NCBI GenBank assembly: GCA_963815115.1
Contig: CAWFFN010000012.1
Location: forward strand, 448,001-512,000
Length of the DNA stretch: 64,000 bases
Direction of reading: 5' to 3'
Source: an uncultured delta proteobacterium
Lineage (GTDB): Bacteria; Desulfobacterota; Binatia; DP-6
Shown here: positions 1 through 64,000 of the stretch, piece by piece
Layout: each line of letters begins with the position of its first letter
How positions within the stretch are numbered: the stretch's first letter is position 1
The notes under the pieces: generated by a model
Told to the model about the DNA's origin: nothing
The model's input: the letters and a program-made list of their open reading frames with translations, nothing else
Database searches by the model: none
Position numbers and translations under genes: made by a program

Positions 1-1415
1 TCTCCGCGCAGGCCACCCTCGAAGCGGAGCCAGTCGGTGAAGAAGATCTGCTGCGCCCAGAAGCCGCTGAAGGAGTGCTCGCGGATGTACACGTCGTTCA
101 CCGTGAAGAAGCTCGTGCGGCGGACGGCGCGCTGCAGCTTCAAGTGGATGTCGTCCGTGCGGGTCTCGAGCGCGAGCTGGGTCTGCTGCGGGACGCTCGC
201 CAGGAACCAGTTCTTCGTGTAGCTCCCGCGCCCGCCGAACACGTAGCGCTTGTCCCCCTGGTAGATCTGGTCACCGGGGATGTACCTCGCGTTCGGCAGC
301 AGCGGACCGTCGCCGGTGTCCTCGATCCCGCCGCCCGGGAACTGCACGAAGCGCAGACCGCTGTTGGCGAAGAACGTGAAGTCGGACCACAGGCGGAGCT
401 TGTAGCGCTGCGCGTAGCCGTGCACCTCCCACGTGTCCGTCGCGGTCGGGGTGTAGCGCCAGTCGAGGAGGAGGTTCTGGCGGTCGGTGCGCCCGCCCTC
501 CGTCGGGTCGATGGAGCCGAACTGGTCGAGCTTTCCCTCCGCCACGAGACGCGCGGGGATCTGCCCCGAGCCGTCCCAGTCGGCGGCGTAGCCCTGCACC
601 GTCGCCGACAGCTTCGAGTCCGGCGTGGGATCGAGCGTCACCCTGCCCTGACCGTTGTAGCGCGCCAGGTTCTCGGGATGGATGAAGGGGCCGTTGGTGT
701 AGAACGCCTGCCCGGCGAACAAGGTCTTCACGTTGCCGAGCTGGGGTGAAGCGCCGAAGACGTAGCGCATGGTCTGGAAGGAGCCGCCCTCGGCCTTCAC
801 GAAGTTCTCCTTGAACTCCTCCTTCGTAATCAGCTTGACCGCGCCGGCAGTGGCGAAATCGCCGAACTGCGGAAAGTACGGCCCCTTGTAGAGCTCGACC
901 CGGTCGATCACCTCGGGAATGAGGAAGTTCGGGTCGGCGTAGCCCTGTCCGTGCGCGTGCGACACCAGGTTGATCGGCATGTCGTCGGCATAGACGGCGA
1001 CGTCGGTGCCGTGGTCGGCGTCGAAGCCGCGCAGGAACCACTGCGGCGCCTTGGAGCCGCCCTGATGCTGGGCGACCAGCAGCCCGGGGATGTTGTTGAG
1101 CACCTGCATGATGGTCAGGTGCGGGCGCTCCATGAAGTCCCTGGCGCGCAGCTCGCGCGACGACGCCGCCGACACCGGGCGCTGCGCCTCGACCACCAGC
1201 TCCTGCAGGCGTGTCTCGCCGCCCTGCCGCGCCGGCGAGGTCTGACCCGAGTCCTGTCCCGCAGGCGGATCCTCGCAGCGATCGCCGGCTGGCTGGCCGG
1301 CGGCGTCGGCGGCGTCCGGCTGGCGCGCGTCGTCCGCGGCCCGCACCGCTGCGGTGCAGACGAGACACGAGATCGTCATCGCGAAGAAGGCCGTTCCGGC
1401 TTTCCCCGGTCGCAT
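1..1415 (-). CDS. TonB-dependent receptor, probably Ni/Co uptake (runs off the left window edge)
   Basis: Not in the ORF track because it has no stop in the window. Manual translation from ATG 1415 (RBS GGGGAGGGG): MRPGKAGTAFFAMTISCLVCTAAVRA signal-like N-terminus, TonB-box-like ELVVEA, plug motifs FLRGFDADHGTD, HAHGQGYAD and IDRVELYKGPY. The codons at the left window edge are in the same frame. Confidence 0.9.
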   Translation of the reverse strand, partial: MRPGKAGTAFFAMTISCLVCTAAVRAADDARQPDAADAAGQPAGDRCEDPPAGQDSGQTSPARQGGETRLQELVVEAQRPVSAASSRELRARDFMERPHLTIMQVLNNIPGLLVAQHQGGSKAPQWFLRGFDADHGTDVAVYADDMPINLVSHAHGQGYADPNFLIPEVIDRVELYKGPYFPQFGDFATAGAVKLITKEEFKENFVKAEGGSFQTMRYVFGASPQLGNVKTLFAGQAFYTNGPFIHPENLARYNGQGRVTLDPTPDSKLSATVQGYAADWDGSGQIPARLVAEGKLDQFGSIDPTEGGRTDRQNLLLDWRYTPTATDTWEVHGYAQRYKLRLWSDFTFFANSGLRFVQFPGGGIEDTGDGPLLPNARYIPGDQIYQGDKRYVFGGRGSYTKNWFLASVPQQTQLALETRTDDIHLKLQRAVRRTSFFTVNDVYIREHSFSGFWAQQIFFTDWLRFEGGLRG

Positions 1416-1503
1416 GGCACATCCCCTCCCCGAACGATCGATCGCTCTACGGAGGCACTCCGCACTCGGATGAGGCTCCCGCGATCGTGAGAACGAGATC
1501 AGC

Positions 1504-1989
1504 TCACCGGGGCGAAGGAGGGGCGCGGGATCGGCTCGGGACGGCGACGGCGACGACGTGCCGTTCGCGGGTGGCGCCGGCCAGCAGGGCTACCGGCGCC
1601 GGGCGCGGGAGATGGATCCGTCTGGCCGGAGCGACGCGGTGAAAGGGCGAGGTCGCGCGCGCGTGCCAGGTCCACGGGACCCCCGCGGTGCGCAGCGCGC
1701 AGCCGCGGTCGCCATCGGGGTCGGATCCCGTGTTCGCATGGTCGTGGTCGTGATGGTGGAGCGCCGCCGTCTCCGCCGGCCCGAGGTGCACGTGCGGTCG
1801 GGAGCCTCCGGCGTGGCGATGAACCTCGAGCCCCGCCGGCTGCGTCGACACGGCGGCGGCGAAGCAGATCAGCACCAGCGCGGCGCCGCGAGACCTCGTG
1901 CTCCTGCGCCGCGCGCGCTGGCCGGCGACGTGCGCCGAGCCGGCAGGTCGGCACGGCGCTCGCGCGATCCGCTGCCGGGCAGCGTCCAT
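1504..1989 (-). CDS. His-rich leader protein with C-terminal RAPP motif (putative ribosome-arrest regulator of the receptor)
   Basis: Hydrophobic segment GAALVLICFAAAVST, His motifs HRH/HVH/HHHDHDH, C-terminus SRAPPSPR. Ends 88 nt upstream of the receptor ATG. Confidence 0.65.
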   Translation of the reverse strand: MDAARQRIARAPCRPAGSAHVAGQRARRRSTRSRGAALVLICFAAAVSTQPAGLEVHRHAGGSRPHVHLGPAETAALHHHDHDHANTGSDPDGDRGCALRTAGVPWTWHARATSPFHRVAPARRIHLPRPAPVALLAGATRERHVVAVAVPSRSRAPPSPR

Positions 1990-2014
1990 CGCCGCGGTGT
2001 AACACCATTCCCGG

Positions 2015-2041
2015 GTGGCACGAAAGTGCCAGTCGTAACAC
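2015..2041. promoter_or_regulatory. Putative NikR operator
   Basis: GTGGCA-N15-TAACAC, a 10/12 match to the palindrome GTGTTA-N15-TAACAC. Lies between nikR and the leader/receptor unit; an extra GTAACAC half-site is at 1999-2005. Confidence 0.55.
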
Positions 2042-2086
2042 CGTCACATCGTGACGCGGCATCCCGCTCCGCCAGACCGCGCGCAG

Positions 2087-2575
2087 CTATCCGAGGCCTT
2101 TTCCGGTCGTCGCCAGGGTCAGGCGGCCGTGCTTCACCCCGCGCGTCGCGATGAGGCGATCGGCGAGCGCCCGCAGCCGCCGGGCACGGCCGCGCACGAC
2201 GAGCACCTCGAGACAGTGGTCGGCATCCATGTGCACGTGGAGCGCCGAGACGATCTCCGCGTAGGAGCGATGCTGGGCCGCCATCAGCCGGCCGGGCAGC
2301 AGCCGGGCATGGTGGTCGTAGACGAGGGTGATGGTGGCGACCGTCTCCGAGTCGCCGGTCTCCCACTCCTCCTCGACCAGGCCCTCGCGGACGAGGTCCC
2401 GAACCGCCTCGGAGCGGTTGGGGTACTCGCGCCGGGCCACCCATCGGTCGAGGCGCACGAGGAGGCGCTCGTCCATCGCCAGGCCGAACCGGACCAGATG
2501 CCCCGTGGCGTCGCGCGAGCGAGCACGCCGGCGCCGCGGTGGCGCCGCATGTCGGTGTTTACCGTTGGCGGACAT
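2087..2575 (-). CDS. nikR: Nickel-responsive transcriptional regulator NikR
   Basis: Ribbon-helix-helix RFGLAMDERLL..NRSEAVRDLVR; metal-binding domain LVYDHH, QH, HVHMD, HCLEV. Confidence 0.93.
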   Translation of the reverse strand: MSANGKHRHAAPPRRRRARSRDATGHLVRFGLAMDERLLVRLDRWVARREYPNRSEAVRDLVREGLVEEEWETGDSETVATITLVYDHHARLLPGRLMAAQHRSYAEIVSALHVHMDADHCLEVLVVRGRARRLRALADRLIATRGVKHGRLTLATTGKGLG

Positions 2576-2587
2576 GCACCGTCCTCT

Positions 2588-3700
2588 TCACCGCCGCCGG
2601 GCTCGCTCGAGCGAGACCAGCGTCTCGCCCTGCCACGTCCAGCGCAGCCGCGGGCGCCGGCGGCCGAGGCCCTTGCCGAGGACGTAGCCCGCGACCAGCG
2701 GCAGCGACACCGACGGCTCGACGAAGCACATCGCGGTCGAGGCCGCGGCGTCCACCTTGCCCCACGACTTGGCCTCGTCGAGCGTCGAGCCGGAGAGACC
2801 GCCCCAGTGCGGCACGTCGGTGGTGAGCTGCACGGCGTAGGCGTGTCCGCGCTCCTGACCGAAGAGGTAGGCCATGACGACCGCGTCGTTGATGTAGTTC
2901 TTGGGGACGCCGCCGGCGATGTAGATGGCGGCGGTCGCGGGGGAGCGCACCATCGTCTGCACGAGCTCGTGGTTGTCTGCGATGGAATCGATCCCCATCC
3001 CGCGCCGGTCCTGGCGCCGCGCGCGCACCCGGTGCTCGGTCAGGCCGATGCCGATCGACGAGTCGTTCAGCGCCGGGCTGAAGACGGGCACGCCTCGCTT
3101 GCGGCACGTGACGAGGATCGATTCCGGGTCGTCGAGACGCCGGGACAGCTCGGCGATGAAGGCGCGAGACGAGTAGCTGCCGTCCGGCAGCTCGTCAGCG
3201 ACCCGCCCGCACCAGGCGTCGCACTCCCAGAACATCTCCTCGTCCACGTAGGTGTCGTAGATCCGGTCGACACGGAGGCGGTGCAGGAGCGCGTCGTCGG
3301 CCTGCGGGCTGCCGCGATAGTGACGCCCGCCACGCGCCTGGTAGAGGTCCTGGTAGAGGATCGCCCCGGTCGCCACCACGACGTCGACCACGCCCGCGTC
3401 GATCAGGTCGCGGATCACGCGGCGCAACCCCGCCGCGATGAGCGGTCCCGCGAGCCCGAGATAGACGGTCGGCCGGCGGCGATCGGCGAGCATGCGCTCG
3501 AGCACCCTGGCGACGCTCCCGAGCGCCCGCGCCTGGATGCCCGCGTCGGCGTACTGCGAGACCAGGTCGACCACGCTCGTGCCGCGCCCGACCCGCACGG
3601 CCCGGTTGGGTCGTGCGAGGATGGTCCGCTTGCGCTTACGCTGCCCGGGCGAGAGGGTGGGAAGGCCGTCGAAGCCGCTGCCGCGGAGAAGCGTCTTCAT
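2588..3700 (-). CDS. Deoxyhypusine synthase-like protein
   Basis: Motifs GGVPKNY, GGLSGSTLDEAKSWGKV (catalytic Lys), VFSPALNDSSIG, RIYD. Confidence 0.88.
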   Translation of the reverse strand: MKTLLRGSGFDGLPTLSPGQRKRKRTILARPNRAVRVGRGTSVVDLVSQYADAGIQARALGSVARVLERMLADRRRPTVYLGLAGPLIAAGLRRVIRDLIDAGVVDVVVATGAILYQDLYQARGGRHYRGSPQADDALLHRLRVDRIYDTYVDEEMFWECDAWCGRVADELPDGSYSSRAFIAELSRRLDDPESILVTCRKRGVPVFSPALNDSSIGIGLTEHRVRARRQDRRGMGIDSIADNHELVQTMVRSPATAAIYIAGGVPKNYINDAVVMAYLFGQERGHAYAVQLTTDVPHWGGLSGSTLDEAKSWGKVDAAASTAMCFVEPSVSLPLVAGYVLGKGLGRRRPRLRWTWQGETLVSLERARRR

Positions 3701-3741
3701 GCCGGCTGCGATGTAGCACGCTGCCGGCGGAATCCGAAAAC

Positions 3742-3936
3742 TCAGTGCCCGTGGTGATGGTGCTCGTCGTGGTCGTGGTCGTGGTGGCTGTGGGTCACGC
3801 CGTCGTGCGTGTGCTCGTGTGTGTGCTTCCCGGGCGCCTGGCCGCCGTGCGAGTGTTCATGGTGTCCGTCGTCGTGAACGTGCTCGTGGCTGTGCGTCAC
3901 CTTGTCGTGCTGATGTGGGTGCTGGTGCTGGCCCAT
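3742..3936 (-). CDS. 64-aa histidine-rich putative metal-binding protein
   Basis: Strong RBS GGAGGAGG before ATG 3936. MGQHQHPHQHDKVTHSHEH...HHHHGH has 26 His in 64 aa. Confidence 0.8.
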   Translation of the reverse strand: MGQHQHPHQHDKVTHSHEHVHDDGHHEHSHGGQAPGKHTHEHTHDGVTHSHHDHDHDEHHHHGH

Positions 3937-3962
3937 GTGGTCCTCCTCCCTCCCGATGACTA

Positions 3963-4688
3963 TCAGCCCTGGACGGTGCCGACCAGTACGATCGGGCCGG
4001 TGGGACTCTTCGAGCCGCCGGCCGGCTCGATGGACACCGCGAAGGCCGTGATCTCGGTGGGTCGCTCCAGCTTCGCGACCTGCGTCAGGTAGACGGCGCG
4101 GCCGCTCACCGCGAGCAGGCCGGCCGGCTCCGGCGGGGCATCGCCGCGCAGCGCCCACAGCTCGTAGACCTTGTTCGGGTCGAGCGCCTGGACGTCGGCC
4201 AGCACCACGGCGCCCTCGCCGGTCGCGGCGTCGACCTGGACGCGGCCGCTGCCGCTGAAGCCTTCCTTCGCCCCCAGCGATGCCGACAGGGTACGTGGGC
4301 CACCCATGATGCGCAGCGCGCGTGCCTGGGCGTCGAGCGACTCGCGCAGGCTGGCGAGCGTCCGGTCCTGGGTATCGAGGCGCGCCGTCAGCTCGGCGTT
4401 GGCGCGACCGAGGGACGCGAGCTCGTCGAGCTCGCGGTGACGGAGACCGCGCTCGCGTGCCAGCAGGCCGCCGAGGGCCAGGGCGACTGTCGCGGCGAGC
4501 GCGCCGACGGCGAGCCAGCGCGTCCGCGATCGGCGGGTCGCCGCCGTCGCGACCTCGGCGCGCGCGGTCGCGATGACGCGGCGGCGAAGCGCCGCAGGTG
4601 GCGTCGCGGCGTAGGCCTCGGCCAGCGTCTCGAGGGTGAGATCGTCGAGCGCGCGGTCGTCGACGCCTATGGTCTGCTGGTCAGGCAT
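3963..4688 (-). CDS. Anti-sigma factor, RskA family
   Basis: PPAALRRRV motif, one TM helix, coiled coil, C-terminal VYELWAL and [22 protein letters not shown]. Overlaps the sigma gene. Confidence 0.88.
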
Positions 4689-5241
4689 GAGCTTCCTTCT
4701 GCGCGAGGTGCGCGCGCAGCTTGAGCACGCCGTCGCGGATGCGCGTCTTGACGGTGCCGAGCGGCATCTGCTCGCGGGCGGCGATCTCGCTGTGCGTCAG
4801 CTCCTCGAAATACGCGATCTCGATGGCGCGCCGCTGCTCCTGGGGGAGCGCGGCGAGCGCCTCGCGGACGAGCGCGGCGCGCTCCGCGCGCGCCACCGCG
4901 TCGTCGGGACGCTCGGGCGCCGGTACGATGTCGCCCGGGTCCGAGCTGCGCTTCTCCGCTCGATCGCGCGAGCCGCGCGCGCGGAGGTGGTCGATGACCA
5001 GGTTGCGCACCAGGCGCAGAAACCATGCCCGCGGGCCACCGCGTCCCGGATCGAAGCGTTCCGCACGGCGCCACACGCGCAGGAACGCCTCCTGCACCGT
5101 ATCCTCGGCCAGGTCGGAGTTGCCCGCGATGCGCAGCGCGAGGCCGTAGGCGAGCGGCGAGAGCCGGTCGTAGAGCTCGCCGAGCGCGCGATCGTCGCCC
5201 CGTGCCACGCGGGAGAGGAGCGCCGTCTCGATGTCCGCCAC
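4681..5241 (-). CDS. ECF sigma factor (SigK-like)
   Basis: [13 protein letters not shown] region 2; [22 protein letters not shown] region 4. Confidence 0.92.
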
Positions 5242-5262
5242 GTCGGCCAGCGTCGTCTTCTC

Positions 5263-6000
5263 CTAGACCAGCAAGCCCGCGTCGATGCCGATCTCCCAGG
5301 CGAGCAGGAGGCCGACGGCGATGCTCCCCACGCCCGCCGCGGTACGCAGCGCGAGATCGACGCGAGCGAAGCGCGCGCCGGCGAGGACGAACGGCACGCC
5401 GAGGAGCGTGCTCATCATCATCATCCCGCCGATCGAGCCCACGCCGAAGACGGCGATGTAGGCGAACGCGACCGCGGGGCTGGGGATGGTGGCCAGTACG
5501 GCGAGCATCAGCGCGGCGCTGCCCGCGAGCCCGTGGACGAGCCCGACCAGGAACGGGCGGCGCGCGTTCACCATCGGATGGTGGACCGGATGGTGGTGCG
5601 GCTCGGCGGGGGGTTCGCCGGCGGCATGGACGTGCGCGTGGACGTGGTGGTGGCGGCCGTGCTCGTGGGCGTGCACGTGGAGCGTCGCACCGCGGCGGAT
5701 GGTGCGCAGGAGGTTGAGACCGAGGACGATCAGCATCACGGCCACGCCGAGCTCGAGCCCCTGTGCGAGGCGCGGCGGGATCTCGGTGTGCAATGCGATC
5801 ACCACGACCCCGGCGATGAGCAGGGACGCGGTGTGGCCGAGCCCCCACACGGCACCTACCAGCGACGACCGCCACAGGCTGCGACGCTGGCTCACGATGG
5901 TCGACACCGCCGCCAGGTGGTCGACGTCGAGCGCGTGCCGCAGCCCGAGCACGAAGCCGAGACCGAGCACGGCGAGCGGGCTGGTCGACGGCGCCATCAC
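5263..6000 (-). CDS. UreH/NiCoT-like nickel/cobalt transporter
   Basis: LGLRHALDVDHLAAV, WGLGHT, GLVHGLAGSA and a His-rich loop. Confidence 0.85.
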   Translation of the reverse strand: MMAPSTSPLAVLGLGFVLGLRHALDVDHLAAVSTIVSQRRSLWRSSLVGAVWGLGHTASLLIAGVVVIALHTEIPPRLAQGLELGVAVMLIVLGLNLLRTIRRGATLHVHAHEHGRHHHVHAHVHAAGEPPAEPHHHPVHHPMVNARRPFLVGLVHGLAGSAALMLAVLATIPSPAVAFAYIAVFGVGSIGGMMMMSTLLGVPFVLAGARFARVDLALRTAAGVGSIAVGLLLAWEIGIDAGLLV

Positions 6001-7454
6001 GCGGCCATCTGCGCCAGGGCTTCGACCACGACGGCGAGCCCGGCCAGAGAGATGACGACGGCGCTGGCCACCGGGGCGTAGCGCGCGAAGCGGCCGTCGA
6101 GGGGCAGCCGGTCGACGAGACCGCGGGCATAGACCAGGACGATGCCGATGCCGGTCAGCACGGCGGCCAGCCCGATGCTGAACGCGACGATGAGCGCGAG
6201 CCCGAAGGCGACACGCCCGAGCGCGATGGCGCCCAGCATCACGACCAGGGCGGACGGGCAGGGCAGCAGCCCGCCCGAGATGCCGAGGGCGACGAGGCTG
6301 CGGAGGGTGATCGGCGTGCCGGGCGGCGGAAGGTGATCATGACCATGATCTTGGCCGTGAGCATGCCCATGATCGTGGTCGTGGTGATGGTGATCATGCG
6401 CGTGGTCGTGGTCGTGATGATCGTGATGGTGGTGCTGGCCCGCCGCCACGTGCAGCCGGGACATGGCGAGCGATGCGCCCACGGCGACCACGAGCAGACC
6501 CGAGATCACGCTGATCCAGGGAAAGAGCCGTTCGGGCACGATCCAGGCCGACGCTGCCAGCGTGCCGAGGCCGAGCAGGTAGACACCGAGCGTGTGCGTC
6601 GCGGTCACCACGAGCCCGAGGAGCAGCGCATGGCGTGCCGTGCCGCGTGATCCGACGAGATAGGCTCCGACCACCGTCTTGCCGTGTCCGGGCGTGAGGG
6701 CGTGCAAACCCCCGAGCATCGCGGCGACGATCAGCGAGGTGAGGATGGCCCAGGGGCCGAGCGGCGTCGGATTGGAGATCAGCGCGGTGAATCGGTCGCC
6801 GAAGCGCTCGGCGCTGCTCCGCGCGGCCGCAGGCGGCGCGGCGGTCCCGGTCGATGCGGTGTTGGCGCCGATGGTGAAGTGCGCTGCGGACACCTGGAGC
6901 GGCGCCTGCAGCATGCTGTCGGGGTAGGCGCGCAGGGCGCGGCTGACGTCGGCGGCGGGAACCGTCGAGCCCCGGAGGCTCATGCCGTTCCCGGCGGCGA
7001 CCACCTCCTGCCAGCCCGGACGGCCGGCGAAGTTGTGGTCGCGGAACACGACGTCGCCGTCGGGCCGCGGCAGCTCGGCTCGATACGTGACGTCGAGCCG
7101 CAGCGTCCTCAGGCCGCCCGCACCGGGGGCCAGCTCGAGCGTCGAGGCGATCGGCGTCGGCGCCAGTGCCACGCCGTCGCGTGTGAGCTCGAGCCCGCGC
7201 GCCAGCTCGGCTGCCTGTCGCGCCGTGTAGGCGTCGCGCTCGGCTGCATCGATGGCGCCGTTGCCGTCGGTGTCGACGAGTCCGATCTCGCGGTAGGCGG
7301 GGAGCTCGGCCAGATCGACCACGTAGGCGATGCGCACCGCCTGCGGCTCGACGGTGAGCGCGGCGTAGCGATTGGTGGTGAAGTTGCCGAGCGGATGGGC
7401 TCCGGCGATCGCCGAGACGGCGAGGACGGCCAGCGTGGTGAGCCAGCTCTTCAT
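5997..7454 (-). CDS. RcnA/NiCoT-family Ni/Co transporter with N-terminal periplasmic domain
   Basis: Signal peptide then AHPLGNF; HALTPGHGKTVV, THT, poly-His loop, GGLLPCPSA. Confidence 0.87.
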   Translation of the reverse strand: MKSWLTTLAVLAVSAIAGAHPLGNFTTNRYAALTVEPQAVRIAYVVDLAELPAYREIGLVDTDGNGAIDAAERDAYTARQAAELARGLELTRDGVALAPTPIASTLELAPGAGGLRTLRLDVTYRAELPRPDGDVVFRDHNFAGRPGWQEVVAAGNGMSLRGSTVPAADVSRALRAYPDSMLQAPLQVSAAHFTIGANTASTGTAAPPAAARSSAERFGDRFTALISNPTPLGPWAILTSLIVAAMLGGLHALTPGHGKTVVGAYLVGSRGTARHALLLGLVVTATHTLGVYLLGLGTLAASAWIVPERLFPWISVISGLLVVAVGASLAMSRLHVAAGQHHHHDHHDHDHAHDHHHHDHDHGHAHGQDHGHDHLPPPGTPITLRSLVALGISGGLLPCPSALVVMLGAIALGRVAFGLALIVAFSIGLAAVLTGIGIVLVYARGLVDRLPLDGRFARYAPVASAVVISLAGLAVVVEALAQMAA

Positions 7455-7684
7455 CGTGCATCCCGATGATCGGCGCGGGCCAGGCGCTGGCCCTCGAGGG
7501 CGTCCAGCGCGGCACGGGCCATCGGGCCCTGACGTACGTCGAAGGCCGGGTCGAGCGCAAGCGAGCGCGAGCGATGGCGGAGCGCCGTCCGGGGCCGACC
7601 GAGCGCCCTGGCGGCCATCGCTCCGTGGCAGCGCAGCGAGGCCCCCTCGGTGCCGAGCCGCAGCGCCCGAGGCCCGAACCGCAT
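7451..7684 (-). pseudogene. C-terminal remnant of a TPR protein
   Basis: ALRLGTEGASLRCHGAMAARALG..SLALDPAFDVRQGPMARAAL resembles the C-terminus of TPR proteins that precede this transporter type. Its TGA overlaps the transporter ATG (ATGA). Confidence 0.5.
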
Positions 7685-7911
7685 GCGATCATCCCCATGT
7701 CCTTGTCCCACTCGAGACTCCTCGCCGCGGCGGTTGCCGCCGACCGTCCCCCAGCCTACGGACGGTACACGGTTCCCGGATGGGTCGGGCGTGGGACGCA
7801 GATGGCCGGGGCGCCGCCGCTCGCCACACGTGCTCTCGCACGGAGGGGGGATCGGACGAGCGGCGACGCCCCGCAGGACAGCCGGGAGACGTGGGGTCCC
7901 CCCGACCGCGG

Positions 7912-9426
7912 TCAGTAGGAGAGCTGGAACTGCGTCAGGAGGACGTTCTCGTGGTCCCGTAGATGGTCGCCGAACTTCACCGGGGTGTCGAAGTCGGTGT
8001 GATACCAGTCCGCCTGGAGCTTGAAGTTCTTGTTCAGGTACCAGTTGACCCCGATCGCCCAGGTCGAGGCGTGCTGCGTCGAGTTGGGGGTCTTGGCGAA
8101 GCCGGTCGAGAAGGCCTTGGGATCGACGCCGAGGTAGCTGCCCTGGGCGGCGAGCTCGAAGGCGCCCCAGCGCCCGTTCAGCGGGTCGAAGGGGTTGATC
8201 GGGACGACTCCCTTGAAGGACGCGTCCTCGCCGGTGAGCACGTACGACGCCTGGACGAACCAGCCCTGGTTGTCGAACGTCTGGTCCAGCGTCGTCGTGG
8301 TCACCTTCTTGGTCTTGGAGTCCGTCACCTTCTCGGTGCGCTCGGCGCCGATGCTGGAGACGAGGTACTCGCCCATGAGCCCGAACGGCCCCCAGTAGTA
8401 GTAGCCCTGCGGGATGAAGCGATAGTGCGAGCCGTTCGCGAGCACCGTGATGGTGTCGGACGACGAGGTGGACGTGTCGTACGTGAAGAACGTCGAGCGG
8501 CCCGGCGTGCGGTACTGGATCTGGTTCAGGTTGTCGCCTTCCTTCGCCCGGCCGTAGTCGCCCGCGAAGCCGAAGCCGAAGCCCTTGAGCCAGTCGACGT
8601 CCGTGTTGGCCATGGGCGTCAGGAACAGGCGATAGTCGCCGTCGAAGTCCGACGTCGGATTGGAGTCCAGCAGCTGGTTGTCGAGCGCGCCGTCGAAGGC
8701 GCCGATCTGCCACTGGGCCAGACCGCCGAGGATGTCGCCCCCGACCTGGAAGCCGGTGTCGCGGTTGGGGGCGAGCTGGTTCGCGGTCGAGCGCTCGGCG
8801 AATAGCAGATCGGTCGCCGACTGCAGGCGCTCGAGGCTGAGCGGCGGCTTGAACTTGCCGCCGCGGAGCGACACCCACGGCTTGAAGTAGTTGACGTCGA
8901 AGTAGGCGTCGTAGATCTGGGTCTGGCTGTTGCCGAAGTCGGGCATGATCTTGAAGTCGAAGTACTTGTAGACCGTGCCCTCGACGATGGGCCGCACGCG
9001 GCGCAGGAAGATGCTGTCGGTGCCGGTGTCGCCCGACTCCTGCGGGAAGTCGCGGAACTGGGTCTGGAGATAGCCGCGTAGCTTCAGCTTGAAGTCGCCG
9101 CCCGGCGACTGGAGGTAGAAGCCGTCGTTCCAGCCGGCGAGGACCTTCTGCTTCTTCAACTTGTCGTCGACGATGGATTCGACCGCCGACTGGTCGAGCT
9201 GCGTCTCGACGTGTTGCTGCGGTGCGGGTGCCGTCGCCGCCCGGCTGCGCCTGGGTGCGGGCTGATCGAGCCCGTTCTCGCGGATGATCTGCTCGAGCCG
9301 GCGGACGCGCTCCTCGAGCTCCGCGCGGGTCGGCTCCTTCGCCACCACCACCCCCGGCGGTGCGACAAGCGCGGCGGTGAGGACGAGGCTCCAGAGCCTG
9401 CGTCTGTGTCGTGACCGGATGAACAT
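7912..9426 (-). CDS. OprO/OprP-family anion-selective porin
   Basis: Signal peptide, coiled coil, FLRRVRPIVEG, GKFKPPLSLERLQS, GWFVQASYVLTGE, GVNWYLN, terminal aromatic residue. Confidence 0.88.
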   Translation of the reverse strand: MFIRSRHRRRLWSLVLTAALVAPPGVVVAKEPTRAELEERVRRLEQIIRENGLDQPAPRRSRAATAPAPQQHVETQLDQSAVESIVDDKLKKQKVLAGWNDGFYLQSPGGDFKLKLRGYLQTQFRDFPQESGDTGTDSIFLRRVRPIVEGTVYKYFDFKIMPDFGNSQTQIYDAYFDVNYFKPWVSLRGGKFKPPLSLERLQSATDLLFAERSTANQLAPNRDTGFQVGGDILGGLAQWQIGAFDGALDNQLLDSNPTSDFDGDYRLFLTPMANTDVDWLKGFGFGFAGDYGRAKEGDNLNQIQYRTPGRSTFFTYDTSTSSSDTITVLANGSHYRFIPQGYYYWGPFGLMGEYLVSSIGAERTEKVTDSKTKKVTTTTLDQTFDNQGWFVQASYVLTGEDASFKGVVPINPFDPLNGRWGAFELAAQGSYLGVDPKAFSTGFAKTPNSTQHASTWAIGVNWYLNKNFKLQADWYHTDFDTPVKFGDHLRDHENVLLTQFQLSY

Positions 9427-9557
9427 CGATGACTCCCCTCATCGCGTTCCTCCGGTGTCTCCGGTCGGTTCGCTTCGTCGTCGTGTCGTCCGCCTCCCGT
9501 GGTCGGGTCGGCCGGGTGGGTACGGGCGCGAGCCCTCGTTACCTCACCGCGTTCCGC

Positions 9558-9740
9558 TCATGACGCCCGGTCCCGCTTGTCGAGGCGGAACTTCTCCGTG
9601 CGTTCCACCTGCACCACCACCCCATCCTGGACGATGGCCGTCACCGTGCCGTAGCGCAGGCCGCGCAGGGCGGCGGTGATGCGCGCGAGCCCGTCGTGAG
9701 CCCGATCGAGCGGCACTCGGTCGTCGCCGTTCAGCCCCAT
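9558..9740 (-). CDS. YezD/OscA-like (DUF2292) small protein
   Basis: ALRGLRYGTVTAIVQDGVVVQVERTEKFRL; typical of sulfate-uptake operons. Confidence 0.85.
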   Translation of the reverse strand: MGLNGDDRVPLDRAHDGLARITAALRGLRYGTVTAIVQDGVVVQVERTEKFRLDKRDRAS

Positions 9741-9764
9741 CTGTTCCTCCCCGAGGCCGCGGCC

Positions 9765-10823
9765 TCAGATCGCGTACTCCTGGACGAAGAGCCGCACCTG
9801 CCGCGGCGCCACGTACACGGTGTCGCCGACCTGCAGCCGCAGCTCGGCGTAGCGATCCCACGGGATGTCGACGTTGAGGACCACGCCGAACGCCTCCGAG
9901 TAGACCCGCACCTTCACCACCGGCCGCGCCGGGTTGACGTGCATCACCTTGACCTCGAGGCTGGGCCGGCCGTTCTTGGCGCGCAGGATCTCCAGCTCGT
10001 GCGAGCGGATGAACGCCGTCGCCGCACGCGACTCGTCGTGCGGATACTCGGGGTACGCCACCTCGAGGCTGCCGAGCCGTGCCCGGCCGGCCTGCACGCT
10101 GCCGTGGAAGACGTTCACGTTGCCGAGGAAGTCCATGACGAACGGGTTGGCGGGATGCTCGAAGATCTCGCCCGGCGTGCCGATCTGCTCGATGCGGCCC
10201 TTGTTCATGATCACGACGCGATCGGAGACCTCGAACGCTTCCTCCTGGTCGTGGGTGACGAACACGCTGGTGACGTGGATCTCGTCGTGCAGGCGGCGCA
10301 GCCACTAGCGCAGCTCCTGGCGCACCTTGGCGTCGAGTGCGCCGAAGGGCTCGTCGAGCAGCAGCACCTTCGGCTCCGCCGCCAGGGCGCGTGCGAGGGC
10401 GACGCGCTGGCGCTGGCCGCCGGAGAGCTGCGACGGCAGCGAGCGCTCGAGGCCTTCGAGCTGCACCAGCCGCAGCAGCTCGTGCACGCGGTCGCGGATC
10501 TGCGCCTTGGGGCGCTTGCGCACGCGCAGCCCGAAGGCGACGTTGTCGAAGACCGTCATGTGCCGGAACAGCGCATAGTGCTGGAAGACGAACCCGACGT
10601 TGCGCTCTCGCACCGCGGCATCGGTGACGTCCTCGTCCTTGTAGAGGACGGCGCCCGCGTCCGGCACCTCCAGCCCCGAGATGATGCGCAGCAGCGTCGT
10701 CTTGCCGGAGCCCGAGGGCCCCAGCAGGGCGAGCAGCTCGCCGTCCGGCACGTCGAGGCTCACGTTGTCGAGTGCCAGGAAGTTCCCGAAGCGCTTGGTG
10801 ACGTTCTTGACCGTGATGCTCAT
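9765..10823 (-). pseudogene. cysA: Sulfate ABC transporter ATPase CysA interrupted by an in-frame TAG at 10305-10307
   Basis: MSITVKNV.., [23 protein letters not shown], then [27 protein letters not shown] continuing in the same frame. Confidence 0.85.
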
Positions 10824-11713
10824 CCTTCTCCTCCGGTCGCGAGCATGCGCTCGTTCTCTGCCAGCTCGCGGCGTGTCTTCCACTCCAGCGTCGTCTTCAC
10901 CAGCAGGGTGACCAGCGCGAGCAGTGCGAGCACGGATGCCACGGCGAAGGCGCCGGGCATGTTGTACTCCTGGAACAGCTTCTCCACCCGCAGCGGCATC
11001 GTGTCGGTCTGTCCGGCGATGTGGCCGGAGACCACGTAGACCGCACCGAACTCGCCCATCGCGCGCGCGTTGCAGAGGATGACGCCGTAGAGCAGGCCCC
11101 ACTTGATGTTGGGCAGCGTGACGCGACGGAACAGCTGCCAGCCGCGCGCGCCGAGGCTGACGGCGGCCACCTCCTCCTCGGAGCCGAGCGCCTCCATCAG
11201 CGGGATCAGCTCGCGGGCGATCACGGGGAAGGTGACGAAGATGGTCGCCAGCACGAGTCCGGGGAAGGCGAACACGACCTTCACGTCGTGCGCGCGCAGC
11301 CACGGGCCGAAGATGCCCTGGAGCCCGAAGAGCAGCAGCAGGAACAGGCCCGCGACCACCGGCGACACCGTGAACGGCAGGTCGATGAGGGCGGTGAGGA
11401 AGGCGCGGCCGGGGAAGCGGAAGCGGGCGATCGCCCAGGCCGCGGCGATGCCGAAGATCAGGTTCAGCAGCACCGCGACCGGGGCCACCAGCAGCGTGAG
11501 CATGATCGAGTGGAGCGTGTCGGGGTCGTGGACCAGGTTGTCCCAGTAGGTTCGCAGCCCTGCCGAGAACGCCTGCACGAAGACGACCACGAGCGGAATC
11601 ACCACCAGGAAGATCATGACCGCGAGCGCCATGCCGATGAGCAGCCGGCGCACGATCGGCGGGTCCTCGTGCGCGCGCAGGTAGCCGGGGGCCGACGGTG
11701 GGTGTTCAGCCAT
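10820..11713 (-). CDS. cysW: Sulfate ABC transporter permease CysW
   Basis: [39 protein letters not shown]. Confidence 0.93.
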
Positions 11714-12532
11714 GGTGGCGCGTGCTCCAGCGTTCGAGGAGGTTGATGGCGAAGAGGGTGACGAACGAGATGGCGAGGAGCACCACCGCGATCGCCGTCG
11801 CCTCGGCGTAGTTGAACTCCTCCAGGCGCGCGACCACGAGCACCGGCGCGATCTCCGTCCTGAACGGCATGTTGCCGGAGACGAAGACCACCGAGCCGTA
11901 CTCGCCGAGCGAGCGGGCGAAGGCCAGCGCGAAGCCGGTGATGATCGCCGGGGTGATCGAGGGCAGGATCACCTTGACGGCCGTCTGGAAGCGATTCGCC
12001 CCGAGGCACGCCGAGGCCTCCTCGACGTCGCGCTCCAGACCCTCGAGCACCGGCTGAACCGTGCGGACGACGAACGGGAAGCCGATGAAGACCAGCACGA
12101 TGACGATGCCGAGGCGCGAGTACGCGCCCTGGATGCCGAGCGGCACGAGGAAGCGCCCGAACCAGCCGCCCTTCACCAGCAGGCTCGAGTAGACCAGGCC
12201 GGCGACCGCGGTCGGCAGCGCGAACGGCAAATCGACCAGGGCGTCGAACAGGCGCTTGAGCGGGAAGTCGTAGCGCACCAGCACCCAGGCCACCAGCACT
12301 CCGAGCACGAGGTTGATGGCGGCGGATGTGAAGGACACGCCGAGCGTGAGCAGGTACGCCGCCACGCGCGCTCGGAGGAGACCGCCGCCCAGAAGGCGTC
12401 GAGCGAGAGGCTGGACGCCTTCCAGAAGCCCGCCGCCATCGGAACGAGCACCACCAGCGACAGGTAGAACATCGTGTAGCCGAGGCTGAGCGCAAAGCCC
12501 GGCAGCACCCGGCGATTCACATCGGCCGTCAT
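11706..12532 (-). pseudogene. cysT: Sulfate ABC transporter permease CysT with a 1-nt frameshift near 12365 (possibly a sequencing error)
   Basis: N-terminus MTADVNRRVLPGFALSLGYT..SSERA is in one frame; AAYLLTL..DLPFALPTAVAG..FARSLGEYGSV is in another. Confidence 0.85.
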
Positions 12533-12554
12533 GACGTTCGTCCCCGATCGGCGC

Positions 12555-13550
12555 TCACTTGGGCTTGTAGAAGCTGTCGAACACGCCGCCGTCGCCGAAG
12601 TACTTGGCGGAGGCGTCGTCCCAGCTCTTGGCCACGGTGGTGATGTCGAAGCGCTTGATGTCCGGGAATTGCGCGGCGTACTTCGCGGCCACGGCGGGAT
12701 CGCTCGGGCGGTAGTAGTTCTTCGCGATGATCTCCTGCCCCTCGGGCGTGTAGAGGAACTCCAGGTACGCCTTCGCGACCTCGGCGGTGCCCTTGTGGTC
12801 GACGTTCTTGTCGACCCAGGCGACGTGGGGCTGCGCCAGGATGCTGCTCGAGGGATAGACGATCTCGACCTCGCCGCCGGCCTCCTGCACCTCCAGCTTC
12901 GCCTCGTTCTCCCAGGCGAGGTGGACGTCGCCGATGTTCTTCTCCACGAAGGTGACCGTCGAGCCGCGCGCGCCGAGGTCCAAGACGGGGGTCTGCGCAT
13001 ACAGCTTCTTCACGAAGTCGAGCGCGTCCGCGTCCGAGCCGCCGTGCTCCTTCACGTAGCCCCAGGCGGCGAGGAAGGAGAGCTTGCCGTTGCCCGAGGT
13101 CTTCGGATTGGGCGTCACGATCTCGACGCCGGGCTTCACGATGTCGGGCCAGTCCTTGATGCCCTTCGGGTTGCCCTTGCGCACCACGAAGACGATCGTC
13201 GAGGTGTAGGGCAGGGAATCGTTCGGCAGCCGCTTGGTCCAGTCGGCGGGCATCAGCCCCGCCTTCGCGATGGCGTCGGTGTCGCCCCACAGCGCGAGCG
13301 TGACGACGTCGGCGTCGAGCCCGTCGATCACGGCGCGCGCCTGCGTGCCCGAGCCGCCATGCGACTGCTTGATCGAGACCTCGTTGCCCGTCTTCGCCTT
13401 GTACTGCGCGGCGAAGGCCGCGTTGATCGCCTTGTAGAGCTCGCGCGTCGGATCGTACGAGACGTTGAGGAGCTCGTACGAGGCGGCGCCCGCGGTGGAT
13501 CCGGCGAGCGCCATGGCGGCGAGGAACAGTAGTGCGGTTCGGTGGCGCAT
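12555..13550 (-). CDS. sbp: Sulfate/thiosulfate-binding periplasmic protein
   Basis: [53 protein letters not shown]. Confidence 0.94.
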
Positions 13551-13670
13551 GGAGTCGTCTCCTCTGCCCTGATGCGTCAGGGGATGGCGGCCCCTTGCGC
13601 CGCGATGGCGCTGGGGATCCAGGTGATGTCGGACGGATTGGGGCGGCGGGACCGCCAGACCGGGTAGACG

Positions 13671-13847
13671 CTATGCGGCGATCCGGTCGGGGCGACAAAG
13701 ACCCCCCCGAGAGGCGGTGTGCTCCGCGGCCAGTGCTGCGGCGTGCACGGCGCGGGCCGCCTCGCGGAGCGCGCGGGGGTTGTCCGAGATGGAGCGCAGG
13801 TGCCGCTTCGTCCTCAGCCACCGGTTGTGCATCTGCTTCGTCGTCAT
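13671..13847 (-). CDS. 58-aa hypothetical protein, first gene after the attenuator
   Basis: RBS GAGGAGG before ATG 13847; MTTKQMHNRWLRTKRHLRSISDNPRALREAARAVH...; shorter than any ORF in the supplied track. Confidence 0.45.
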   Translation of the reverse strand: MTTKQMHNRWLRTKRHLRSISDNPRALREAARAVHAAALAAEHTASRGGLCRPDRIAA

Positions 13848-13920
13848 CGCTCGTCCCTCCTCGGGGGTTGGTGTGTGTCGTCGTCCTCTCGAGCCGTCGG
13901 CTCGAATTGGCGGCTCCGCG

Positions 13921-13962
13921 AAAAAACAAAGGCCCGGGAGGCTGGAGCCGCCCGGGCCTTTG
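13921..13962 (-). terminator. Intrinsic terminator (attenuator) upstream of the sulfate operon
   Basis: Minus strand CAAAGGCCCGGGCGGC-TCCA-GCCTCCCGGGCCTTTG-TTTTTT: a 15/16-bp stem plus U tract. Confidence 0.85.
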
Positions 13963-13984
13963 GTTCACACGAGGTCGTCGAGGA

Positions 13985-14080
13985 TCAGGACGTCACAGCG
14001 ACGAGCGCGACGCGACCGAAGTCACGGGTGGCCACCCGGGCCTCGATACAACAACAAGGCGTCGCGAGATGCGTTCGCAC
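13985..14080 (-). CDS. Putative 31-aa Cys-Cys-Cys leader peptide
   Basis: GTG..TGA encodes MRTHLATPCCCIEARVATRDFGRVALVAVTS with TGT-TGT-TGT at 14056-14048; ends 22 nt before the terminator stem. Confidence 0.7.
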   Translation of the reverse strand: MRTHLATPCCCIEARVATRDFGRVALVAVTS

Positions 14081-14088
14081 GGCGATGG

Positions 14089-14117
14089 GCTATGCCCCAG
14101 CCGTCCAGCGGTGTCAA
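14089..14117 (-). promoter_or_regulatory. Putative sigma70 promoter of the leader/sulfate operon
   Basis: Perfect TTGACA (14117-14112), 17-nt spacer, weak -10 CATAGC. The predicted start site falls within a few nt of the leader GTG. Confidence 0.45.
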
Positions 14118-14172
14118 GCAGCAGGCAAGAGGCGACCGCTTCCATGGCCGTGCTTTACAGCCCGGGACCCTT

Positions 14173-15117
14173 GTGGCCAGGCTACGCGCCGTGCTCCAGC
14201 GCCGAGGTGTCCTTCTCCCCCTCCTTCTCACATGCGCCCTGGTCCCGGCATGCGGCCGGGAGGATCGGAAGACCGCCGTCGCACCGCGGCCCCGGACCTC
14301 GCCGCGCACCGTACGCATCACCATGGACGCCTTGCACCAGCTCGGCGGCGTCCCTGCGGGCTGGCAGCTGACGCCGCTCCCCGGCGACGTCGAGGCCGGC
14401 CGCAGGACCTTCCAGGACCTCGGCTGCGCATCCTGCCACAAGGTCGCCGGCGAGGCGTTCGCGGACCAGGCGACGGGAGGTCCCGGGCCCGAGCTGACCG
14501 GCATGGGCAGCCACCATCCCCCGGCCTACTTCCTCGAGTCGATCCTCAATCCAGACGCCGTGCTGGTCGATGGGCCGGGCTACGTGAGCGCGGAAGGTCA
14601 CTCCGCGATGCCGACGTATCCGGATCTGCCCATCGCGCAGCTCGAGGACCTGGTGGCCTATCTGAGCTCGCTCACCTCCGGCGATCCTCACGCCGGGCAC
14701 GCGATGCCCATGGCCGGCGCGCCGTCGAGCCCGGCGGACCGGCCGACACCCCCGACGACGCCCGCGGGCAGCTTCTTCGTGCAGACCTACGACGTGCAGC
14801 CCGGGAAGGTGAAGGACTTCGAAGCCTGGTTCCAGCGCGAGGGGGCGAAGAAGTTCCTCACCGTCGACGGCCTCGTCGGCGTCGATACCTACGTCGACGG
14901 GACGCGCCCGACGCAGGCCGTGACGACGGTGTTCGGCTTCCGTGACGACGCGGCCCTGAACGCCTTCATGAGCGCCCACGATCCCGGTGCCGTCGCCGTC
15001 GGGAGTGAGTTCGACGCCTTCGTCGGGCCCCACGATCACAAGATCTTCCGCGCACCGCCGGTGTATCGCGCGCCCTCGCTGTCGACGCCCCTGCGCGTGC
15101 CCAGCCTGCGGGAATGA
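14173..15117 (+). CDS. Monoheme cytochrome c lipoprotein with extra C-terminal domain (start uncertain)
   Basis: Lipobox-like LVPACG, GDVEAGRRTF, CASCH, GPELTGMG, ESILNPDA, AMP. Confidence 0.8.
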   Translation: MARLRAVLQRRGVLLPLLLTCALVPACGREDRKTAVAPRPRTSPRTVRITMDALHQLGGVPAGWQLTPLPGDVEAGRRTFQDLGCASCHKVAGEAFADQATGGPGPELTGMGSHHPPAYFLESILNPDAVLVDGPGYVSAEGHSAMPTYPDLPIAQLEDLVAYLSSLTSGDPHAGHAMPMAGAPSSPADRPTPPTTPAGSFFVQTYDVQPGKVKDFEAWFQREGAKKFLTVDGLVGVDTYVDGTRPTQAVTTVFGFRDDAALNAFMSAHDPGAVAVGSEFDAFVGPHDHKIFRAPPVYRAPSLSTPLRVPSLRE

Positions 15118-15313
15118 GCGCGTCTCGGGCGGCAACGGGCGGTCGGTGCACGCCCCGAGCTCGGCCGCAGTTGCCCGACCAGCACCGCAAACGAATCTCA
15201 CGCCGGCGGCGACGCCCCGGAGGGTCCGCCGACGGAAACGGCGCCGCCGGATCGCTGCGCGTTCGAACCTGCGGCGCAGCGACCCGGCGGCGGACTCGTG
15301 GAGGGCCGGGAAC

Positions 15314-16576
15314 CTACCGGGTCTTCGGCAGCACGCTCACCTGGACCGGGAGGATCATCGCCCCCGGACCGGGGAGCCCGGACGTGATGTTGACGGTCGC
15401 CGACTGGGTCGCCCCGATGCAGAACGTCGCCGCGAGGGCACCGGTTTGCCCATCGGTCGCCCGCTTGCCGGCGCGCTGGATGGTGCCGCCGTCGCCCGTG
15501 GGAAAGCACGGCTGTGTCGTGTCGTTGGAGCAGCACACCTGCGAGATGCCGCCCTTGGAGTCGATGCACTGCCCGTCGGCAGTCGTGGCGGCGCACGCAG
15601 CGCCCGTGCAACCAGCGCTGCAGGTGCCGGCCCCGCCGCAAAAATCGTCCTGCGTCTGCCCCACGCTCTTGCAGGGCAGCGAACCGGGCACGCTCTGGGC
15701 CCCTTCGGTGCTCAGCGGAAGATCGAGATCGAGGGTGCCCGCGATCGCGCTCGCCGGAGGGATGCATTCGCCCGCCAGGAAGTAGTTCGGGTTCCCGGCG
15801 CCCTGCGCAACGTAGTCGACGCCGCTGACGGTGCACGTCGCACCGGGGTTCCGGGCGGAGCTCGAGCACGTGCCCTGGCTCCCGATCGCGCCGCTGCCCC
15901 CGCTCACGACGCAACGCGGGCAAACCTCCTGGGAGCCGGTGATGTAGACGTCGGAGAACAGCTTCACGTCGCCCGTGCTCTTGCCGGTGGCGAGGTCGAA
16001 GGTGCTCGTGATCGTCGAGTCCTGGTACCGGTTGACGACGCACACCGGAATGTTGGCGGCGACCAGGGGGAGAGGAGCACCGAAGGTCGGACCGTTCAGG
16101 CTGTCGTTGCCGGTCGTCCCCGTACCCGTGCAGGTCGTGGCGCCGCTCCGGTCGCACCCGCTCAGGCAGTACTTGAGCGTCGAGCCGCCCAGGATCGGGA
16201 AGTTGTGCGACACGCCGGTGACGCCGTTGTCGAGGTCGCTGCCGTTGCCGCGCGCGGGGTTGCCGGGATCGACGAGCGGCACCGTCAGGGTGAGCTGGGT
16301 CGGCAGATCGGACGGCGTGCGCGTGCATTCCGAGGATGACAGTTGACCCGAAACGGTCCCACACCAGGCTGCCGTGCCCACCTTCCGGCACTGGCGCACT
16401 TCACGGGCCTTGCATGCGGCCCGGCGCCCACGGCGGAGCCCGTCACAATCTTCCGCGATCTTCGGGCCGCACACGGAGCGGCACTCGGCCTTCGAGGCCG
16501 CCGGCTTCGCGTGTGCGAGCTGACCGCCCGCAAGAACGGCGACGCCAAGAACGGCTGCAATGCAGAACTGCCTCAC
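15314..16576 (-). CDS. Secreted Cys-rich protein of unknown function
   Basis: RBS GGAGGAG before GTG 16576; signal peptide ending AHA; many Cys; GSDLDNGVTG and FGAPLP motifs. Confidence 0.75.
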   Translation of the reverse strand: MRQFCIAAVLGVAVLAGGQLAHAKPAASKAECRSVCGPKIAEDCDGLRRGRRAACKAREVRQCRKVGTAAWCGTVSGQLSSSECTRTPSDLPTQLTLTVPLVDPGNPARGNGSDLDNGVTGVSHNFPILGGSTLKYCLSGCDRSGATTCTGTGTTGNDSLNGPTFGAPLPLVAANIPVCVVNRYQDSTITSTFDLATGKSTGDVKLFSDVYITGSQEVCPRCVVSGGSGAIGSQGTCSSSARNPGATCTVSGVDYVAQGAGNPNYFLAGECIPPASAIAGTLDLDLPLSTEGAQSVPGSLPCKSVGQTQDDFCGGAGTCSAGCTGAACAATTADGQCIDSKGGISQVCCSNDTTQPCFPTGDGGTIQRAGKRATDGQTGALAATFCIGATQSATVNITSGLPGPGAMILPVQVSVLPKTR

Positions 16577-17046
16577 GATGGTGCTCCTCCGGTCACGTGG
16601 ACCGAGATGATTCGGGGATGCTGCCGACTCCCCTACGGTTCGCTGGCTGGTACACGCGGACATTGCCTGGTGAGGGAGCAAGGACGATGCCGTACGGTCG
16701 CGCCGAGATTCCGAGGGGTTACCGCGCCGCGGCGAGCTGCTGGTCGTCTACCGATTCGAAAGGAAACGATGCCCCGGGCGTGCGCTGCCCGGGCAGGCGG
16801 GGGACGCAGCGCCCGAACGAGCCGCTCGAGCGCGAGGACTCGGTCGCGAGACGACCTCGATCTCCCACCGAGACCGTCGGGTCGATGACCGGTTTCTAAG
16901 AAAGTTTGGGGGATGTGACGGGCCGCCGCTCCTTTTCCGCGAGCGTGACGCAAACTCCGAACTCCGACGCTCGGCCAGTCGAGCCCGGGGGCGTCGGCGG
17001 TGCCACGGTCGCTCACGGCGCCGGTCTCGGCTAGACTCCGGGATCG

Positions 17047-17301
17047 ATGCGGGCAGAGGACGCGCAGGCGTTCATGCGGCGGGACTGGGCCGCGGTGGCT
17101 GCCGCCAAGGATGCCGCGTGGCTCGAGGTGCGACGCACCGATGGGATCACGGGTGTCATCCGCATTGCGGACGAGCTCCGCGAGCAGGCCCTCCTCCTGC
17201 ACCCTCACTGGCCCTCCGAGGAGGAGCGTGCCGAAGATCTCTCGACGCACACGCGCGTCGCGGAGGCGATGCGCCGTGCCGGCCAGGACCGCCGCGGGTA
17301 G
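17047..17301 (+). CDS. Small hypothetical protein, probable partner of a nucleotidyltransferase
   Basis: 84 aa; FMRRDW..HPHWPSEEERAEDL; overlaps the next ORF. Confidence 0.6.
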   Translation: MRAEDAQAFMRRDWAAVAAAKDAAWLEVRRTDGITGVIRIADELREQALLLHPHWPSEEERAEDLSTHTRVAEAMRRAGQDRRG

Positions 17302-17500
17302 ACTCCTGCGGGCTCTGGCCCCCGTCCTTCGGCGGTTCGGTGACCGCTGGTATCTGTTCGGTGCGCAGGCCGCGATTGTGTGGGGACGCCCGCGGCTCAC
17401 CGGCGACGTCGACGTCACGCTGTTCCTCGATCCCGAGATGGCGGATCTCGTGCCCCTCTTCGACGCCCAGATCGCGAGCCTGCCGCGCCGTCGGTCCTGA
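17276..17500 (+). pseudogene. Truncated nucleotidyltransferase (toxin-antitoxin-like)
   Basis: RWYLFGAQAAIVWGRPRLTGDVDVT (G-A..R-x-T-x-D-x-D), but only 74 aa. Confidence 0.55.
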
Positions 17501-17678
17501 CAAGCGACGCCCGGCTCCGCCGAGGCTGATCGCAGTTTGCAGCGGGCCTTTGCGCACGGGTGACGCGACGTCCACGCGCCGAGAGGGGGCGGCGTAGGGA
17601 CGCTGGGCGCACATGCCGGTCGTCCTGCACGGCGATGCGCTCAGGTGAGCGCGCTGAGGTGCCGCGGTCCTCGGAAGT

Positions 17679-19112
17679 TCAGGTGCCCCCGCGATCGACG
17701 GGCGGGTTGCTCGCCCGTCGCAGCTCCTCGATCGCCTCGAGCTGCGCCGCGAACGGTGCCCAGTCGTCTCGTTCCGCGATCGCCGCCCACACCGCTTCGA
17801 CGTCGCCGATGAGCAGGGTGCACGGCGCCGCACGCTGCCAGTAGGGCAGCGCGAGGTGCGCGGGGTGTCGCGGCGTGTATTGCTCGAGGCGCCGGCGGAA
17901 CGTGCCGAACGCATGGCCCACATAGAGCGACGCCGCCGGGCTTTCCCGCGCGCGCGCTTCGCCGGCGACGCCGCCGTACCAGTCGAAGAAGAAGCGATCG
18001 AAGCCCGCGCGGCCGTCGCGGAGGAACTCCAGCGCCGCGACCACGAGACCCTCGTCCTCGTCGGGACCGATGGGACACAGGCCGAGGCGCGACAGGATCG
18101 CGCCGTGCAGGGCCCCGGTGAACGCCGCGTCGTACGTGGCGAGCGCCGACGCCAGCGTGCCGCCCGGGCTGAGGGGGGCCAGGGCATCGGCCAGCCGTGC
18201 GAGGTTCCAGTGCACGGTCGCCGGCTGGCGGCCGAAGGCGTAGAGGCCGCTCGGGTCGAAATAGGCGGCGACGAAGTCGGGGTCGAGGACGGGCAGGAAG
18301 CGATACGGGCCGTAGTCGAAGCTCTCGCCCGTGACGTTCATGTTGTCGGTGTTGAGCACGCCGTGCACGAAGCCGGCGGCCATCCACGCTGCGCACAGGC
18401 GCGCGCTCCGGACCGTCACCGCACGCAGGAATCCCGCCACCAGATCGGCGGCGCCGGCCGCCTCCGGCACGTAGTGCTCGACGGAGAACTCGACGAGGCG
18501 CCGCAGGCCGGCGACGTCGTCGTGGTAGCGCAGGCGCTGGAAGGTGCCGAAGCGGACGTGGGAGTGACCGAGACGCACCAGCACGGACGAGCGCGTGGGC
18601 GACGGCTCGTCGCCGCGCTCGAGCCGCTCGCCGGTCTCGAACAGGCTGAACGACTTCGACGTCGGGACGCCGAGCGCCTCCAGCATCGCCGTCGCCAGCA
18701 CCTCGCGGACGCCTCCCTTGAGGGTGAGCCGGCCATCGCCTCCGCGCGACCACGGCGTCTGGCCGCTTCCCTTGGTGGCCAGGTCGAGGAGCCGGTGATC
18801 CTCCACGTCGCGCAGCTGCGCGAACAGGAACCCGCGGCCATCGCCGAGCGCGGCGTTGTACACGTGGAACTGATGGCCGTGATACCGCAGCGCGAGCGGC
18901 TGCGTCAGGTTGTCGGGCAGCGGGACGAAGCGGGCGAAGTGGTCCTCCCACTCGGCTGGAGTGAGCTCGCCCAGGCCGACGCGATCCGCCCAGCGCTGGT
19001 TCCGATGGCGCAGGGTATGCTGCGGGAAGCGAGCGGGGATGACGGGATCGAAGAAGGCGTCGCCGAGCGCAGGATGGACGGGATCCGGCCGGTAGCGTGC
19101 CGCGACGGGCAT
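17679..19112 (-). CDS. selO: Protein adenylyltransferase SelO (YdiU family)
   Basis: YHGHQF, LGDGRG, KGSGQTPWSRGGDGR, HGVLNTDNM, DYGPY; real start taken as ATG 19112. Confidence 0.92.
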   Translation of the reverse strand: MPVAARYRPDPVHPALGDAFFDPVIPARFPQHTLRHRNQRWADRVGLGELTPAEWEDHFARFVPLPDNLTQPLALRYHGHQFHVYNAALGDGRGFLFAQLRDVEDHRLLDLATKGSGQTPWSRGGDGRLTLKGGVREVLATAMLEALGVPTSKSFSLFETGERLERGDEPSPTRSSVLVRLGHSHVRFGTFQRLRYHDDVAGLRRLVEFSVEHYVPEAAGAADLVAGFLRAVTVRSARLCAAWMAAGFVHGVLNTDNMNVTGESFDYGPYRFLPVLDPDFVAAYFDPSGLYAFGRQPATVHWNLARLADALAPLSPGGTLASALATYDAAFTGALHGAILSRLGLCPIGPDEDEGLVVAALEFLRDGRAGFDRFFFDWYGGVAGEARARESPAASLYVGHAFGTFRRRLEQYTPRHPAHLALPYWQRAAPCTLLIGDVEAVWAAIAERDDWAPFAAQLEAIEELRRASNPPVDRGGT

Positions 19113-19723
19113 CAGAGCGACCGGCTGGCGATGACGATCCACAGCGGGTCCGCGTCGTGCGGCGAGCGGTCGAGCACGCGCGGCTCGTCGTAGCCGCCTG
19201 CGAGCTCGAGGTAGCGGCAGATGAGCGCCAGGCGCCCGCCGGGCTCGAGCGAGTGCCAGGCGGCGATGGCCTTGGTGGGAAACATGCGATGCGACGTGGC
19301 GACGACGTGGAGGCCGCCCGGCCGGAGCACACGGCGAACCTCGCTGAACACCTCGACCGGCCGGACGAGATACTGGATCGACACCGCGTTCACGACGGCG
19401 TCGAACACGCCGTCGTCCCAAGGCAGCGTCGGTGTCACATTGAGATCGCGGACGACGCGCTCGTCGAGTCGGGGGTTGCGCGCCAGCTCCTCGGCGTTCA
19501 TGCCGAGCCCCGCGACCGACGCGTACGGGACGTCGGCCGGCAGGTGGGACACCCACGACGACATCAGATCGAGAACGCGCGCGCCGGCAGGGATGCGCTC
19601 GCGATAGAGCGCCGTCAGGGCGGCGATCGTGGCATCGTCGATGTGGGTGACGAGGCGGGGGACGGCATAGAAGTCCGCGTCGGGCGATTCGTCGAGACGT
19701 CGAAAGAGCTCGGGAGGCAGCAT
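19112..19723 (-). CDS. SAM-dependent methyltransferase (type 11)
   Basis: RLDESPDADFYAVPRLVTHID, VLDLMSSWVSHLP, FPTKAI. Confidence 0.88.
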   Translation of the reverse strand: MLPPELFRRLDESPDADFYAVPRLVTHIDDATIAALTALYRERIPAGARVLDLMSSWVSHLPADVPYASVAGLGMNAEELARNPRLDERVVRDLNVTPTLPWDDGVFDAVVNAVSIQYLVRPVEVFSEVRRVLRPGGLHVVATSHRMFPTKAIAAWHSLEPGGRLALICRYLELAGGYDEPRVLDRSPHDADPLWIVIASRSL

Positions 19724-19811
19724 CGGTTCTCTGCCATACCGCCGCCGCCGCCCGGAGGCGACCGCGGACGAGGACCTTGCGTCGGGTCGTGCGCGGCGTA
19801 CGGTGCCCGCC

Positions 19812-20321
19812 ATGGACGCCTACACGACGATCACGCAGTTCGCCAAGATGCTCGAGAACCTCGATCGCTGGCTCGCGGCGGGTGTCTCCTTCGCGGAGAG
19901 CAAGAAGTTCGACGCCGACGTGCTCGCGCGATCGCGGCTGGCGCCGGATCAGTACGAGCTCGTACGCCAGGTGCAAGCGGCCTGCGATCAGGCGAAGTAC
20001 GCCGCAGCGTACCTGTCCGGCCAGAAGGCGCCGTCACATCCGGACGGCGAGCAGACGGTCGCCGACCTGCGCGCGCGCATCAAGACGTGCCTCGAATACG
20101 TCCGGAGCGTGAAGGCTCCGGCGTACGCCGAAGCCTCGGCGCGGCGAGTCGCCCCGCCGTGGCTCAACGGAAAGTGGATCCGTGGCGATGCCTACCTGGC
20201 CGAGATGGCGGTGCCGAACTTCTACTTCCACGTGACGATGGCGTACGCGATCCTGCGTCACAACGGCGTCGGGCTCGGCAAGATGGACTTCATCGGCTCG
20301 CTCCCCATCAACGACGCCTGA
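19812..20321 (+). CDS. DUF1993 family protein
   Basis: RLAPDQYELVRQVQAACD, PNFYFHVTMAYAILRHNGVGLGKMDFIG. Confidence 0.9.
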   Translation: MDAYTTITQFAKMLENLDRWLAAGVSFAESKKFDADVLARSRLAPDQYELVRQVQAACDQAKYAAAYLSGQKAPSHPDGEQTVADLRARIKTCLEYVRSVKAPAYAEASARRVAPPWLNGKWIRGDAYLAEMAVPNFYFHVTMAYAILRHNGVGLGKMDFIGSLPINDA

Positions 20322-20393
20322 TCGCGGCCGGCAGTTGCTGGTCGAGGATCGGCGCTGCGTTCCCGTGGCCTCGCGCAGGGCCCGATCGTGCGA

Positions 20394-21470
20394 TCAGGCG
20401 ATGACGCTTCGAATGACCTCGCCGGCTTCCATCGCACGGAAGGCGTCGTTCACGTCCTCGAGCTTGATCGTCTTCGATACCATCGACGAGATGTCGAGGC
20501 GGTCGGTCTCGATCAGCTCGACGAACCGGGGAAAGTCTCGCCGCACCTGCGCCGAGCCGTACTTGCTGCCCTTCACCGTCTTCTGCTCGTAGAAGATGCC
20601 GAAGGCCGGTAGCGTGAACTGCGCGTCGAAGCGTGCCATGCCGACGATGATCACGTCGCCACCGCGGCGGGCGAGGTTGTACGTCGTGACGATGGTCTCG
20701 GGGAGGCCGATCACCTCGAACGCATAGTCGACGCCACGGCCTCCCGTGAGCGCCTTCACCTGCTCGACGGGATCGCCGACCGACGGATCGATCACGTCGG
20801 TGGCGCCGAGCTGCGTCGCGATCTTGCGCTTCAGCGGCTGCGGGTCGATCGCGATGATGCGCCCGGCCCCGGCGATGCGCGAGCCTTGAATGACGGCCTG
20901 GCCGACGCCGCCGCAGCCGAGAACGGCGACGGTCGCGCCCGGACGGACGCGCGCCGTGTTCAGGGCCGCCCCGACACCGGTGGTGACCCCGCAGCCGATG
21001 AGCGCCAGCTGCGCGTCGGGCACGTCGGTCTCGACCCTCACCACGGACGCCTCGTCGACCGTCATGACGTTGGAGAAGGTCCCGAGCCCCGTCATGCAGA
21101 AGTACGCGCCGCCGTCGGGGCGACTCCCGCGCATCTGCATCGCGATCTCGTTCTCACGGTCGCAGAGCTCGCTCTGCTCGCGGAGGCAGTGCCAGCAGGT
21201 GCCGCACGCGGGCACGAACGACGCGACGACGCGGTCTCCCTTCCTGACGCGGGACACCTCGGCGCCCACCTCGGCGACGCGCCCGGCGCCCTCGTGACCG
21301 AGCACCATGCCGGGCGGCACGGGCACGTAGCCGCGCATGATCGACAGGTCGGAATGACAGACGCCGCTCGCCCCGATCTCGACCACGACGTCGCGCGGCC
21401 CGGGGGGGTTGGGCTTCAGCTCCTCGATCGCGAGGCTCTTGGGATCTCCGACGTAGACGGCAGCCTTCAT
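20394..21470 (-). CDS. Zn-dependent alcohol dehydrogenase
   Basis: GVCHSD, LGHEGAG, CGTCWHC..C, GCGVTTG, GCGGVG. Confidence 0.93.
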   Translation of the reverse strand: MKAAVYVGDPKSLAIEELKPNPPGPRDVVVEIGASGVCHSDLSIMRGYVPVPPGMVLGHEGAGRVAEVGAEVSRVRKGDRVVASFVPACGTCWHCLREQSELCDRENEIAMQMRGSRPDGGAYFCMTGLGTFSNVMTVDEASVVRVETDVPDAQLALIGCGVTTGVGAALNTARVRPGATVAVLGCGGVGQAVIQGSRIAGAGRIIAIDPQPLKRKIATQLGATDVIDPSVGDPVEQVKALTGGRGVDYAFEVIGLPETIVTTYNLARRGGDVIIVGMARFDAQFTLPAFGIFYEQKTVKGSKYGSAQVRRDFPRFVELIETDRLDISSMVSKTIKLEDVNDAFRAMEAGEVIRSVIA

Positions 21471-21762
21471 GCGTTCCCTCCAAAGCACTGGACGTGCGGT
21501 CGCACCGTAGACCGTCTCGCGGCGTTCGACCAGTGCCGCCCGGCCGGGCGGACCGGCCTCCGCGGGGCCGACGGGCTCCGGGCCGCGAACGCGCCTGGGG
21601 GGGATCGGGCGCCGGCATGGTGGCGCACGCGAGGCTCGCCGGCACGAGGCAAGCGAACGCGCGCCGCGTGCTCGGAGGTCGCAGGCATCGTCGCTGGACT
21701 CCCGGGAACGCGCGCGGCATAGCACGCCGCGCGAGGCGAACGTCAGACGAAGGGGAACGCGC

Positions 21763-23145
21763 GTGGGTGACGACGACTGGAAGCGCTATCCATACGTGCC
21801 CGAGTGGGGCGATCCCTCGTGGTTCACCTTGCCGGACGCCGACGGCCATCGAGCCGATCTCGGCGTCGCGACGTACTTCATCGACGGCTTCCTCCGCGGC
21901 CGGTCCAGCGGGCGATCGTTCGCGTTCATCGTCATCTTCACGGACATGCGCGTGCTGCGGAAGCTCGTGCGCGCGAGCTTCTACACCCTCGCGCTCTACG
22001 ATCTCGATCGCCGCCACTACGGGACGTACACCGAGTACGACTTTCCCCGGCCGCCGCGCATCCGGCGTCGCTACAAGGTGCACGCCGTCCCGGGTCACCT
22101 CGCGCTGCGCTTCGATGCTTCGGCGGGAACCGCCCGCTGGGAGCAGCGTCGCGACGCGCGGGGCGATCTCGTGCCCTTCGCGTGGGACGTCGCGCTGCCC
22201 GGCATCGATCACCACGGCGAGCGGATGTCGCTCGAGCTGGCCATCGACGCGGGGCGACCGCCCGCCCCGCTGGGTGGCCGCCTGCTCGGCGGCGAGATGA
22301 TGTTCCTCGGCGCGCCGCGCACGTTCTCGTACTTCCAGAGCGGTCTCACCATGCGCGGCCGTCTGGCGTGGGGCGCGCACGCGGAGGACGTCGAGGGCCA
22401 GGTGGGGTGGATCGATCGCCAGTGGGCTCCGGACGACTTCACGGCGCACCAGGACTGGCGCTCGACGCGTTACCGCAGCGAGTGGCGGGTCATCCAGCTC
22501 GACGACGGCTGGGACATGAGCTGCTTTCACCAGTACCAGCGTGACGTGCGGAACGCGGTCGTGCCGTGGACCGGTCTCTCGGCGCAGGGGCCCTCCCCCG
22601 GGTTCGAGCTGCGCGCGACCCCGGACGTCCTGCTCACGATCCCCGAGTTCATCCGGAGCCCGGGGATCGTCCGCGCCATGTCGATGCTCACCGAGGGGCC
22701 GCGCTGGTTCCCGCATCGCTACCGCCTGCGCGCGCCGGCGTGGGACCTCGACCTGCAGGCCGAGCCCCTGGTCGACGCCCCCGCCCACGGCCTGCCGATC
22801 GAGTACTGGACCGGGCCCGTCAGGATCAGCGGGACGCATCAGGGGCGAGCGGTCTCCGGCTGGGGATTCGACGAGCGCAGCCGGCCATGGGTGCACGGCC
22901 ACGAGCTGGCGCGCGCCCTCCGGCTGACGGTCGAGCACCTCGACGACGTCGACCCGACGCTCCGGGAGCGCATCTGCTACCGCGCCCGCGAGGTCGAGGG
23001 CCTGGCGCTGCGTGGCGATCCGCGGGCTGCGGCGGACCACGCGCGCCGACACCTCGAACCATGCATCGACGCCGGGACCGCACGGGCACGGGCCCTGCTG
23101 GACGACCTGTTGGTCGCGTTGTCGGGACGCTTCGTGACCCGCTGA
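21763..23145 (+). CDS. AttH/CrtC-like (lipocalin-fold) protein
   Basis: TFSYFQS, VEGQVGWIDRQW, EWRVIQLDDG, IEYWTGPVRISG..G.GFDE. Confidence 0.65.
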   Translation: MGDDDWKRYPYVPEWGDPSWFTLPDADGHRADLGVATYFIDGFLRGRSSGRSFAFIVIFTDMRVLRKLVRASFYTLALYDLDRRHYGTYTEYDFPRPPRIRRRYKVHAVPGHLALRFDASAGTARWEQRRDARGDLVPFAWDVALPGIDHHGERMSLELAIDAGRPPAPLGGRLLGGEMMFLGAPRTFSYFQSGLTMRGRLAWGAHAEDVEGQVGWIDRQWAPDDFTAHQDWRSTRYRSEWRVIQLDDGWDMSCFHQYQRDVRNAVVPWTGLSAQGPSPGFELRATPDVLLTIPEFIRSPGIVRAMSMLTEGPRWFPHRYRLRAPAWDLDLQAEPLVDAPAHGLPIEYWTGPVRISGTHQGRAVSGWGFDERSRPWVHGHELARALRLTVEHLDDVDPTLRERICYRAREVEGLALRGDPRAAADHARRHLEPCIDAGTARARALLDDLLVALSGRFVTR

Positions 23146-23233
23146 CGCCCTAGTTGCGGCGGCGCCAGCCGCTGAGCCGTCTCGACGAACGGCGCTCCCA
23201 CCCGACCGGCGGTTTGGGCTAGAGTTTCCGTGC

Positions 23234-25417
23234 ATGGCCCTGGTTCTGCCGGACACGGCGGAGGAGTTGCGCAGCGAGCTGAGCGACCTGATCGTGCGCC
23301 GCCTGCGGATCGGTCTCCGCGCATTCTTGGCCGGGGTGGTGCTCTTCGTGGTGGCCGATCACTCGCTGATGACCGTCACGCCACGGTGGGCGGACGGGTT
23401 GAACGCCGTCCTGATTGCGCTGGCGGCGATCTTCCTCGCGCTCTCCCGTCGGCCGGCGTTCCGCGCCCACGCGGTTCCGTTGGCGCTGCTGATCGTCGCG
23501 ATGATCTGCGGGTCGCGCGCGCTTGCCGGCATCTGGACGGGTGATCTCGTTCCCACCGCGATCGTGTGCCTGGTGGTGGCCCTCACCGCCGGCGCGTTCC
23601 TACCGTGGGGGGCGTGGCCGCAGCTGGCTTCGGTCGCCATCGCCGGGCTCGCGATCGCAAGCAATGCCTACCTGATCTCCGGCACGTCCGCCCACGCGAC
23701 TGCTCAGCTCGTCGCCGCCGTGTTCACGGCGTTGATGGTGTCGGCCGTGCTCTCATTCGAGCTGCAGCGCAACCACAGTCGCCTCGTCGAGGAGAACATC
23801 CGGCGCCGTCGTGCCGAAGATGGCCTCGCACGGCTCAATGCCGAGCTCGAGTCGAGGGTGAACGCGCGCACCGCCGAGCTCGCGGCCGCCACGCAGCGTC
23901 TCGAGCGCGAGGCGCTCGAGCGCCAGCTGGCGACGCAGGGACTCCGCGAGAGTCAAAAGCGGCTGCAGGACATCCTCGACAATGCCCCGGCGGCGATCTA
24001 CCTGAAGGACGTCGACGGACGCTACCAGCTCATCAACCGCCACCTGGAGACCGCATTCGGGATCCGGCGCGAAGATGCGGTCGGGAAGACCGGCCATGAC
24101 CTCTTCCCATCCGAGGTGGCCGATACCCTGCGAGCCAACGACCAGAGGGTTCTCGCGGCACGACAGCCGATGCAGATCGAGGAGACGCTGCTGCCGCGCG
24201 GCGAAGCGCGTACATACCTGTCGGTGAAGTTCCCGCTGCTCGACTCGGCTGGTACGCCGGTCGGACTGTGCGGGATCTCCACCGACATCACCGACATCAA
24301 GCAGACGGAGGCCGAGCTGCGACGCTCCGAGGCGGCTCTCTCGGCGCTGGTCGAGAACAACACGGACGCGATCTGGTCGGTCGACCGCAAGGGCGTCGTC
24401 ACGGTCATGAACGCGGTCGCGCAGAGGCGCTTCCGCGACCGCTTCGGTGTCGAGTGCGACCCTCTGAACTACGGGGCGCAGATGGCGGAGCCCATCCGGA
24501 CGATGCTCTTCGAGCTGTTCGAGCGCGCCTTTCAGGGCGAGCACGTGCAAGTCGAAAGCTCGATACCGAGTGAGGGTAGTGATCGGTACTTCCTGCTGTC
24601 GATCCATCCGATCGTCGAAAACGGCGCGGTCACCGGTGCGACGGCGTTCAGCAAGGACATCACCGAGCGCAAGCGCGCCGAGGAGCAGGTGCGGCAGCAC
24701 CAGGCCCACCTCGCGCACGTGTTGCGGCTCAACACCATGGGTGAGATGGCGGCGGGGTTGGCGCACGAGATCAACCAGCCGCTCGGCGCGATCGCCAACT
24801 ACGCGCAAGGCTGCACCCGGCGCCTGCGCGGCGGGTCGGTCGACGGCGCGGAGTTGTTGCCGATCGTCGAGGAGATCGCCCACGAAGCGCTGCGCGCCGG
24901 CGAGATCATTCGCCGGCTGCGCGATCTGGTGCGAAAGGAGGGGCCCCATCAGGCGGCGGTGGATCTGAACGCCCTGATCCGCGAGTCGACCCGAATCATC
25001 GGGTCCGAGGCGCTGCAAAACGGTATCCGCGTGGAGCTCGCGCTGGCGCCCGACCTGCCGCCCGTGACCTGTGACAGCATCCAGATCGAACAGGTCCTGC
25101 TCAATCTCCTGCTCAACGGCGTCGAGGCCGTGCAGACCGCGGGCAACGGAGAGCGCTCGCTGACCATCACCACCGCGGCGGCGGGCGCGGCGGGCATCGA
25201 GGTGGCAATCCGCGACAGCGGCGGCGGGGTTCCCGACCCGCCCGCGGACGTCTTCAAGCCCTTCTTCAGCACCAAGCCGAATGGCCTCGGCATGGGCCTC
25301 TCGATCAGCCGGTCGATCATCGAAGCCCACGGCGGTCGCCTGTGGGCGACGCGCAACGCCGACCACGGCAGCACCTTCCGCTTCACCCTGCCGCTGGAGC
25401 GCGCTCCGGCGGCGTGA
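23234..25417 (+). CDS. Membrane sensor histidine kinase with two PAS domains (FixL/NtrB-like)
   Basis: N-terminal TM helices, PAS/PAC (DITDIK, DITERK), LAHEINQPL, QVLLNLLLN, KPNGLGMGLSI. Confidence 0.92.
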   Translation: MALVLPDTAEELRSELSDLIVRRLRIGLRAFLAGVVLFVVADHSLMTVTPRWADGLNAVLIALAAIFLALSRRPAFRAHAVPLALLIVAMICGSRALAGIWTGDLVPTAIVCLVVALTAGAFLPWGAWPQLASVAIAGLAIASNAYLISGTSAHATAQLVAAVFTALMVSAVLSFELQRNHSRLVEENIRRRRAEDGLARLNAELESRVNARTAELAAATQRLEREALERQLATQGLRESQKRLQDILDNAPAAIYLKDVDGRYQLINRHLETAFGIRREDAVGKTGHDLFPSEVADTLRANDQRVLAARQPMQIEETLLPRGEARTYLSVKFPLLDSAGTPVGLCGISTDITDIKQTEAELRRSEAALSALVENNTDAIWSVDRKGVVTVMNAVAQRRFRDRFGVECDPLNYGAQMAEPIRTMLFELFERAFQGEHVQVESSIPSEGSDRYFLLSIHPIVENGAVTGATAFSKDITERKRAEEQVRQHQAHLAHVLRLNTMGEMAAGLAHEINQPLGAIANYAQGCTRRLRGGSVDGAELLPIVEEIAHEALRAGEIIRRLRDLVRKEGPHQAAVDLNALIRESTRIIGSEALQNGIRVELALAPDLPPVTCDSIQIEQVLLNLLLNGVEAVQTAGNGERSLTITTAAAGAAGIEVAIRDSGGGVPDPPADVFKPFFSTKPNGLGMGLSISRSIIEAHGGRLWATRNADHGSTFRFTLPLERAPAA

Positions 25418-25495
25418 CCGCCGTCGGCTCGGGTCCCGCCTGCTCCGGGACGCATTCAGGCGCGCGTCGACGACCCGCCGGATCGGGGCCGCGCG

Positions 25496-26788
25496 TCACC
25501 CGGCCGCACGGTGGACCGCGCGGCTGTCGGCCTTCGCGTCCGACACGGACTCCTCGCCCATGCAGAGCTGCCCGATCGCGATCGCGACCAGACCCGCGGC
25601 CGAGACCGCGAGGTTGCCGCTGCTCTCCGCGATCAACATGGCCGTACCGACCGGAAGGCGGTAGCCCGCGCCGAGGAAGCACGCGGCGCCGAGAAGCGGG
25701 TACACGCTCGTCCCGTCGTGGACGAGCGCGGCCACGAGCTGGCCGATGAACGCGCCACAGGTCGCGAGCGCCGTGAACACCCCGCCCCCGCCTCCGCCGT
25801 ATACGCACGTGAGCGTGGCGGCGGCCCGCACGGCGAGCACGACGGCCGTGAGCCACACGGGACGGGAGGCCGCGAACAGCCAGTCGACGGCCACGTAGCC
25901 CGGGCCGAAGGTGACCCATTCGCCCGCCAGCGCGTGTCCGGCCCACGTCAGGCCGGCCAGCACGGCGCCGGCGACCGCGGCGCGCTCGAGCCGGCTCCGG
26001 CCCCGCGCACGGCGCTGCAGTCCCATGTCCACGTGGGCGAACAGTCGAGCCCCGATGCCGCAGGCCAGCGCGACCAGCCCGACCGCGGCGACGAACGTGA
26101 CGTCCACGGTCGGCGGCGCCCCGCCGAGCGCCACGAGGTGACGCGCGCCGATCAGGCTCCGGCGCGTGACGTAGGACGCGGCCGCCGCCACCGCGCAGGG
26201 GATGAACGGTCGCGCGTCGAGGTCCCGCCGGAACGGCACCTCCATGCCGTAGAACGTCCCGAGCGCTGGCGACGAGAACACCGCCGCGATCCCCGCGCTG
26301 GCGCCGGCGACCATCAGGGAGCGCGAGTCGGCGGGCTCGAGCCGCCACCAGCGAGCGTGTCCCAGGACGTCGCCCATCCCGGCACCCATGAGCGCCGAGG
26401 GCGACTCGAGCCCCTGGGCGCCGCCGAACCCGACCGTGGTCGCGGCCGCCAGCACGCGCCCCGGCAGCTGTCGCAGCGGGATGCGGCCCTCCGGATCCCG
26501 GTAGGTCTCGATGTAGAGCTCGGCCGTCGACGGTCGGGCCACCCGCGTGACCCGGACGGCGACCGCGAGCGTGGCCAGCAACGCGAGCGGTGCGAGCGCC
26601 ACCGGCACGAGGCCGGGAAGCGCGGCCAGCCGTCCGAGCGCCTCGCCTTCCACGACGGCGGTCGCGAGGGCCACGCACGCCCCCGTCAGCACGCCGAGCA
26701 GCCCGGGCGCGAGCAGCAGGAGGGCGACCCTCCGCCCGATCTGCGCGCGCGGCGCCGGTGACCGAGAGATCTCCACCGCGCGACGCAC
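25496..26788 (-). CDS. ClC chloride channel/transporter family protein
   Basis: GFGGAQGLESP, GASAGIAAVFSSP, GGGGGVF, many TM helices. Confidence 0.82.
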   Translation of the reverse strand: MRRAVEISRSPAPRAQIGRRVALLLLAPGLLGVLTGACVALATAVVEGEALGRLAALPGLVPVALAPLALLATLAVAVRVTRVARPSTAELYIETYRDPEGRIPLRQLPGRVLAAATTVGFGGAQGLESPSALMGAGMGDVLGHARWWRLEPADSRSLMVAGASAGIAAVFSSPALGTFYGMEVPFRRDLDARPFIPCAVAAAASYVTRRSLIGARHLVALGGAPPTVDVTFVAAVGLVALACGIGARLFAHVDMGLQRRARGRSRLERAAVAGAVLAGLTWAGHALAGEWVTFGPGYVAVDWLFAASRPVWLTAVVLAVRAAATLTCVYGGGGGGVFTALATCGAFIGQLVAALVHDGTSVYPLLGAACFLGAGYRLPVGTAMLIAESSGNLAVSAAGLVAIAIGQLCMGEESVSDAKADSRAVHRAAG

Positions 26789-26854
26789 TAGAAGAGGAGT
26801 TCGCGCGCACGGTCAACCGGGCACTCCGGTCGCGCACGACCTGGCCCCTGCCGG

Positions 26855-28051
26855 TCACGTGACCGGCAGCGTGAACTGGAACGTGCAGCCCTCGCCGGCT
26901 GCGCTGTCCACCCAGATGCGGCCGCCGTGCCCTTCGACGATCCTGCGGACGATGGCGAGGCCCAACCCCGTACTGGGCTCGCCGGCGGTCCCGCGAACGC
27001 TCAGCTTGCTGAATGGCCTGAACAGCTTCGACATGTCCGCCGCGGGAATTCCCTGACCCTCGTCCTGCACGGCCACCGTCACCGCCTCGCCGGAAGGCGT
27101 CATCCGGACCCGCACCCTCGTGCCGCGATGGGAGAACTTGACGGCGTTGCCGATGAGGTTGTTCAGCACCTGCTCGATCTTGCCGGCATCGACGGGGACC
27201 TTCGGGCACGGCGGCGGCGGGTCGAATTCGACGGTGATGTCCTTCTTGGCGGCGAGCACGCCGTTCAGCGTCACGTTGCGACGGATGAGCTGGGCCACGT
27301 CGGTGAGCTGCCGGTCCAGCTTCAGCTGGCCCGCCTCGATCGCCGTGACGTCGAGGATGTCGGTGACCATCCGGAGCATGAACTGGCTCGTGTCCTTGAT
27401 CGTGGTGATGAACTCCCGTTGCTCCTCGTTCAGGACCGAGGCCGCCTCGCTGTCGAGAAACTCGGAATAGGTGAGAATGACACCCAGCGGGTTGCGCAGA
27501 TCGTGCGCGGCGATACCCAGCAGGCGGTTCTTCTGCTCGTTCAACCGCTCCAGCTCGACGTTCTTCTTCGCCATCTCGCGCTGCAGGTTCACCATCTCGT
27601 TGTTCAAGGCGGTGAGCTCGTCGTAGACGTCGGCGTCGCGCCCGGCGCGTTTTGCCACCGCAACGGACAGCTCCTTGGCGGTGGCACGCGAGACGTTCGC
27701 CTGCTCGTTGTTGATGCGCATCAGCTGGTCGTTCATGTGGGCCAGGCCATTGCGAGATTGCGCCGCCAGGATCAGGAATTCGTCGTCGACCAGTGCGCCG
27801 GCAAAATGGAGCGGCATCAGCGTATCGTCCACCGCGACGGTCATCTCCCAGTCGTACGCCGCCTGCCGGGTCTGCAGCTCCGCCAGGAACCGGCCGAGCT
27901 TCTCTCGCACGCCCGGATCCACCATGTCGGCGACGTGATGCCCCGCAGGGACGCGCCCCGACAATCCCAGATCGTCCCGCACGATCCGCCGGACGATGCC
28001 GTCGCGATCGCAGGCGAGGACGATGCCCCGCTCCGCGACATCCGGACTCAT
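26855..28051 (-). CDS. Cytoplasmic sensor histidine kinase
   Basis: ATG 28051 overlaps the upstream TGA; PAS-like N-terminus, AAHDLRNPL, NLIGNAVKFS, TGLGLAIV. Confidence 0.9.
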   Translation of the reverse strand: MSPDVAERGIVLACDRDGIVRRIVRDDLGLSGRVPAGHHVADMVDPGVREKLGRFLAELQTRQAAYDWEMTVAVDDTLMPLHFAGALVDDEFLILAAQSRNGLAHMNDQLMRINNEQANVSRATAKELSVAVAKRAGRDADVYDELTALNNEMVNLQREMAKKNVELERLNEQKNRLLGIAAHDLRNPLGVILTYSEFLDSEAASVLNEEQREFITTIKDTSQFMLRMVTDILDVTAIEAGQLKLDRQLTDVAQLIRRNVTLNGVLAAKKDITVEFDPPPPCPKVPVDAGKIEQVLNNLIGNAVKFSHRGTRVRVRMTPSGEAVTVAVQDEGQGIPAADMSKLFRPFSKLSVRGTAGEPSTGLGLAIVRRIVEGHGGRIWVDSAAGEGCTFQFTLPVT

Positions 28052-29118
28052 GCCCCTTGCTCCTCCACCATCTGGCTGGCGAGTGCGATTGCCCGTTGCG
28101 CGTCGAGCGCGGAACCATCGGCGCCGACGTTCCGCCACAGATCGGGATCGCGGTTGAACGGATAGCCTCCCGTCAGAATCTTGACCGGGCGAGCGGCGGG
28201 ATGCCGTCGCACCGCGCGGATCAACTGCCGGACGGCCTCCACGTGGTAGGGGATCGTGGCCGAGATCGCCAGGACCTCTGCCTGGCGTTCGGCGATGATC
28301 GCGATGACGCTGGCGTGGGGCGTGTTCGCACCCAGGTAGTACGTGCTCCAGCCCTCCATCTCGAAGAAGTCGGCCACCATGCGCACGCCGATCTCGTGCA
28401 GGTCGCCGGCCACACCGGTTGCGATCAAGGTGCGCCCGTTCTTGGCCGTCGCGAAGACGTACGGGTAGAGCTGCGACATGATGAGCTGGGTGGCCGCCGT
28501 GCAGAAGTGTTCCTCCGCCACGGTGATGCGGTTGGTTTGCCACAGGCGGCCGATCTCGTACTGCGCTGGCTGGAAGACGTGCAGGTACACCTCCTTCACC
28601 GGCACGCCCCCCTCGACGGCCTCGAGCACGAGCCGGCTCGCCACGTGGCGCTCGCCCCGGCGCAACGCCGCGAAGTATTGGTGCGCCAGCGGCGAGAGCG
28701 GCTCGCCCGGGTTCAGGAACGTCGGGAGGTCGTCCGGCATCGCCGGCATCGCCTGCACGGCGGCCGTGACGAAGGCGACCGCGAGGGCGGCGGCGTCGTC
28801 GGGCAACCGCTCCCGGAGCACCTCCGCCAGGCAGCCCAGGTGAAAGGCGAGGTCGGTGGCCAGCACCTTGCGCTGGCTCAGGACCACCTTCACCCACGCG
28901 ACGTAGTCGACGAACAGCCCCTGGTTGTTCAACGCGAGCGCCTGCGCCAGGAACGAGAGATGGTAGCCGGCATCCTGGAGCGACTTGTCGCGACCGCTCG
29001 GTCCGTAGCGTTGCTCGAGCTCGGGGTGACGCGCGAACTCGCGTTCGACCAGTGCCGCCGCGATCTCGGTCCGTTGCCCGAGGAGGGCTTCGCTGGCCGA
29101 CACGTGCATGGATTCCAC
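28048..29118 (-). CDS. Cobalamin-binding domain sensor protein
   Basis: W-x9-EH (WQTNRITVAEEH), DLHEIG (D-x-H-x-x-G-like), LGANTP, ISAT, TGG; helical N-terminal domain. Confidence 0.85.
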   Translation of the reverse strand: MESMHVSASEALLGQRTEIAAALVEREFARHPELEQRYGPSGRDKSLQDAGYHLSFLAQALALNNQGLFVDYVAWVKVVLSQRKVLATDLAFHLGCLAEVLRERLPDDAAALAVAFVTAAVQAMPAMPDDLPTFLNPGEPLSPLAHQYFAALRRGERHVASRLVLEAVEGGVPVKEVYLHVFQPAQYEIGRLWQTNRITVAEEHFCTAATQLIMSQLYPYVFATAKNGRTLIATGVAGDLHEIGVRMVADFFEMEGWSTYYLGANTPHASVIAIIAERQAEVLAISATIPYHVEAVRQLIRAVRRHPAARPVKILTGGYPFNRDPDLWRNVGADGSALDAQRAIALASQMVEEQGA

Positions 29119-29125
29119 GGCGGCG

Positions 29126-29461
29126 CTACGAGCCCACGTGTTCGAAGAGTCTCAGGTAGGTCTCCCCCGACGCGAGCTTCAGGCCCTTGGGAATGCCCCG
29201 GTGCGAATCACGATAGCCGTGCCCGCGATGCCAGGTGAGGAAGCTCGTCTCGTTCGCCCAGAAGGTCAGCAGCCAGATCTCCTCCGGGCGATCGACCGGG
29301 CTGATCACCTCCATGCGACGGTACCCCGGCGCCCGGTCCACCAGATGCGGCCGGTCGCGAAACGCGGCCTTGACCTCCGCGGTCATGCCGTTGGCGATGA
29401 CGAAGCGGCTGAGAGCCACGAACCCCGGCGCGGGCTCCGTTTCCCCGTACGAGGGGCGCAC
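29126..29461 (-). CDS. ABM (IsdG/HmoA-like) monooxygenase family protein (start uncertain)
   Basis: FVALSRFVIANG..AFRDRPHLVDRAPGY..LLTFW..SF..WH..SH. Confidence 0.8.
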   Translation of the reverse strand: MRPSYGETEPAPGFVALSRFVIANGMTAEVKAAFRDRPHLVDRAPGYRRMEVISPVDRPEEIWLLTFWANETSFLTWHRGHGYRDSHRGIPKGLKLASGETYLRLFEHVGS

Positions 29462-29732
29462 GCTCTCGTGCGGCAATGCGCGTGCGTTCGAATCCACGAG
29501 GTGCTTCTCCCGGGCGAAACGCGTCTCGAGCGCGTTGCGCGGAAAATACATGTCAAACCGCGTGAGGGCCAGCGGGTGCTGGATCACAAATGTAGAGACG
29601 AATCGATGCGCGACGACGAGCACCACCCTGGCGCACGATCGACCGCGCTGCTGCGCCGCGTCCGCAGCCCTCCACTCGGAGAACGGTGTGCGCTTCGTTG
29701 ACAACCGCCCTGGGACCCGGCTCGATGCTCCG

Positions 29733-30974
29733 ATGCGCCGCGCCGGCCTCCTCGCCATCCTCCTCGCGCTCGCCGCCTGCGGCGGCCAGAGCGGACCGCC
29801 CGAGTCGCCCGCCAAGGCCTCTGCCACGCCCCCGCGGCGCGACCCGCTCGCCGGCGGACCGTACCCTGCGATCCTGGTCGCGCAGGCGCAGTTCACCGAG
29901 GGCAAAGGTCCCGACGGCAAGCCGGCCGCGATCCCGGGCGCGGCGAAGCTGCTCGTCGTCCGCAAGACGGAGAGCGGCTGGAAGCCCGCCGTGCTCGAGG
30001 ATCCGGACAGCAACGTGTTCCACAAGGCGCTGCCCTGGGACGGCGGCATCCTCACCATCGGCGGCAACCAGGCCCTGCTGCGCACCTGGCGCTTCGCCGA
30101 TGGCCACTGGGTCGCGGACACGCGCTGGAACCCGAAGTTCGGCGGCAAGTTCGATCGCCTGCGCGACGTCGAGCGCGGCGACGTCGACGGCGACGGCAAG
30201 GACGAGCTGGTGATCGCGACCCACGATCAGGGCGTGATCGCCGTGGTCCACCCCGACGACGGCTGGCGCGTCGAGGAGGTCGATCGGACCCCGGACACCT
30301 TCGTGCACGAGATCGAGATCGGCGACGTCGACGGCGACGGCGTGAAGGAGTTCTTCGCCACGCCGAGCGCGCCGAACAAGCTCGAGTCGGAGCAAGCCGG
30401 CGAGGTGCGGATGTACAAGCACACCCCGCAGGGATGGCAGAAGACCATCGTCGACGCGCCGGGCGACACGCACGCCAAGGAGATCCTCACCGCCGACGTC
30501 GACCGCGACGGCGTGGCGGAGCTGTACGTCTCGTGGGAAGGGGCGGTGGGCGCGGGCAACACCCTGGTCCGTCCGGTCACCGTCAAGCAGTATCGGTGGA
30601 GGAACGGCGCGATCGAGAGCGCCGTCGTCGCCACCGTGCCCGATCGGCTGATGCGGGCGATGGCCGCCGGCGACGTCAACGGCGACGGCTCGATCGACAT
30701 CGTCGCCGGCGCTCTGTCGTCCGGGCTGTGGCTCTTCGAGCAGGTCCCCGGCGGCTGGAAGAAGAACCTGATCGACGTCGGCTCGTCCGGCTTCGAGCAT
30801 CCGGTCCTGCTCGCCGACCTCGACGGTGACGGCGCGCTCGAGATCTACGTCGCCTCCGAGGATCAGGGAGAGCTGCGGCAGTATCGCTGGCAGGACGGCA
30901 GATGGGAGAAGACCGTCCTGATGCCGCTGCCGAAGGGCGACATCACGTGGAACCTGAGCGACGCGCGGCTCTAG
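29733..30974 (+). CDS. FG-GAP/VCBS repeat lipoprotein
   Basis: Lipobox LAACGG; five repeats of GDVDGDG/ADVDRDG/GDVNGDG/ADLDGDG type. Confidence 0.85.
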   Translation: MRRAGLLAILLALAACGGQSGPPESPAKASATPPRRDPLAGGPYPAILVAQAQFTEGKGPDGKPAAIPGAAKLLVVRKTESGWKPAVLEDPDSNVFHKALPWDGGILTIGGNQALLRTWRFADGHWVADTRWNPKFGGKFDRLRDVERGDVDGDGKDELVIATHDQGVIAVVHPDDGWRVEEVDRTPDTFVHEIEIGDVDGDGVKEFFATPSAPNKLESEQAGEVRMYKHTPQGWQKTIVDAPGDTHAKEILTADVDRDGVAELYVSWEGAVGAGNTLVRPVTVKQYRWRNGAIESAVVATVPDRLMRAMAAGDVNGDGSIDIVAGALSSGLWLFEQVPGGWKKNLIDVGSSGFEHPVLLADLDGDGALEIYVASEDQGELRQYRWQDGRWEKTVLMPLPKGDITWNLSDARL

Positions 30975-30984
30975 CGGAGGCCGC

Positions 30985-33262
30985 TCACTGGTTGCACACG
31001 AAGTCCGCCGGACAGCTGCCGGTGCACAGCGAATCGGGCTGCTTGGCCTGCGGCCACCAGTCGTCCACGCAGCAGCTCAGGCGCGCCATGGTGTCGGCGT
31101 AGATGCCGTCGGGGCGCGACAGGTCGTAGGCGACCGTACCGGTCCCCTCGCCGCCGGCGTGCAGTCCGCGCTCGTCCGGGTCGAGGAAGAGATCGGTCAT
31201 CTCGAGCGTCGGCTCGTCGACGTAGACCTTCAGCTGGCGCGCCTCGCAGAGCCGGCCGCAGGGTGCGGCGGTTCCGCCCGGTCCCGTCGGGCATGCCGGG
31301 CAGTCCTCGCGCGTGTCGCAGCGGACGCCGGGCGCGTTGCGGCACCACCTGGTCTCCTTCTCCACGCAGGCATAGTGCTTGCCGAAGAAGAGCGACGCGC
31401 ACGTACCGTCGTCGATGCAGGAAGGGGCCATGCGGCAGCGGCCGCCCAGGCAGAGCGCGCCGCCCGGGCAGCTTCCGTTCCCCGAGCACGGCGGTTCCAG
31501 GCTCGCTGCGCAGTGCCCGCCGAGGCAGCTCAGACCGGCTCCGCAGTCGGTGTCCGTGGCGCACGCCGGCGCATCCAGGTTGGTGCAGCGGCCGACGCTT
31601 CCCGGGCGGGTGAGCAGATAGCGCAGCTTCGTCGGTGCCGTCGGTCGCTTGGTGTGGTGACCGCACAGGGCGTGGCGCAGCGGGGCCGTGAAGGCGCCGT
31701 CCGGGCTCGACGTCGCGAGATAGGGCCGCAGGTCCTTCCCGTCGCACCGCGTGCCGTCGGCGCTGGCCGGGCAGGGCACGGAGCCGGGAGTCCCGAGCGC
31801 GAGGCCGAGGGCCGTCGGCAGGACGTCGGTCGAGTGCGCCAGCTCGAACCGCTCGTTGGCCGGCGGAGGCGTCTGCGTGATCCCGTCCCATCCCGGAACG
31901 GCCGGCAGGGTGCGCGGGTCGAAGACGAGCATGCGCGTACGGTAGCCGTTCTCGGTGAAGGCGTGCTTCGAGTTCGGCAGGAACCAGCCGTTGTCCGACA
32001 TGTAGATGATGGCGGTGTTGCGCGTCAGGTCGGGTGCGACCGCCGAGGCCCACGTGCCCTGGCACTGCGCCGGCGCGGTCACGCCGTAGCGGCCCTGGCC
32101 GTAGCTGTCGATGCAGTGCGGGCCGCTGGCGCGCGCCAGGTACTCGCGCACCTCGCGGACGGCGTCGTCCACCCACCAGATGTTGGAGAAGTACGCGCGC
32201 TCCGTGCCGAAGGTGTTCTCGTTGAACGCGGACACCACGGGCGCGCACGAAGCGCCGCTGCAGTACTGCCCGAGCTGGAAGAGACCGCCGAGCGCCGGGA
32301 CGCTCACGCTGCCGAAGAGGTAGTTCTCGATCGCGGGAGGAGAGCTGAGCGGCTGGTGCGGGACGCGAGGCGCGACCCAGGCGAAGAAGTGCTGCATGGT
32401 GTACGTCGCCGGGTTGCTGCCGGGCACGCGCAGGAAGAGGCCCTCGAGGAATTCGAAGAGGTCCTCCATGTTGAAGATCTTGGTCGGCGTGTAGTCGGCG
32501 GCCGCCTCCGATCCGCACTGCGGCGGGCCGCCGTTCACGCCGGGCGTGCAGTTGGTGCGGCCCAGGCGGCGCCCGCGCGCGAGCGCGTCGAAGCCGTGGT
32601 CACCGACGGAGCCGGTGAACTTGCCGCCGAGGAAGGTGCAGTAGCCGCCGATGCTGTTGCCCTGGTTGAACGGGTCGGCCGGCGACGGAGCGCCGTCTCC
32701 GAGCGCGCGCATCACCTTCGGGATGGTGGCGAAGCGGTCGCCGATGTGCGACGCCCCGCCGTAGTTGCGGGCGTAGCGGCCGGTGAGCAGCGTGTCGAGC
32801 GAGGGGAAGCACCACGAGGCGGTGTTGTGGGCGATGGGGAAGACGGTGCCGTAGCCCGCGAGCACGTCGAGGTTGGGCGTCGACGGCGGCGGAATCGGGG
32901 TACCGCTCTGGACGCTCCGGCACTCTCCCGCGGTGCCGAAGTGGCAGGAGCCCTGGTCGTCGGCGATGAAGAGGACGACGTTCGGTCGCGGCGCGATCGG
33001 CGCCGGTTCGCACGTCATGCCGTCAGCCCGAGCAGACGCCGTTCGCCGGGCAGGCGGCGCCGCCGGCGCAGGTTCCCTCGACGAGCGGACAGCAGGGACG
33101 CGTCCCCGGGCGGTGGTTCGGCGAGTAGAACACGGCCGGGGGCTCGCACTTGGAGACGCGCTTCGACCACTTGATCCTGGCGGCGCGTGCCGGCGGCGCG
33201 CCGACGAGGGAGATCATGGCGAGGAGAAGAGCGGCGCAGGCGCGAGGCACGGGGATCCGCAT
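30985..33262 (-). CDS. Secreted Cys-rich sulfatase-like protein A (1-nt frameshift near 33029)
   Basis: ORFs 33023-33322 and 30985-33018 join into one protein collinear with paralog B; PNVVLFIADDQG, CFPSL..LTGRY, SDNG. Confidence 0.8.
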
Positions 33263-33382
33263 GTGCCAGGGCCTGTACGCGAAGGCGGACATTCCGGTCA
33301 ACGAAAATCGGCCTCCGAGCACCCGCCATGCGAGAACGCATGACCCCGAGGCGCTCGCGATCGTCGCCGGCGGCGCGTGAGT

Positions 33383-34461
33383 TCAGAAGAAGCGACGGAA
33401 CGCGGAGGGCAGGCTCGCGGGCGGCGACGGAACGACGGCGGGCTCGACGCTGCTGAAGGTGTTCCAGAAGAGCAGCGGCCTGCCGCGCAGCGCGGGTGAC
33501 GCGCCGTGGTGCAGGAGCGCGGCGAGGCACTTGGCGGTGTAGGTGTGGTCGAGCGAGACGCCCTCGTGCTGCACGGCCATGCGGCCAGCCGCTTCGCCTT
33601 CGGGGGTGACGGCTCCGTAGCCCGCTCCGATGAAGCGACGCTCGATCTCGAGATCGTCGCGGGAGAGGACGATGCGGCGCGCGGCCGCGTCGAGCCTGGC
33701 GAGACACGCGCGCGCCAGCCGCAGCAGCCGTCCAGCAGTCGGCGGCATGATGTCCGTGACGAGCACTCCGACGACGCGGCTCGCGAGACCGCCGATCCGC
33801 AGCCCCGCCACCAGCCCCGCCACCGTCCCCCGCTTCCCAGCGCGACGAAGATCGCCGCGGGCTCGGGCAGGAGCCCGCCGCGCACCTGCTCGGCGAGCTC
33901 GAGGCCCGCGTTCACGTAGCCGAGCGCGCCGAGCGACGAGGTCCCGCCCGTCGGGATCAGCTCCAGCGGCTCCCCGCGCAGCCGGCCGCGAGCGAGGATG
34001 GCGAGCGCTCGGCGGGCGGCGTCGAGCACTCCGTTCGCGAGATGGAGCTCGGCGCCGCACCCGTGGAGGAGGAGCAGGCAGCGCTGGACGTGCGGCGTCA
34101 CCGGCTGGGGAACGAGGACGAGCGTCGTGTCGAGCCCAGCGGCTCGCGCGCACACCGCCGTCGCGAGTCCGTGATGGGTGCCGATCGCGCCGAAGGTGAG
34201 CACGCGCCGGCGGCCGCGTGCCCGTGCCGCCCCCAGCAGGAGCTCGAGCTTGCGCGGCTTGTTGCCGCCGTAGAGCGTGCCGCTGACGTCGTCCCGCTTG
34301 ATCCAGAGCGACGCGATGCCGCTGGCGTGCGCCAGCCGCTCCAGCGGCTCCACCGGCGTCGGCAGGGTCGTCAGCGGCACGCGGGGGAGATGCGCCGGAT
34401 CGGGTAGCCGGCGAGCCAGCGGTGCGAGCGTCGCCACCGAGTCGAGCGCGAGCGGCGGCAT
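33383..34461 (-). CDS. PLP-dependent D-cysteine desulfhydrase/ACC deaminase family enzyme (1-nt frameshift near 33829)
   Basis: LPTPVEPL, WIKRDD, GGNKPRKLE, GALGY, ALGSGG|TVAGL, LDHTYTAK; the break lies in a 5-nt G run. Confidence 0.85.
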
Positions 34462-34750
34462 CCCTTCTCCTATCACGCGCTCTCCGCCGTTCCCGGCTGC
34501 GTTGCCGGAGGCCACGACGTTCGCCGACCGAGCCGTTCGCGCGACTCCATGTGAGATCGGATCCTGCGATGCGGCGGCAGCCTGCTACCTTCGTCCGAGG
34601 TCTCCGGCAGCGATGCAACCCGCGTGCTGTCCATTCATCGCAGCACGCGGAGTCGAAGTCGCTCGCGCGCGCCAGCGCGACGGTAAATCACGTCGCGAAG
34701 CCAGAAATCGCTTGACTCAGCAGCCGGAGGGAGACTACTCGTGCCCGGCG

Positions 34751-37033
34751 GTGCGTGGGCGGTCATTAGCTCTCTTGCTACTTGGGATCGGCGCGCTCGC
34801 AGCCGCGGGAACGGCGCGCGCTGGGGTGCTGTGGAAGGGCGGGCCCCCGGGCTGCGAGCCGCTATCCACGTTCTACTCGTCGTCGCACCAGCCCGGGAGG
34901 CCGCCGTGCTGCTCGACGCAGCCCGCCATCTGCCCGGGTGGGACGGCCTGCCCGGGGACCGGCCGCTGTCCCGGGACCGGGACGCCCTGCGTGGCCTCCC
35001 AGGCGCCGACGCGCCCCAACGTCATCCTGACCATCTCCGACGACCAGGGTTCGTGCCACTACGGCACCGCGGGAGAGTGCCGGAGCGTCCAGAGCGGTAC
35101 CCCGATTCCGCCTCCCGTGACGCCCAACCTCGACCTCCTGGCGGGCTACGGGACCGTGTTCCCGATCGCCCACAACACCGCCTCGTGGTGCTTCCCCTCG
35201 CTCAACAGCATGCTCACCGGGCGCTACCAGAAGAGCTTCGCGGGCATGCGCCGTGACCTGAGCGGAAACTTCCGCACCATCCCGGCAGTCCTGCGCGACC
35301 TCGAGGGTTTGCCCGGCACGGTGCGCGATCCCTTCGACGCCGACAACGTGATCGGCGGCTATTGCACGCTGCTCGCCGGCAAGTTCACCGGCGCCGCCGG
35401 CAAGACCGAGTTCAACGGCCAGGCGCGCACCGGTGAGCGCGCGCTCGGGAGAGAGCTGTGCAGCTCGGGGTCGCCCGGCCAGCCACCGCTCTGCGGCACC
35501 CAGAACCAGGTGAGCTACAGCCCCCTGACGACGCTCCACCTGAAGGACCTGTTCGAGTTCATGGACAGCGTCTTCTACCCGGTTCCGAACGCCGTAGGCG
35601 CCTTCACCCACGCCCCGTTCTTCATCTGGTACGCGCCCCGCATCCCGCACGCGCCGCTGCGCGCCCCCGCCCAGATCGAGAGCTACCTCTTCGGAACCGG
35701 TCTCGGCGGCATGCTCCAGCTGGGCGGGATGTGCAGGGGCGGGTCGTGCGCGCCGGCGGTCCAGTCCTTCAGCGAGTCGAACTTCGGGAACGAGCGCGAC
35801 TACTACGCCAACGTCTGGTGGGTGGACGATACCCTCCGCGAGATCCGGAAGTATCTCAGTCGCAAGAGTCAGCCGCACTGCATCCTGCGCAACGGTCAGA
35901 GTCGCTTCACGGCGACGACTCCGTCGCAGTGCACCGGGACCTGGGCGACCAGCCTCGCGCCCGAGCTCGATCGCAACACGGTCATCATCTACCTCTCCGA
36001 CAACGGCTGGTTCCTGCCTGACTCGAAGCACAACTTCTCCGAGAACGGCTACCGCACGCGCTTGCTGGTCTTCGACCCGCGCACGACGGGCGCGGTCCCG
36101 GGGTATCTGGCAACGGGACCCCAGCCGCCGCCCTACGAGAGCCCCGGGCTGGCACATTCGACCGACCTGCTGCCGACGATTCTCGGCTTCGCCCTCGGCA
36201 CGCCGGGTTCGCAGGCCTGCCCGGTGAGCAGCGACCGCACGGCGTGCGACGGGCGCGATCTCCGGCCGTTCCTGCGGCCGCTCGGCGCCGTCGCGTCCCC
36301 GCTGGCGGCCGACGCGCTCTCCCAGCCGCCGCTGCGCCACGCGCTGTGCGGGCATCATACCCAGCGTGGCACGGCGCCCACCCGCCAGCGGTACCTGCTC
36401 ACGCGCCCGGGAAGCGTCGGGCGCTGTGTCGACCGCTCGCTGCCCGCTTGCTCGAGCGCGGGCGGCTGCGCCGCGGGACAGACGTGCATCGGAGGCCACT
36501 GCGCCGCGACGAGGGACGTCCTGTGCGCGACCGCGTCGCAGTGCCCGCGGGGATCGGCCTGTCTGGGCGGGCGTTGCCGCGTCGGGCCGCCCTGCGTCGA
36601 CGATCAGACCTGCGCCTCGCTCTTCCCCGGACAGGGCACCGCCTGCCTGGAGCAGACGACGAAGTGGTGTCGCAACGCTCCCAATCAGGCGTGCGAGAGC
36701 GCGGCCGACTGTCCGACCTGCCCCGCCGGGGTGGGCGCGGTTGCGGCGCCGTGCAACCGCCTGTGCGAGGCGCGGCAGCTGAAGCTCTATCTCGGCACCA
36801 ACAGCAGCGCGGCCGAGCTCGTCGATCTGTTCGTCGATCCCGACGAGCGGGGACGCCGCGGCGACGGCGACGCCGGGCTGTTCACCGACATGTCGTCCCC
36901 GAGCGGTCCGTATCGCAACGATCTCGGCCGGCTGAGCTGCTGCGTCGACGCCTGGTGGCCGGAAGGCGCCCGCGGCGGCACGCGCTGCTCGTCGGCGTAC
37001 TCGTGCCCCGCCGACTTCACCTGCAATCAGTAG
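34751..37033 (+). CDS. Secreted Cys-rich sulfatase-like protein B
   Basis: Signal peptide ending ARA; PNVILTISDDQG, CFPSLNSMLTGRY, PHAP, SDNG, K-H, DLLPTIL, DPDE. Confidence 0.85.
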   Translation: MRGRSLALLLLGIGALAAAGTARAGVLWKGGPPGCEPLSTFYSSSHQPGRPPCCSTQPAICPGGTACPGTGRCPGTGTPCVASQAPTRPNVILTISDDQGSCHYGTAGECRSVQSGTPIPPPVTPNLDLLAGYGTVFPIAHNTASWCFPSLNSMLTGRYQKSFAGMRRDLSGNFRTIPAVLRDLEGLPGTVRDPFDADNVIGGYCTLLAGKFTGAAGKTEFNGQARTGERALGRELCSSGSPGQPPLCGTQNQVSYSPLTTLHLKDLFEFMDSVFYPVPNAVGAFTHAPFFIWYAPRIPHAPLRAPAQIESYLFGTGLGGMLQLGGMCRGGSCAPAVQSFSESNFGNERDYYANVWWVDDTLREIRKYLSRKSQPHCILRNGQSRFTATTPSQCTGTWATSLAPELDRNTVIIYLSDNGWFLPDSKHNFSENGYRTRLLVFDPRTTGAVPGYLATGPQPPPYESPGLAHSTDLLPTILGFALGTPGSQACPVSSDRTACDGRDLRPFLRPLGAVASPLAADALSQPPLRHALCGHHTQRGTAPTRQRYLLTRPGSVGRCVDRSLPACSSAGGCAAGQTCIGGHCAATRDVLCATASQCPRGSACLGGRCRVGPPCVDDQTCASLFPGQGTACLEQTTKWCRNAPNQACESAADCPTCPAGVGAVAAPCNRLCEARQLKLYLGTNSSAAELVDLFVDPDERGRRGDGDAGLFTDMSSPSGPYRNDLGRLSCCVDAWWPEGARGGTRCSSAYSCPADFTCNQ

Positions 37034-37045
37034 GGCGCCACCGCG

Positions 37046-37423
37046 TCAGCCCAGCGCTCGCGCGGCGACGAATCCGAGCCAGACCGCGGCCAGTCCCACG
37101 ATCAGACTGACCAGCACGTAGACGGCCGCGAGGAGCAGACTCCCCTCCCGGATCAGGAGGAAGGTCTCGTACTCGAAGGTGGAGAACGTCGTGTACGCGC
37201 CGATGAGACCGGTGGCGACCGCGGGCCGGAGCACCTGAGGGAGGGGGAAGGTCTCCAGTGCGCCCATGAGGAAGCCGAGGAAAAGGCACCCGCTCAGGTT
37301 GACGATCAGCGTCCCGTAGGGGATCAGGACGCCCAGTCGGGCGGTGACCAGGGTCGCGATCAGCACCCGGGCGTTGGCGCCGAGGAAGCCGCCGATTCCG
37401 ACCCACAGCGTCTGCCTCAGCAT
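37046..37423 (-). CDS. crcB: Fluoride efflux channel Fluc/CrcB
   Basis: GGFLGANAR, PYGTLIVNLSG, GLIGAYTTFSTFEYE. Confidence 0.93.
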   Translation of the reverse strand: MLRQTLWVGIGGFLGANARVLIATLVTARLGVLIPYGTLIVNLSGCLFLGFLMGALETFPLPQVLRPAVATGLIGAYTTFSTFEYETFLLIREGSLLLAAVYVLVSLIVGLAAVWLGFVAARALG

Positions 37424-37471
37424 CGCTCTCTCACGTTGCGCGGTCTTCCGACGGGGGGTAGCTTCCGGTAC

Positions 37472-37919
37472 GTGCCACGTCGCCCTGCGAGCCAGCCCGG
37501 CGATCAACCGCCTGCGCGGCCGCATCCACGCCGCCGGGCTGCGCAGCACGGGGCCGCGACTGGCCGTGCTGCGGCAGCTCGAGCATGCGCGCATCCCGGT
37601 GACCCATGCCGACATCGTCAACGACCTCGCACCACGGGGATTCGACCGCGCGACGATCTATCGCAATCTGATCGACCTGACCGAGGCCGGTCTCGCATCG
37701 CGCACGGATCTGGGCGACCACGTCTGGCGGTTCGAGCTCCGGCAGCAAGTCCGTGCCGGCGACGGCGAACATCCACACTTCATGTGCACCGATTGCGGCA
37801 CCGTCGCTTGCCTGCCCGGGGTGACCATCCGCATCCGCTCGTCGCGCGGCTCACCTCGCTCGGTGCGGCAGCGGCACGTGGACATCCAGCTGAAGGGTCG
37901 CTGCGACCGCTGCGCCTGA
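37472..37919 (+). CDS. Fur family transcriptional regulator (start uncertain; possible frameshift near 37497)
   Basis: GLRSTGPRLAVL, DRATIYRNL, HPHFMCTDCG, GRCDRC. No nearby in-frame start; GTG 37472 is one base out of frame. Confidence 0.8.
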
Positions 37920-38026
37920 GCGCTGCCCCATGGGCGTCCCGCGGCATCGGCCATCGCCTACGGGAAGTCCGCTACGCGTGCAAGGTGCGGCGGATCACCG
38001 GGGGCCCGGGGATAGATGAGGGACAG

Positions 38027-39510
38027 ATGAAGCTCGCCCACAAGCTCACCATCGCGCTCGTGCTCGGCATCACGCTGGTGATGGCGGGAAATGCCGTCTT
38101 TCAGGTCCGGCGTGAGGCCGAGCTGTTCGACGCCGACTCGTCGCACGATCAGCACACCGTCGGCCGCGTGCTACGCGCCTCCATCGAGGCGGTGTGGAGC
38201 GCCGACGGGGAGGCCGCGGCGCGCCGGCTCATCTCCGATGCCAACGAGAGCAACACCGATCTGACGCTGCGCTGGGTGTCGCTGTCGCCCGGTCAGGCAT
38301 CGGCCGACGCGCCCGAGGTCCCGATCGACCGACTGTCGGCGGTGGTGGCCGGACACGAGACCGTGGTCCGGGGCAGGCTGCCGTCGGGAGACGACCGCCG
38401 CATCACGTACATCCCCATCTCGGTGGACGGCAGGCAGCGCGGGGCGCTCGAGGTGTCGGAATCGCTCTCGCCGGAGCGTCACTTCATGCGCGCCACGGAG
38501 CTCCAGGTCGTCGCCACGACGGGTCTGATGATCGTCCTGTGCGCCGGGATCGCGCTCGGTCTCGGCTTCTGGTTCGTCGGCCGCCCGATGCAGGCGCTCT
38601 GTGACAAGGCGCGCCGCGTCGGTGGCGGGGATCTCTCGGGGCCGCTCGTGGTACGGCAGCGGGACGAGATCGGGGAGCTCGCGCGGGAGCTCAACTCGAT
38701 GTGCGCGCGGCTGGCCGAGACACTCGAGCAGCTCGCCGCGGCCAGCGAGGCGCGCATCGCGGCGCTGGAGCAGCTTCGGCACGCCGACCGTCTGAAGACC
38801 GTGGGACATCTCGCCTCGGGCGTGGCACACGAGCTCGGCACGCCGCTCAACGTCGTCTCGGGGCGCGCGAAGATGATCGCCCAGGGCCTGGTGAGCGGCG
38901 ACGACGTCGCGGAGAACGCCCGCATCATCTCCGAGCAGGCGGCGCGCATCGCTGCCATCATCCGCCAGCTGCTCGACTTCTCCCGCCGTCGCGGCCCACG
39001 CCTGGGTCCCGGAGACCTTCGGGCCATCGCGGTGCGCACGGTCGAGCTGCTGGCCACGCTCGCCCGCAAGCGCTCCGTGACCCTCCACGTCGAGGCGGCC
39101 GAGAACGCCGTGACGGCGCACATCGACGAGGCACAGGTCCAGCAGGTGCTGGCGAACCTCGTCGTCAACGGCCTGCAGGCCATGCCGCACGGCGGCCGCT
39201 TGCTGGTGCGTCTGGGCCACCAGCGCCTCACGCCGCCCCCGGACGTCGGCGGCCCGGCGGCCGACTACGTCGCCGTTACCGTCCAGGACGAGGGAACCGG
39301 CATCGGCGCCGACATCCTGCCGCGCATCTTCGAGCCGTTCTTCACCACCAAGGAGGTGGGTGAGGGCACCGGCCTCGGACTCTCGGTGGCCTACGGCATC
39401 GTCCGGGAGCACGGCGGCTGGATCGACGTGGAGAGCACTCCTGGGGAGGGAAGCCGCTTCACCATCTTCCTGCGCCCGGCCCCCGAGGAGACGCTGCGCG
39501 AGGCACACGG

Positions 39511-39514
<4 letters not shown>
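38027..39514 (+). CDS. HAMP-domain sensor histidine kinase
   Basis: Two TM helices, DEIGELA, VAHELGTPLN, FEPFFTTKEVGEGTGLGLS. Confidence 0.92.
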
Positions 39515-40875
<1,361 letters not shown>

Positions 40876-40981
40876 CGCGGCGCCACGGCACCCTGGCAAT
40901 TTGCCCCACGCGGTGCGTCGCAACGCCGCGTTCCGCAAGGCCCTTCGGCGGCCGGTCGGGTCCCGGCGACGGCCTCGGGTC

Positions 40982-40997
40982 CGGCACGAAGCCTGCA
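40982..40997 (+). promoter_or_regulatory. Putative sigma54 (-24/-12) promoter
   Basis: CGGCACGAAGCCTGCA has GG-N10-GC spacing and lies about 40 nt upstream of ATG 41037, directly after the activator gene. Confidence 0.55.
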
Positions 40998-41036
40998 TCG
41001 ATCGACGGCATTCAGCAGCAGGTCAGGAGGTCCCCG

Positions 41037-41489
41037 ATGAGCACTGCACTCGCCGTCGAGTCCGTGGGTGAGACGAATCAGTCTCAGGACGAGCCCGCGC
41101 TTGCATCGCAGCCTTGCGTGGTCCTGGCCGAGGACGACCGGGAGATGCGGATGCTGCTCGCTGCCGCGCTGCGAAAGGCGGGCTATGACGTGGTCGAGGC
41201 GCTCGACGGCGTCGATCTCCTCGACTGCATCGCCTGGGTGGTCGAGCGCCGTTCCGACTGGAGCGAGACCGTGCTGGTCTCCGACGTGCGCATGCCGGCG
41301 ATGGGCGGCCTCGAGGTCCTGGCGCGCCTGCGCAGCATGGGATGGCCGGGGCCGATCATTCTCATCACCGCGTTCGGCGACGAGGCCACCCACGACCTCG
41401 CCCGGCGGCTCGGCGCCAGCCGGGTGCTCGACAAGCCGTTCGACCTCGACGTGCTGTGCGATGCGATCCGGCAGGTGCACCCGTCATGA
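41037..41489 (+). CDS. Single-domain response regulator
   Basis: RBS AGGAGG; LAEDD, SDVRMP, ITAFG, KPF. Confidence 0.88.
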   Translation: MSTALAVESVGETNQSQDEPALASQPCVVLAEDDREMRMLLAAALRKAGYDVVEALDGVDLLDCIAWVVERRSDWSETVLVSDVRMPAMGGLEVLARLRSMGWPGPIILITAFGDEATHDLARRLGASRVLDKPFDLDVLCDAIRQVHPS

Positions 41490-41773
41490 CCGTGCTCAGG
41501 GTCCGGGCGCGCGTCGTGCGCGCGGGTCCGTCCGCCCCGGCGCTCGAGCGGGTGGGACCGCTCACGCCGTATCTGGCCGAGACGATCGTCGAGGACGCCC
41601 TCGCCGCCGGGCCGGGCAGCCGGCTCCGGGTCGAGCTGTCGCGGCCCGACGGTACCCACCTGCTGCGGACCCTGCGCCTCTCGCTCGACGCCCTCGCCGC
41701 CCGCGGCATCGCGGTCGACATCCGCGCCGGAGGGGGCGCGTGGACGACCGCGCCCGCCGAGAGCGCCGCCTAG
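41486..41773 (+). CDS. Hypothetical protein
   Basis: ATGA overlap with the regulator; 95 aa. Confidence 0.5.
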   Translation: MTVLRVRARVVRAGPSAPALERVGPLTPYLAETIVEDALAAGPGSRLRVELSRPDGTHLLRTLRLSLDALAARGIAVDIRAGGGAWTTAPAESAA

Positions 41774-41863
41774 CCAGCCGCCGATACCTGGCGCGGCTGG
41801 TACGCCGCCGGGGCCTCCGCTAGACTCGCGCGCCGCGCCTCGGGCGCACGGGAGCACGCACGG

Positions 41864-42436
41864 ATGGCCCACGACTTCGTCACGCTGGTGTCTGGCCTGC
41901 CGCGCTCGGGCACGTCCATGATGATGCGGATGCTCGAGGCCGGGGGAATGCCCGTGCTCGCCGACCACCTGCGGACGGCGGACGAGGACAACCCCGAAGG
42001 CTACTACGAGTTCGAGCGCGTCAAGAAGATCGAGCACGACACGGCGTGGCTCGACGAGGCGCGCGGCCGCGTGGTGAAGATGATCTCCGCGCTGCTCAAG
42101 CACCTGCCACCGCAGTACCCCTACAAGATCGTCTTCATGCGCCGGAAGCTGGAGGAGGTGCTTGCCTCACAGCGCGAGATGCTGATCCGCCGCGGCAAGC
42201 CGGCAGACCCGACCGGCGATGCCAGGATGGCGGAGTACTTCACCAGCCATCTCCGTCGCGTCGAGACCTGGCTGGCGGAGCAACCGAACGTGGACGTGCT
42301 CTACGTGAGCTACAACGAGCTGATGCAGGACCCCGAGATACACTGCGCCCGGGTGGCGCAGTTCCTCGGCCTGCCGCTCGACGCGCCGAGCATGGCGTCG
42401 GTCGCCTCCCGGTCGCTCTATCGGCAGCGGCGCTAG
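41864..42436 (+). CDS. Sulfotransferase family protein
   Basis: PAPS-loop VSGLPRSGTSMMM, NPEGYYE, VFMRR..EVLAS. Confidence 0.85.
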   Translation: MAHDFVTLVSGLPRSGTSMMMRMLEAGGMPVLADHLRTADEDNPEGYYEFERVKKIEHDTAWLDEARGRVVKMISALLKHLPPQYPYKIVFMRRKLEEVLASQREMLIRRGKPADPTGDARMAEYFTSHLRRVETWLAEQPNVDVLYVSYNELMQDPEIHCARVAQFLGLPLDAPSMASVASRSLYRQRR

Positions 42437-42606
42437 CGCAGAGCGGTGGCCAGCGGCGTCGGACGGAGGTCGGCGCGACGCCGGAAGACGCGCCGCGCTC
42501 GGCCTGACCGCCGGCGGTTCCGGCAGCTCGCGCTTCTTTGCATCCGGAGCCACCTTCGCCTATAAGCTCTCGCCTTTTACCAACCCCCGCAGGAGGCCCA
42601 CCCCTG

Positions 42607-45024
<2,418 letters not shown>

Positions 45025-45065
45025 GCGGGCGGCCGCGGGCGTGCCGGCGGGCACCCCGGCGCGGG

Positions 45066-46346
45066 TCAGGCGGACGTCTTCTGGGAGCGCGGCTGCTCGT
45101 CGGCCCGCTCGTCGCGTCGTGCCACGGTGACCAGCACGGACACCACGCGGCGGCGCTGGACCTTCTCGGCGCGGAACACGAGCTCCTCGTAGCGGACCTC
45201 CTGGCCCTCCCGGGGAATGGCGCCGAGCAGGCCGATCATGAGCCCGCCGACCGTGTCCCACTCCGCACTCGGGAGCTCCACGCCCAGGAGCTCTCCGAGA
45301 TCGTGCACGGTCATCGCGCCCGCGACACGGTAGACGCCGTCGGATACCGTGACGAGCTCGGGCTCGTCGGGATCGTACTCGTCCTCGATCTCGCCGACGA
45401 GCTCCTCGAGCACGTCCTCCAGGGTGATCAGCCCCGCGACCGACCCGTACTCGTCGGTCACCAGCGCGGCGTGAAACTTCTGCCGCTGCATCTCGCGCAG
45501 CAGCTCCGCCACCTTCTTCGAGTCGGGCACGAAGTGGGCGGGACGGATCACCTGCGCGAGCGGGATGTCCTGCTGGCCCTGATGCAGCGCGCGCAACAGA
45601 TCCTTTGCGTAGACGAAGCCCTCGCAGTGGTCGAGGTTCTCGCGGTAGACCGGAACACGCGAGAACCCGTGGCGCAGCATCACGTCCTCCACGTCGTGCA
45701 GCCGCCGGCCGATCTCGACCGCCACGATGTCGGGGCGAGGCACCATCACCTCGCGCGCGACCGTGTCGCCGAAGGCAAAGATGGAGTGGATCAGCTCGCG
45801 CTCGTGAGGCTCGATGCTCCCCTCCTCGTGCCCGACCTCCGCCATGGTGCGGATGTCCTCCTCGGAGACGAACGGACCCTGCTTGAGGCCCTTGCCGGGG
45901 AGGAGCACGTTGGCGAGCCCGATGAGCGCCCGCGTCGGCACGCTGAGCATGCGGCCGAGGAAGTAGACCAGGGGCGCGAGTGCGAGGGCGGCCCGGTCGC
46001 TGTGCAGGATGCCGAACGTCTTCGCCATCGCCTCCACCACCACGAAGTAGACGATGGTGAATCCGACCGAGATGAGGGTGATGCCGAGGCTGCCGAAGTA
46101 GTACGCGGAGATGATGGCGACCAGGATGGCGGAGCCGTTCTGCACGAACATGACGCCGAGATAGACCCCGTTCAGATAGCGCGCGGGCTCGCCCGCGAGG
46201 CGCTCGAGCAGCGCCGCGTTGCGCCCGCCCTCGGCCTTGAGCGCGAGTGCCCGGACGCGGGTCATGCGGCTGAGCGAGCTCTCGGCCATCGCCAGCACGG
46301 CGCCGAAGAGCACGAGCACGACGACGACCCAGACCAACGCCGTCAT
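45066..46346 (-). CDS. CNNM/CBS/CorC (hemolysin family) protein
   Basis: N-terminal TM domain, REVMVPR, FSRVPVY, DEYG..GLITLEDVLEELVGEIEDEYD, TVGG. Confidence 0.9.
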   Translation of the reverse strand: MTALVWVVVVLVLFGAVLAMAESSLSRMTRVRALALKAEGGRNAALLERLAGEPARYLNGVYLGVMFVQNGSAILVAIISAYYFGSLGITLISVGFTIVYFVVVEAMAKTFGILHSDRAALALAPLVYFLGRMLSVPTRALIGLANVLLPGKGLKQGPFVSEEDIRTMAEVGHEEGSIEPHERELIHSIFAFGDTVAREVMVPRPDIVAVEIGRRLHDVEDVMLRHGFSRVPVYRENLDHCEGFVYAKDLLRALHQGQQDIPLAQVIRPAHFVPDSKKVAELLREMQRQKFHAALVTDEYGSVAGLITLEDVLEELVGEIEDEYDPDEPELVTVSDGVYRVAGAMTVHDLGELLGVELPSAEWDTVGGLMIGLLGAIPREGQEVRYEELVFRAEKVQRRRVVSVLVTVARRDERADEQPRSQKTSA

Positions 46347-46594
46347 CGCGAGGCGCCGGGCTGGGTCGTGCGAGACGGCCCGTCTGCGGCGGTCATGGGT
46401 ATGCGGACCCGGTGGGGACGTCCGTCCCCGCAGCGTGGCGCGTTGCCATCCGTCGTCGGGCCCGAGTGTAGCACGATGGCGGCACAAGTCAGGAGCGCCG
46501 GTCGGCGCCGGCCGCGGCACCCCGCGGGCCGCGGAAACCGGCTCCGCGGGTCGTGCGGTTGACCGGGGCCGGACCGGACGGTAGACGCACGGGC

Positions 46595-47005
46595 GTGAAG
46601 CGCCTCGAGCTCAAGCAGGTGCGCGTCTGCTCCAAGTGCGGCCGCGGACGCGCGGAGCTCGAGAGCCCGGACGGCGATCGTCTGGAGGTGCCTCTCGACG
46701 CCGCGCGGGCGCACGAGCTCTCCGGGCGTCCGGACGACGTCCGCTCGCTGAGCGCCCTGGTGCTCGAGCAGCTCGCTGCCGGCGGTGCCCGGCCGCGGGA
46801 GGTGGTGCTGGACGTCGGCGCGGCCGGCCTGCGCGCGCTGCTGTCGTTCATCCGCGGCGAGGAGAGCGATCTCGTGGCGTGCACGGCACAGGAGGGGATC
46901 GGGCTCGCCGTGCGCGGCGCGCTGGCCCTCTACGCCACCGACGAGGCCCTCGCCCTCGACCGCGACAGCGCGGGCGACCGCGGACCCGACAGCACCGTCC
47001 ACTAG
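46595..47005 (+). CDS. Divergent bifunctional nuclease (DUF151)-like protein
   Basis: Size and pattern LVLEQL..REVVL..GIGLAVR..LYATDEAL; N-terminal CSKC. Confidence 0.5.
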   Translation: MKRLELKQVRVCSKCGRGRAELESPDGDRLEVPLDAARAHELSGRPDDVRSLSALVLEQLAAGGARPREVVLDVGAAGLRALLSFIRGEESDLVACTAQEGIGLAVRGALALYATDEALALDRDSAGDRGPDSTVH

Positions 47006-47022
47006 CGCTCGCCGATCGACGG

Positions 47023-48243
47023 TCATCCCGCGTCCATGCGGTATGCACGCAGCGCCGGGATCGTCGCGGCCACGATCGCGAGCACGACCAGGCACCCGAC
47101 CCCGCCGCTCACCACCGCGAACGGCGCGCTGGTGAGCGCGGCGACGAAGCCGGACTCCGCTGCGCCGAGCTGATTCGAGGCGCCGATGAAGAGCAGGTTG
47201 ACCGCGCTCACCCGGCCCCGCAGCTCGTCGGGCGTGGAGAGCTGGATGGCCGTGCTGCGCATCACCACGCTCACCTGGTCGGCGGCGCCGACCAGCATGT
47301 AGGCGGCCACCGAGAGCGGGAACCAGCGAGACAGGCCGAAGGCGATCGTGGCCAGGCCGTAGACGGCGACGCCCGCCAGCAGCGCGCGCCCCGTTCGCCG
47401 GATCGGCCGCCGCAGGACGAGGACCGCCGACGTGACCAGCGCCCCGATCTCGAGCGACGAGGTGAGCAGGCCGTACCCGCGCGGGCCTACCTGCAGGATG
47501 TCCTGCGCGAAGATCGGGAGCAGGGCTGCGGCGCCCCCGAAGACCACGGCGAACATGTCGAGCACCATGCAGCCGAGGACGACGGGACGGCGGCGCACGA
47601 AGACGAGCCCTTCGCGCATCGCGCGCAGGGACGGCGCCGCCCGCGGGCCCTCGGAGCGTCCGGGCCGGACGAAGGCGAGGGTGACGAGCGCGCCGCACAC
47701 GAGCACCACGTAGGCCGCGTAGACCGTCGCGATCCCGGCGGCCGCGATGAGCAGCCCCGCGAGGGCGGGGCCGGTGGCGAAGGCAAGCGCCTGGTTGGTG
47801 GTCGCGATGGTGACGGCGCGCGGGAAGATCTCGCGCGGCACCAGGGTCGGCAGCAGCGCCGCGCGGGAGGGGTTCTCGAAGGCGGACGCCACCGCGACCA
47901 GGAGGATGATGCCGTAGAGCAGGCGCACGGTCACGTGGCCTCCCGCCGTCGCCCACCACAGCACGCCGGCGCTCGAGAGCGCCAGCGTCTGCGCCGTCAT
48001 CATGATCCGGCGGCGATCCCACACGTCGGCCAGCGTTCCGGCGACGAGGAGCAGGCCGAGCGCCGGAATGAACTGCACGGCGCCGATGAGACCGAGGTGG
48101 AAGGCGGAGCTGGTGAGCGCGAACACGTGCCAGGCAATGCCGGCACGCAGCATCGTCATCGCGACCGCCGAGCAGAACCGGCTCGAGAGGTAGGCGACGA
48201 GGTTGCGCGACAGGACGGGCGGCGCGCCTCCATGATCGGGCAT
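47023..48243 (-). CDS. MFS transporter (EntS/H+ antiporter-like)
   Basis: GTLADVWDRRRIM, PSRAALLPTLVP, QLSTPDELRGRVSAVN. Confidence 0.9.
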   Translation of the reverse strand: MPDHGGAPPVLSRNLVAYLSSRFCSAVAMTMLRAGIAWHVFALTSSAFHLGLIGAVQFIPALGLLLVAGTLADVWDRRRIMMTAQTLALSSAGVLWWATAGGHVTVRLLYGIILLVAVASAFENPSRAALLPTLVPREIFPRAVTIATTNQALAFATGPALAGLLIAAAGIATVYAAYVVLVCGALVTLAFVRPGRSEGPRAAPSLRAMREGLVFVRRRPVVLGCMVLDMFAVVFGGAAALLPIFAQDILQVGPRGYGLLTSSLEIGALVTSAVLVLRRPIRRTGRALLAGVAVYGLATIAFGLSRWFPLSVAAYMLVGAADQVSVVMRSTAIQLSTPDELRGRVSAVNLLFIGASNQLGAAESGFVAALTSAPFAVVSGGVGCLVVLAIVAATIPALRAYRMDAG

Positions 48244-48382
48244 CGTCGGGCGCTCTTTGCCCGTGTCGTGACCCGAGTAAAGGGGGCGGCGCGGCCCGCA
48301 GTGGTTGCGGGCCGCGCACGATGCGCGTATGCGCACGGGCGATTTGACGCGAGAACGAACCCTCACGATCCGCCCCTGAGCC

Positions 48383-49441
48383 ATGTCATACGACGATGCG
48401 CTCGTGAGCCGCGTGCTCGCCGAGGCTCGCGCCGACGTCCAGGCCGAGCTCGAGCGCGTCTTCGCGCGGCGCCGGCGGACGGGCTACGGGCCGCTCTACG
48501 ACCTCCTCGCGGACTACCCGTTCCGCGAGGGCAAGGGGTTGCGGCCGGCGATCTGCTTCGCCGCCTGCCGTGCGGTGGGTGGGCTCACCGGGCAGGCGCT
48601 CCTCTCGGCCACGGCGCTCGAGCTCTTCCACAACGCCTTCCTGGTGCACGACGACGTCGAGGACGGCTCGCAGTTCCGGCGGGGCAAGGTGACGCTCTTC
48701 GAGGCGCACGGCGTCCCCGTGGCGGTGAACGTCGGCGACGCCACCAACGTCCTGGCGCTCGACCTGTTGCTGGGCAACACGACGGCCATCGGCGTGCGCA
48801 AGGCGCTTCTCGTCTTCCGCGAGGTGGAGCGCATGGCACGCGAGTCGGTCGAGGGCCAGGCGATCGAGCTGGGCTGGATCGCCGAGGGCCGCTTCGATCT
48901 CGGCGACCGCGACTACGTGCGCATGGCCTACAAGAAGACCTGCTGGTACACCGTCATCGCGCCGCTTCGCATCGGCGTCCTGTGCGGCAGCCCGCCCGGT
49001 CCGCTCGCTCCGCTTGACGAGGAGCTGACTCCCCTCCTAGACCTCGGATTCCTTGCGGGCATCGCGTTCCAGATCCACGATGACCTGCTCAACCTCGAGG
49101 CCGACGAGACGCTCTACGGCAAGGAGATCAGTGGCGACCTGTGGGAGGGCAAGCGAACCGTGATGCTGTTGCACTTCCTGCGCACGGCGAAGGGCGCCGC
49201 CCGCGCCCGGGCACTCGAGCTGCTGCGCACGCCACGGCAGCTCAAACCGGCGGGGGAGGTGAGCTGGCTGCACGCGGCGATGCGGGAGCAGGGATCGCTC
49301 GACCACGGGCGCAAGCTGGCGGTCGAGTACTCGGAGCGGGCGCTCGAGGCCGATGCCGGCGGCCCGTCGTTCTGGCGGGACACCGAGGATCGGCGCTTCC
49401 TGCGTGAGATGCTGCGGTACGTGATCGATCGCATCAAGTGA
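48383..49441 (+). CDS. Polyprenyl diphosphate synthase family protein
   Basis: GKGLRP, ELFHNAFLVHDDVED..RRG (first Asp-rich motif), GQ, KT, FQIHDDLLN, DLWEGKRT. Confidence 0.92.
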   Translation: MSYDDALVSRVLAEARADVQAELERVFARRRRTGYGPLYDLLADYPFREGKGLRPAICFAACRAVGGLTGQALLSATALELFHNAFLVHDDVEDGSQFRRGKVTLFEAHGVPVAVNVGDATNVLALDLLLGNTTAIGVRKALLVFREVERMARESVEGQAIELGWIAEGRFDLGDRDYVRMAYKKTCWYTVIAPLRIGVLCGSPPGPLAPLDEELTPLLDLGFLAGIAFQIHDDLLNLEADETLYGKEISGDLWEGKRTVMLLHFLRTAKGAARARALELLRTPRQLKPAGEVSWLHAAMREQGSLDHGRKLAVEYSERALEADAGGPSFWRDTEDRRFLREMLRYVIDRIK

Positions 49442-49452
49442 GAGGACGGCGC

Positions 49453-50013
49453 ATGCGCGTGGCCAGCGATCCCCCCGACGAGCAGCGCGGCCCCTTCACC
49501 GAGCTGCTCCGCCTGCAGAGCGAGTTCCAGGCCCGCCTGGCCGACGAGACCCTGCGCTATCTCCGCCGGCTGCAGGGGGCGTTCGCCCCGGCTGCGCCGG
49601 GAACGGTGGTCGTGCCGGACGGCGACGGCGAGCTGCGGGCGGCGGGAAGGCCGGGCGATCGGGTGGCGCTGCGGCTCGAGGCCGAGAATCGGCAGCGGGT
49701 CCACTGCCTGGTGACGCCGATGCTGACGCCGCTGGTCGAGCGCACCGGAACGACGTGGTTCCCGGCCGCGGACCCGGCTCCGACGTCCACGCTCCTCGCG
49801 CCGGGCGAGGTCGGCGCCGTGGCGGTCGATCTGGCGCTGCCCGCCGAGCTGCCGCCCGGCATCTACAAGGGTGCCCTCGTCCTGCAGGGATTCCGCGAGG
49901 GTGGCGTGCCGGTCACCGTGGAGGTCGAGGGCGAGCCGCCCGCGGCGCCAGCGCGCCGCCGTCGCGCGAGCCGCCAGCGGTCGCGGAAGGCGGTGCGGAG
50001 GCGGCGGCGATGA
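49453..50013 (+). CDS. Hypothetical protein (N-terminal helix plus Ig-like domain)
   Basis: Coupled to its neighbours; LAPGE..LPAELPPGIYKG; basic tail. Confidence 0.75.
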   Translation: MRVASDPPDEQRGPFTELLRLQSEFQARLADETLRYLRRLQGAFAPAAPGTVVVPDGDGELRAAGRPGDRVALRLEAENRQRVHCLVTPMLTPLVERTGTTWFPAADPAPTSTLLAPGEVGAVAVDLALPAELPPGIYKGALVLQGFREGGVPVTVEVEGEPPAAPARRRRASRQRSRKAVRRRRR

Positions 50014-50588
50014 GCCGTGCGCCGACGAGTGGACGGGTACGGCTGGTCGACGCGGCCGCAGGACCAGGCCGCACGACGGCCACTCTGCTGGCGTCGCTCG
50101 CGGCTCGCCTCGGAACGCTTCACTTCGTCTCGGGAACGGCCGCCGTCGGATCGATGGTCGCGGGCTTTGCTGCCCTCGGTCGCGAGGTCGGCCGCACTGT
50201 CGAGGGTGCACGACTTCGGCGGGCCCTCGAGGCGAGCCGCGCCGGGACCAACGGCGACGCGCTCTGGGGAACGCTCGCGATCGGCGACTGGTCGTCGGGT
50301 CTGCCGCCGAGTCCCATCCTCGATCACCTGCGCAACGACCTCGCGCTGCTGCTCGCCGACGACCTCGAGGACACCCTGGCGCTGCTCCCCATCCCGGGCG
50401 AGGCGGCCGGCGCCCAGGCCTCCGACGACGACCAGCCGGCCACCTTCGCCGACTGCGTGCTCGGCCTGTGGGCGTTCGCGCGCGAGATCGCGCGGTCGGT
50501 CGACGCCCTGGTGAGCGCGACGCTGCCGCCCCCGGACGCGGTGACGACCGCACCGGAGCCCGAGGGCACGGGCCCGTTGCTGCGCTGA
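50010..50588 (+). CDS. Hypothetical helical protein
   Basis: ATGA overlap with the upstream gene; 192 aa. Confidence 0.7.
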   Translation: MSRAPTSGRVRLVDAAAGPGRTTATLLASLAARLGTLHFVSGTAAVGSMVAGFAALGREVGRTVEGARLRRALEASRAGTNGDALWGTLAIGDWSSGLPPSPILDHLRNDLALLLADDLEDTLALLPIPGEAAGAQASDDDQPATFADCVLGLWAFAREIARSVDALVSATLPPPDAVTTAPEPEGTGPLLR

Positions 50589-50601
50589 CCCCGGCTCGCC
50601 C

Positions 50602-51603
50602 ATGATCCAGGCCGACGCGCTCCGACCGCCCTCGCCGCTCGACTCGAACGCCTCGGCCTACAAGGACTGGCTCCACCTGAACGTGCTGGACCACGCCTCC
50701 GGCACCGTCGGCCTGGTCAACGTCTCGCTGCACGGGGCGCCGGACGACACGCGCTCGCGCGCCATCGGGACGGCGCTCCTCCACGTGCCCGGCGTCGGGT
50801 GGGTCGGCAACGTCGAGGCGTGCGGGCAGTCCGAGGCGCGGGTGGGCGTCGGCAGCGTGGCGCTGGCGCAGGTGGCGCTGGCGCTCGACTATCCGGCCGG
50901 GCGGGCGCTCGCCTCGGCACGCTTCCCGGACGAGGCCCTCGCGCTCCGCATCGCGGCGAGCGCCCGGGCGCCGGCGATCGACCTCGAGCAGCGGCTGCCC
51001 CTCGGCCCCGGCTGGGTGTCGTGGTACATCGTGCCGCGACTGGCAGTGGAAGGCGAGGCCCTGGTCGGGCAGCGGCGAATCGACCTCGCAGGCGCCAGCG
51101 CCTATCACGATCACAACTGGGGACGCTGGCACTGGGGCGACGATCTCGGCTGGGAGTGGGCCGCGTTCCTCACGCCGGCGCCGGGCCCCGCCTTCGTGCT
51201 CTCGCGCGCCACCGATCGCGCGCACCGTCACGTGGGGAACCCGGTGCTCGTCGTGCAGGTCGGCAAACGCCGGCGGACGTTCGGCGGTCGCACCGTGGAG
51301 CTCGACTACGCGGGACGGCTCGGCGGCCGCATCCGCCGGCTGCCGGGCGCCCTCGCGGCGCTGCACCAGGATCGCGCGACCCCGTCCCTGCCCGTCCGTC
51401 TCACGGTGCGGGCGGACGACGGCCGGGACCGGGTCGAGATCGAGTTCACGGCACGCGCCGCCGCGCAGCTCATCGCCGGCGACCCCGCCGTCCGGGGCTA
51501 CGGCTTCATCCACGAGATCGTGGGCGCCTTCGCGGCCTGCGGCCGGATCGGCGATCACGACCTCGCCGGCAGTGGCCTCGCGGTGCTCGAGCATGTCGAC
51601 TGA
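50602..51603 (+). CDS. CrtC/AttH/tocopherol-cyclase-like protein (putative hydratase or cyclase)
   Basis: YKDWLH, W..VPRLAVEG, AYHDHNWG..W..GWEW. Confidence 0.7.
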   Translation: MIQADALRPPSPLDSNASAYKDWLHLNVLDHASGTVGLVNVSLHGAPDDTRSRAIGTALLHVPGVGWVGNVEACGQSEARVGVGSVALAQVALALDYPAGRALASARFPDEALALRIAASARAPAIDLEQRLPLGPGWVSWYIVPRLAVEGEALVGQRRIDLAGASAYHDHNWGRWHWGDDLGWEWAAFLTPAPGPAFVLSRATDRAHRHVGNPVLVVQVGKRRRTFGGRTVELDYAGRLGGRIRRLPGALAALHQDRATPSLPVRLTVRADDGRDRVEIEFTARAAAQLIAGDPAVRGYGFIHEIVGAFAACGRIGDHDLAGSGLAVLEHVD

Positions 51604-52162
51604 TCCAGCCCTGCCGGCCGGGCCGCGGTCGCTCGGAGGGTACGTCGCCGCGCTGATCGACGAGCTCGGTAGAGGGGACCGCGAGGCACTGGAGCGCATG
51701 CGAGGCATCGTCGGCCGCCGGCGCGCGCGCATCGCACTCGACGGCGAGGTCGTCGACGTGGCGTTCGGGCACGATGGGATCGCCGTCGTGCCGGCGACGG
51801 GCGGAGCCGTCGACGGGGAAGGCGCAACCGATCGCCCGACCGTGCTCGGCCTCCTCGACGGTCACCTCGAGGTGACGGATGCGATCCTCGACGGCAGGCT
51901 CCACGTCCGCGGCACCACCGACGCCGTGGTCCGCATCTTCACCGCGATCGAGATACTGCTCGACGCCTCACCCCGCCTGCCGGCGCTCCAGCGGCTGTCG
52001 TCACACTTCCGTGCGAGCCTCCCCCGCCTGCCCCGCGCCGAGCCGATCGCCGGAGCGCCGGTGCGGCGCGCCGCCTGGTTCCCGGAGGAGCGGGCGGCGA
52101 GCGAGGACGCGGTGCTCGCGCGTCACGGCTTGCTGCCCGAGCCCGGCGACGGGGCGGCGTAG
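51593..52162 (+). CDS. SCP2 sterol/lipid-binding domain protein
   Basis: LLDGHLEVTDAILDGRLHVRG matches the SCP2 C-terminal pattern. Confidence 0.75.
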   Translation: MSTDPALPAGPRSLGGYVAALIDELGRGDREALERMRGIVGRRRARIALDGEVVDVAFGHDGIAVVPATGGAVDGEGATDRPTVLGLLDGHLEVTDAILDGRLHVRGTTDAVVRIFTAIEILLDASPRLPALQRLSSHFRASLPRLPRAEPIAGAPVRRAAWFPEERAASEDAVLARHGLLPEPGDGAA

Positions 52163-52221
52163 GTTGACGCTGTCCATGGCCGGTGCGATGATCTCGTGCA
52201 CCTGACCGGCCGGAGGAAGTC

Positions 52222-52671
52222 ATGGGCGTCCCATCGACACTCCACATCGACATCTCCCACCTGCCCAACGTGGCGGTCACCGGCATCGGGCCCATCGGAT
52301 CCGTCGGACCGGTGACCGTCGCCGGAATCCCGGACCACTTCCACATCAGCATCGACAAGCTGCCGGACACGATCCCGAAGATCCAGCTCGGGATCGATCC
52401 CCTCGAAGTGAAGCCGCTGTCGATCGCGCTGTCGGTGAAGGAGATGCCCTCGATCCGGGGCCATCTCCCGGCGGACTTCACCGTCGGGCTGTCGCTGCTC
52501 GGCCTCGAGCTGCTGTGCGTGCGCCTGTGCGGCGAGGCCCAGATCATCACCGAGCCCTACCAGCCGAATCCATGCGAGCGCTGTGGCGAGACGTTGCGAC
52601 CCGTGCCGCTCCCTCCTCCGGTGGCAACGGTGCCGGGGGGTGACGCGGGCACGAGGCGCGGCCGGAGCTGA
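52222..52671 (+). CDS. Hypothetical beta-rich protein with C-terminal Cys motifs
   Basis: RBS GGAGG; Ile/Pro-rich; CVRLCGEAQ and PNPCERCG. Confidence 0.75.
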   Translation: MGVPSTLHIDISHLPNVAVTGIGPIGSVGPVTVAGIPDHFHISIDKLPDTIPKIQLGIDPLEVKPLSIALSVKEMPSIRGHLPADFTVGLSLLGLELLCVRLCGEAQIITEPYQPNPCERCGETLRPVPLPPPVATVPGGDAGTRRGRS

Positions 52672-52674
52672 GCA

Positions 52675-53406
52675 GTGGCTGCGGTTTCGGACCGCTCGTC
52701 TGCCGTCCGCCTCCGGGGACACCCCGGCGGCCTGGCAGGACATCTCGTCTGGCCCGAGGTCGGACCGCAGCTGGTCACGGTGCAGCTGGCCCTCGGCGAG
52801 CCCAAGGAGACGCCGGTGGTCGCACACGTCCTGCCCGTCGGCGGCAAGGGACTGTGCAGCCTGGAGATCACCCTCCCCACCTGGACACCGCCGGGCAGCT
52901 ACCAGGGCACGGTGCGCGTCGGCGACGAGGAGCGTCGCATCGTGGTCGACGTCGAGCCGCGAGCGCGGCTGCAGGTCGCGCCGCGCCTGCTCTCCCTGCG
53001 AGGGCGCCCGAAGGACAGGGTGCAGGCGGAGGTGCAGCTCTCGAATGTCGGCAACGTGGCGACGGAGGTGCGAGGCGCCTACCTCTTCGCGCTCTACGAC
53101 CCGTCGACGCTCGAGCGTGCCACCGCGCGCGCGTTCGTGTCCGGGGGAACGACGAGTCTCGAGTTCGGCGACGAGATGGTCGCAGGGCTCCGGGAGGGAT
53201 TCGCCGGCATGGTGCGGCTCAAGGTGGATGCGGGCGCAGGGCCGCTCGAGCCGGGGGACGGCCGATCGCTCCAGGTCACCCTGCATCTTCCGGAGGGGCT
53301 GCGATCGGGGCAGACGTACGAGGGGACCTGGCGGATCGACAGCCTGGGCTACAACATCGAGGTGGAGGCCGCAGACGGCACGGCTCCCGAGGAGACGCCG
53401 AGATGA
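52675..53406 (+). CDS. Hypothetical protein with tandem Ig-like domains
   Basis: LPTWTPPGSYQG and LEPGD..LPEGLRSGQTYEG; starts 3 nt after the upstream stop. Confidence 0.75.
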   Translation: MAAVSDRSSAVRLRGHPGGLAGHLVWPEVGPQLVTVQLALGEPKETPVVAHVLPVGGKGLCSLEITLPTWTPPGSYQGTVRVGDEERRIVVDVEPRARLQVAPRLLSLRGRPKDRVQAEVQLSNVGNVATEVRGAYLFALYDPSTLERATARAFVSGGTTSLEFGDEMVAGLREGFAGMVRLKVDAGAGPLEPGDGRSLQVTLHLPEGLRSGQTYEGTWRIDSLGYNIEVEAADGTAPEETPR

Positions 53407-54045
53407 ACGGATCGCAGAGCGACAACCCGCTGGCGGGCATCTCCCAGCTGTTCACCGATCTGATCGACCAAGGCGTGCGCATGGGGTCCGACATCCTCGA
53501 CTCGCTGGGCAGCGGGCCTCTCGGCCAGCTCGCCGGGTCGATGCAGAAGATGCAGATGCCGTCCCCGCCGAAGCGCTGCGGCTGCGACATCCCGCCCCCG
53601 TGCTGGATGCCGAAGCCGCTCGGCGATCTCACCAGCCACGTCTGCCCCGGTGGAGCGGCCACCCTCCGGTTTCTGGTGACGAACTGCGGGCTCACGCCGC
53701 GTGTCGTGCACGTGCAGGCGACCGGCGCCTCGGCTGGCAAGGTGACGATCACGCCGGCCACGGCGACCATCGAGCCGTTCGAGCAGGTCGCCTTCGTGGC
53801 CTCGCTGGCGGTGCCCGCGGACGCGAGCGAGTGCCAGGCGGAGCACGTGCTCCTGTGGGTCCGGGGCTGTCACCTCCACTACCTCCGCTGGGCGGTCGAC
53901 GTCCGCTCGCGGGGCGGCCACGCGTGCCACGAGATCTGCGTCCAGGACTGCCCGGGATCTGGTGCATCACTGGTACGATCACTTCTACTGTCCGCGCCCG
54001 TGTCCGCACGAGCAGCAGCAGACGCCCGGGCGGACCCATGGCTGA
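53403..54045 (+). CDS. Cys/His-rich hypothetical protein with Ig-like domain (1-nt frameshift near 53955)
   Basis: ATGA overlap; CGCDIPPPCW. Removing one G gives DCPDLVHHWYDHFYCPRPC..HG* with a stop overlapping the next gene start. Confidence 0.7.
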
Positions 54046-54625
54046 TCCGGTCGGGCTCGACCAGGCCATGCGCCGGGCCCTCGAGGCCAACGCGCGCTAC
54101 TACGAGGCGCTCGGGCAGGTGACGGCCGACTACCTGAAGAGCCTTCTCGGCGTGCTCGGTGAGCTGCGCCTGCCGGCGCGCTTCGACGTGCAGGGGGCGT
54201 CGCCCGCGGCGCCTGCAGCGCCGCCGGCTCCGGCGCCCGCGATGGTGCTGGAGGCTGCCACCGGGGACGACGCGGCCGGTGCGTTCATGGTCCAGAACCG
54301 CCTGACGCAGAAGGTCGCGGCCCCGGTGGTGGCGTCGGCGTTTCTCGATCCGTCGGGGAACGAGGCGCGGCCCATACTCGCCTTCGATCCCGACGTCGTC
54401 GCGCTCGACCCTGGCGAGCAGATCCTGGTGCGCGTCACGGCCCGTGTCGACGACCGCCTCGAGCCGGGCGTCGCCTATCGCGGCGAGGTGACCATCCCCG
54501 GGCTCTCGGGCGATCGCATCCAGCTCGTGGTCCGCCGCCGTGCCGCCGCCAACGGCGGCGACGGCGCCGCGCCGCCCAGGCGGCGGCGCAAGGGGCACGG
54601 GCGCCGCGCCACGCGCGCGCGCTGA
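54038..54625 (+). CDS. Hypothetical protein, paralog-like to 49453-50013
   Basis: MADPVGLDQAMRRALEANARYY; LDPGEQ..LEPGVAYRG; basic tail. Confidence 0.75.
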   Translation: MADPVGLDQAMRRALEANARYYEALGQVTADYLKSLLGVLGELRLPARFDVQGASPAAPAAPPAPAPAMVLEAATGDDAAGAFMVQNRLTQKVAAPVVASAFLDPSGNEARPILAFDPDVVALDPGEQILVRVTARVDDRLEPGVAYRGEVTIPGLSGDRIQLVVRRRAAANGGDGAAPPRRRRKGHGRRATRAR

Positions 54626-55470
54626 TGGCGCACGCCCCGCCGGGCGACCCGTCCGCGGGCGTCCTCGTCGGCGCCATGTGGTCGTATGCCGCGACCGTGC
54701 TGCAGCCGGCCCAGGCGCTGAAGCGCGCGGGGCTGCTGCCGGGGCTCGGGCGCCAGGGCGATCTTCCCCAGCCGAGCGATCGCCCCGGCCTCGGCCCGCG
54801 CTTCGCTCCCCGACATCCCACGCCCGTGCTGCTCGGCCGCGCCACCGAGCACGACCACCTCGTCGACGAGTTCGACCGCATGGCCGAGGTGTACGAGGCC
54901 TACGTGCAGCCCTTCTCCGGCCCGATCTTCGACGAGGCAATCGTCGAGATGCGCGCCTTCCTGCGCCCCGACTCGCGCGTGCTCGACGCCGGGTGCGGTG
55001 CGGGCCGCGAGCTCAGGCGGGTGGCGCGTCTCGTGCCCGCCGGCGAGGTGGTCGGGATCGATCTCGCGGCCGGAATGGTGCGCGCCGCCCACGGCGCCGC
55101 GCGGGCGTCGGGGCTCGACCACTGCGCCTTCTTCCAGGCCGACGTGGGCGAGTTGCCGGCGGAGTTCACCGGCGCCTTCGACCTGGTCTACAGCTCGCTC
55201 GCGCATCATCACTATCCCGACCCGCCTGCCGCAGCGGCCAGCGTGCTGCGCGTGCTGCGCCCGGGCGGCATCTCCTGCGTCGTCGATCCCGGCCCGGAGT
55301 GGTACACGCGGCTGAGCGCACCCATCGCCCGCTGGGCCGATCCGGGCTGGATTGGCTTCCACACCCCCGAGGCCTTCCAGGCGCTCTTCCGCGACGCGGG
55401 CTTCGCGCGCGCGGGATGGATCGATCTGCTGCCCGGCTTCGGGCTTGCGGTGGGGCAGAAGAGCTTCTGA
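54625..55470 (+). CDS. Class I SAM-dependent methyltransferase
   Basis: VLDAGCGAG, GIDLAAGM, FDLV, LRVLRPGG; TGATG overlap. Confidence 0.9.
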   Translation: MAHAPPGDPSAGVLVGAMWSYAATVLQPAQALKRAGLLPGLGRQGDLPQPSDRPGLGPRFAPRHPTPVLLGRATEHDHLVDEFDRMAEVYEAYVQPFSGPIFDEAIVEMRAFLRPDSRVLDAGCGAGRELRRVARLVPAGEVVGIDLAAGMVRAAHGAARASGLDHCAFFQADVGELPAEFTGAFDLVYSSLAHHHYPDPPAAAASVLRVLRPGGISCVVDPGPEWYTRLSAPIARWADPGWIGFHTPEAFQALFRDAGFARAGWIDLLPGFGLAVGQKSF

Positions 55471-55488
55471 ACGTCCCGGGCGGGCTGC

Positions 55489-56637
55489 TCACGCCAGCCG
55501 GGGCTTCAGGCGCCACCGGATCAGCGCCAGCAGGCCGGCGAAGATGGCGAGGAGCGCGATGCAGGGCACGACGACGTCTGCGAAGCCCGCTCCCCGGGTC
55601 ACCAGCCGGCGAAGCGCGATCTGGTACCAGCGCAGCGGGAGCACGTCGCCGAGGAGGCGCAGCGGCGGCGGCATCAGCTCGTAGGGCAGCATGACGCCCG
55701 AGAGCACGAACGACGGCAGGATGAAGAACACGGTGATGAAGACGGCCTGTGCCGAGGTGCGTGCCAGCGCGGACACCAGGACCCCGATGGCGAGCGAGGC
55801 CAGCATGAAGGGCAGCGTGACGACGAGGAGCCCGAGCCAGCTTCCCTGCGGCCAGAGGCCGAACCCGAGCCCGCAGGCCAGCGTGGTGAAGGCGAGCAGC
55901 GCGTAGCCCACCCCCACCAGGGGCAGCAGCTTGCCGAGCACGATCTCGAGGGTCGTGATGGGAAGCGAGAGCGTCTGCTCGAATGTGCCGCTCTCGCGCT
56001 CGCCCACGATGCCGAGCGAGGACGAGCTCAGGCACAGGTTGGTGAGCAGCATGCCTAGGAGCCCGGCGAGGAAGAAGTTGCGATCCAGAAGGGTCGGGTT
56101 GAACCAGAAGCGCTGCCGCACGTCGATCGGCCCGGCCGCCCTCGCCATCGGGACGATGCCTTCGCGCCGAGGCGGCGCGTCCCCGAGGGAGAAGCCCGTC
56201 GCGACCTGGCTCACGATGCCGGCGACGCGGGCGGCCGTGATCGGGTCGGTTCCATCGAGCAGCAGCTGCACCTGCGGCCTGCCACGCTCGATGTCGCGCG
56301 CGAAGTCCCGCGGGATGACCAGCACCGCCACCGTCGAACCCCGCTGGAGCCTCGCCCGTGCCTCGGTGTAGCTCAGCAGGCGCTCCGGCTGCCGGAAGTA
56401 GCCGGTCGTCTGCATGTCCTCGATCAGACGGCGTGATGCCGCGCTCTCGGTACGGTCGATGATCGCCCAGGGTACGTTGGCGGGCTTGAAGGAGATGCCC
56501 AGCCCGTAGAGCAGGAGGAGCACGATCGGCTGGAACATCACCGAGAGGATGAAGCCCATGTCGTGGCGCAGCACCAGGGTCTGGCGATAGGCCACCGCGA
56601 GCATGTTGGAGACCGCCTGAGTCAGCCGCCCGCTCAT
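55489..56637 (-). CDS. ABC-2 permease (YbhR/S-like)
   Basis: ERESGTFEQ, EIVLGKLLP, periplasmic loop with LLLDGTD. Confidence 0.9.
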   Translation of the reverse strand: MSGRLTQAVSNMLAVAYRQTLVLRHDMGFILSVMFQPIVLLLLYGLGISFKPANVPWAIIDRTESAASRRLIEDMQTTGYFRQPERLLSYTEARARLQRGSTVAVLVIPRDFARDIERGRPQVQLLLDGTDPITAARVAGIVSQVATGFSLGDAPPRREGIVPMARAAGPIDVRQRFWFNPTLLDRNFFLAGLLGMLLTNLCLSSSSLGIVGERESGTFEQTLSLPITTLEIVLGKLLPLVGVGYALLAFTTLACGLGFGLWPQGSWLGLLVVTLPFMLASLAIGVLVSALARTSAQAVFITVFFILPSFVLSGVMLPYELMPPPLRLLGDVLPLRWYQIALRRLVTRGAGFADVVVPCIALLAIFAGLLALIRWRLKPRLA

Positions 56638-57740
56638 TCGCGTGCCTCCAGCGTGCGCAGCGCCAGCACCACCAGCACGGCGGCGAAGAGGCCGAGGATC
56701 AGCAGCTCGGGGAGGAGCGCGAGCGGCCCTTCACCGCGCAGGTAGATGCCGCGGCTGACGCGGATGTAGTGGGTGGCGGGAAACGCGAGGGCGAGCCAGC
56801 GCAGGACGGTGGGCATGTTGCCGATCGGGAACGAGAACCCGCTCAGCTGGACCAGCGGGACGCTGAACAGCACCGTGCGTTGCACGGCCTCGGCGGGAGT
56901 GGTGGAGGTGGCGGAGAAGATGAGACCGAGCGACAGCGAGACGAGCAGGTAGAAGTTCGACACCAGGATGAAGAAGAGGGCACTGCCAGCCGGCCACACG
57001 CCGAACGCGAAGCCGGCGACCAGCATCATCAGCACCACGTCGAGCGCGAAGATCGCCCCCAGCGGCATGAGCTTGCCGAGGAGGATCTCGAGCGCCGTGG
57101 CGGGCGTCACCTGGAGCTGGTCGAAGGTGCCGGCTTGTCGCTCGTTGACGATGGTCACCGCGGTGATGAGCGTGGTGAGGAACGAGAGCACGAAGCCGAA
57201 GACGCCGGCCACCATGTACGGCGTGCCGTCGAGCCGCGGGTTGAAGAGAACGGCGCTGACCACCGAGACGCCCCCCGCCGCGGTCGGCTCGCGCACCAGC
57301 CGCGCGCCGCTCGCGCCGACGAGGCCGCCGAGGGCACCCTCCGCGTTGCCCGCCAGCAGGGCCTCCGCGCCGTCGTAGAGGAGCTGGACCTCCGGCGGTT
57401 CCCGCCGCTGGCGCAGGGTGCGCGAGAAGTCGGGCGGGATGACCAGCGCCGCGCTCACCGTCCCGCCGCGCAGGCCGCGGTCGATCGCGTCGCGGGACGC
57501 GATGGACACGGGCACGAACCACTTGCTGGCGGCGATGTCCGCGACCAGCCGCCGGCTCTCCGGCGAGCCGTCGGCGTCGAGAACCGCCAGGCGCAACCCG
57601 TGCACCTCGGTCGAGAGCGAGAAGCTGAACGCCAGCAGGGCGACGAGCGGCACCGTGATCAGGATCGTCACGGTGAAGGTGTCGCGGAAGGTGGCGCGCA
57701 CCTCGCGGCGGATGAGCGTGAGGAGGCGGCGCGCGCTCAT
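56634..57740 (-). CDS. ABC-2 permease (YbhS/R-like)
   Basis: ERQAGTFDQLQVTP, LSGFSFPIGNMP. Confidence 0.9.
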   Translation of the reverse strand: MSARRLLTLIRREVRATFRDTFTVTILITVPLVALLAFSFSLSTEVHGLRLAVLDADGSPESRRLVADIAASKWFVPVSIASRDAIDRGLRGGTVSAALVIPPDFSRTLRQRREPPEVQLLYDGAEALLAGNAEGALGGLVGASGARLVREPTAAGGVSVVSAVLFNPRLDGTPYMVAGVFGFVLSFLTTLITAVTIVNERQAGTFDQLQVTPATALEILLGKLMPLGAIFALDVVLMMLVAGFAFGVWPAGSALFFILVSNFYLLVSLSLGLIFSATSTTPAEAVQRTVLFSVPLVQLSGFSFPIGNMPTVLRWLALAFPATHYIRVSRGIYLRGEGPLALLPELLILGLFAAVLVVLALRTLEARE

Positions 57741-58668
57741 GCCGGCCGCTCCACGGTCGCGAGCACTCGGCGGAAGACCTCCGTCATCGGGGTCTCCTTG
57801 ATGCGCACGGTGGCGCCCGGAACGGTCCGGGCGATCCCGCCGAGTCGATCGAGCGCGGGGCGGTCAAGCACCCGAAGGGCGAGGGTCACGCCCTCGGGCG
57901 TCTCCGTGACGGCCGCGCCGAGCTCCCCCAGCCGTTCGAGCACCTGCGCGCGAGCTGCCGGCGCGGCCGTGACGTCGATCCGGAAGGCGTCGGACAGACG
58001 GCCCCGCAGGTCGGCCGGCGATGCATCGGCCACGAGTCGTCCGGCGTCGATGAGCGAGACCCAGTCGCAGTAGTCGACCTCCTCGAGGAAGTGGGTGGTG
58101 ACGAAGACGGTGACGCCGGCGGCGGCCTCGTCCTGGATCGCCTCCCAGAAGCGCCCGCGGTTGCGCACGTCGACGCCCGCAGTCGGCTCGTCCAGGAAGA
58201 GGACGCGCGGAGAGTGCAGCATGCTGAGCGCCAGCCCGGCGCGCTGGCGGATCGCGGCCGGCAGGTTCTCGGGACGCTCGTCCTCGGCATCGGCGAGAGC
58301 GAAGCGCTCGCGCAGTTCGCCCCAGCGGCGCTCGAGCGGCTCGCCTTCGAGCCCGAACAGGCCAGCATAGAACTCGACGTTCTCGCGCAGCGAGAGCCCC
58401 TGATACAGGCTCACCTTCTGTCCCATGTAGCCGATGCGGTCGCGCACCCGCCGGGGCCGCTTGATGACGTCGATGCCGTCGACCTCGATCGAGCCGGCGG
58501 TGGGGCGCAGCAGGCCGATCAGCATGCGGATGGTCGTGCTCTTGCCCGAGCCATTGCCGCCCAGGAAGGCGAAGATGCTGCCCGGCTCGACCGCGATGCT
58601 CAGGTCGTCGACGGCGGTGAAATCGCCGAAGCGCTTGGTGAGCCCGGCGGTCCGGATGATCGGATCGC

Positions 58669-58672
<4 letters not shown>
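57737..58672 (-). CDS. ABC transporter ATP-binding protein
   Basis: GGNGSGKST, FLDEPTAGVD, TTH; degenerate signature LPAAIRQR. Confidence 0.92.
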
Positions 58673-59585
<913 letters not shown>

Positions 59586-59589
<4 letters not shown>

Positions 59590-60605
59590 GCGCCGCTCCG
59601 CTCGTCCACCAGGTACACGTTGCCCTCCGTGCCGGGCTGGAAGCGCTCCACGCCCTCGAGGATGCGAACCTTGGCCCGGTACACCTGCCCGAGCCGGTCG
59701 CTGCGCGTCTCGATCTTCTCCGGCGTGAAGTTGGCCGTGTCGGCCACGAAGCTCACCTCGCCGGGCACGCGGCGGCCGGGCTCGCTGTCGAGCTCGATCT
59801 GCACCTTCCGGCCGACGCGGAAGCGGTCGATGTCGGCCACCGGCACGTACACCTGGACGTACTTGTCGGTGGGATCGAGCACCGAGACGATGGAGGTGCC
59901 GGGCTGTGCCAGCTCGCCGGCCCAGATCAGCTGCGTCTGCACGACGGTGGGGACGTCCGGCGACCGGATGGTGAACTTGGTCAGCATCGCCTCGAGCTCG
60001 GTGAGCTGCGCCGCGGTCATGTCGCGCTGCTGCTGCAGGACGTCGCGCTGCTGTCGTGCCAGGCTGATGGTGCGCTCCTCGGCGTCGGCCCGGCCGAGGA
60101 GCTCGCGCGTGCGCTGGAGGGCGCTGCGCGCCTGATCGCGCGCGGCGCGCATGTCGTCGAGCTGCTGGGCGGTGCTCGCGCCCGTACGGACGAGATCCTG
60201 CTCGCGGGCGAAGGTCCGCTCCGCGCGCTCGGCCGTCGCCGCGGCCTCCCGCACCTCCGCCTCGCGGGCGCTGCGGTCGCGCTTCCAGGTGGCGCCGGTG
60301 AGCGTGATCTGCTCCTCCTGCCTCCGGATCTGGGCGTCGATCGAGGCCACCTCGGCGCGCTTAGCCGCCACGCGCGCAGCCACCTCCCGATCGTCGAGCC
60401 TGGCCACGATCGTGCCCGCCGGCACGGTGTCGCCCTCCCGGTACGGGACCTCGAGCACGCGGCCAGTGACCTCGCTGCGGATCACGCGCTCCTCGCCCTC
60501 GACGAAGCCGGTGTAGTGCACCGGGCCGTGATCGGTGCGGAACCACCAGACCGCCGCTCCGACGGCGGCGAGTACGGCGAGGATGATCGGTATCCGCTTG
60601 GACAT
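59586..60605 (-). CDS. HlyD-family membrane fusion protein (YbhG-like)
   Basis: N-terminal TM helix, lipoyl-like GRVLEV..EGD, coiled coil, ANFTPEKIET. Confidence 0.9.
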
Positions 60606-60609
60606 TGCG

Positions 60610-62067
60610 CTACCTCGTAACGGTCGCGAGGGCTTCCAGCGGAAGGCCCATCAGCTCCTGCAGCTCGGCGCGTCGCGTGTGAGCCTGATAGAGGGCGGTG
60701 GCGAGGGTGGCGCGCTGCCGGGTCAGCAGGAGCTGGGCATCGAGGACGTCCTCGCTGGTGGCGCGGCCGGCGTCGAACTGCTGCTGGCGGATACGCAGGT
60801 TCTCCTCGGCCTGGCCGACGGCTCCGCGGGCGGTGTCGAGCGCCGAGAGACGCTCGGCGGCCGCGCGCTGCGTCTCGCGGATCGCGCTCTCCAGCTCGCG
60901 CAGCTCGCGCTCGATGGCGAGGCGGTTGCGATCGGCCTGGATGCGCGCCTCGGCGAGCTGCGCCTCGCGCCGGCCATCGGTGCCGAGGTCCCACGAGAAG
61001 CCGACGAAGGCGGAGCCCAGGCCTTGCGGCTGCAGGATCTTCTCGCTGGTCCAGTCGGCGGCTCCGCCAGCCTCGAAGCGGGGAAGGCGGCTGCGGGCGA
61101 GGGCCGCGGCCGTGTCCTCGAGCCGTTGCTGCTCCTCCAGCAGGGAGAGGAGGACGGGGTTGTTGGCGAAGGCATCGCGTAGCGCGTCCTCGACGGCGGG
61201 AAGCTGGGGACGCTCGCCGACGTCCACCACCGTCGTCGGCGCGTCCACCGGCCGGCCGGTGGCCTCGTTGAGGGCCCAGCGGGCCCGGTCGATGTCGAGC
61301 TCGCGCTGCCGCAGCTCCTGCTCGGCGTCCTGCAGCTTCACCTGCACGACCAGCAGCTCGTTCTTCGTGAGACGGCCGCTGTCGTAGCGCTGCTGGGCGT
61401 TGGCCAGCTGGGTCCTGTCGGTTGCGATGTCCTGCTGCACGACGCCGCGCAGCCGCTGGGCCTCGAGGACGTCGAAGTAGGCGCGGATGACGGCGACCTT
61501 CTGCTCGAGGCTGGTCGCCCAGGCCCGCGCCCGCTCGCCCCGGTACCCGGCCTGCGCCGCCGTGAGCGTCTTCCAGACCTGTCCGGTCACGTCGAGGGGG
61601 ACGGTGGCGGTGCCGTTGACGCGGCCCGACTGCTGCTCGCGGATGACGAAGCTCGGGTTGGTGACCCCGGGAAAGGTGCCCGCCGGCAGCGCCACCGCGT
61701 TGCGCAGCTCCGACGTGTACCAGGTGTAGCGGCCCGACCCCGTCGTCGCCGGCAGCAGCTTGCCGCGGGTATCGCGCACGCGTGCGGCGGCGGCGTCGAC
61801 GCCGTGCTCGGACTCGGCGATGCGCCGATTGCCCGTGGTCGCGAGCGCGAGGGCGTCGGTGAGCGACAGCGGTGTGGTCACGTCCTCGGGCGTCGCCGGG
61901 GGCGCCTCGGGATCGAGCGCCACCGCCGCCGCGGTGGCGCGGCGGGCGAGCTCCTGGTTGCGGCGCTCGGGACTCCACCCGCCGTTGCCCTCGGGACGGG
62001 TCAGGACGTGTGCCGCCCCGCAGGCGCTTGCCAGGACCAGCAGCACGAGCCACGCCTCAGCGCGCAT
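60610..62067 (-). CDS. TolC-family outer membrane efflux lipoprotein
   Basis: Lipobox LASACG; two OEP repeats (AYFDVL.., FDAGRATSEDVLDAQ). Confidence 0.9.
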   Translation of the reverse strand: MRAEAWLVLLVLASACGAAHVLTRPEGNGGWSPERRNQELARRATAAAVALDPEAPPATPEDVTTPLSLTDALALATTGNRRIAESEHGVDAAAARVRDTRGKLLPATTGSGRYTWYTSELRNAVALPAGTFPGVTNPSFVIREQQSGRVNGTATVPLDVTGQVWKTLTAAQAGYRGERARAWATSLEQKVAVIRAYFDVLEAQRLRGVVQQDIATDRTQLANAQQRYDSGRLTKNELLVVQVKLQDAEQELRQRELDIDRARWALNEATGRPVDAPTTVVDVGERPQLPAVEDALRDAFANNPVLLSLLEEQQRLEDTAAALARSRLPRFEAGGAADWTSEKILQPQGLGSAFVGFSWDLGTDGRREAQLAEARIQADRNRLAIERELRELESAIRETQRAAAERLSALDTARGAVGQAEENLRIRQQQFDAGRATSEDVLDAQLLLTRQRATLATALYQAHTRRAELQELMGLPLEALATVTR

Positions 62068-62731
62068 GCCGCTTTCCCTTGGGGCGACGTTCGACGGCCG
62101 CGAGACCGCCGAGGCTGAATTGCGTGACGTGCTCGGCCAGGGCGGCCGTCAGCTCCCGGGTGTAGCCATGCGCGCGCAGGACGCGCAGTACTGCCGGCAT
62201 CGCGAAGCGGTAGAACAGCGCCTGGCCCACGATGCTCATCGCGGAGTACGCGGCCGCCTGGCGCGGGATCCCCGGAGCGAGCCGGGACACCATGGCCTCC
62301 AGCTCGTTCATCGTCGGTCGGATGAACTCCCGGACGATGACGGGCATCGCTTCGCTCGGGTCGGCCATCTCGCGTTGCATCAGGAGGGCGTACGCCCCCT
62401 GGGACGGACCGACGAGACGGTCGAACATCACCTCGATCCGCGTGTGCAGCGCCGCGCGCAGCTGCGGGGGCCGCAGGCGGGCGAGCTCGGCTGGAGGCGG
62501 CGAGGCTCCCCGCTCGCGGAGCTCGGCCTGCAGCTGCTTGAAGTGCGCGCGCAGCACCTCGAGGTAGAGCGCGCGCTTCGAGCCGAAGTGGTAGTTGCCG
62601 GCGGCGAGGTTGACGCCGGCGCGCTGCGCGATCTCGCGCACGGTGGTGCCGTGAAATCCCTGCGCCGCGAAGAGCTCGCTCGCGGCGTCGAGCACCCGCT
62701 GCCGGGTCTGATCGGGGGTGCGGCCGCGCAC
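62057..62731 (-). CDS. TetR family regulator (CecR/YbiH-like)
   Basis: TRQRVLDAASELFAAQGFHGTTVREIAQRAGVNLAAGNYHFGSK; GTG start 62731. Confidence 0.88.
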   Translation of the reverse strand: MRGRTPDQTRQRVLDAASELFAAQGFHGTTVREIAQRAGVNLAAGNYHFGSKRALYLEVLRAHFKQLQAELRERGASPPPAELARLRPPQLRAALHTRIEVMFDRLVGPSQGAYALLMQREMADPSEAMPVIVREFIRPTMNELEAMVSRLAPGIPRQAAAYSAMSIVGQALFYRFAMPAVLRVLRAHGYTRELTAALAEHVTQFSLGGLAAVERRPKGKRHAR

Positions 62732-62742
62732 GAACGAATGTT

Positions 62743-62767
62743 TCAAACAAACGTTCGAGAGAGTCAA
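62743..62767 (-). promoter_or_regulatory. Putative promoter -35 and TetR operator
   Basis: AT-rich patch; TTGACT at 62767-62762 and imperfect palindrome TCAAAC-N4-GTTCGA at 62743-62758, just upstream of the GTG. Confidence 0.5.
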
Positions 62768-62891
62768 GCCGTCGTCGGGTCCAGCATCCGCTGCGGTCAC
62801 TGTGACTAGGCACGTGCCTCTGGTAAGAGACGCGCTCGACGTGGACCTCACACCGCCGCGACGTCGTGCGCACGAGCGGCCAGGCGCGCAC

Positions 62892-63290
62892 ATGAGCGTC
62901 CCTCGGCACGGTCGGAAGCCGCCCGCCCGCCGGAGTGCCGAGCCCCGTCCTTTCTTCCGTCTCGTCTACCGGATCGTCTGCGGGGTGCCGAAGGGCAAGG
63001 TCGTCACCTACGGCCAGGTCGCGAGTCTCGCCGGCCGCCCGCGCGCCGCCCGGGCGGTCGGGATGACGCTGGGCGCGCTGCGGGGTGCCCTGGCAGGCAC
63101 GGTCCCCTGGCATCGCGTCATCGGAGCCGGCGGTCGCTGCACCCACGTCGACAGGCTCTCGGCCGCCGCGCAGCGCGATCTCCTCGAGCGCGAGGGAGTG
63201 CGCTTCGATCGGCACGGCAGGGTCGACCTCCGGCGTGCGCGCTGGAACCCGCGCCGGCGGCCGGTGCCGCGCCCCGGCCGGCGTTCATGA
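62892..63290 (+). CDS. Alkyltransferase-like protein (ATL/YbaZ, MGMT family)
   Basis: VPKGKVVTYGQVA, ARAVG, PWHRV (Trp in place of the catalytic Cys). Confidence 0.9.
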   Translation: MSVPRHGRKPPARRSAEPRPFFRLVYRIVCGVPKGKVVTYGQVASLAGRPRAARAVGMTLGALRGALAGTVPWHRVIGAGGRCTHVDRLSAAAQRDLLEREGVRFDRHGRVDLRRARWNPRRRPVPRPGRRS

Positions 63291-63327
63291 CGCCGGCCGG
63301 AGGGTTTCATCTAGCGGGCCACGATCG

Positions 63328-64000
63328 TCATGGCGCGCAGCCCGGCACGCACTTCATGACGTAGGTATCCTTGTCGGTCGGGGGCTTCGTAGGCTTGAGC
63401 GCCTTCGCAGATGCGGTCACCTTGAATACCCCGGCGCTCTTCTTGCCCTTCTTGCTGACCTTCACGGGAAGGCTGACGTCCTTGAACGCGCCGCACTGCG
63501 CGCCCGTGAGCTGCCCCGGCATGCTCAGCGTGAAGGTCGCGGGGTGCGATTGGAACTTGAGCGTCGCGAGCTCGCTCGGCGGCGTGCAACCAGGAACGGT
63601 CGCACTGTTGATGCAGAGCCGGACCTTCAAGGCGCACACGTTGTTGCATGTGCCGTCCATGTCGCAGGTGGGGTCGCCGTCTGCGCACTCCAGGGTCTTC
63701 GGGTTCTTGAGCGAATGCGTACCCTCGAGGTCCTCAACCACATAGCAGTCGCTCTTCTTGTTCTCGCCGCCAGGAATCACGATGCTGCACGACGCCAGGT
63801 CTGCCACCGTCGTGTGCTGGCATCCCGACCTGGGGTCACAGCTGTCCACGGTGCAGGGATCGCCGTCGTCGCAGTCGAGTGGCGTGCCGGCGGTGCAGAC
63901 GCCAGCGCGACATGTCTCGACACCGTTGCAGATGTTGCCGTCATTGCACGATGCATCCGTGCACTGCGGCGGAGTCGGCGTCGTGGTGGAGGTAGTCGGA
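63328..64000 (-). CDS. Cys-rich, probably secreted protein, C-terminal part (start beyond the window)
   Basis: Frame open to the right edge; Thr/Pro linker, CNDGNICNGVETC, CDDGDPCTVDSC, CADGDPTCDMDG. Confidence 0.8.
   Translation of the reverse strand, partial: PTTSTTTPTPPQCTDASCNDGNICNGVETCRAGVCTAGTPLDCDDGDPCTVDSCDPRSGCQHTTVADLASCSIVIPGGENKKSDCYVVEDLEGTHSLKNPKTLECADGDPTCDMDGTCNNVCALKVRLCINSATVPGCTPPSELATLKFQSHPATFTLSMPGQLTGAQCGAFKDVSLPVKVSKKGKKSAGVFKVTASAKALKPTKPPTDKDTYVMKCVPGCAP

Follow-up and report, generated by a model that had tools for sequence, protein, structure and literature searches.

A histidine-rich leader family with a C-terminal R-x-P-P motif upstream of TonB-dependent receptors: a putative metal-responsive arrest peptide

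Introduction

To our knowledge, copper is so far the only metal for which post-transcriptional sensing by a nascent peptide has been shown, the leaders being CruR and CutF. Among the known systems closest to the locus described here is CruR (Bp2923, a DUF2946 protein), the leader of the operon of the TonB-dependent transporter bfrG in Bordetella pertussis. In CruR 45 residues separate a CXXC motif from RAPP, and lengthening this interval by five residues impaired regulation (PMC9426467).

CutF of Rhodobacter capsulatus and the CutF-like proteins are, like the leader family described here, small and exported, carry a metal motif and end in a Pro-rich C-terminus (PMC9973294). According to the same source, copper delays the export of CutF, stalling opens up a stem-loop covering the next gene's ribosome binding site (RBS), and an oxidase gene is activated when copper is present, which is unlike the response that we propose for our leader family. 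His-only CutF-like clusters (14 and 17), which neighbour HupE/UreJ genes whereas our family neighbours TonB receptors, have already been proposed there as Ni/Co sensors, and that proposal is the only suggestion of a nickel-sensing arrest leader that our literature searches found (PMC9973294).

The leader family also resembles ApdA and ApdP. These are small secretory or membrane proteins, encoded upstream of a regulated gene, that have R-A/G-P-P near their C-terminus, but what they monitor is protein export, and the genes that follow them are Sec/YidC genes. SecM of Escherichia coli is an exported leader whose arrested ribosome is reported to open a helix that masks the Shine-Dalgarno (SD) sequence of the downstream gene. 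It senses export activity rather than metal, and its motif, RAGP, is part of a longer arrest sequence (for RAGP, PMC12992588). Ribosome arrest at RAPP has been published (PMC10951233), as has the use of RAPP/RGPP leaders upstream of TonB receptors, a class of upstream ORFs (Fujiwara et al. 2025) that is over-represented at this position (PMC12992588). The part of that paper available to us treats the TonB class in bulk and describes no His motif, no His position 46 residues before Arg and no nickel link, and its source table includes two proteins of the leader family analysed here. An earlier note on this DNA had presented the leader as a nickel version of the mechanism, and the novelty is less than it claimed, with the class already published (PMC12992588) and His-only CutF-like leaders already proposed as Ni/Co sensors (PMC9973294). 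What is known is RAPP leaders upstream of TonB receptors, and what is new is a His-based variant without CxxC and with a His fixed 46 residues before Arg (R-46); because the general class is in print, the gain is incremental rather than categorical.

Here we analyse a 64 kb stretch of DNA from an uncultured bacterium, referred to as the window, in which a leader ORF sits just downstream of nikR and 88 nt upstream of a gene for a TonB-dependent receptor. Like CruR, it is a small ORF with an export signal that heads a TonB receptor operon, has RAPP a few residues before its stop, carries a sensor motif exactly 45 residues upstream of Arg and is followed by a long untranslated spacer, although this is 88 nt here and 162 nt in CruR (PMC9426467). 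It differs from CruR in having HxH motifs in place of CXXC, in its likely metal, which is Ni/Co here and Cu in CruR, and in the predicted masking of the receptor SD, CruR acting through Rho. Homology to DUF2946 (PF11162) was not supported: none of 73 family members matched at E<=0.01, the window's genome had no PF11162 match, and hhalign against five DUF2946 ORFs gave a probability of 2.2%. We lean towards the view that the ORF is a cis-acting RAPP arrest-peptide leader which controls the downstream TonB receptor-TonB operon.

Results

The leader gene and its family

The leader gene and the features within it are listed below (basis in brackets); A1 and A2 are alignments of four and 73 leader-family sequences, respectively.

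1504..1989, minus strand: leader gene, 161 amino acids, stop at 1504-1506 (ORF, coding-frame GC, homologues)
1828..1884, minus strand: hydrophobic export/anchor segment, residues ~36-54, with an Arg-rich stretch before it (sequence, AF2, F43/P50 conservation)
1786..1821, minus strand: first His motif, H57-R-H59-A-G-G-S-R-P-H66-V-H68 (conservation in A2)
1738..1758, minus strand: His/Asp run HHHDHDH, residues 78-84 (sequence; HDHDH conservation in A1)
1639..1665, minus strand: second sensor motif, H109-A-R-A-T-S-P-F-H117, H109 being R155 minus 46 (conservation of the R-46 His)
1516..1527, minus strand: R155-A-P-P158 codons CGC GCC CCT CCT, presumed ribosome arrest site (R, P, P invariant)

The 161-amino acid ORF is a real, conserved gene. 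It is more than a chance reading frame because GC by codon position (0.79/0.67/0.86) follows a coding pattern, though a weaker one than in the neighbouring genes, and because it has homologues. Its hydrophobic segment, its His clusters and its C-terminal RAPPSPR, 88 nt before the receptor, are all as the earlier note had described them; the protein ends in ...SRSRAPPSPR, with three residues between P158 and the stop. The N-terminus is ~30 residues longer than in the closest homologues, most relatives being 130-145 amino acids, and the extra part has a poor coding signal. An AF2 helix (19-48) overlaps the N-terminal hydrophobic region, in a model of low overall confidence (pLDDT 68.6). Two overlapping ORFs, 1499-2062 (minus strand) and 1558-2154 (plus strand), had no Pfam match and were set aside, the frame of the former also lacking a coding GC pattern. 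At 161 amino acids, the window ORF shows the PP, the signal-like segment and the kind of neighbour by which CutF-like proteins were filtered (Ozturk et al. 2023, PMC9973294), and it has the traits of the RAPP-arrest class, namely a C-terminal motif, an N-terminal signal-like or transmembrane segment and a same-strand position directly upstream of a receptor.

No Pfam or NCBIfam model matches the family, which is unnamed. Related loci were gathered by whole-genome searches and receptor alignment, A1 as a query having given no confirmed locus. A profile search found 87 cluster representatives at E<=1e-3. In the window's class, at least 88 of the 401 genomes sampled and at least 50 of 146 genera have a match, and a phylum-wide search found matches in at least 5 of 401 genomes, these genome counts being lower bounds with 10 first-look candidates scored per genome.

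Family proteins share a layout of an N-terminal hydrophobic export segment, HxHxGGxxxHVH, a second HxH motif and a C-terminal R-[A/G/S]-P-P. The first His motif is present in 87/88 proteins; within A2, H57, H59 and H68 are invariant, H66 is found in 72/73 sequences, and F43 and P50 of the export segment are nearly invariant. HDHDH is invariant in A1, and the length of the His/Asp run varies across the family. Six (nearly) invariant histidines thus form two HxH-type motifs. The proteins of A2 have a median of 16 His and one Cys; CxxC, which the earlier note had found lacking in the window leader, occurs in 0/73 sequences, and a Met-rich copper motif was likewise not found. At the other end of the protein, R[AGS]PP lies within the last 20 residues in 80 of the 88 (RAPP 39, RGPP 33, RSPP 8), and on this conservation the C-terminal RAPP of the window leader is more than chance. 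R, P and P are invariant in A2, and in the motif-bearing proteins the distance from R-x-P-P to the stop is 2 to ~16 residues, with exactly five residues after PP in 44/80.

A fixed distance between the putative sensor His and the R-x-P-P motif

In all 73 sequences of A2, 45 residues separate the second-motif His from Arg, and mean column identity within this spacer is 25%. A His stands exactly at R-46 in 80/80 motif-bearing leaders and at R-44 in 79/80; the window has Arg at position 111 (R-44), where 71/73 family members carry His. That the spacer keeps its length while its sequence drifts speaks for a ruler more than for a fold. In five DUF2946 ORFs of class relatives, the distance from sensor motif to RAPP is 44-45 residues.

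This constancy also bears on a different reading, in which the gene encodes a metal-binding protein that does its work in the periplasm or anchored in the membrane, for example as a chaperone or receptor partner, and R-x-P-P is a structural or sorting motif. We consider this improbable. The length is kept in every A2 sequence at so low an identity, R-x-P-P is always close to the stop, and, apart from such leaders, proteomes are reported to exclude RAPP/RGPP strongly (PMC12992588). The six conserved histidines and the His content of the family would nonetheless suit a working protein, as would the one related locus at which a DUF4198 protein lies downstream of the leader instead of a receptor; AF2 also pairs the two HxH strands of the window leader (53-58 with 108-113), although confidence in that model is low.

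The downstream receptor

1..1415, minus strand: TonB-dependent receptor gene, which runs off the window and has 787 codons in the genome (Plug domain, full-length genome copy)
1416..1503, minus strand: intergenic spacer, 88 nt, two small hairpins predicted (fold)

The receptor has its ATG at 1415 and a Plug domain (Pfam, 7e-14), the full 787-amino acid protein has barrel-region matches to TonB receptor subfamily models, and the gene is followed by one for a TonB_C protein. A search for its substrate among solved structures and NCBIfam models gave distant generic matches only, with no close solved or named relative. The earlier note had proposed looking for conserved His-rich R-A/G-PP ORFs upstream of homologous receptors, and a conserved His-rich R-A/G/S-PP ORF does precede them: the gene after the leader is a TonB receptor in 27/29 related loci, the window's own included, on the same strand, of one receptor subfamily and with a strong SD, starting 24-135 nt after the leader stop. 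Among 80 more distant receptor homologues, four have such a leader. Regex matches upstream of distant receptors at loci L067, L093, L104 and L108 were dropped as distant, in a non-coding-looking frame or lacking the His motif.

Scanning 1300-2700 for promoter and terminator consensus sequences gave none, and the spacer has no intrinsic terminator. An Rfam scan of 1-8000 at E<=1 returned 0 matches, and a riboswitch is therefore not the explanation.

Predicted pairing of the leader tail with the receptor Shine-Dalgarno

1515..1527, minus strand: 5' strand of the predicted SD-masking helix (anti-SD, contains CCUCC; MFE fold)
1418..1431, minus strand: 3' strand of the helix, GGGGAGGGG (1423-1431) plus spacer (MFE fold)

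The Ala-Pro-Pro codons GCC CCT CCT (CCCCTCCTT, 1523-1515) face the receptor SD (GGGGAGGGG, 1431-1423), 7 nt before the ATG. The 9-bp helix with two G-U pairs between them, which the earlier note had drawn, does form in the MFE fold and extends to 1527-1515 / 1418-1431 with one bulge. In the window alone this helix is not above chance: the fold energy z-score is +0.56, synonymous recoding gives a z of 0.04, and 3/12 tail shuffles pair equally well.

Across 27 related loci, however, tail/SD pairing exceeds the controls. Folds that include 150 nt of upstream sequence predict, at P>0.5, that the SD core is paired to the 30-nt tail in 18/27 loci, and mean SD pairing is 0.57 with the tail versus 0.13 with the five-times-longer ORF body. 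Observed pairing is 0.56 compared with 0.29 for shuffled tails and is above the shuffles in 20/27 loci. The leaders' own tail/SD duplexes average -21.4 versus -19.9 kcal/mol when swapped (permutation p 0.006), and CCT makes up 9/54 PP codons in leaders versus 26/721 Pro codons in receptors. The synonymous-codon test across loci is weak (mean z -0.58; p<=0.05 in 5/27), and since the 27 loci are mutually related the p-values overstate support.

The earlier note had further suggested that a stalled ribosome frees the receptor RBS. In the folding model a stalled footprint lifts P(SD unpaired) from 0.17 to 0.27, compared with 0.19 when the footprint is set 45 nt upstream. When the footprint is blocked in the window, the SD is predicted to re-pair with 1468-1475 and its opening is small (0.07 to 0.19, control 0.15). 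Folding thus lends only modest support to freeing of the RBS, and a CruR-like route through Rho is just as possible.

In that route the arrest leader would be the same, and its output would be CruR-like: the stalled ribosome would block Rho at a C-rich site in the leader 3' end or the spacer, release of the arrest would be followed by Rho termination before the receptor, and SD/tail pairing would be incidental, C-rich Pro codons meeting a G-rich SD. We hold this to be a possible, if tentative, alternative. It has a published precedent in CruR (PMC9426467), and C exceeds G in 22/27 spacers (mean C 0.38, G 0.31), although not in the window (C 0.30, G 0.32); against it, the spacers are short, at 63-133 nt, and are predicted to be structured. 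The lack of an intrinsic terminator at the locus, the weak synonymous-codon test and the small SD opening on stalling would also suit Rho, whereas pairing above that of shuffled tails and the stronger pairing of own than of swapped duplexes speak against this alternative.

nikR and the metal sensed

2087..2575, minus strand: nikR, ribbon-helix-helix domain and NikR_C (1.9e-29) (Pfam)
2015..2041, unstranded: NikR-box-like inverted repeat GTGGCAC-N13-GTAACAC (two mismatches to GTGTTAC-N13-GTAACAC)
1999..2042, minus strand: GGTGTTAC, two copies at 1999-2006 and 2035-2042 (the only two in the window; 0.27 expected)

The neighbours that the earlier note had named, nikR and a TonB receptor, are both confirmed by their domains (NikR_C and Plug). 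Measured against the NikR operator consensus GTGTTAC-N13/14-GTAACAC (PMC545781), the NikR-box-like candidate is the sole match in the 64 kb, although at least one match somewhere in 64 kb is found in 21/100 shuffles. It falls in the upstream region of the leader, and the idea of a leader layered on NikR repression has a candidate site at 2015-2041. The window also carries Ni/Co transporter-like genes, with an RcnA-like gene at 5997-7454. From this gene context, the ligand of the leader is most likely nickel (or cobalt).

Histidine motifs are not metal-specific and also bind Zn and Cu. A possible, though in our view doubtful, alternative is that the leader senses another metal, such as zinc or copper(II), and that nikR is its neighbour merely by local gene order. 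A scan of 27 upstream ORFs at 24 loci placed nikR beside the leader only in the window; the other loci have ECF sigma/anti-sigma (RskA), DUF4331/TPR or unrelated genes there, and the published examples of the leader class are copper systems. The claim of Ni/Co sensing in the earlier note is one from gene context, and nikR adjoins the leader in none of the 26 other class loci with a scanned upstream gene. Conversely, it is precisely the region upstream of the leader that has the NikR-box-like site, similar sites are found at L054, L068 and L093, two other lineages (L054 and L063) have nikR upstream of their receptor homologues, and HupE/UreJ follows a third (L071). The transporter-like genes of the window, and the absence from the 73 sequences of CxxC and of Met-rich copper motifs, likewise speak against another metal.

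The direction of the response could also be the reverse, with metal strengthening the arrest, as in CutF, and the receptor thereby induced. We think this unlikely. The downstream receptor is of the uptake type and is accompanied by its own TonB, and its induction by excess metal would run counter to NikR, which with nickel bound normally represses uptake genes (PMC545781), although the leader shares with CutF, where stalling exposes the RBS of the next gene (PMC9973294), an export segment and a predicted SD-masking helix.

Discussion

We propose that the leader acts as an arrest peptide whose arrest is relieved by metal. The arrested ribosome would hold R-A-P in its P site and Pro in its A site, an assignment taken from work on RAPP (PMC10951233), and its footprint would cover the R-A-P-P and tail codons. 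As these codons would otherwise pair with the receptor SD, arrest would leave the receptor start site more open; the arrested ribosome may also keep Rho off the C-rich spacer. When metal is plentiful, it would bind the nascent-chain histidines just outside the exit tunnel, and folding or pulling of the metal-bound chain would release the arrest. Termination would then follow five codons on, the SD would be masked again (or Rho would terminate) and receptor synthesis would drop. In the window's genome this switch would be layered over promoter repression by NikR. The leader family would thus probably switch its receptor on and off according to metal supply, likely of nickel.

It is tempting, if speculative, to regard this as the first nickel/cobalt-sensing nascent-chain switch, in which a leader family without detectable homology to CruR or DUF2946 has reached the same 45-residue ruler. 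If true, this would point to a general geometric rule for ligand-relieved arrest, with the sensor just outside the exit tunnel, by which leaders for other ligands could be found or designed. As the 45-residue spacer is length-invariant in all members examined, the family would allow the idea of a ruler to be tested cleanly by comparison. The arrest site of this family would, moreover, itself serve as the anti-Shine-Dalgarno strand. A His-based family of the same architecture with a NikR-linked receptor would extend the principle of metal sensing by a nascent peptide beyond copper, and the motifs described here provide an annotation rule for an unnamed gene, carried by roughly one in five of the class genomes sampled, of a kind of small ORF that is easily missed or called hypothetical.

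Gene order at the leader locus

The reading of the 161-codon ORF in front of a TonB-dependent receptor as a leader was borne out at the level of the observation, and we regard the ORF as a real gene: homologues exist, and the frame carries a coding GC pattern (0.79/0.67/0.86 by codon position, with position 3 highest and position 2 lowest), which is weaker than in the neighbouring genes and clearest from ~1905 to 1640. Two metagenome homologues, with 68% and 65% identity, share a C-terminus SRSRAPPIPS. A sequence check confirmed the coordinates and letters of the leader and of both segments proposed to pair. The locus reads as follows.

Features of the locus and its surroundings

5997-7454, minus strand: RcnA-like Ni/Co efflux homologue, extended N-terminally by 240 residues and containing a long His/Asp run
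5263-6000, minus strand: weak HoxN-like membrane protein, adjoining the RcnA-like gene
3963-5241: ECF sigma/anti-sigma pair
3742-4158, minus strand: small His-rich ORF, flanked by the anti-sigma and deoxyhypusine-synthase-like genes
2588-3700, minus strand: deoxyhypusine-synthase-family gene, upstream of nikR and the leader
2087-2575, minus strand: nikR (NikR_C, 1.9e-29)
97 nt, minus strand: gap between nikR and the leader
1504-1989, minus strand: leader ORF, 161 codons, C-terminus ...SRSRAPPSPR
1523-1515, minus strand: CCCCUCCUU, from codons GCC CCT CCT
88 nt, minus strand: gap between the leader and the receptor
1431-1423, minus strand: GGGGAGGGG, Shine-Dalgarno (SD) region of the receptor
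Start at 1415, minus strand: TonB-dependent receptor (Plug, 7e-14), continuing past the window edge

In the genome the receptor has a full length of 787 codons, with the gene of a TonB_C protein behind it; an Rfam scan of 1-8000 gave no match. The first ~30 codons of the leader (1900-1989) have no counterpart in its closest homologues, which begin near the hydrophobic segment, and their GC pattern is a poor one for coding sequence. Translation may in fact start downstream of 1989 at a non-standard codon; there is no ATG, GTG or TTG between these codons and the hydrophobic segment.

The RcnA-like and HoxN-like genes and the sigma/anti-sigma pair form a metal island. The C-terminal half of the ORF at 3742-4158 is about half His, with no match in Pfam or NCBIfam, and a similar stretch occupies the corresponding place in G003, a genome of the same genus. 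In L030 and L032, which belong to a different genus, a gene of the deoxyhypusine-synthase family again precedes the leader, here directly.

A fixed distance between histidine and the presumed arrest motif

A four-sequence profile run against 1.84 billion representatives matched 87 proteins at E<=1e-3, of which 21 reach E<=1e-10; the majority of the 87 are 130-145 aa long and align end to end. Source annotations call them hypothetical or unnamed, with a precomputed Pfam domain in none, and when 73 members were scanned against Pfam and NCBIfam, no family emerged apart from three matches to one member each (E 0.002-0.007). Whole-genome searches that scored 10 candidates per genome placed the family in at least 88 of the 401 genomes sampled from the window's class (at least 50 of 146 genera) and, in a phylum-wide sample of 401 genomes, in at least 5.

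Among 88 proteins (the 87 matches and P0002), an HxH..G..HxH motif directly follows the hydrophobic segment in 87, and R[AGS]PP lies inside the last 20 residues in 80 (RAPP 39, RGPP 33, RSPP 8), with exactly five residues after PP in 44 of these 80. The remaining eight are truncated, frameshifted or divergent (P0003, P0004, P0012, P0013, P0040, P0047, P0065, P0075). These and eight N-terminally truncated or long forms (P0014, P0051, P0053, P0057, P0061, P0062, P0066, P0080) were the 16 left out of the alignment, which holds the window's leader and 72 of the 88 proteins. In it H57, H59, H68, H109, R155, P157 and P158 are invariant, the R, P and P partly by selection because motif-less proteins were dropped, and F43, P50, G61, H66, V67 and H111 are nearly so. 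The medians per protein are 16 His and 1 Cys, and CxxC occurs in none of the 73 sequences.

The most telling result of the analysis is the fixed spacing from His to Arg. Exactly 45 residues separate H109 from R155 in 73/73 aligned sequences, whereas the distance from the first His motif to the second ranges from 39 to 87 residues. An alignment-free count found His 46 residues before the Arg (R-46) in 80/80 motif-bearing proteins and at R-44 in 79/80, and 29 of 30 leaders taken from genome loci have His at R-46. The copper leader CruR has 45 residues from CXXC to RAPP, and five extra residues there are reported to have impaired copper control (PMC9426467); five DUF2946 ORFs that we found in class relatives have 44-45 residues from sensor to arrest. 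Judged by residue count, the putative sensor-to-arrest geometry is the same as in CruR, with HxH replacing CXXC, although the leader family is not detectably related to CruR/DUF2946 (hhalign probability 2.2%); PF11162 has no match in the window's genome.

At R-44 the window's own leader has Arg (CGC, codon 111, 1657-1659), where 71/73 members and both of its closest homologues have His; with Arg111 this copy may differ in metal sensing or have degenerated slightly. A low-confidence AF2 model (pLDDT 68.6) has a helix at 19-48 and strands at 53-58 and 108-113, a hint that both HxH motifs would lie side by side.

Related loci

Of 32 class loci, 30 have a leader-type ORF with R-x-P-P, the exceptions being an ORF at a contig end and one with ARPP. 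The downstream ORF, callable in 29 loci including the window's, has a Plug domain in 26, and the others are a barrel-only receptor, a luciferase-like gene 402 nt downstream of the leader, and, in place of the receptor, a protein of DUF4198 (L038 in G036, 2034-2783), a family associated with periplasmic Ni/Co transport. In the barrel-only case (G020, L003/L025, 1985-3172) a leader ending RARAPPPPPSL precedes a truncated 395-aa remnant that keeps the barrel and a signal peptide and lacks the Plug domain. The receptors form one subfamily (31-63% identity to the window's), starting 63-133 nt after the leader stop once starts were refined. Locus counts and RNA tests include L035 (genome G572, unpublished), whose removal shifts counts by at most 1.

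In the reverse direction, receptor alignment gave 80 loci from many phyla (33-50% identity; 7 with upstream sequence shorter than 450 nt), and a His-containing R-x-P-P ORF lay directly upstream in four (L052, L071, L080, L128). The His-rich ORF expected before homologous receptors was thus found in the class but in few of these more distant loci, which makes the leader a lineage-restricted addition to a receptor subfamily that is itself widespread.

A homologous locus of the same genus (L002 in G003, 1567-3278) directly follows sigma/anti-sigma genes, lacks nikR and looks decayed, with a frame change in the leader after ~70 codons and a receptor split over several frames. DUF4331 and TPR proteins lie upstream of subfamily receptors in L083, L089, L101 and L106 (Bacteroidota, Gemmatimonadales), and in the class locus L036 DUF4331 also precedes the leader; these proteins may make up a conserved set of partners.

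Predicted pairing of the leader tail with the receptor Shine-Dalgarno region

The minimum free energy fold of the window pairs 1527-1515 (the R-A-P-P codons and one base) with 1418-1431 (SD and spacer), in a stem that extends towards the AUG. Taken alone this helix is unremarkable for a genome of 71% GC (energy z-score +0.56); synonymous recoding of the tail gives equally strong duplexes (z 0.04), and 3/12 tail shuffles pair equally well. Folds of the 27 receptor loci took in 150 nt of the ORF body as well as 60 nt of the receptor; in 18 of the 27 the pairing probability between SD core and ~30-nt tail is above 0.5, and mean SD pairing is 0.57 for the tail versus 0.13 for the ORF body and 0.13 for the spacer. 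Mean pairing drops from 0.56 to 0.29 when the tail alone is shuffled, with 20/27 loci pairing better than their shuffles (Wilcoxon p ~1e-4), and own duplexes are stronger than swapped ones (-21.4 versus -19.9 kcal/mol; permutation p 0.006), p-values that overstate the support because the loci are related to one another. The synonymous-codon test across loci was weak (mean z -0.58; p<=0.05 in 5/27). The proposed helix therefore folds in the window and recurs over the 27 loci, but does not rise above chance in the window alone.

CCT, otherwise a rare Pro codon in the receptors, is about five times enriched at the presumed arrest prolines (9/54 versus 26/721 receptor Pro codons; Fisher p 3e-4; 27 loci). 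Within the PP pair it creates a CCUCC core, and the enrichment might either favour SD pairing or slow down decoding.

When a 31-nt footprint centred on the first Pro codon is blocked, the predicted probability that the SD is unpaired goes from 0.17 to 0.27, compared with 0.19 for a control footprint 45 nt upstream; the increase is larger than 0.05 in 15/27 loci. The rise agrees in direction with the earlier note's proposal that a stalled ribosome frees the receptor RBS, but it is small, and for the window's own SD the fold predicts re-pairing with 1468-1475. That the leader acts mainly by SD unmasking is a tentative reading, held at somewhat below even chances. Output mainly through Rho-dependent termination, as in CruR, is rated a little lower still. 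C exceeds G in the spacer of 22/27 loci, though not in the window's own, which leaves room for Rho.

Which metal

The earlier note suggested that the leader may sense Ni/Co through its His residues, on top of NikR repression. In the window nikR adjoins the leader, and between them lies a putative NikR site (2015-2041), which differs from GTGTTAC-N13-GTAACAC by 2 mismatches; with up to 3 mismatches allowed, the 64 kb hold no other match. GGTGTTAC has just two copies in the window, both in this gap. The delta-proteobacterial NikR signal is given as GTGTTAC-N13-GTAACAC in PMC545781. The nearby RcnA-like and weak HoxN-like genes were also counted for nickel. Among 22 distant receptor loci scanned, nikR lies upstream of the receptor in two (L054, Nitrospira, and L063) and a HupE/UreJ gene follows it in L071; box-like sites in L054, L068 and L093 amount to four distinct sites in 622 kb versus 1.8 expected. 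However, among 27 upstream ORFs scanned in 24 class loci, nikR was found only in the window, the genes at other loci being ECF sigma/RskA, DUF4331/TPR, deoxyhypusine-synthase-like or unrelated. On this divided evidence, Ni/Co has about an even chance of being the ligand.

Relation to known arrest leaders

Copper on the CXXC of CruR relieves arrest, after which Rho terminates (PMC9426467), and stalling on the copper leader CutF opens a stem-loop that shields the RBS (PMC9973294). The CutF authors also describe His-only CutF-like clusters by HupE/UreJ genes, for which they suggested Ni/Co sensing (PMC9973294). Fujiwara et al. found small secretory RAPP/RGPP proteins over-represented upstream of TonB-dependent receptors, and at least two proteins of the present family appear, so placed, in their source table (PMC12992588). 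The His motif, the R-46 His rule and a nickel-linked TonB leader were not found in the literature covered, to which subscription journals and supplements may add.

The leader is probably an arrest peptide of the RAPP type that regulates the receptor. The interpretation first proposed is supported in part, by the conserved leader and the pairing across loci. RAPP-type leaders before TonB receptors are already known as a class, and this family is a variant of it.

Follow-up and report, generated by a model that had tools for sequence, protein, structure and literature searches.

A two-module operon pairing isoprenoid genes with a conserved four-protein core, possibly a scaffold or coat

Ten genes (g1 to g10) lie co-oriented at positions 48383-55470 of the window, the 64,000-nucleotide stretch of DNA that we analyzed, as seen in a GC3 frame plot and in the translations of the open reading frames (Table 1). 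All junctions are overlaps or gaps of at most 13 nt, except for the 59 nt between g5 and g6, and the linkage described in the initial annotation was thus borne out. The motifs that it had quoted were found as well, DDVED and DDLLN in g1 and YHDHNWG in g4, and it was right that no membrane region is present, since none of the ten proteins contains a 19-residue stretch with transmembrane-like hydropathy (maximum of 1.69, in the hairpin of g6). Neither a phytoene/squalene synthase nor UbiA is encoded in the window, again as noted before; the SQS_PSY (three copies) and UbiA (two copies) genes of this genome lie on other contigs. The operon is a composite of two modules, A (g1 to g5 and g10) and B (g6 to g9, hereafter the core). 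Among the proteins of the window, g2, g3, g4, g6, g7, and g8 had no match in Pfam.

Table 1. Genes and promoter-like site of the operon, in window positions
Feature	Positions	Strand	Length (aa)	Description	Remark
g1	48383..49441	+	352	trans-Polyprenyl diphosphate synthase, GGPP-synthase-like	Pfam PF00348 polyprenyl_synt, 3e-45
g2	49438..50013	+	191	g9 paralogue; N-terminal amphipathic helix, beta-sandwich, Arg-rich tail	
g3	50010..50588	+	192	Conserved protein, fold without assignment	
g4	50602..51603	+	333	New family, distant kin of CrtC / tocopherol cyclase / DUF2804; YHDHNWGRWHWG motif	
g5	51593..52162	+	189	SCP2-like lipid-carrier candidate	Alternative GTG start at 51572
Promoter-like site	52164..52192	+		Sigma-70-like match TTGACG-17-GATGAT in the g5-g6 gap	Consensus match only
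g6	52222..52671	+	149	Small core protein; variable N-terminal repeats, hydrophobic beta-hairpin (79-109), PNPCERCG motif	
g7	52675..53406	+	243	Core protein of beta-sandwich domains	
g8	53403..54045	+		Core protein; N-terminal helical hairpin, MSP/PapD/ASH-like beta-sandwich, Cys/His-rich tail (..DCPD..HHWYDHFYC.RPC)	
g9	54038..54625	+	195	Core protein; N-terminal helix, beta-sandwich, basic low-complexity tail	
g10	54625..55470	+	281	Class I SAM-dependent methyltransferase, UbiE/COQ5-like	

In module A, the solved chain closest to g1 is 1wmw, a geranylgeranyl diphosphate synthetase (4.3e-56; runner-up, 7.7e-29), and g1, one of four PF00348 genes in the genome, looks by its sequence like a C20 (GGPP) synthase. 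Its first (DD(V/I)ED) and second (DD(L/V)LN) Asp-rich motifs are kept in all 27 g1 copies from modules of the window's kind (type I), the window included. The methyltransferase g10 (Methyltransf_25, 1.1e-21; Methyltransf_11, 5.9e-20; Ubie_methyltran, 5.8e-11) was found in 27 of the 76 genome loci compared, every time alongside type I genes. The relationships of g4 to CrtC/AttH and of g5 to SCP2 that had been proposed are present, but they are distant and below threshold. The g4 family profile matched PDB entry 7a0q, a "CrtC domain-containing protein," at an E value of 0.12 over the Trp-rich motif, and subthreshold Pfam matches to DUF2804 and CrtC were obtained for 7 and 2 of 23 members, respectively. 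The family counts 649 representatives at 50% identity, and among 36 distant homologues the subthreshold matches were to Tocopherol_cycl (four), CrtC (two), and DUF2804 (one). For g5, the SCP2 match had an E value of 0.033 (15 bits, below the cutoff of 21.3), and 10 of 21 family members matched SCP2 (best, 7e-4). Three of the 36 distant g4 homologues are fused to SCP2 (23.1, 22.2, and 19.7 bits, two of them above the cutoff), which supports a lipid-handling pair of enzyme and carrier. Together with g5, g4 probably adds a proton to a C=C bond of an isoprenoid, leading to hydration or cyclization. The g3 protein, found in 24 to 27 loci, gave no match in the PDB profile search and no usable one in the ESM Atlas, and its matches to Roadblock/LC7 were subthreshold only (6 of 23 members; best E value, 0.008).

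The remaining member of module A, g2, matched no Pfam or NCBIfam family but aligned with the profile of g9 (hhalign probability of 97.9%; E value, 3.3e-13). The C-terminal part of g7 (91.4%; 8.9e-7) and g8 (95%) also aligned with the g9 profile. An AF2 model of g8, made from the orthologue of locus L003 (pLDDT of 82), had Caf1M, PapD, and HYDIN as its best Foldseek matches (E values of 1e-5 to 1e-4) and reached a VIA-align Z score of about 10 against the VAP-A MSP domain, HYDIN/ASH, and WxLIP. Pfam yielded generic, subthreshold beta-sandwich matches for g7 (for example, NPCBM_assoc in 9 of 47 members) and fn3_5 for g9 (E value, 0.079), with nothing further. One beta-sandwich of the MSP/PapD/ASH type is shared by g2, g7, g8, and g9, and, judging from these profiles, the three core proteins g7 to g9 are paralogues with an MSP/PapD-like fold, many of them with basic tails. 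Such tails are common in g9 (at least 10 K+R in the final 40 residues in 16 of the 23 homologues listed) and in g2 (14 K+R among the final 40 residues in the window). The N-terminal helix of g2 has a hydrophobic moment of 0.68, equalled or exceeded by 2.4% of shuffles, and an amphipathic N-terminal helix is present in g8 as well. In this assembly g8 is frameshifted: DNA comparison with loci L002 and L003 revealed a one-base insertion (+1) in the G run at 53954-53956, and the uninterrupted reading frame extends to 54122, in the wrong frame after the insertion. The sequence ...DCPD..HHWYDHFYC.. is read in a single frame in the 39 other g8 homologues listed, L010 excepted.

The g6 protein has 590 homologues at an E value of 0.001 or better, all "hypothetical" or unnamed and without a single Pfam domain, and its identity across phyla is 55 to 70%. 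Its AF2 model (pLDDT of 65 overall and 80 to 91 across the hairpin) had no PDB fold match reaching a Z score of 2. The site preceding g6 is the sole promoter-like match in 47900-55800 (shuffles average 0.1), and a GGAGGA ribosome-binding site lies between it and g6. Across 20 loci, the median distance between g5 and g6 is 58.5 nt, and the gap medians within g6 to g9 range from -8 to +3. With the start codons chosen here, on which these values hinge, Shine-Dalgarno pairing was strongest for g6 (median of -8.5 kcal/mol over 73 loci) and g8 (-8.1) and weakest for the enzymes (g1, -3.0; g10, -3.0).

The core fell into no family of Pfam, NCBIfam, or solved structures. It was encountered in 76 species genomes, representing more than eight phyla, and in 384 metagenome stretches, with Cellulomonas humilata ATCC 25174 among the carriers. 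The order g6 to g9 is kept, with overlapping junctions, in 66 of 75 clustered loci, and g7, g8, and g9 were found in 75, 72, and 71 of the 76 loci, respectively. Co-occurrence of the whole set, which the reading as one cluster had presupposed, was confirmed, all ten genes having tblastn matches in 23 of the 76 loci. A type I module was found in 28 loci. Where the 16-kb flanks were complete, a polyprenyl synthase lay beside the core in 46 of 49 loci, 21 with type I and 25 with a second module, type II. In the latter, the synthase has 314 aa and is most similar to nona/octaprenyl synthases; it is accompanied by a FAD protein resembling GGR and by a small helical protein that commonly has a basic tail. 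Both Asp-rich motifs are kept in both synthase types. The polyhydroxyalkanoate (PHA) synthase PhaC directly adjoins the core, co-oriented, in L059 (PF07167, 3.5e-52), one of the three loci without a polyprenyl synthase, and in L114 (PF07167, 6e-58), and tblastn placed it likewise in L109 and L115. The last three are metagenome loci that also have a type II module. The adjacency is rare, and because L109, L114, and L115 are related assemblies, the four loci probably represent two lineages; the window's own genome has no PhaC_N gene.

These counts bear on whether isoprenoid genes and core are simply unrelated, co-transcribed neighbors. Either module can occur alone (the core of L052 and L072 has no synthase in the surrounding 8 kb, and G037 carries the isoprenoid module without g6 to g8), and a promoter-like site separates the two. 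Against this stand the 46 of 49 loci, which cover two module types unrelated to each other, occur in two gene orders, and come from more than eight phyla, the paralogy of g2 in module A with g9 in module B, and the lack of any other neighbor family common to at least eight loci, so that the synteny nearly refutes incidental adjacency. The initial annotation thus stands in part: the ten genes do co-occur elsewhere, but they are not a single ten-gene pathway, since the core also accompanies another isoprenoid module and PHA synthase and the isoprenoid module also occurs without g6 to g8. Its description as novel holds within the scope of our searches, in which no counterpart of the unknown proteins turned up among characterized pathways, Pfam/NCBIfam families, PADLOC systems, or publications. 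The suggested export by the flanking MFS or ABC/HlyD/OEP pumps found no backing, these pumps not being conserved among the core loci.

We then considered whether g6 to g9 form a new multisubunit, possibly metal-dependent, enzyme or channeling complex that transforms a polyprenyl diphosphate into a small specialized terpenoid or modified membrane isoprenoid rather than a stored deposit. About ten Cys/His positions are conserved in g8, where DCPD..HHWYDHFYC.RPC is nearly invariant, and the invariant residues of g6 include H81, C103, C118, and C121. In addition, the core is linked to synthases and to two kinds of double-bond-modifying enzymes (CrtC-like with methyltransferase, and GGR-like reductase), a GGPP-type g1 suits a small-molecule pathway, and the sporadic spread across phyla (3 of 61 relatives and 1 of 301 genomes of another order carry the core) resembles that of biosynthetic gene clusters. 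However, no catalytic fold was detected in g6 to g9, and no enzyme family was found for these proteins in Pfam or NCBIfam, for members of the g7 family in Pfam, or in PDB profile searches. Three of the four proteins are paralogous MSP/PapD-like sandwiches, a fold associated chiefly with binding and assembly. In addition, PhaC, which the core adjoins in other loci, has an unrelated substrate chemistry, and the isoprenoid enzymes also occur without g6 to g8. We regard such a complex as a serious but doubtful alternative.

The same cysteines would be used differently if g6 were lipidated, its PNPCERCG motif being prenylated with geranylgeranyl made by g1, the sandwich proteins shielding the lipid like RhoGDI or PDE-delta, and the methyltransferase completing the modification. 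ComQ, of the polyprenyl_synt family, prenylates the ComX peptide, and RhoGDI holds geranylgeranyl in an Ig-like sandwich; here, a GGPP-type synthase and numerous Ig-like sandwiches accompany an invariant CxxC motif beside a variable tail. Yet no protein prenyltransferase family was found in Pfam or NCBIfam, the scores of g1 are those of an ordinary GGPP synthase, the motif is internal rather than C-terminal, H81, C103, and CxxC equally fit a structural zinc site, and type II loci combine a long-chain-like synthase with the absence of a methyltransferase. We consider lipidation very unlikely.

The basic tails and amphipathic helices could instead anchor a peripheral machine to the cytoplasmic side of the inner membrane, where it would tune membrane properties by inserting isoprenoid lipids that are either saturated or hydrated and methylated, with the beta-sandwich and SCP2 proteins as lipid-transfer modules. 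The g4-SCP2 fusions fit this, as does the g8 fold, which most resembles VAP MSP domains; these act at lipid-transfer contact sites; membranes are also where polyprenyl diphosphates partition. The cluster nevertheless lacks a conserved membrane protein or UbiA-type transferase, and a membrane machine would leave the PhaC linkage and the extreme conservation of g6 unexplained, making it improbable.

Our preferred reading, to which we assign a probability of roughly 0.4, is that the core would act in the cytoplasm as a scaffold for, or coat around, a hydrophobic product. The ten genes form a real, horizontally mobile operon in which module A would make and tailor an isoprenoid by means of the synthase, g4, the SCP2-like carrier, the methyltransferase, g3, and g2 as a g9-like adaptor, while g6 to g9 would be nonenzymatic. 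The core would take up the product of the neighboring synthase, isoprenoid here and polyester in a few other bacteria, to give a protein-bound deposit. In it, g6 would be abundant and its hairpin would self-assemble or occupy the oil/water interface, and g7 to g9, with their amphipathic N-terminal helices, could be anchored by their frequent basic tails on DNA, polyanions, or acidic membrane. Gene content, conservation, paralogy, the g8 fold, and the linkage to synthases are observations, and the enzyme chemistry, the assembly, the deposit, and the function of the tails are inferred. The conserved core order, the linkage to synthases, and the adjacency of PhaC count for a scaffold or coat, as do the strong Shine-Dalgarno pairing of g6 and g8 compared with the enzymes, the promoter-like site before g6, the lack of an enzyme signature in g6 to g9, the shared sandwich, the hairpin of g6 and its high identity across phyla, the tails and helices, and the g4-SCP2 fusions. 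PhaF, PhaM, and MLDS use basic tails to attach granules of lipid or polyester to DNA. PhaF is described as located on PHA granules and interacting with the nucleoid (PMC7590123).

Several observations count against a scaffold or coat. The diphosphate product of g1 is amphipathic, not an oil, and the cluster encodes neither a phosphatase nor a head-to-head synthase or terpene cyclase from which a neutral lipid would result. The adjacency of PhaC is rare, L052 and L072 have the core without a synthase, the many conserved Cys/His residues of g6 and g8 could mean metal centers and catalysis, and beta-sandwiches and amphipathic helices are frequent in ordinary soluble complexes. No phasin, oleosin-like, or gas-vesicle family of Pfam or NCBIfam matched any protein of the operon. 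The deposit proposed here from genes and predictions would resemble phasin-coated PHA granules and fibrillin-coated plastoglobules. If this reading is true, the core would represent a novel type of protein-based scaffold or coat for fatty material within bacterial cells.

Because the window has a G+C content of about 70%, raw ORF lists were noisy, and genes were chosen from a third-position GC plot together with the translations. The plot showed ten consecutive plus-strand genes (g1 to g10), read in one frame at a time, and the ten co-oriented genes of the initial annotation were thus borne out. Most junctions are overlaps of 4 to 11 nt, and the only real gap, between g5 and g6, measures 59 nt, as had been reported for the largest gap of the operon. 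The motifs DDVED, DDLLN and YHDHNWG were all present in the translations, and the claim that no product has an obvious signal peptide or a multi-pass membrane region held as well, no transmembrane- or signal-like stretch being found in g1 to g10; the most hydrophobic 19-mer of the ten proteins lies in g6 (hydropathy, 1.69). The coordinates are collected in the table, together with an upstream dip in G+C, a candidate ORF inside it and a downstream efflux set. We refer to g6 to g9 as the core and to g1 to g5 plus g10 as the isoprenoid module.

Table. Genes of the operon and neighboring features of the window
Feature	Position	Strand	Assignment
G+C dip	42001-46000		G+C 0.66 versus ~0.71
candidate ORF	42577-44799	-	740 aa; overlaps plus-strand ORFs; no Pfam family at E 1e-5
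g1	48383-49441	+	polyprenyl synthase
g2	49438-50013	+	g9-like sandwich domain, unassigned to any family
g3	50010-50588	+	sub-threshold Roadblock/LC7 matches only
g4	50602-51603	+	distant CrtC/DUF2804/tocopherol cyclase relative
g5	51593-52162	+	weak SCP2 match
g6	52222-52671	+	core hairpin protein
g7	52675-53406	+	core; C-terminal half = sandwich domain
g8	53403-54045 once frame shifted	+	core; helical hairpin, sandwich, Cys/His tail
g9	54038-54625	+	core sandwich protein
g10	54625-55470	+	class I SAM methyltransferase
efflux set	55489-62893	-	two ABC-2 permeases, two ABC ATPases, HlyD-type adaptor, OEP/TolC-like channel, TetR/CecR-like regulator

The uninterrupted ORF of g8 extends to 54122, and comparison of the DNA with two related loci, L002 and L003, revealed one surplus G at 53954-53956; the corrected frame overlaps the start of g9, as in other loci. 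The motif ...DCPD..HHWYDHFYC.RPC... lies in a single frame in 39 of the 40 g8 homologues listed (the exception being locus L010), and the g8 of the window gains it only upon the frame change. The inserted G, which severs g8 both from HHWYDHFYC, the motif best conserved in the family, and from the overlap with g9, may be a homopolymer assembly error; public contigs aligned to 53300-54700 do not span it. A comparable frame break is seen in the g8 of L010, which comes from another long-contig MAG.

When one genome per species was scanned with a pattern, 76 loci encoding a g6 relative were recovered, labelled Acidobacteriota, Gemmatimonadota, Actinomycetota, Fidelibacterota, Dormibacterota, Binatota, Eisenbacteria and Proteobacteria; cultured, non-pathogenic carriers that could serve for experiments include C. 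alba, Cellulomonas sp. Root930 and Cellulomonas humilata ATCC 25174, all of the Actinomycetota. When the ten window proteins were compared with these loci by tblastn, the core proteins were matched in 76 (g6), 75 (g7), 72 (g8) and 71 (g9) of the 76 loci, and those of the isoprenoid module in 58 (g1), 28 (g2, including one cross-match to g9), 27 (g3, g4 and g10 each) and 25 (g5). The co-occurrence in other genomes on which the initial proposal hinged was found, all ten proteins being matched in 23 of the 76 loci.

Clustering of the ORFs of 75 loci and of the window revealed two mutually exclusive accessory sets. The type I set, that of the window and 28 loci, is arranged as g1-g5-core-g10 or as core-g10-g1-g5. 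The type II set, present in 39 loci, consists of a 314-aa synthase with both Asp-rich motifs intact, whose nearest solved relatives are nona-/octaprenyl synthases (1e-17), a 510-aa FAD protein with a weak match to the geranylgeranyl-reductase (GGR) catalytic domain, and a helical protein of 120 aa whose tail is basic. Eight loci, five of them on short contigs, have neither set; the 49 loci whose 16-kb flanks are complete divide into 21 of type I, 25 of type II and 3 of neither. A metagenome scan with a g8 profile added 384 stretches, and the 35 loci of at least 5 kb that we kept comprised 14 of type I, 13 of type II, 3 of type II with a gene for the polyhydroxyalkanoate (PHA) synthase PhaC, 2 with only a convergent methyltransferase and an epimerase-methyltransferase fusion, and 3 with nothing recognizable. 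In the metagenome loci L097 (7579-10976) and L099 (8919-11760), a core lacking a polyprenyl synthase is accompanied by a convergent UbiE-like methyltransferase and a 620- to 650-aa epimerase/reductase-methyltransferase fusion; close to these in L097 lie also an integrase and a sulfotransferase-like ORF.

No further neighbor family was common to 8 or more loci. The MFS gene and the ABC-2/ATPase/HlyD/OEP/TetR genes flanking the operon in the window are accordingly not considered part of the system, and the suggested export by the MFS transporter or the ABC/TolC pump was not upheld: these are ordinary efflux genes that are not conserved beside the cluster. The efflux set is complete and convergent on the operon, its near end lying 18 nt past g10.

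In a few loci, the core adjoins PhaC. In L059, labelled Acetobacteraceae, PhaC (PF07167, 3.5e-52) directly follows g9 on the same strand, while in L114 it immediately precedes g6 (6e-58) and the type II genes come after; tblastn found the arrangement of L114 also in L109 and L115, which are probably of the same lineage. PhaC is absent from the neighborhood of the core in the window and in 46 of the 49 fully flanked loci, and the genome of the window has no PhaC_N match. The isoprenoid module also occurs without g6, namely in G037, a genome of the same class, where a row of genes encodes a synthase sharing 49% identity with g1, a sandwich protein similar to g9 (E 2e-8), homologues of g4 (E 4.5e-39) and g5 (E 8e-12), and a 1257-aa protein. 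The last, at 11004-14777 of L165 (G037:C3:157000-176000), begins with a Lys/Arg-rich tail, contains a GxGxxG Rossmann motif and may stand in for g6 to g9 in this genome. G037 thus indicates that the two modules are separable units, and in this genome a g9-like adaptor accompanies the isoprenoid enzymes. In L052 and L072, the core is present and synthase-free within 8 kb. Such loci would be expected if core and isoprenoid genes were adjacent merely by chance, a reading that the two recurrent accessory sets make hardly credible.

Neither the four core proteins nor g2 could be placed in a family of Pfam, NCBIfam or PADLOC or matched to a solved sequence, and PDB profile searches with g6, g7 and g9 gave nothing significant. 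All 590 homologues of g6 in a large protein collection are "hypothetical" or unnamed, none has a Pfam domain, and the ESM Atlas returned solely unnamed "hypothetical protein" clusters. The C-terminal 75 residues of g6 are 55 to 70% identical between phyla, with H81, C103, C118 and C121 invariant. Its AlphaFold2 model is mostly disordered, including a repeat-containing N terminus, with a confident long beta-hairpin at residues 79 to 109, and a fold search with this model retrieved no chain at Z 2. We rejected g6 as a RiPP precursor, since its conserved part is 75 residues long and it is the most conserved protein of the cluster. Prenylation of g6, which has invariant cysteines and is usually encoded near a prenyl synthase, was also considered, and we regard this reading as very unlikely.

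Profile-profile comparison showed that g2, g8 and g9 have one domain in common, which also makes up the C-terminal half of g7 (probabilities against g9 of 97.9% for g2, 95% for g8 and 91% for g7). The model of the g8 orthologue of L003 (pLDDT, 82; >95 over the sandwich) begins with a helical hairpin, continues into a beta-sandwich and ends in a Cys/His tail of low model quality. The sandwich retrieved Caf1M, PapD and HYDIN in Foldseek (probability 1.0, E 1e-5 to 1e-4), and VIA-align gave Z scores of 8 to 10 over about 95 residues, reaching about 10 for the VAP-A MSP domain, central-pair ASH domains and WxLIP. By its predicted fold, g8 thus belongs to the PapD-like/MSP/ASH beta-sandwich superfamily, although it is only 8 to 19% identical to Caf1M, PapD, VAP MSP and HYDIN ASH and has in addition the helical hairpin and the Cys/His-rich tail. 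Unlike PapD-like chaperones, the core proteins would be cytoplasmic, since they lack a signal peptide; they have no hydrophobic N terminus, and neither usher nor pilin genes were found or are conserved as neighbors. Complex prediction for g7, g8 (L003) and g9 with the g6 partner gave a score of 0.03, which we counted neither way.

Lys/Arg/Ala/Pro-rich C-terminal tails occur in many g9 proteins, in some g2 proteins and in the type II small helical proteins. The idea that these small proteins are copies of the N-terminal helix of g9 was not retained (probability, 46%). Among the g9 tails of L041 and L044 and the small helical proteins of L011-L032, several tails are Ala/Lys/Pro-rich repeats (with runs of KKAAKKKAA in L044) that resemble histone H1-like DNA-binding tails; about one-third of g9 homologues have no tail of this kind. 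The N-terminal helices of g2 and g8 have high hydrophobic moments. Such helices might belong to a peripheral membrane machine that inserts lipid, a reading that we consider unlikely.

The enzymes of the operon are, as judged by sequence, members or distant relatives of known families. g1 lies well above the gathering cut-off of PF00348 (154.8 bits versus 27; E 3e-45), and the DD(V/I)ED and DD(L/V)LN motifs are kept in all 27 type I copies, including the window. Bona fide geranylgeranyl diphosphate (GGPP) synthases can have DDxxN as the second motif. The nearest solved chain is a GGPP synthase (1wmw, 4.3e-56; runner-up, 7.7e-29), while the NCBIfam models GGPP_syn (133 bits; cut-off, 500) and IdsA (147 bits; cut-off, 468) were matched below their cut-offs; g1 looks like a C20 (GGPP) synthase. 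It is one of four PF00348 genes of the genome. The phytoene/squalene synthase and UbiA genes reported missing from the window do exist in the genome, all on other contigs. As a cargo of family 2 encapsulins, g1 was rejected, since its score of 153 bits is far under the curated cut-off of 450 for the polyprenyl transferase model NF041169. g10 exceeded the Pfam cut-offs of Methyltransf_25 (77.8 bits), Methyltransf_11 (72.2) and Ubie_methyltran (42.6); Methyltransf_2, the family of CrtF, was absent from its 14 Pfam matches.

g4 of the window had no Pfam match and did not reach the gathering cut-off (22.5 bits) of the CrtC/AttH-like family PF07143. Matches to CrtC, DUF2804 and tocopherol cyclase among g4 members and distant homologues were all sub-threshold: PF07143 matched two of the 23 members and two of the 36 distant homologues (E ~0.003 to 0.004; 18.5 and 18.6 bits for the distant pair), and Tocopherol_cycl matched 4 of the 36 distant homologues, at best with 7.5e-5. 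The family profile also weakly matched PDB 7a0q, a "CrtC domain-containing protein" (E 0.12), in an alignment of 115 positions that takes in the Trp-rich motif. g5 scored under the cut-off of SCP2 PF02036 (15 bits versus 21.3), 10 of the 21 members of its family matched SCP2 when E values up to 1 were admitted (best, 7e-4), and a PDB profile search found nothing significant; g5 is likely a distant relative of SCP2. In three of the 36 distant homologues of g4, an SCP2 domain is fused to the protein, in two of them with a score above the cut-off (23.1 and 22.2 bits); these fusions speak for g4 and g5 working as enzyme and carrier. For g3, 6 of 23 members gave the Roadblock/LC7 matches, the ESM Atlas gave no usable match and a PDB profile search nothing significant. 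Neither g3 nor the type II small helical protein was retained as the small subunit of a heteromeric synthase, their mutual hhalign probability being 0.5% and no family match supporting the assignment. Taken together, a CrtC/tocopherol-cyclase-like protein with a methyltransferase (type I) or a GGR-like reductase (type II) suggests tailoring of isoprenoid double bonds.

It is established that the core is a conserved, non-enzymatic-looking set in which a hairpin protein is joined by three sandwich proteins that are paralogues of one another, and its tie to a synthase of hydrophobic chains looks obligatory. The conserved core, the synthase linkage, the tailoring enzymes and the lipid-carrier partner led us to propose that the core works as a scaffold or coat holding a hydrophobic product, to which we assign a probability of about 0.4. 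The core would take over the product and keep it as a protein-bound deposit, with g6 supplying the interface, the sandwich proteins acting as adaptors between synthase and deposit, and the basic tails serving as tethers, by analogy with phasin systems. The main objections are that g1 looks C20-like, its product not being an oil, that the cluster has no diphosphate-removing gene, and that the Cys and His residues conserved in g6 and g8 might bind metal for catalysis. Alternatively, g6 to g9 might form a new enzyme complex; given the non-enzymatic look of the core, we hold this to be somewhat unlikely.

Among known systems, the core is by analogy most like granule-associated sets (phasins, PhaF and PhaM; fibrillins), yet it fails their family tests. 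With PapD/MSP/ASH proteins it has nothing beyond the fold in common. Carbonosomes are PHA granules with phasins and the tethers PhaF and PhaM. Like the core, PHA granules have non-enzymatic proteins encoded next to a polymerizing synthase, amphipathic helices and Lys/Arg/Ala/Pro-rich tails, and PhaC itself adjoins the core in L059 and L114; however, phasins are all-helical whereas the core is beta-rich (MSP/PapD-like), and its usual partner is a polyprenyl synthase. No phasin family of Pfam or NCBIfam matched g2 or g6 to g9 at E up to 0.1. Plastoglobules contain fibrillins, methyltransferases and the resident tocopherol cyclase VTE1. PhaF is reported to lie on the PHA granule surface and to interact with the nucleoid (PMC7590123). 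Plastoglobules and cyanoglobules (PMC12223511), which are prenyl-lipid droplets, resemble the operon in bringing prenyl-lipid tailoring enzymes together with structural proteins, but the cluster has no fibrillin/PAP match, no aromatic head-group pathway or UbiA prenyltransferase, and a g4 that stays under the Pfam cut-offs. Tailoring of the end groups of acyclic carotenoids by CrtC and CrtF (hydration and then O-methylation) likewise combines a CrtC-like protein and a SAM methyltransferase beside a GGPP synthase, whereas the window is without phytoene synthase and desaturase, g4 lies under the CrtC cut-off and g10 is a UbiE/COQ5-like class I enzyme.

GvpA is the small, conserved, hydrophobic beta-hairpin protein of the gas-vesicle wall. 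As a functional analogy only, g6 is similarly small, unusually conserved, hydrophobic and hairpin-forming, with several accessory proteins encoded alongside, but it matches no GvpA family, no other gvp genes are present, and it has a CxxC motif and N-terminal repeats. A fuller version of the scaffold proposal, in which g6 to g9 form a new bacterial inclusion, shelled or scaffolded by protein and filled with hydrophobic polymer or lipid, with a GvpA-like g6 wall, three MSP/PapD-like adaptors, histone-like tail tethers, loading by a resident synthase (polyprenyl here, PHA elsewhere) and a hydrated and methylated isoprenoid cargo, is rather unlikely when taken as a whole. The premise that the cluster matches no characterized pathway stood, full-text keyword searches, which cannot prove absence from print, returning no description of it. 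PADLOC assigned no defense system; it returned a generic match to the g10 methyltransferase (mad2) and three weak matches for type II proteins, none specific.

The core is rare and patchy, occurring in 3 of 61 relatives of the genome of the window, all of one genus, and in a single genome among 301 from the order to which L059 belongs; tblastn found no g6 match in a plasmid collection. On the g8 tree, the module types cluster strongly, none of 500 shuffles needing as few changes, and type I may have a single origin despite at least six phylum labels. This clustering across labels points to horizontal spread among soil bacteria. As to expression, 47900-55800 contains a single sigma-70-like match (shuffle mean, 0.1), located between g5 and g6 and with a GGAGGA site downstream. 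Median Shine-Dalgarno energies over the loci, which rest on start codons chosen in this analysis, were strongest for g6 (-8.5 kcal/mol) and g8 (-8.1) and weakest for g1 and g10 (-3.0 each), a sequence pattern that would fit abundant core proteins and scarcer enzymes.

We rate the core as lying outside the known kinds of system, with a hypothetical function. Seven of the ten proteins, including all four of the core, fall outside any described family, and the core is kept in order and sequence across eight labelled groups, from Acidobacteriota to Proteobacteria. Should the core prove to be a scaffold or coat for hydrophobic products, it would represent a bacterial inclusion of a new type, and engineered cells could be equipped with it directly to sequester terpenoids or polyesters; should it prove to be an enzyme complex, the isoprenoid chemistry that it defines would be new. 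Under either reading, widespread "hypothetical proteins" become a concrete, testable system.
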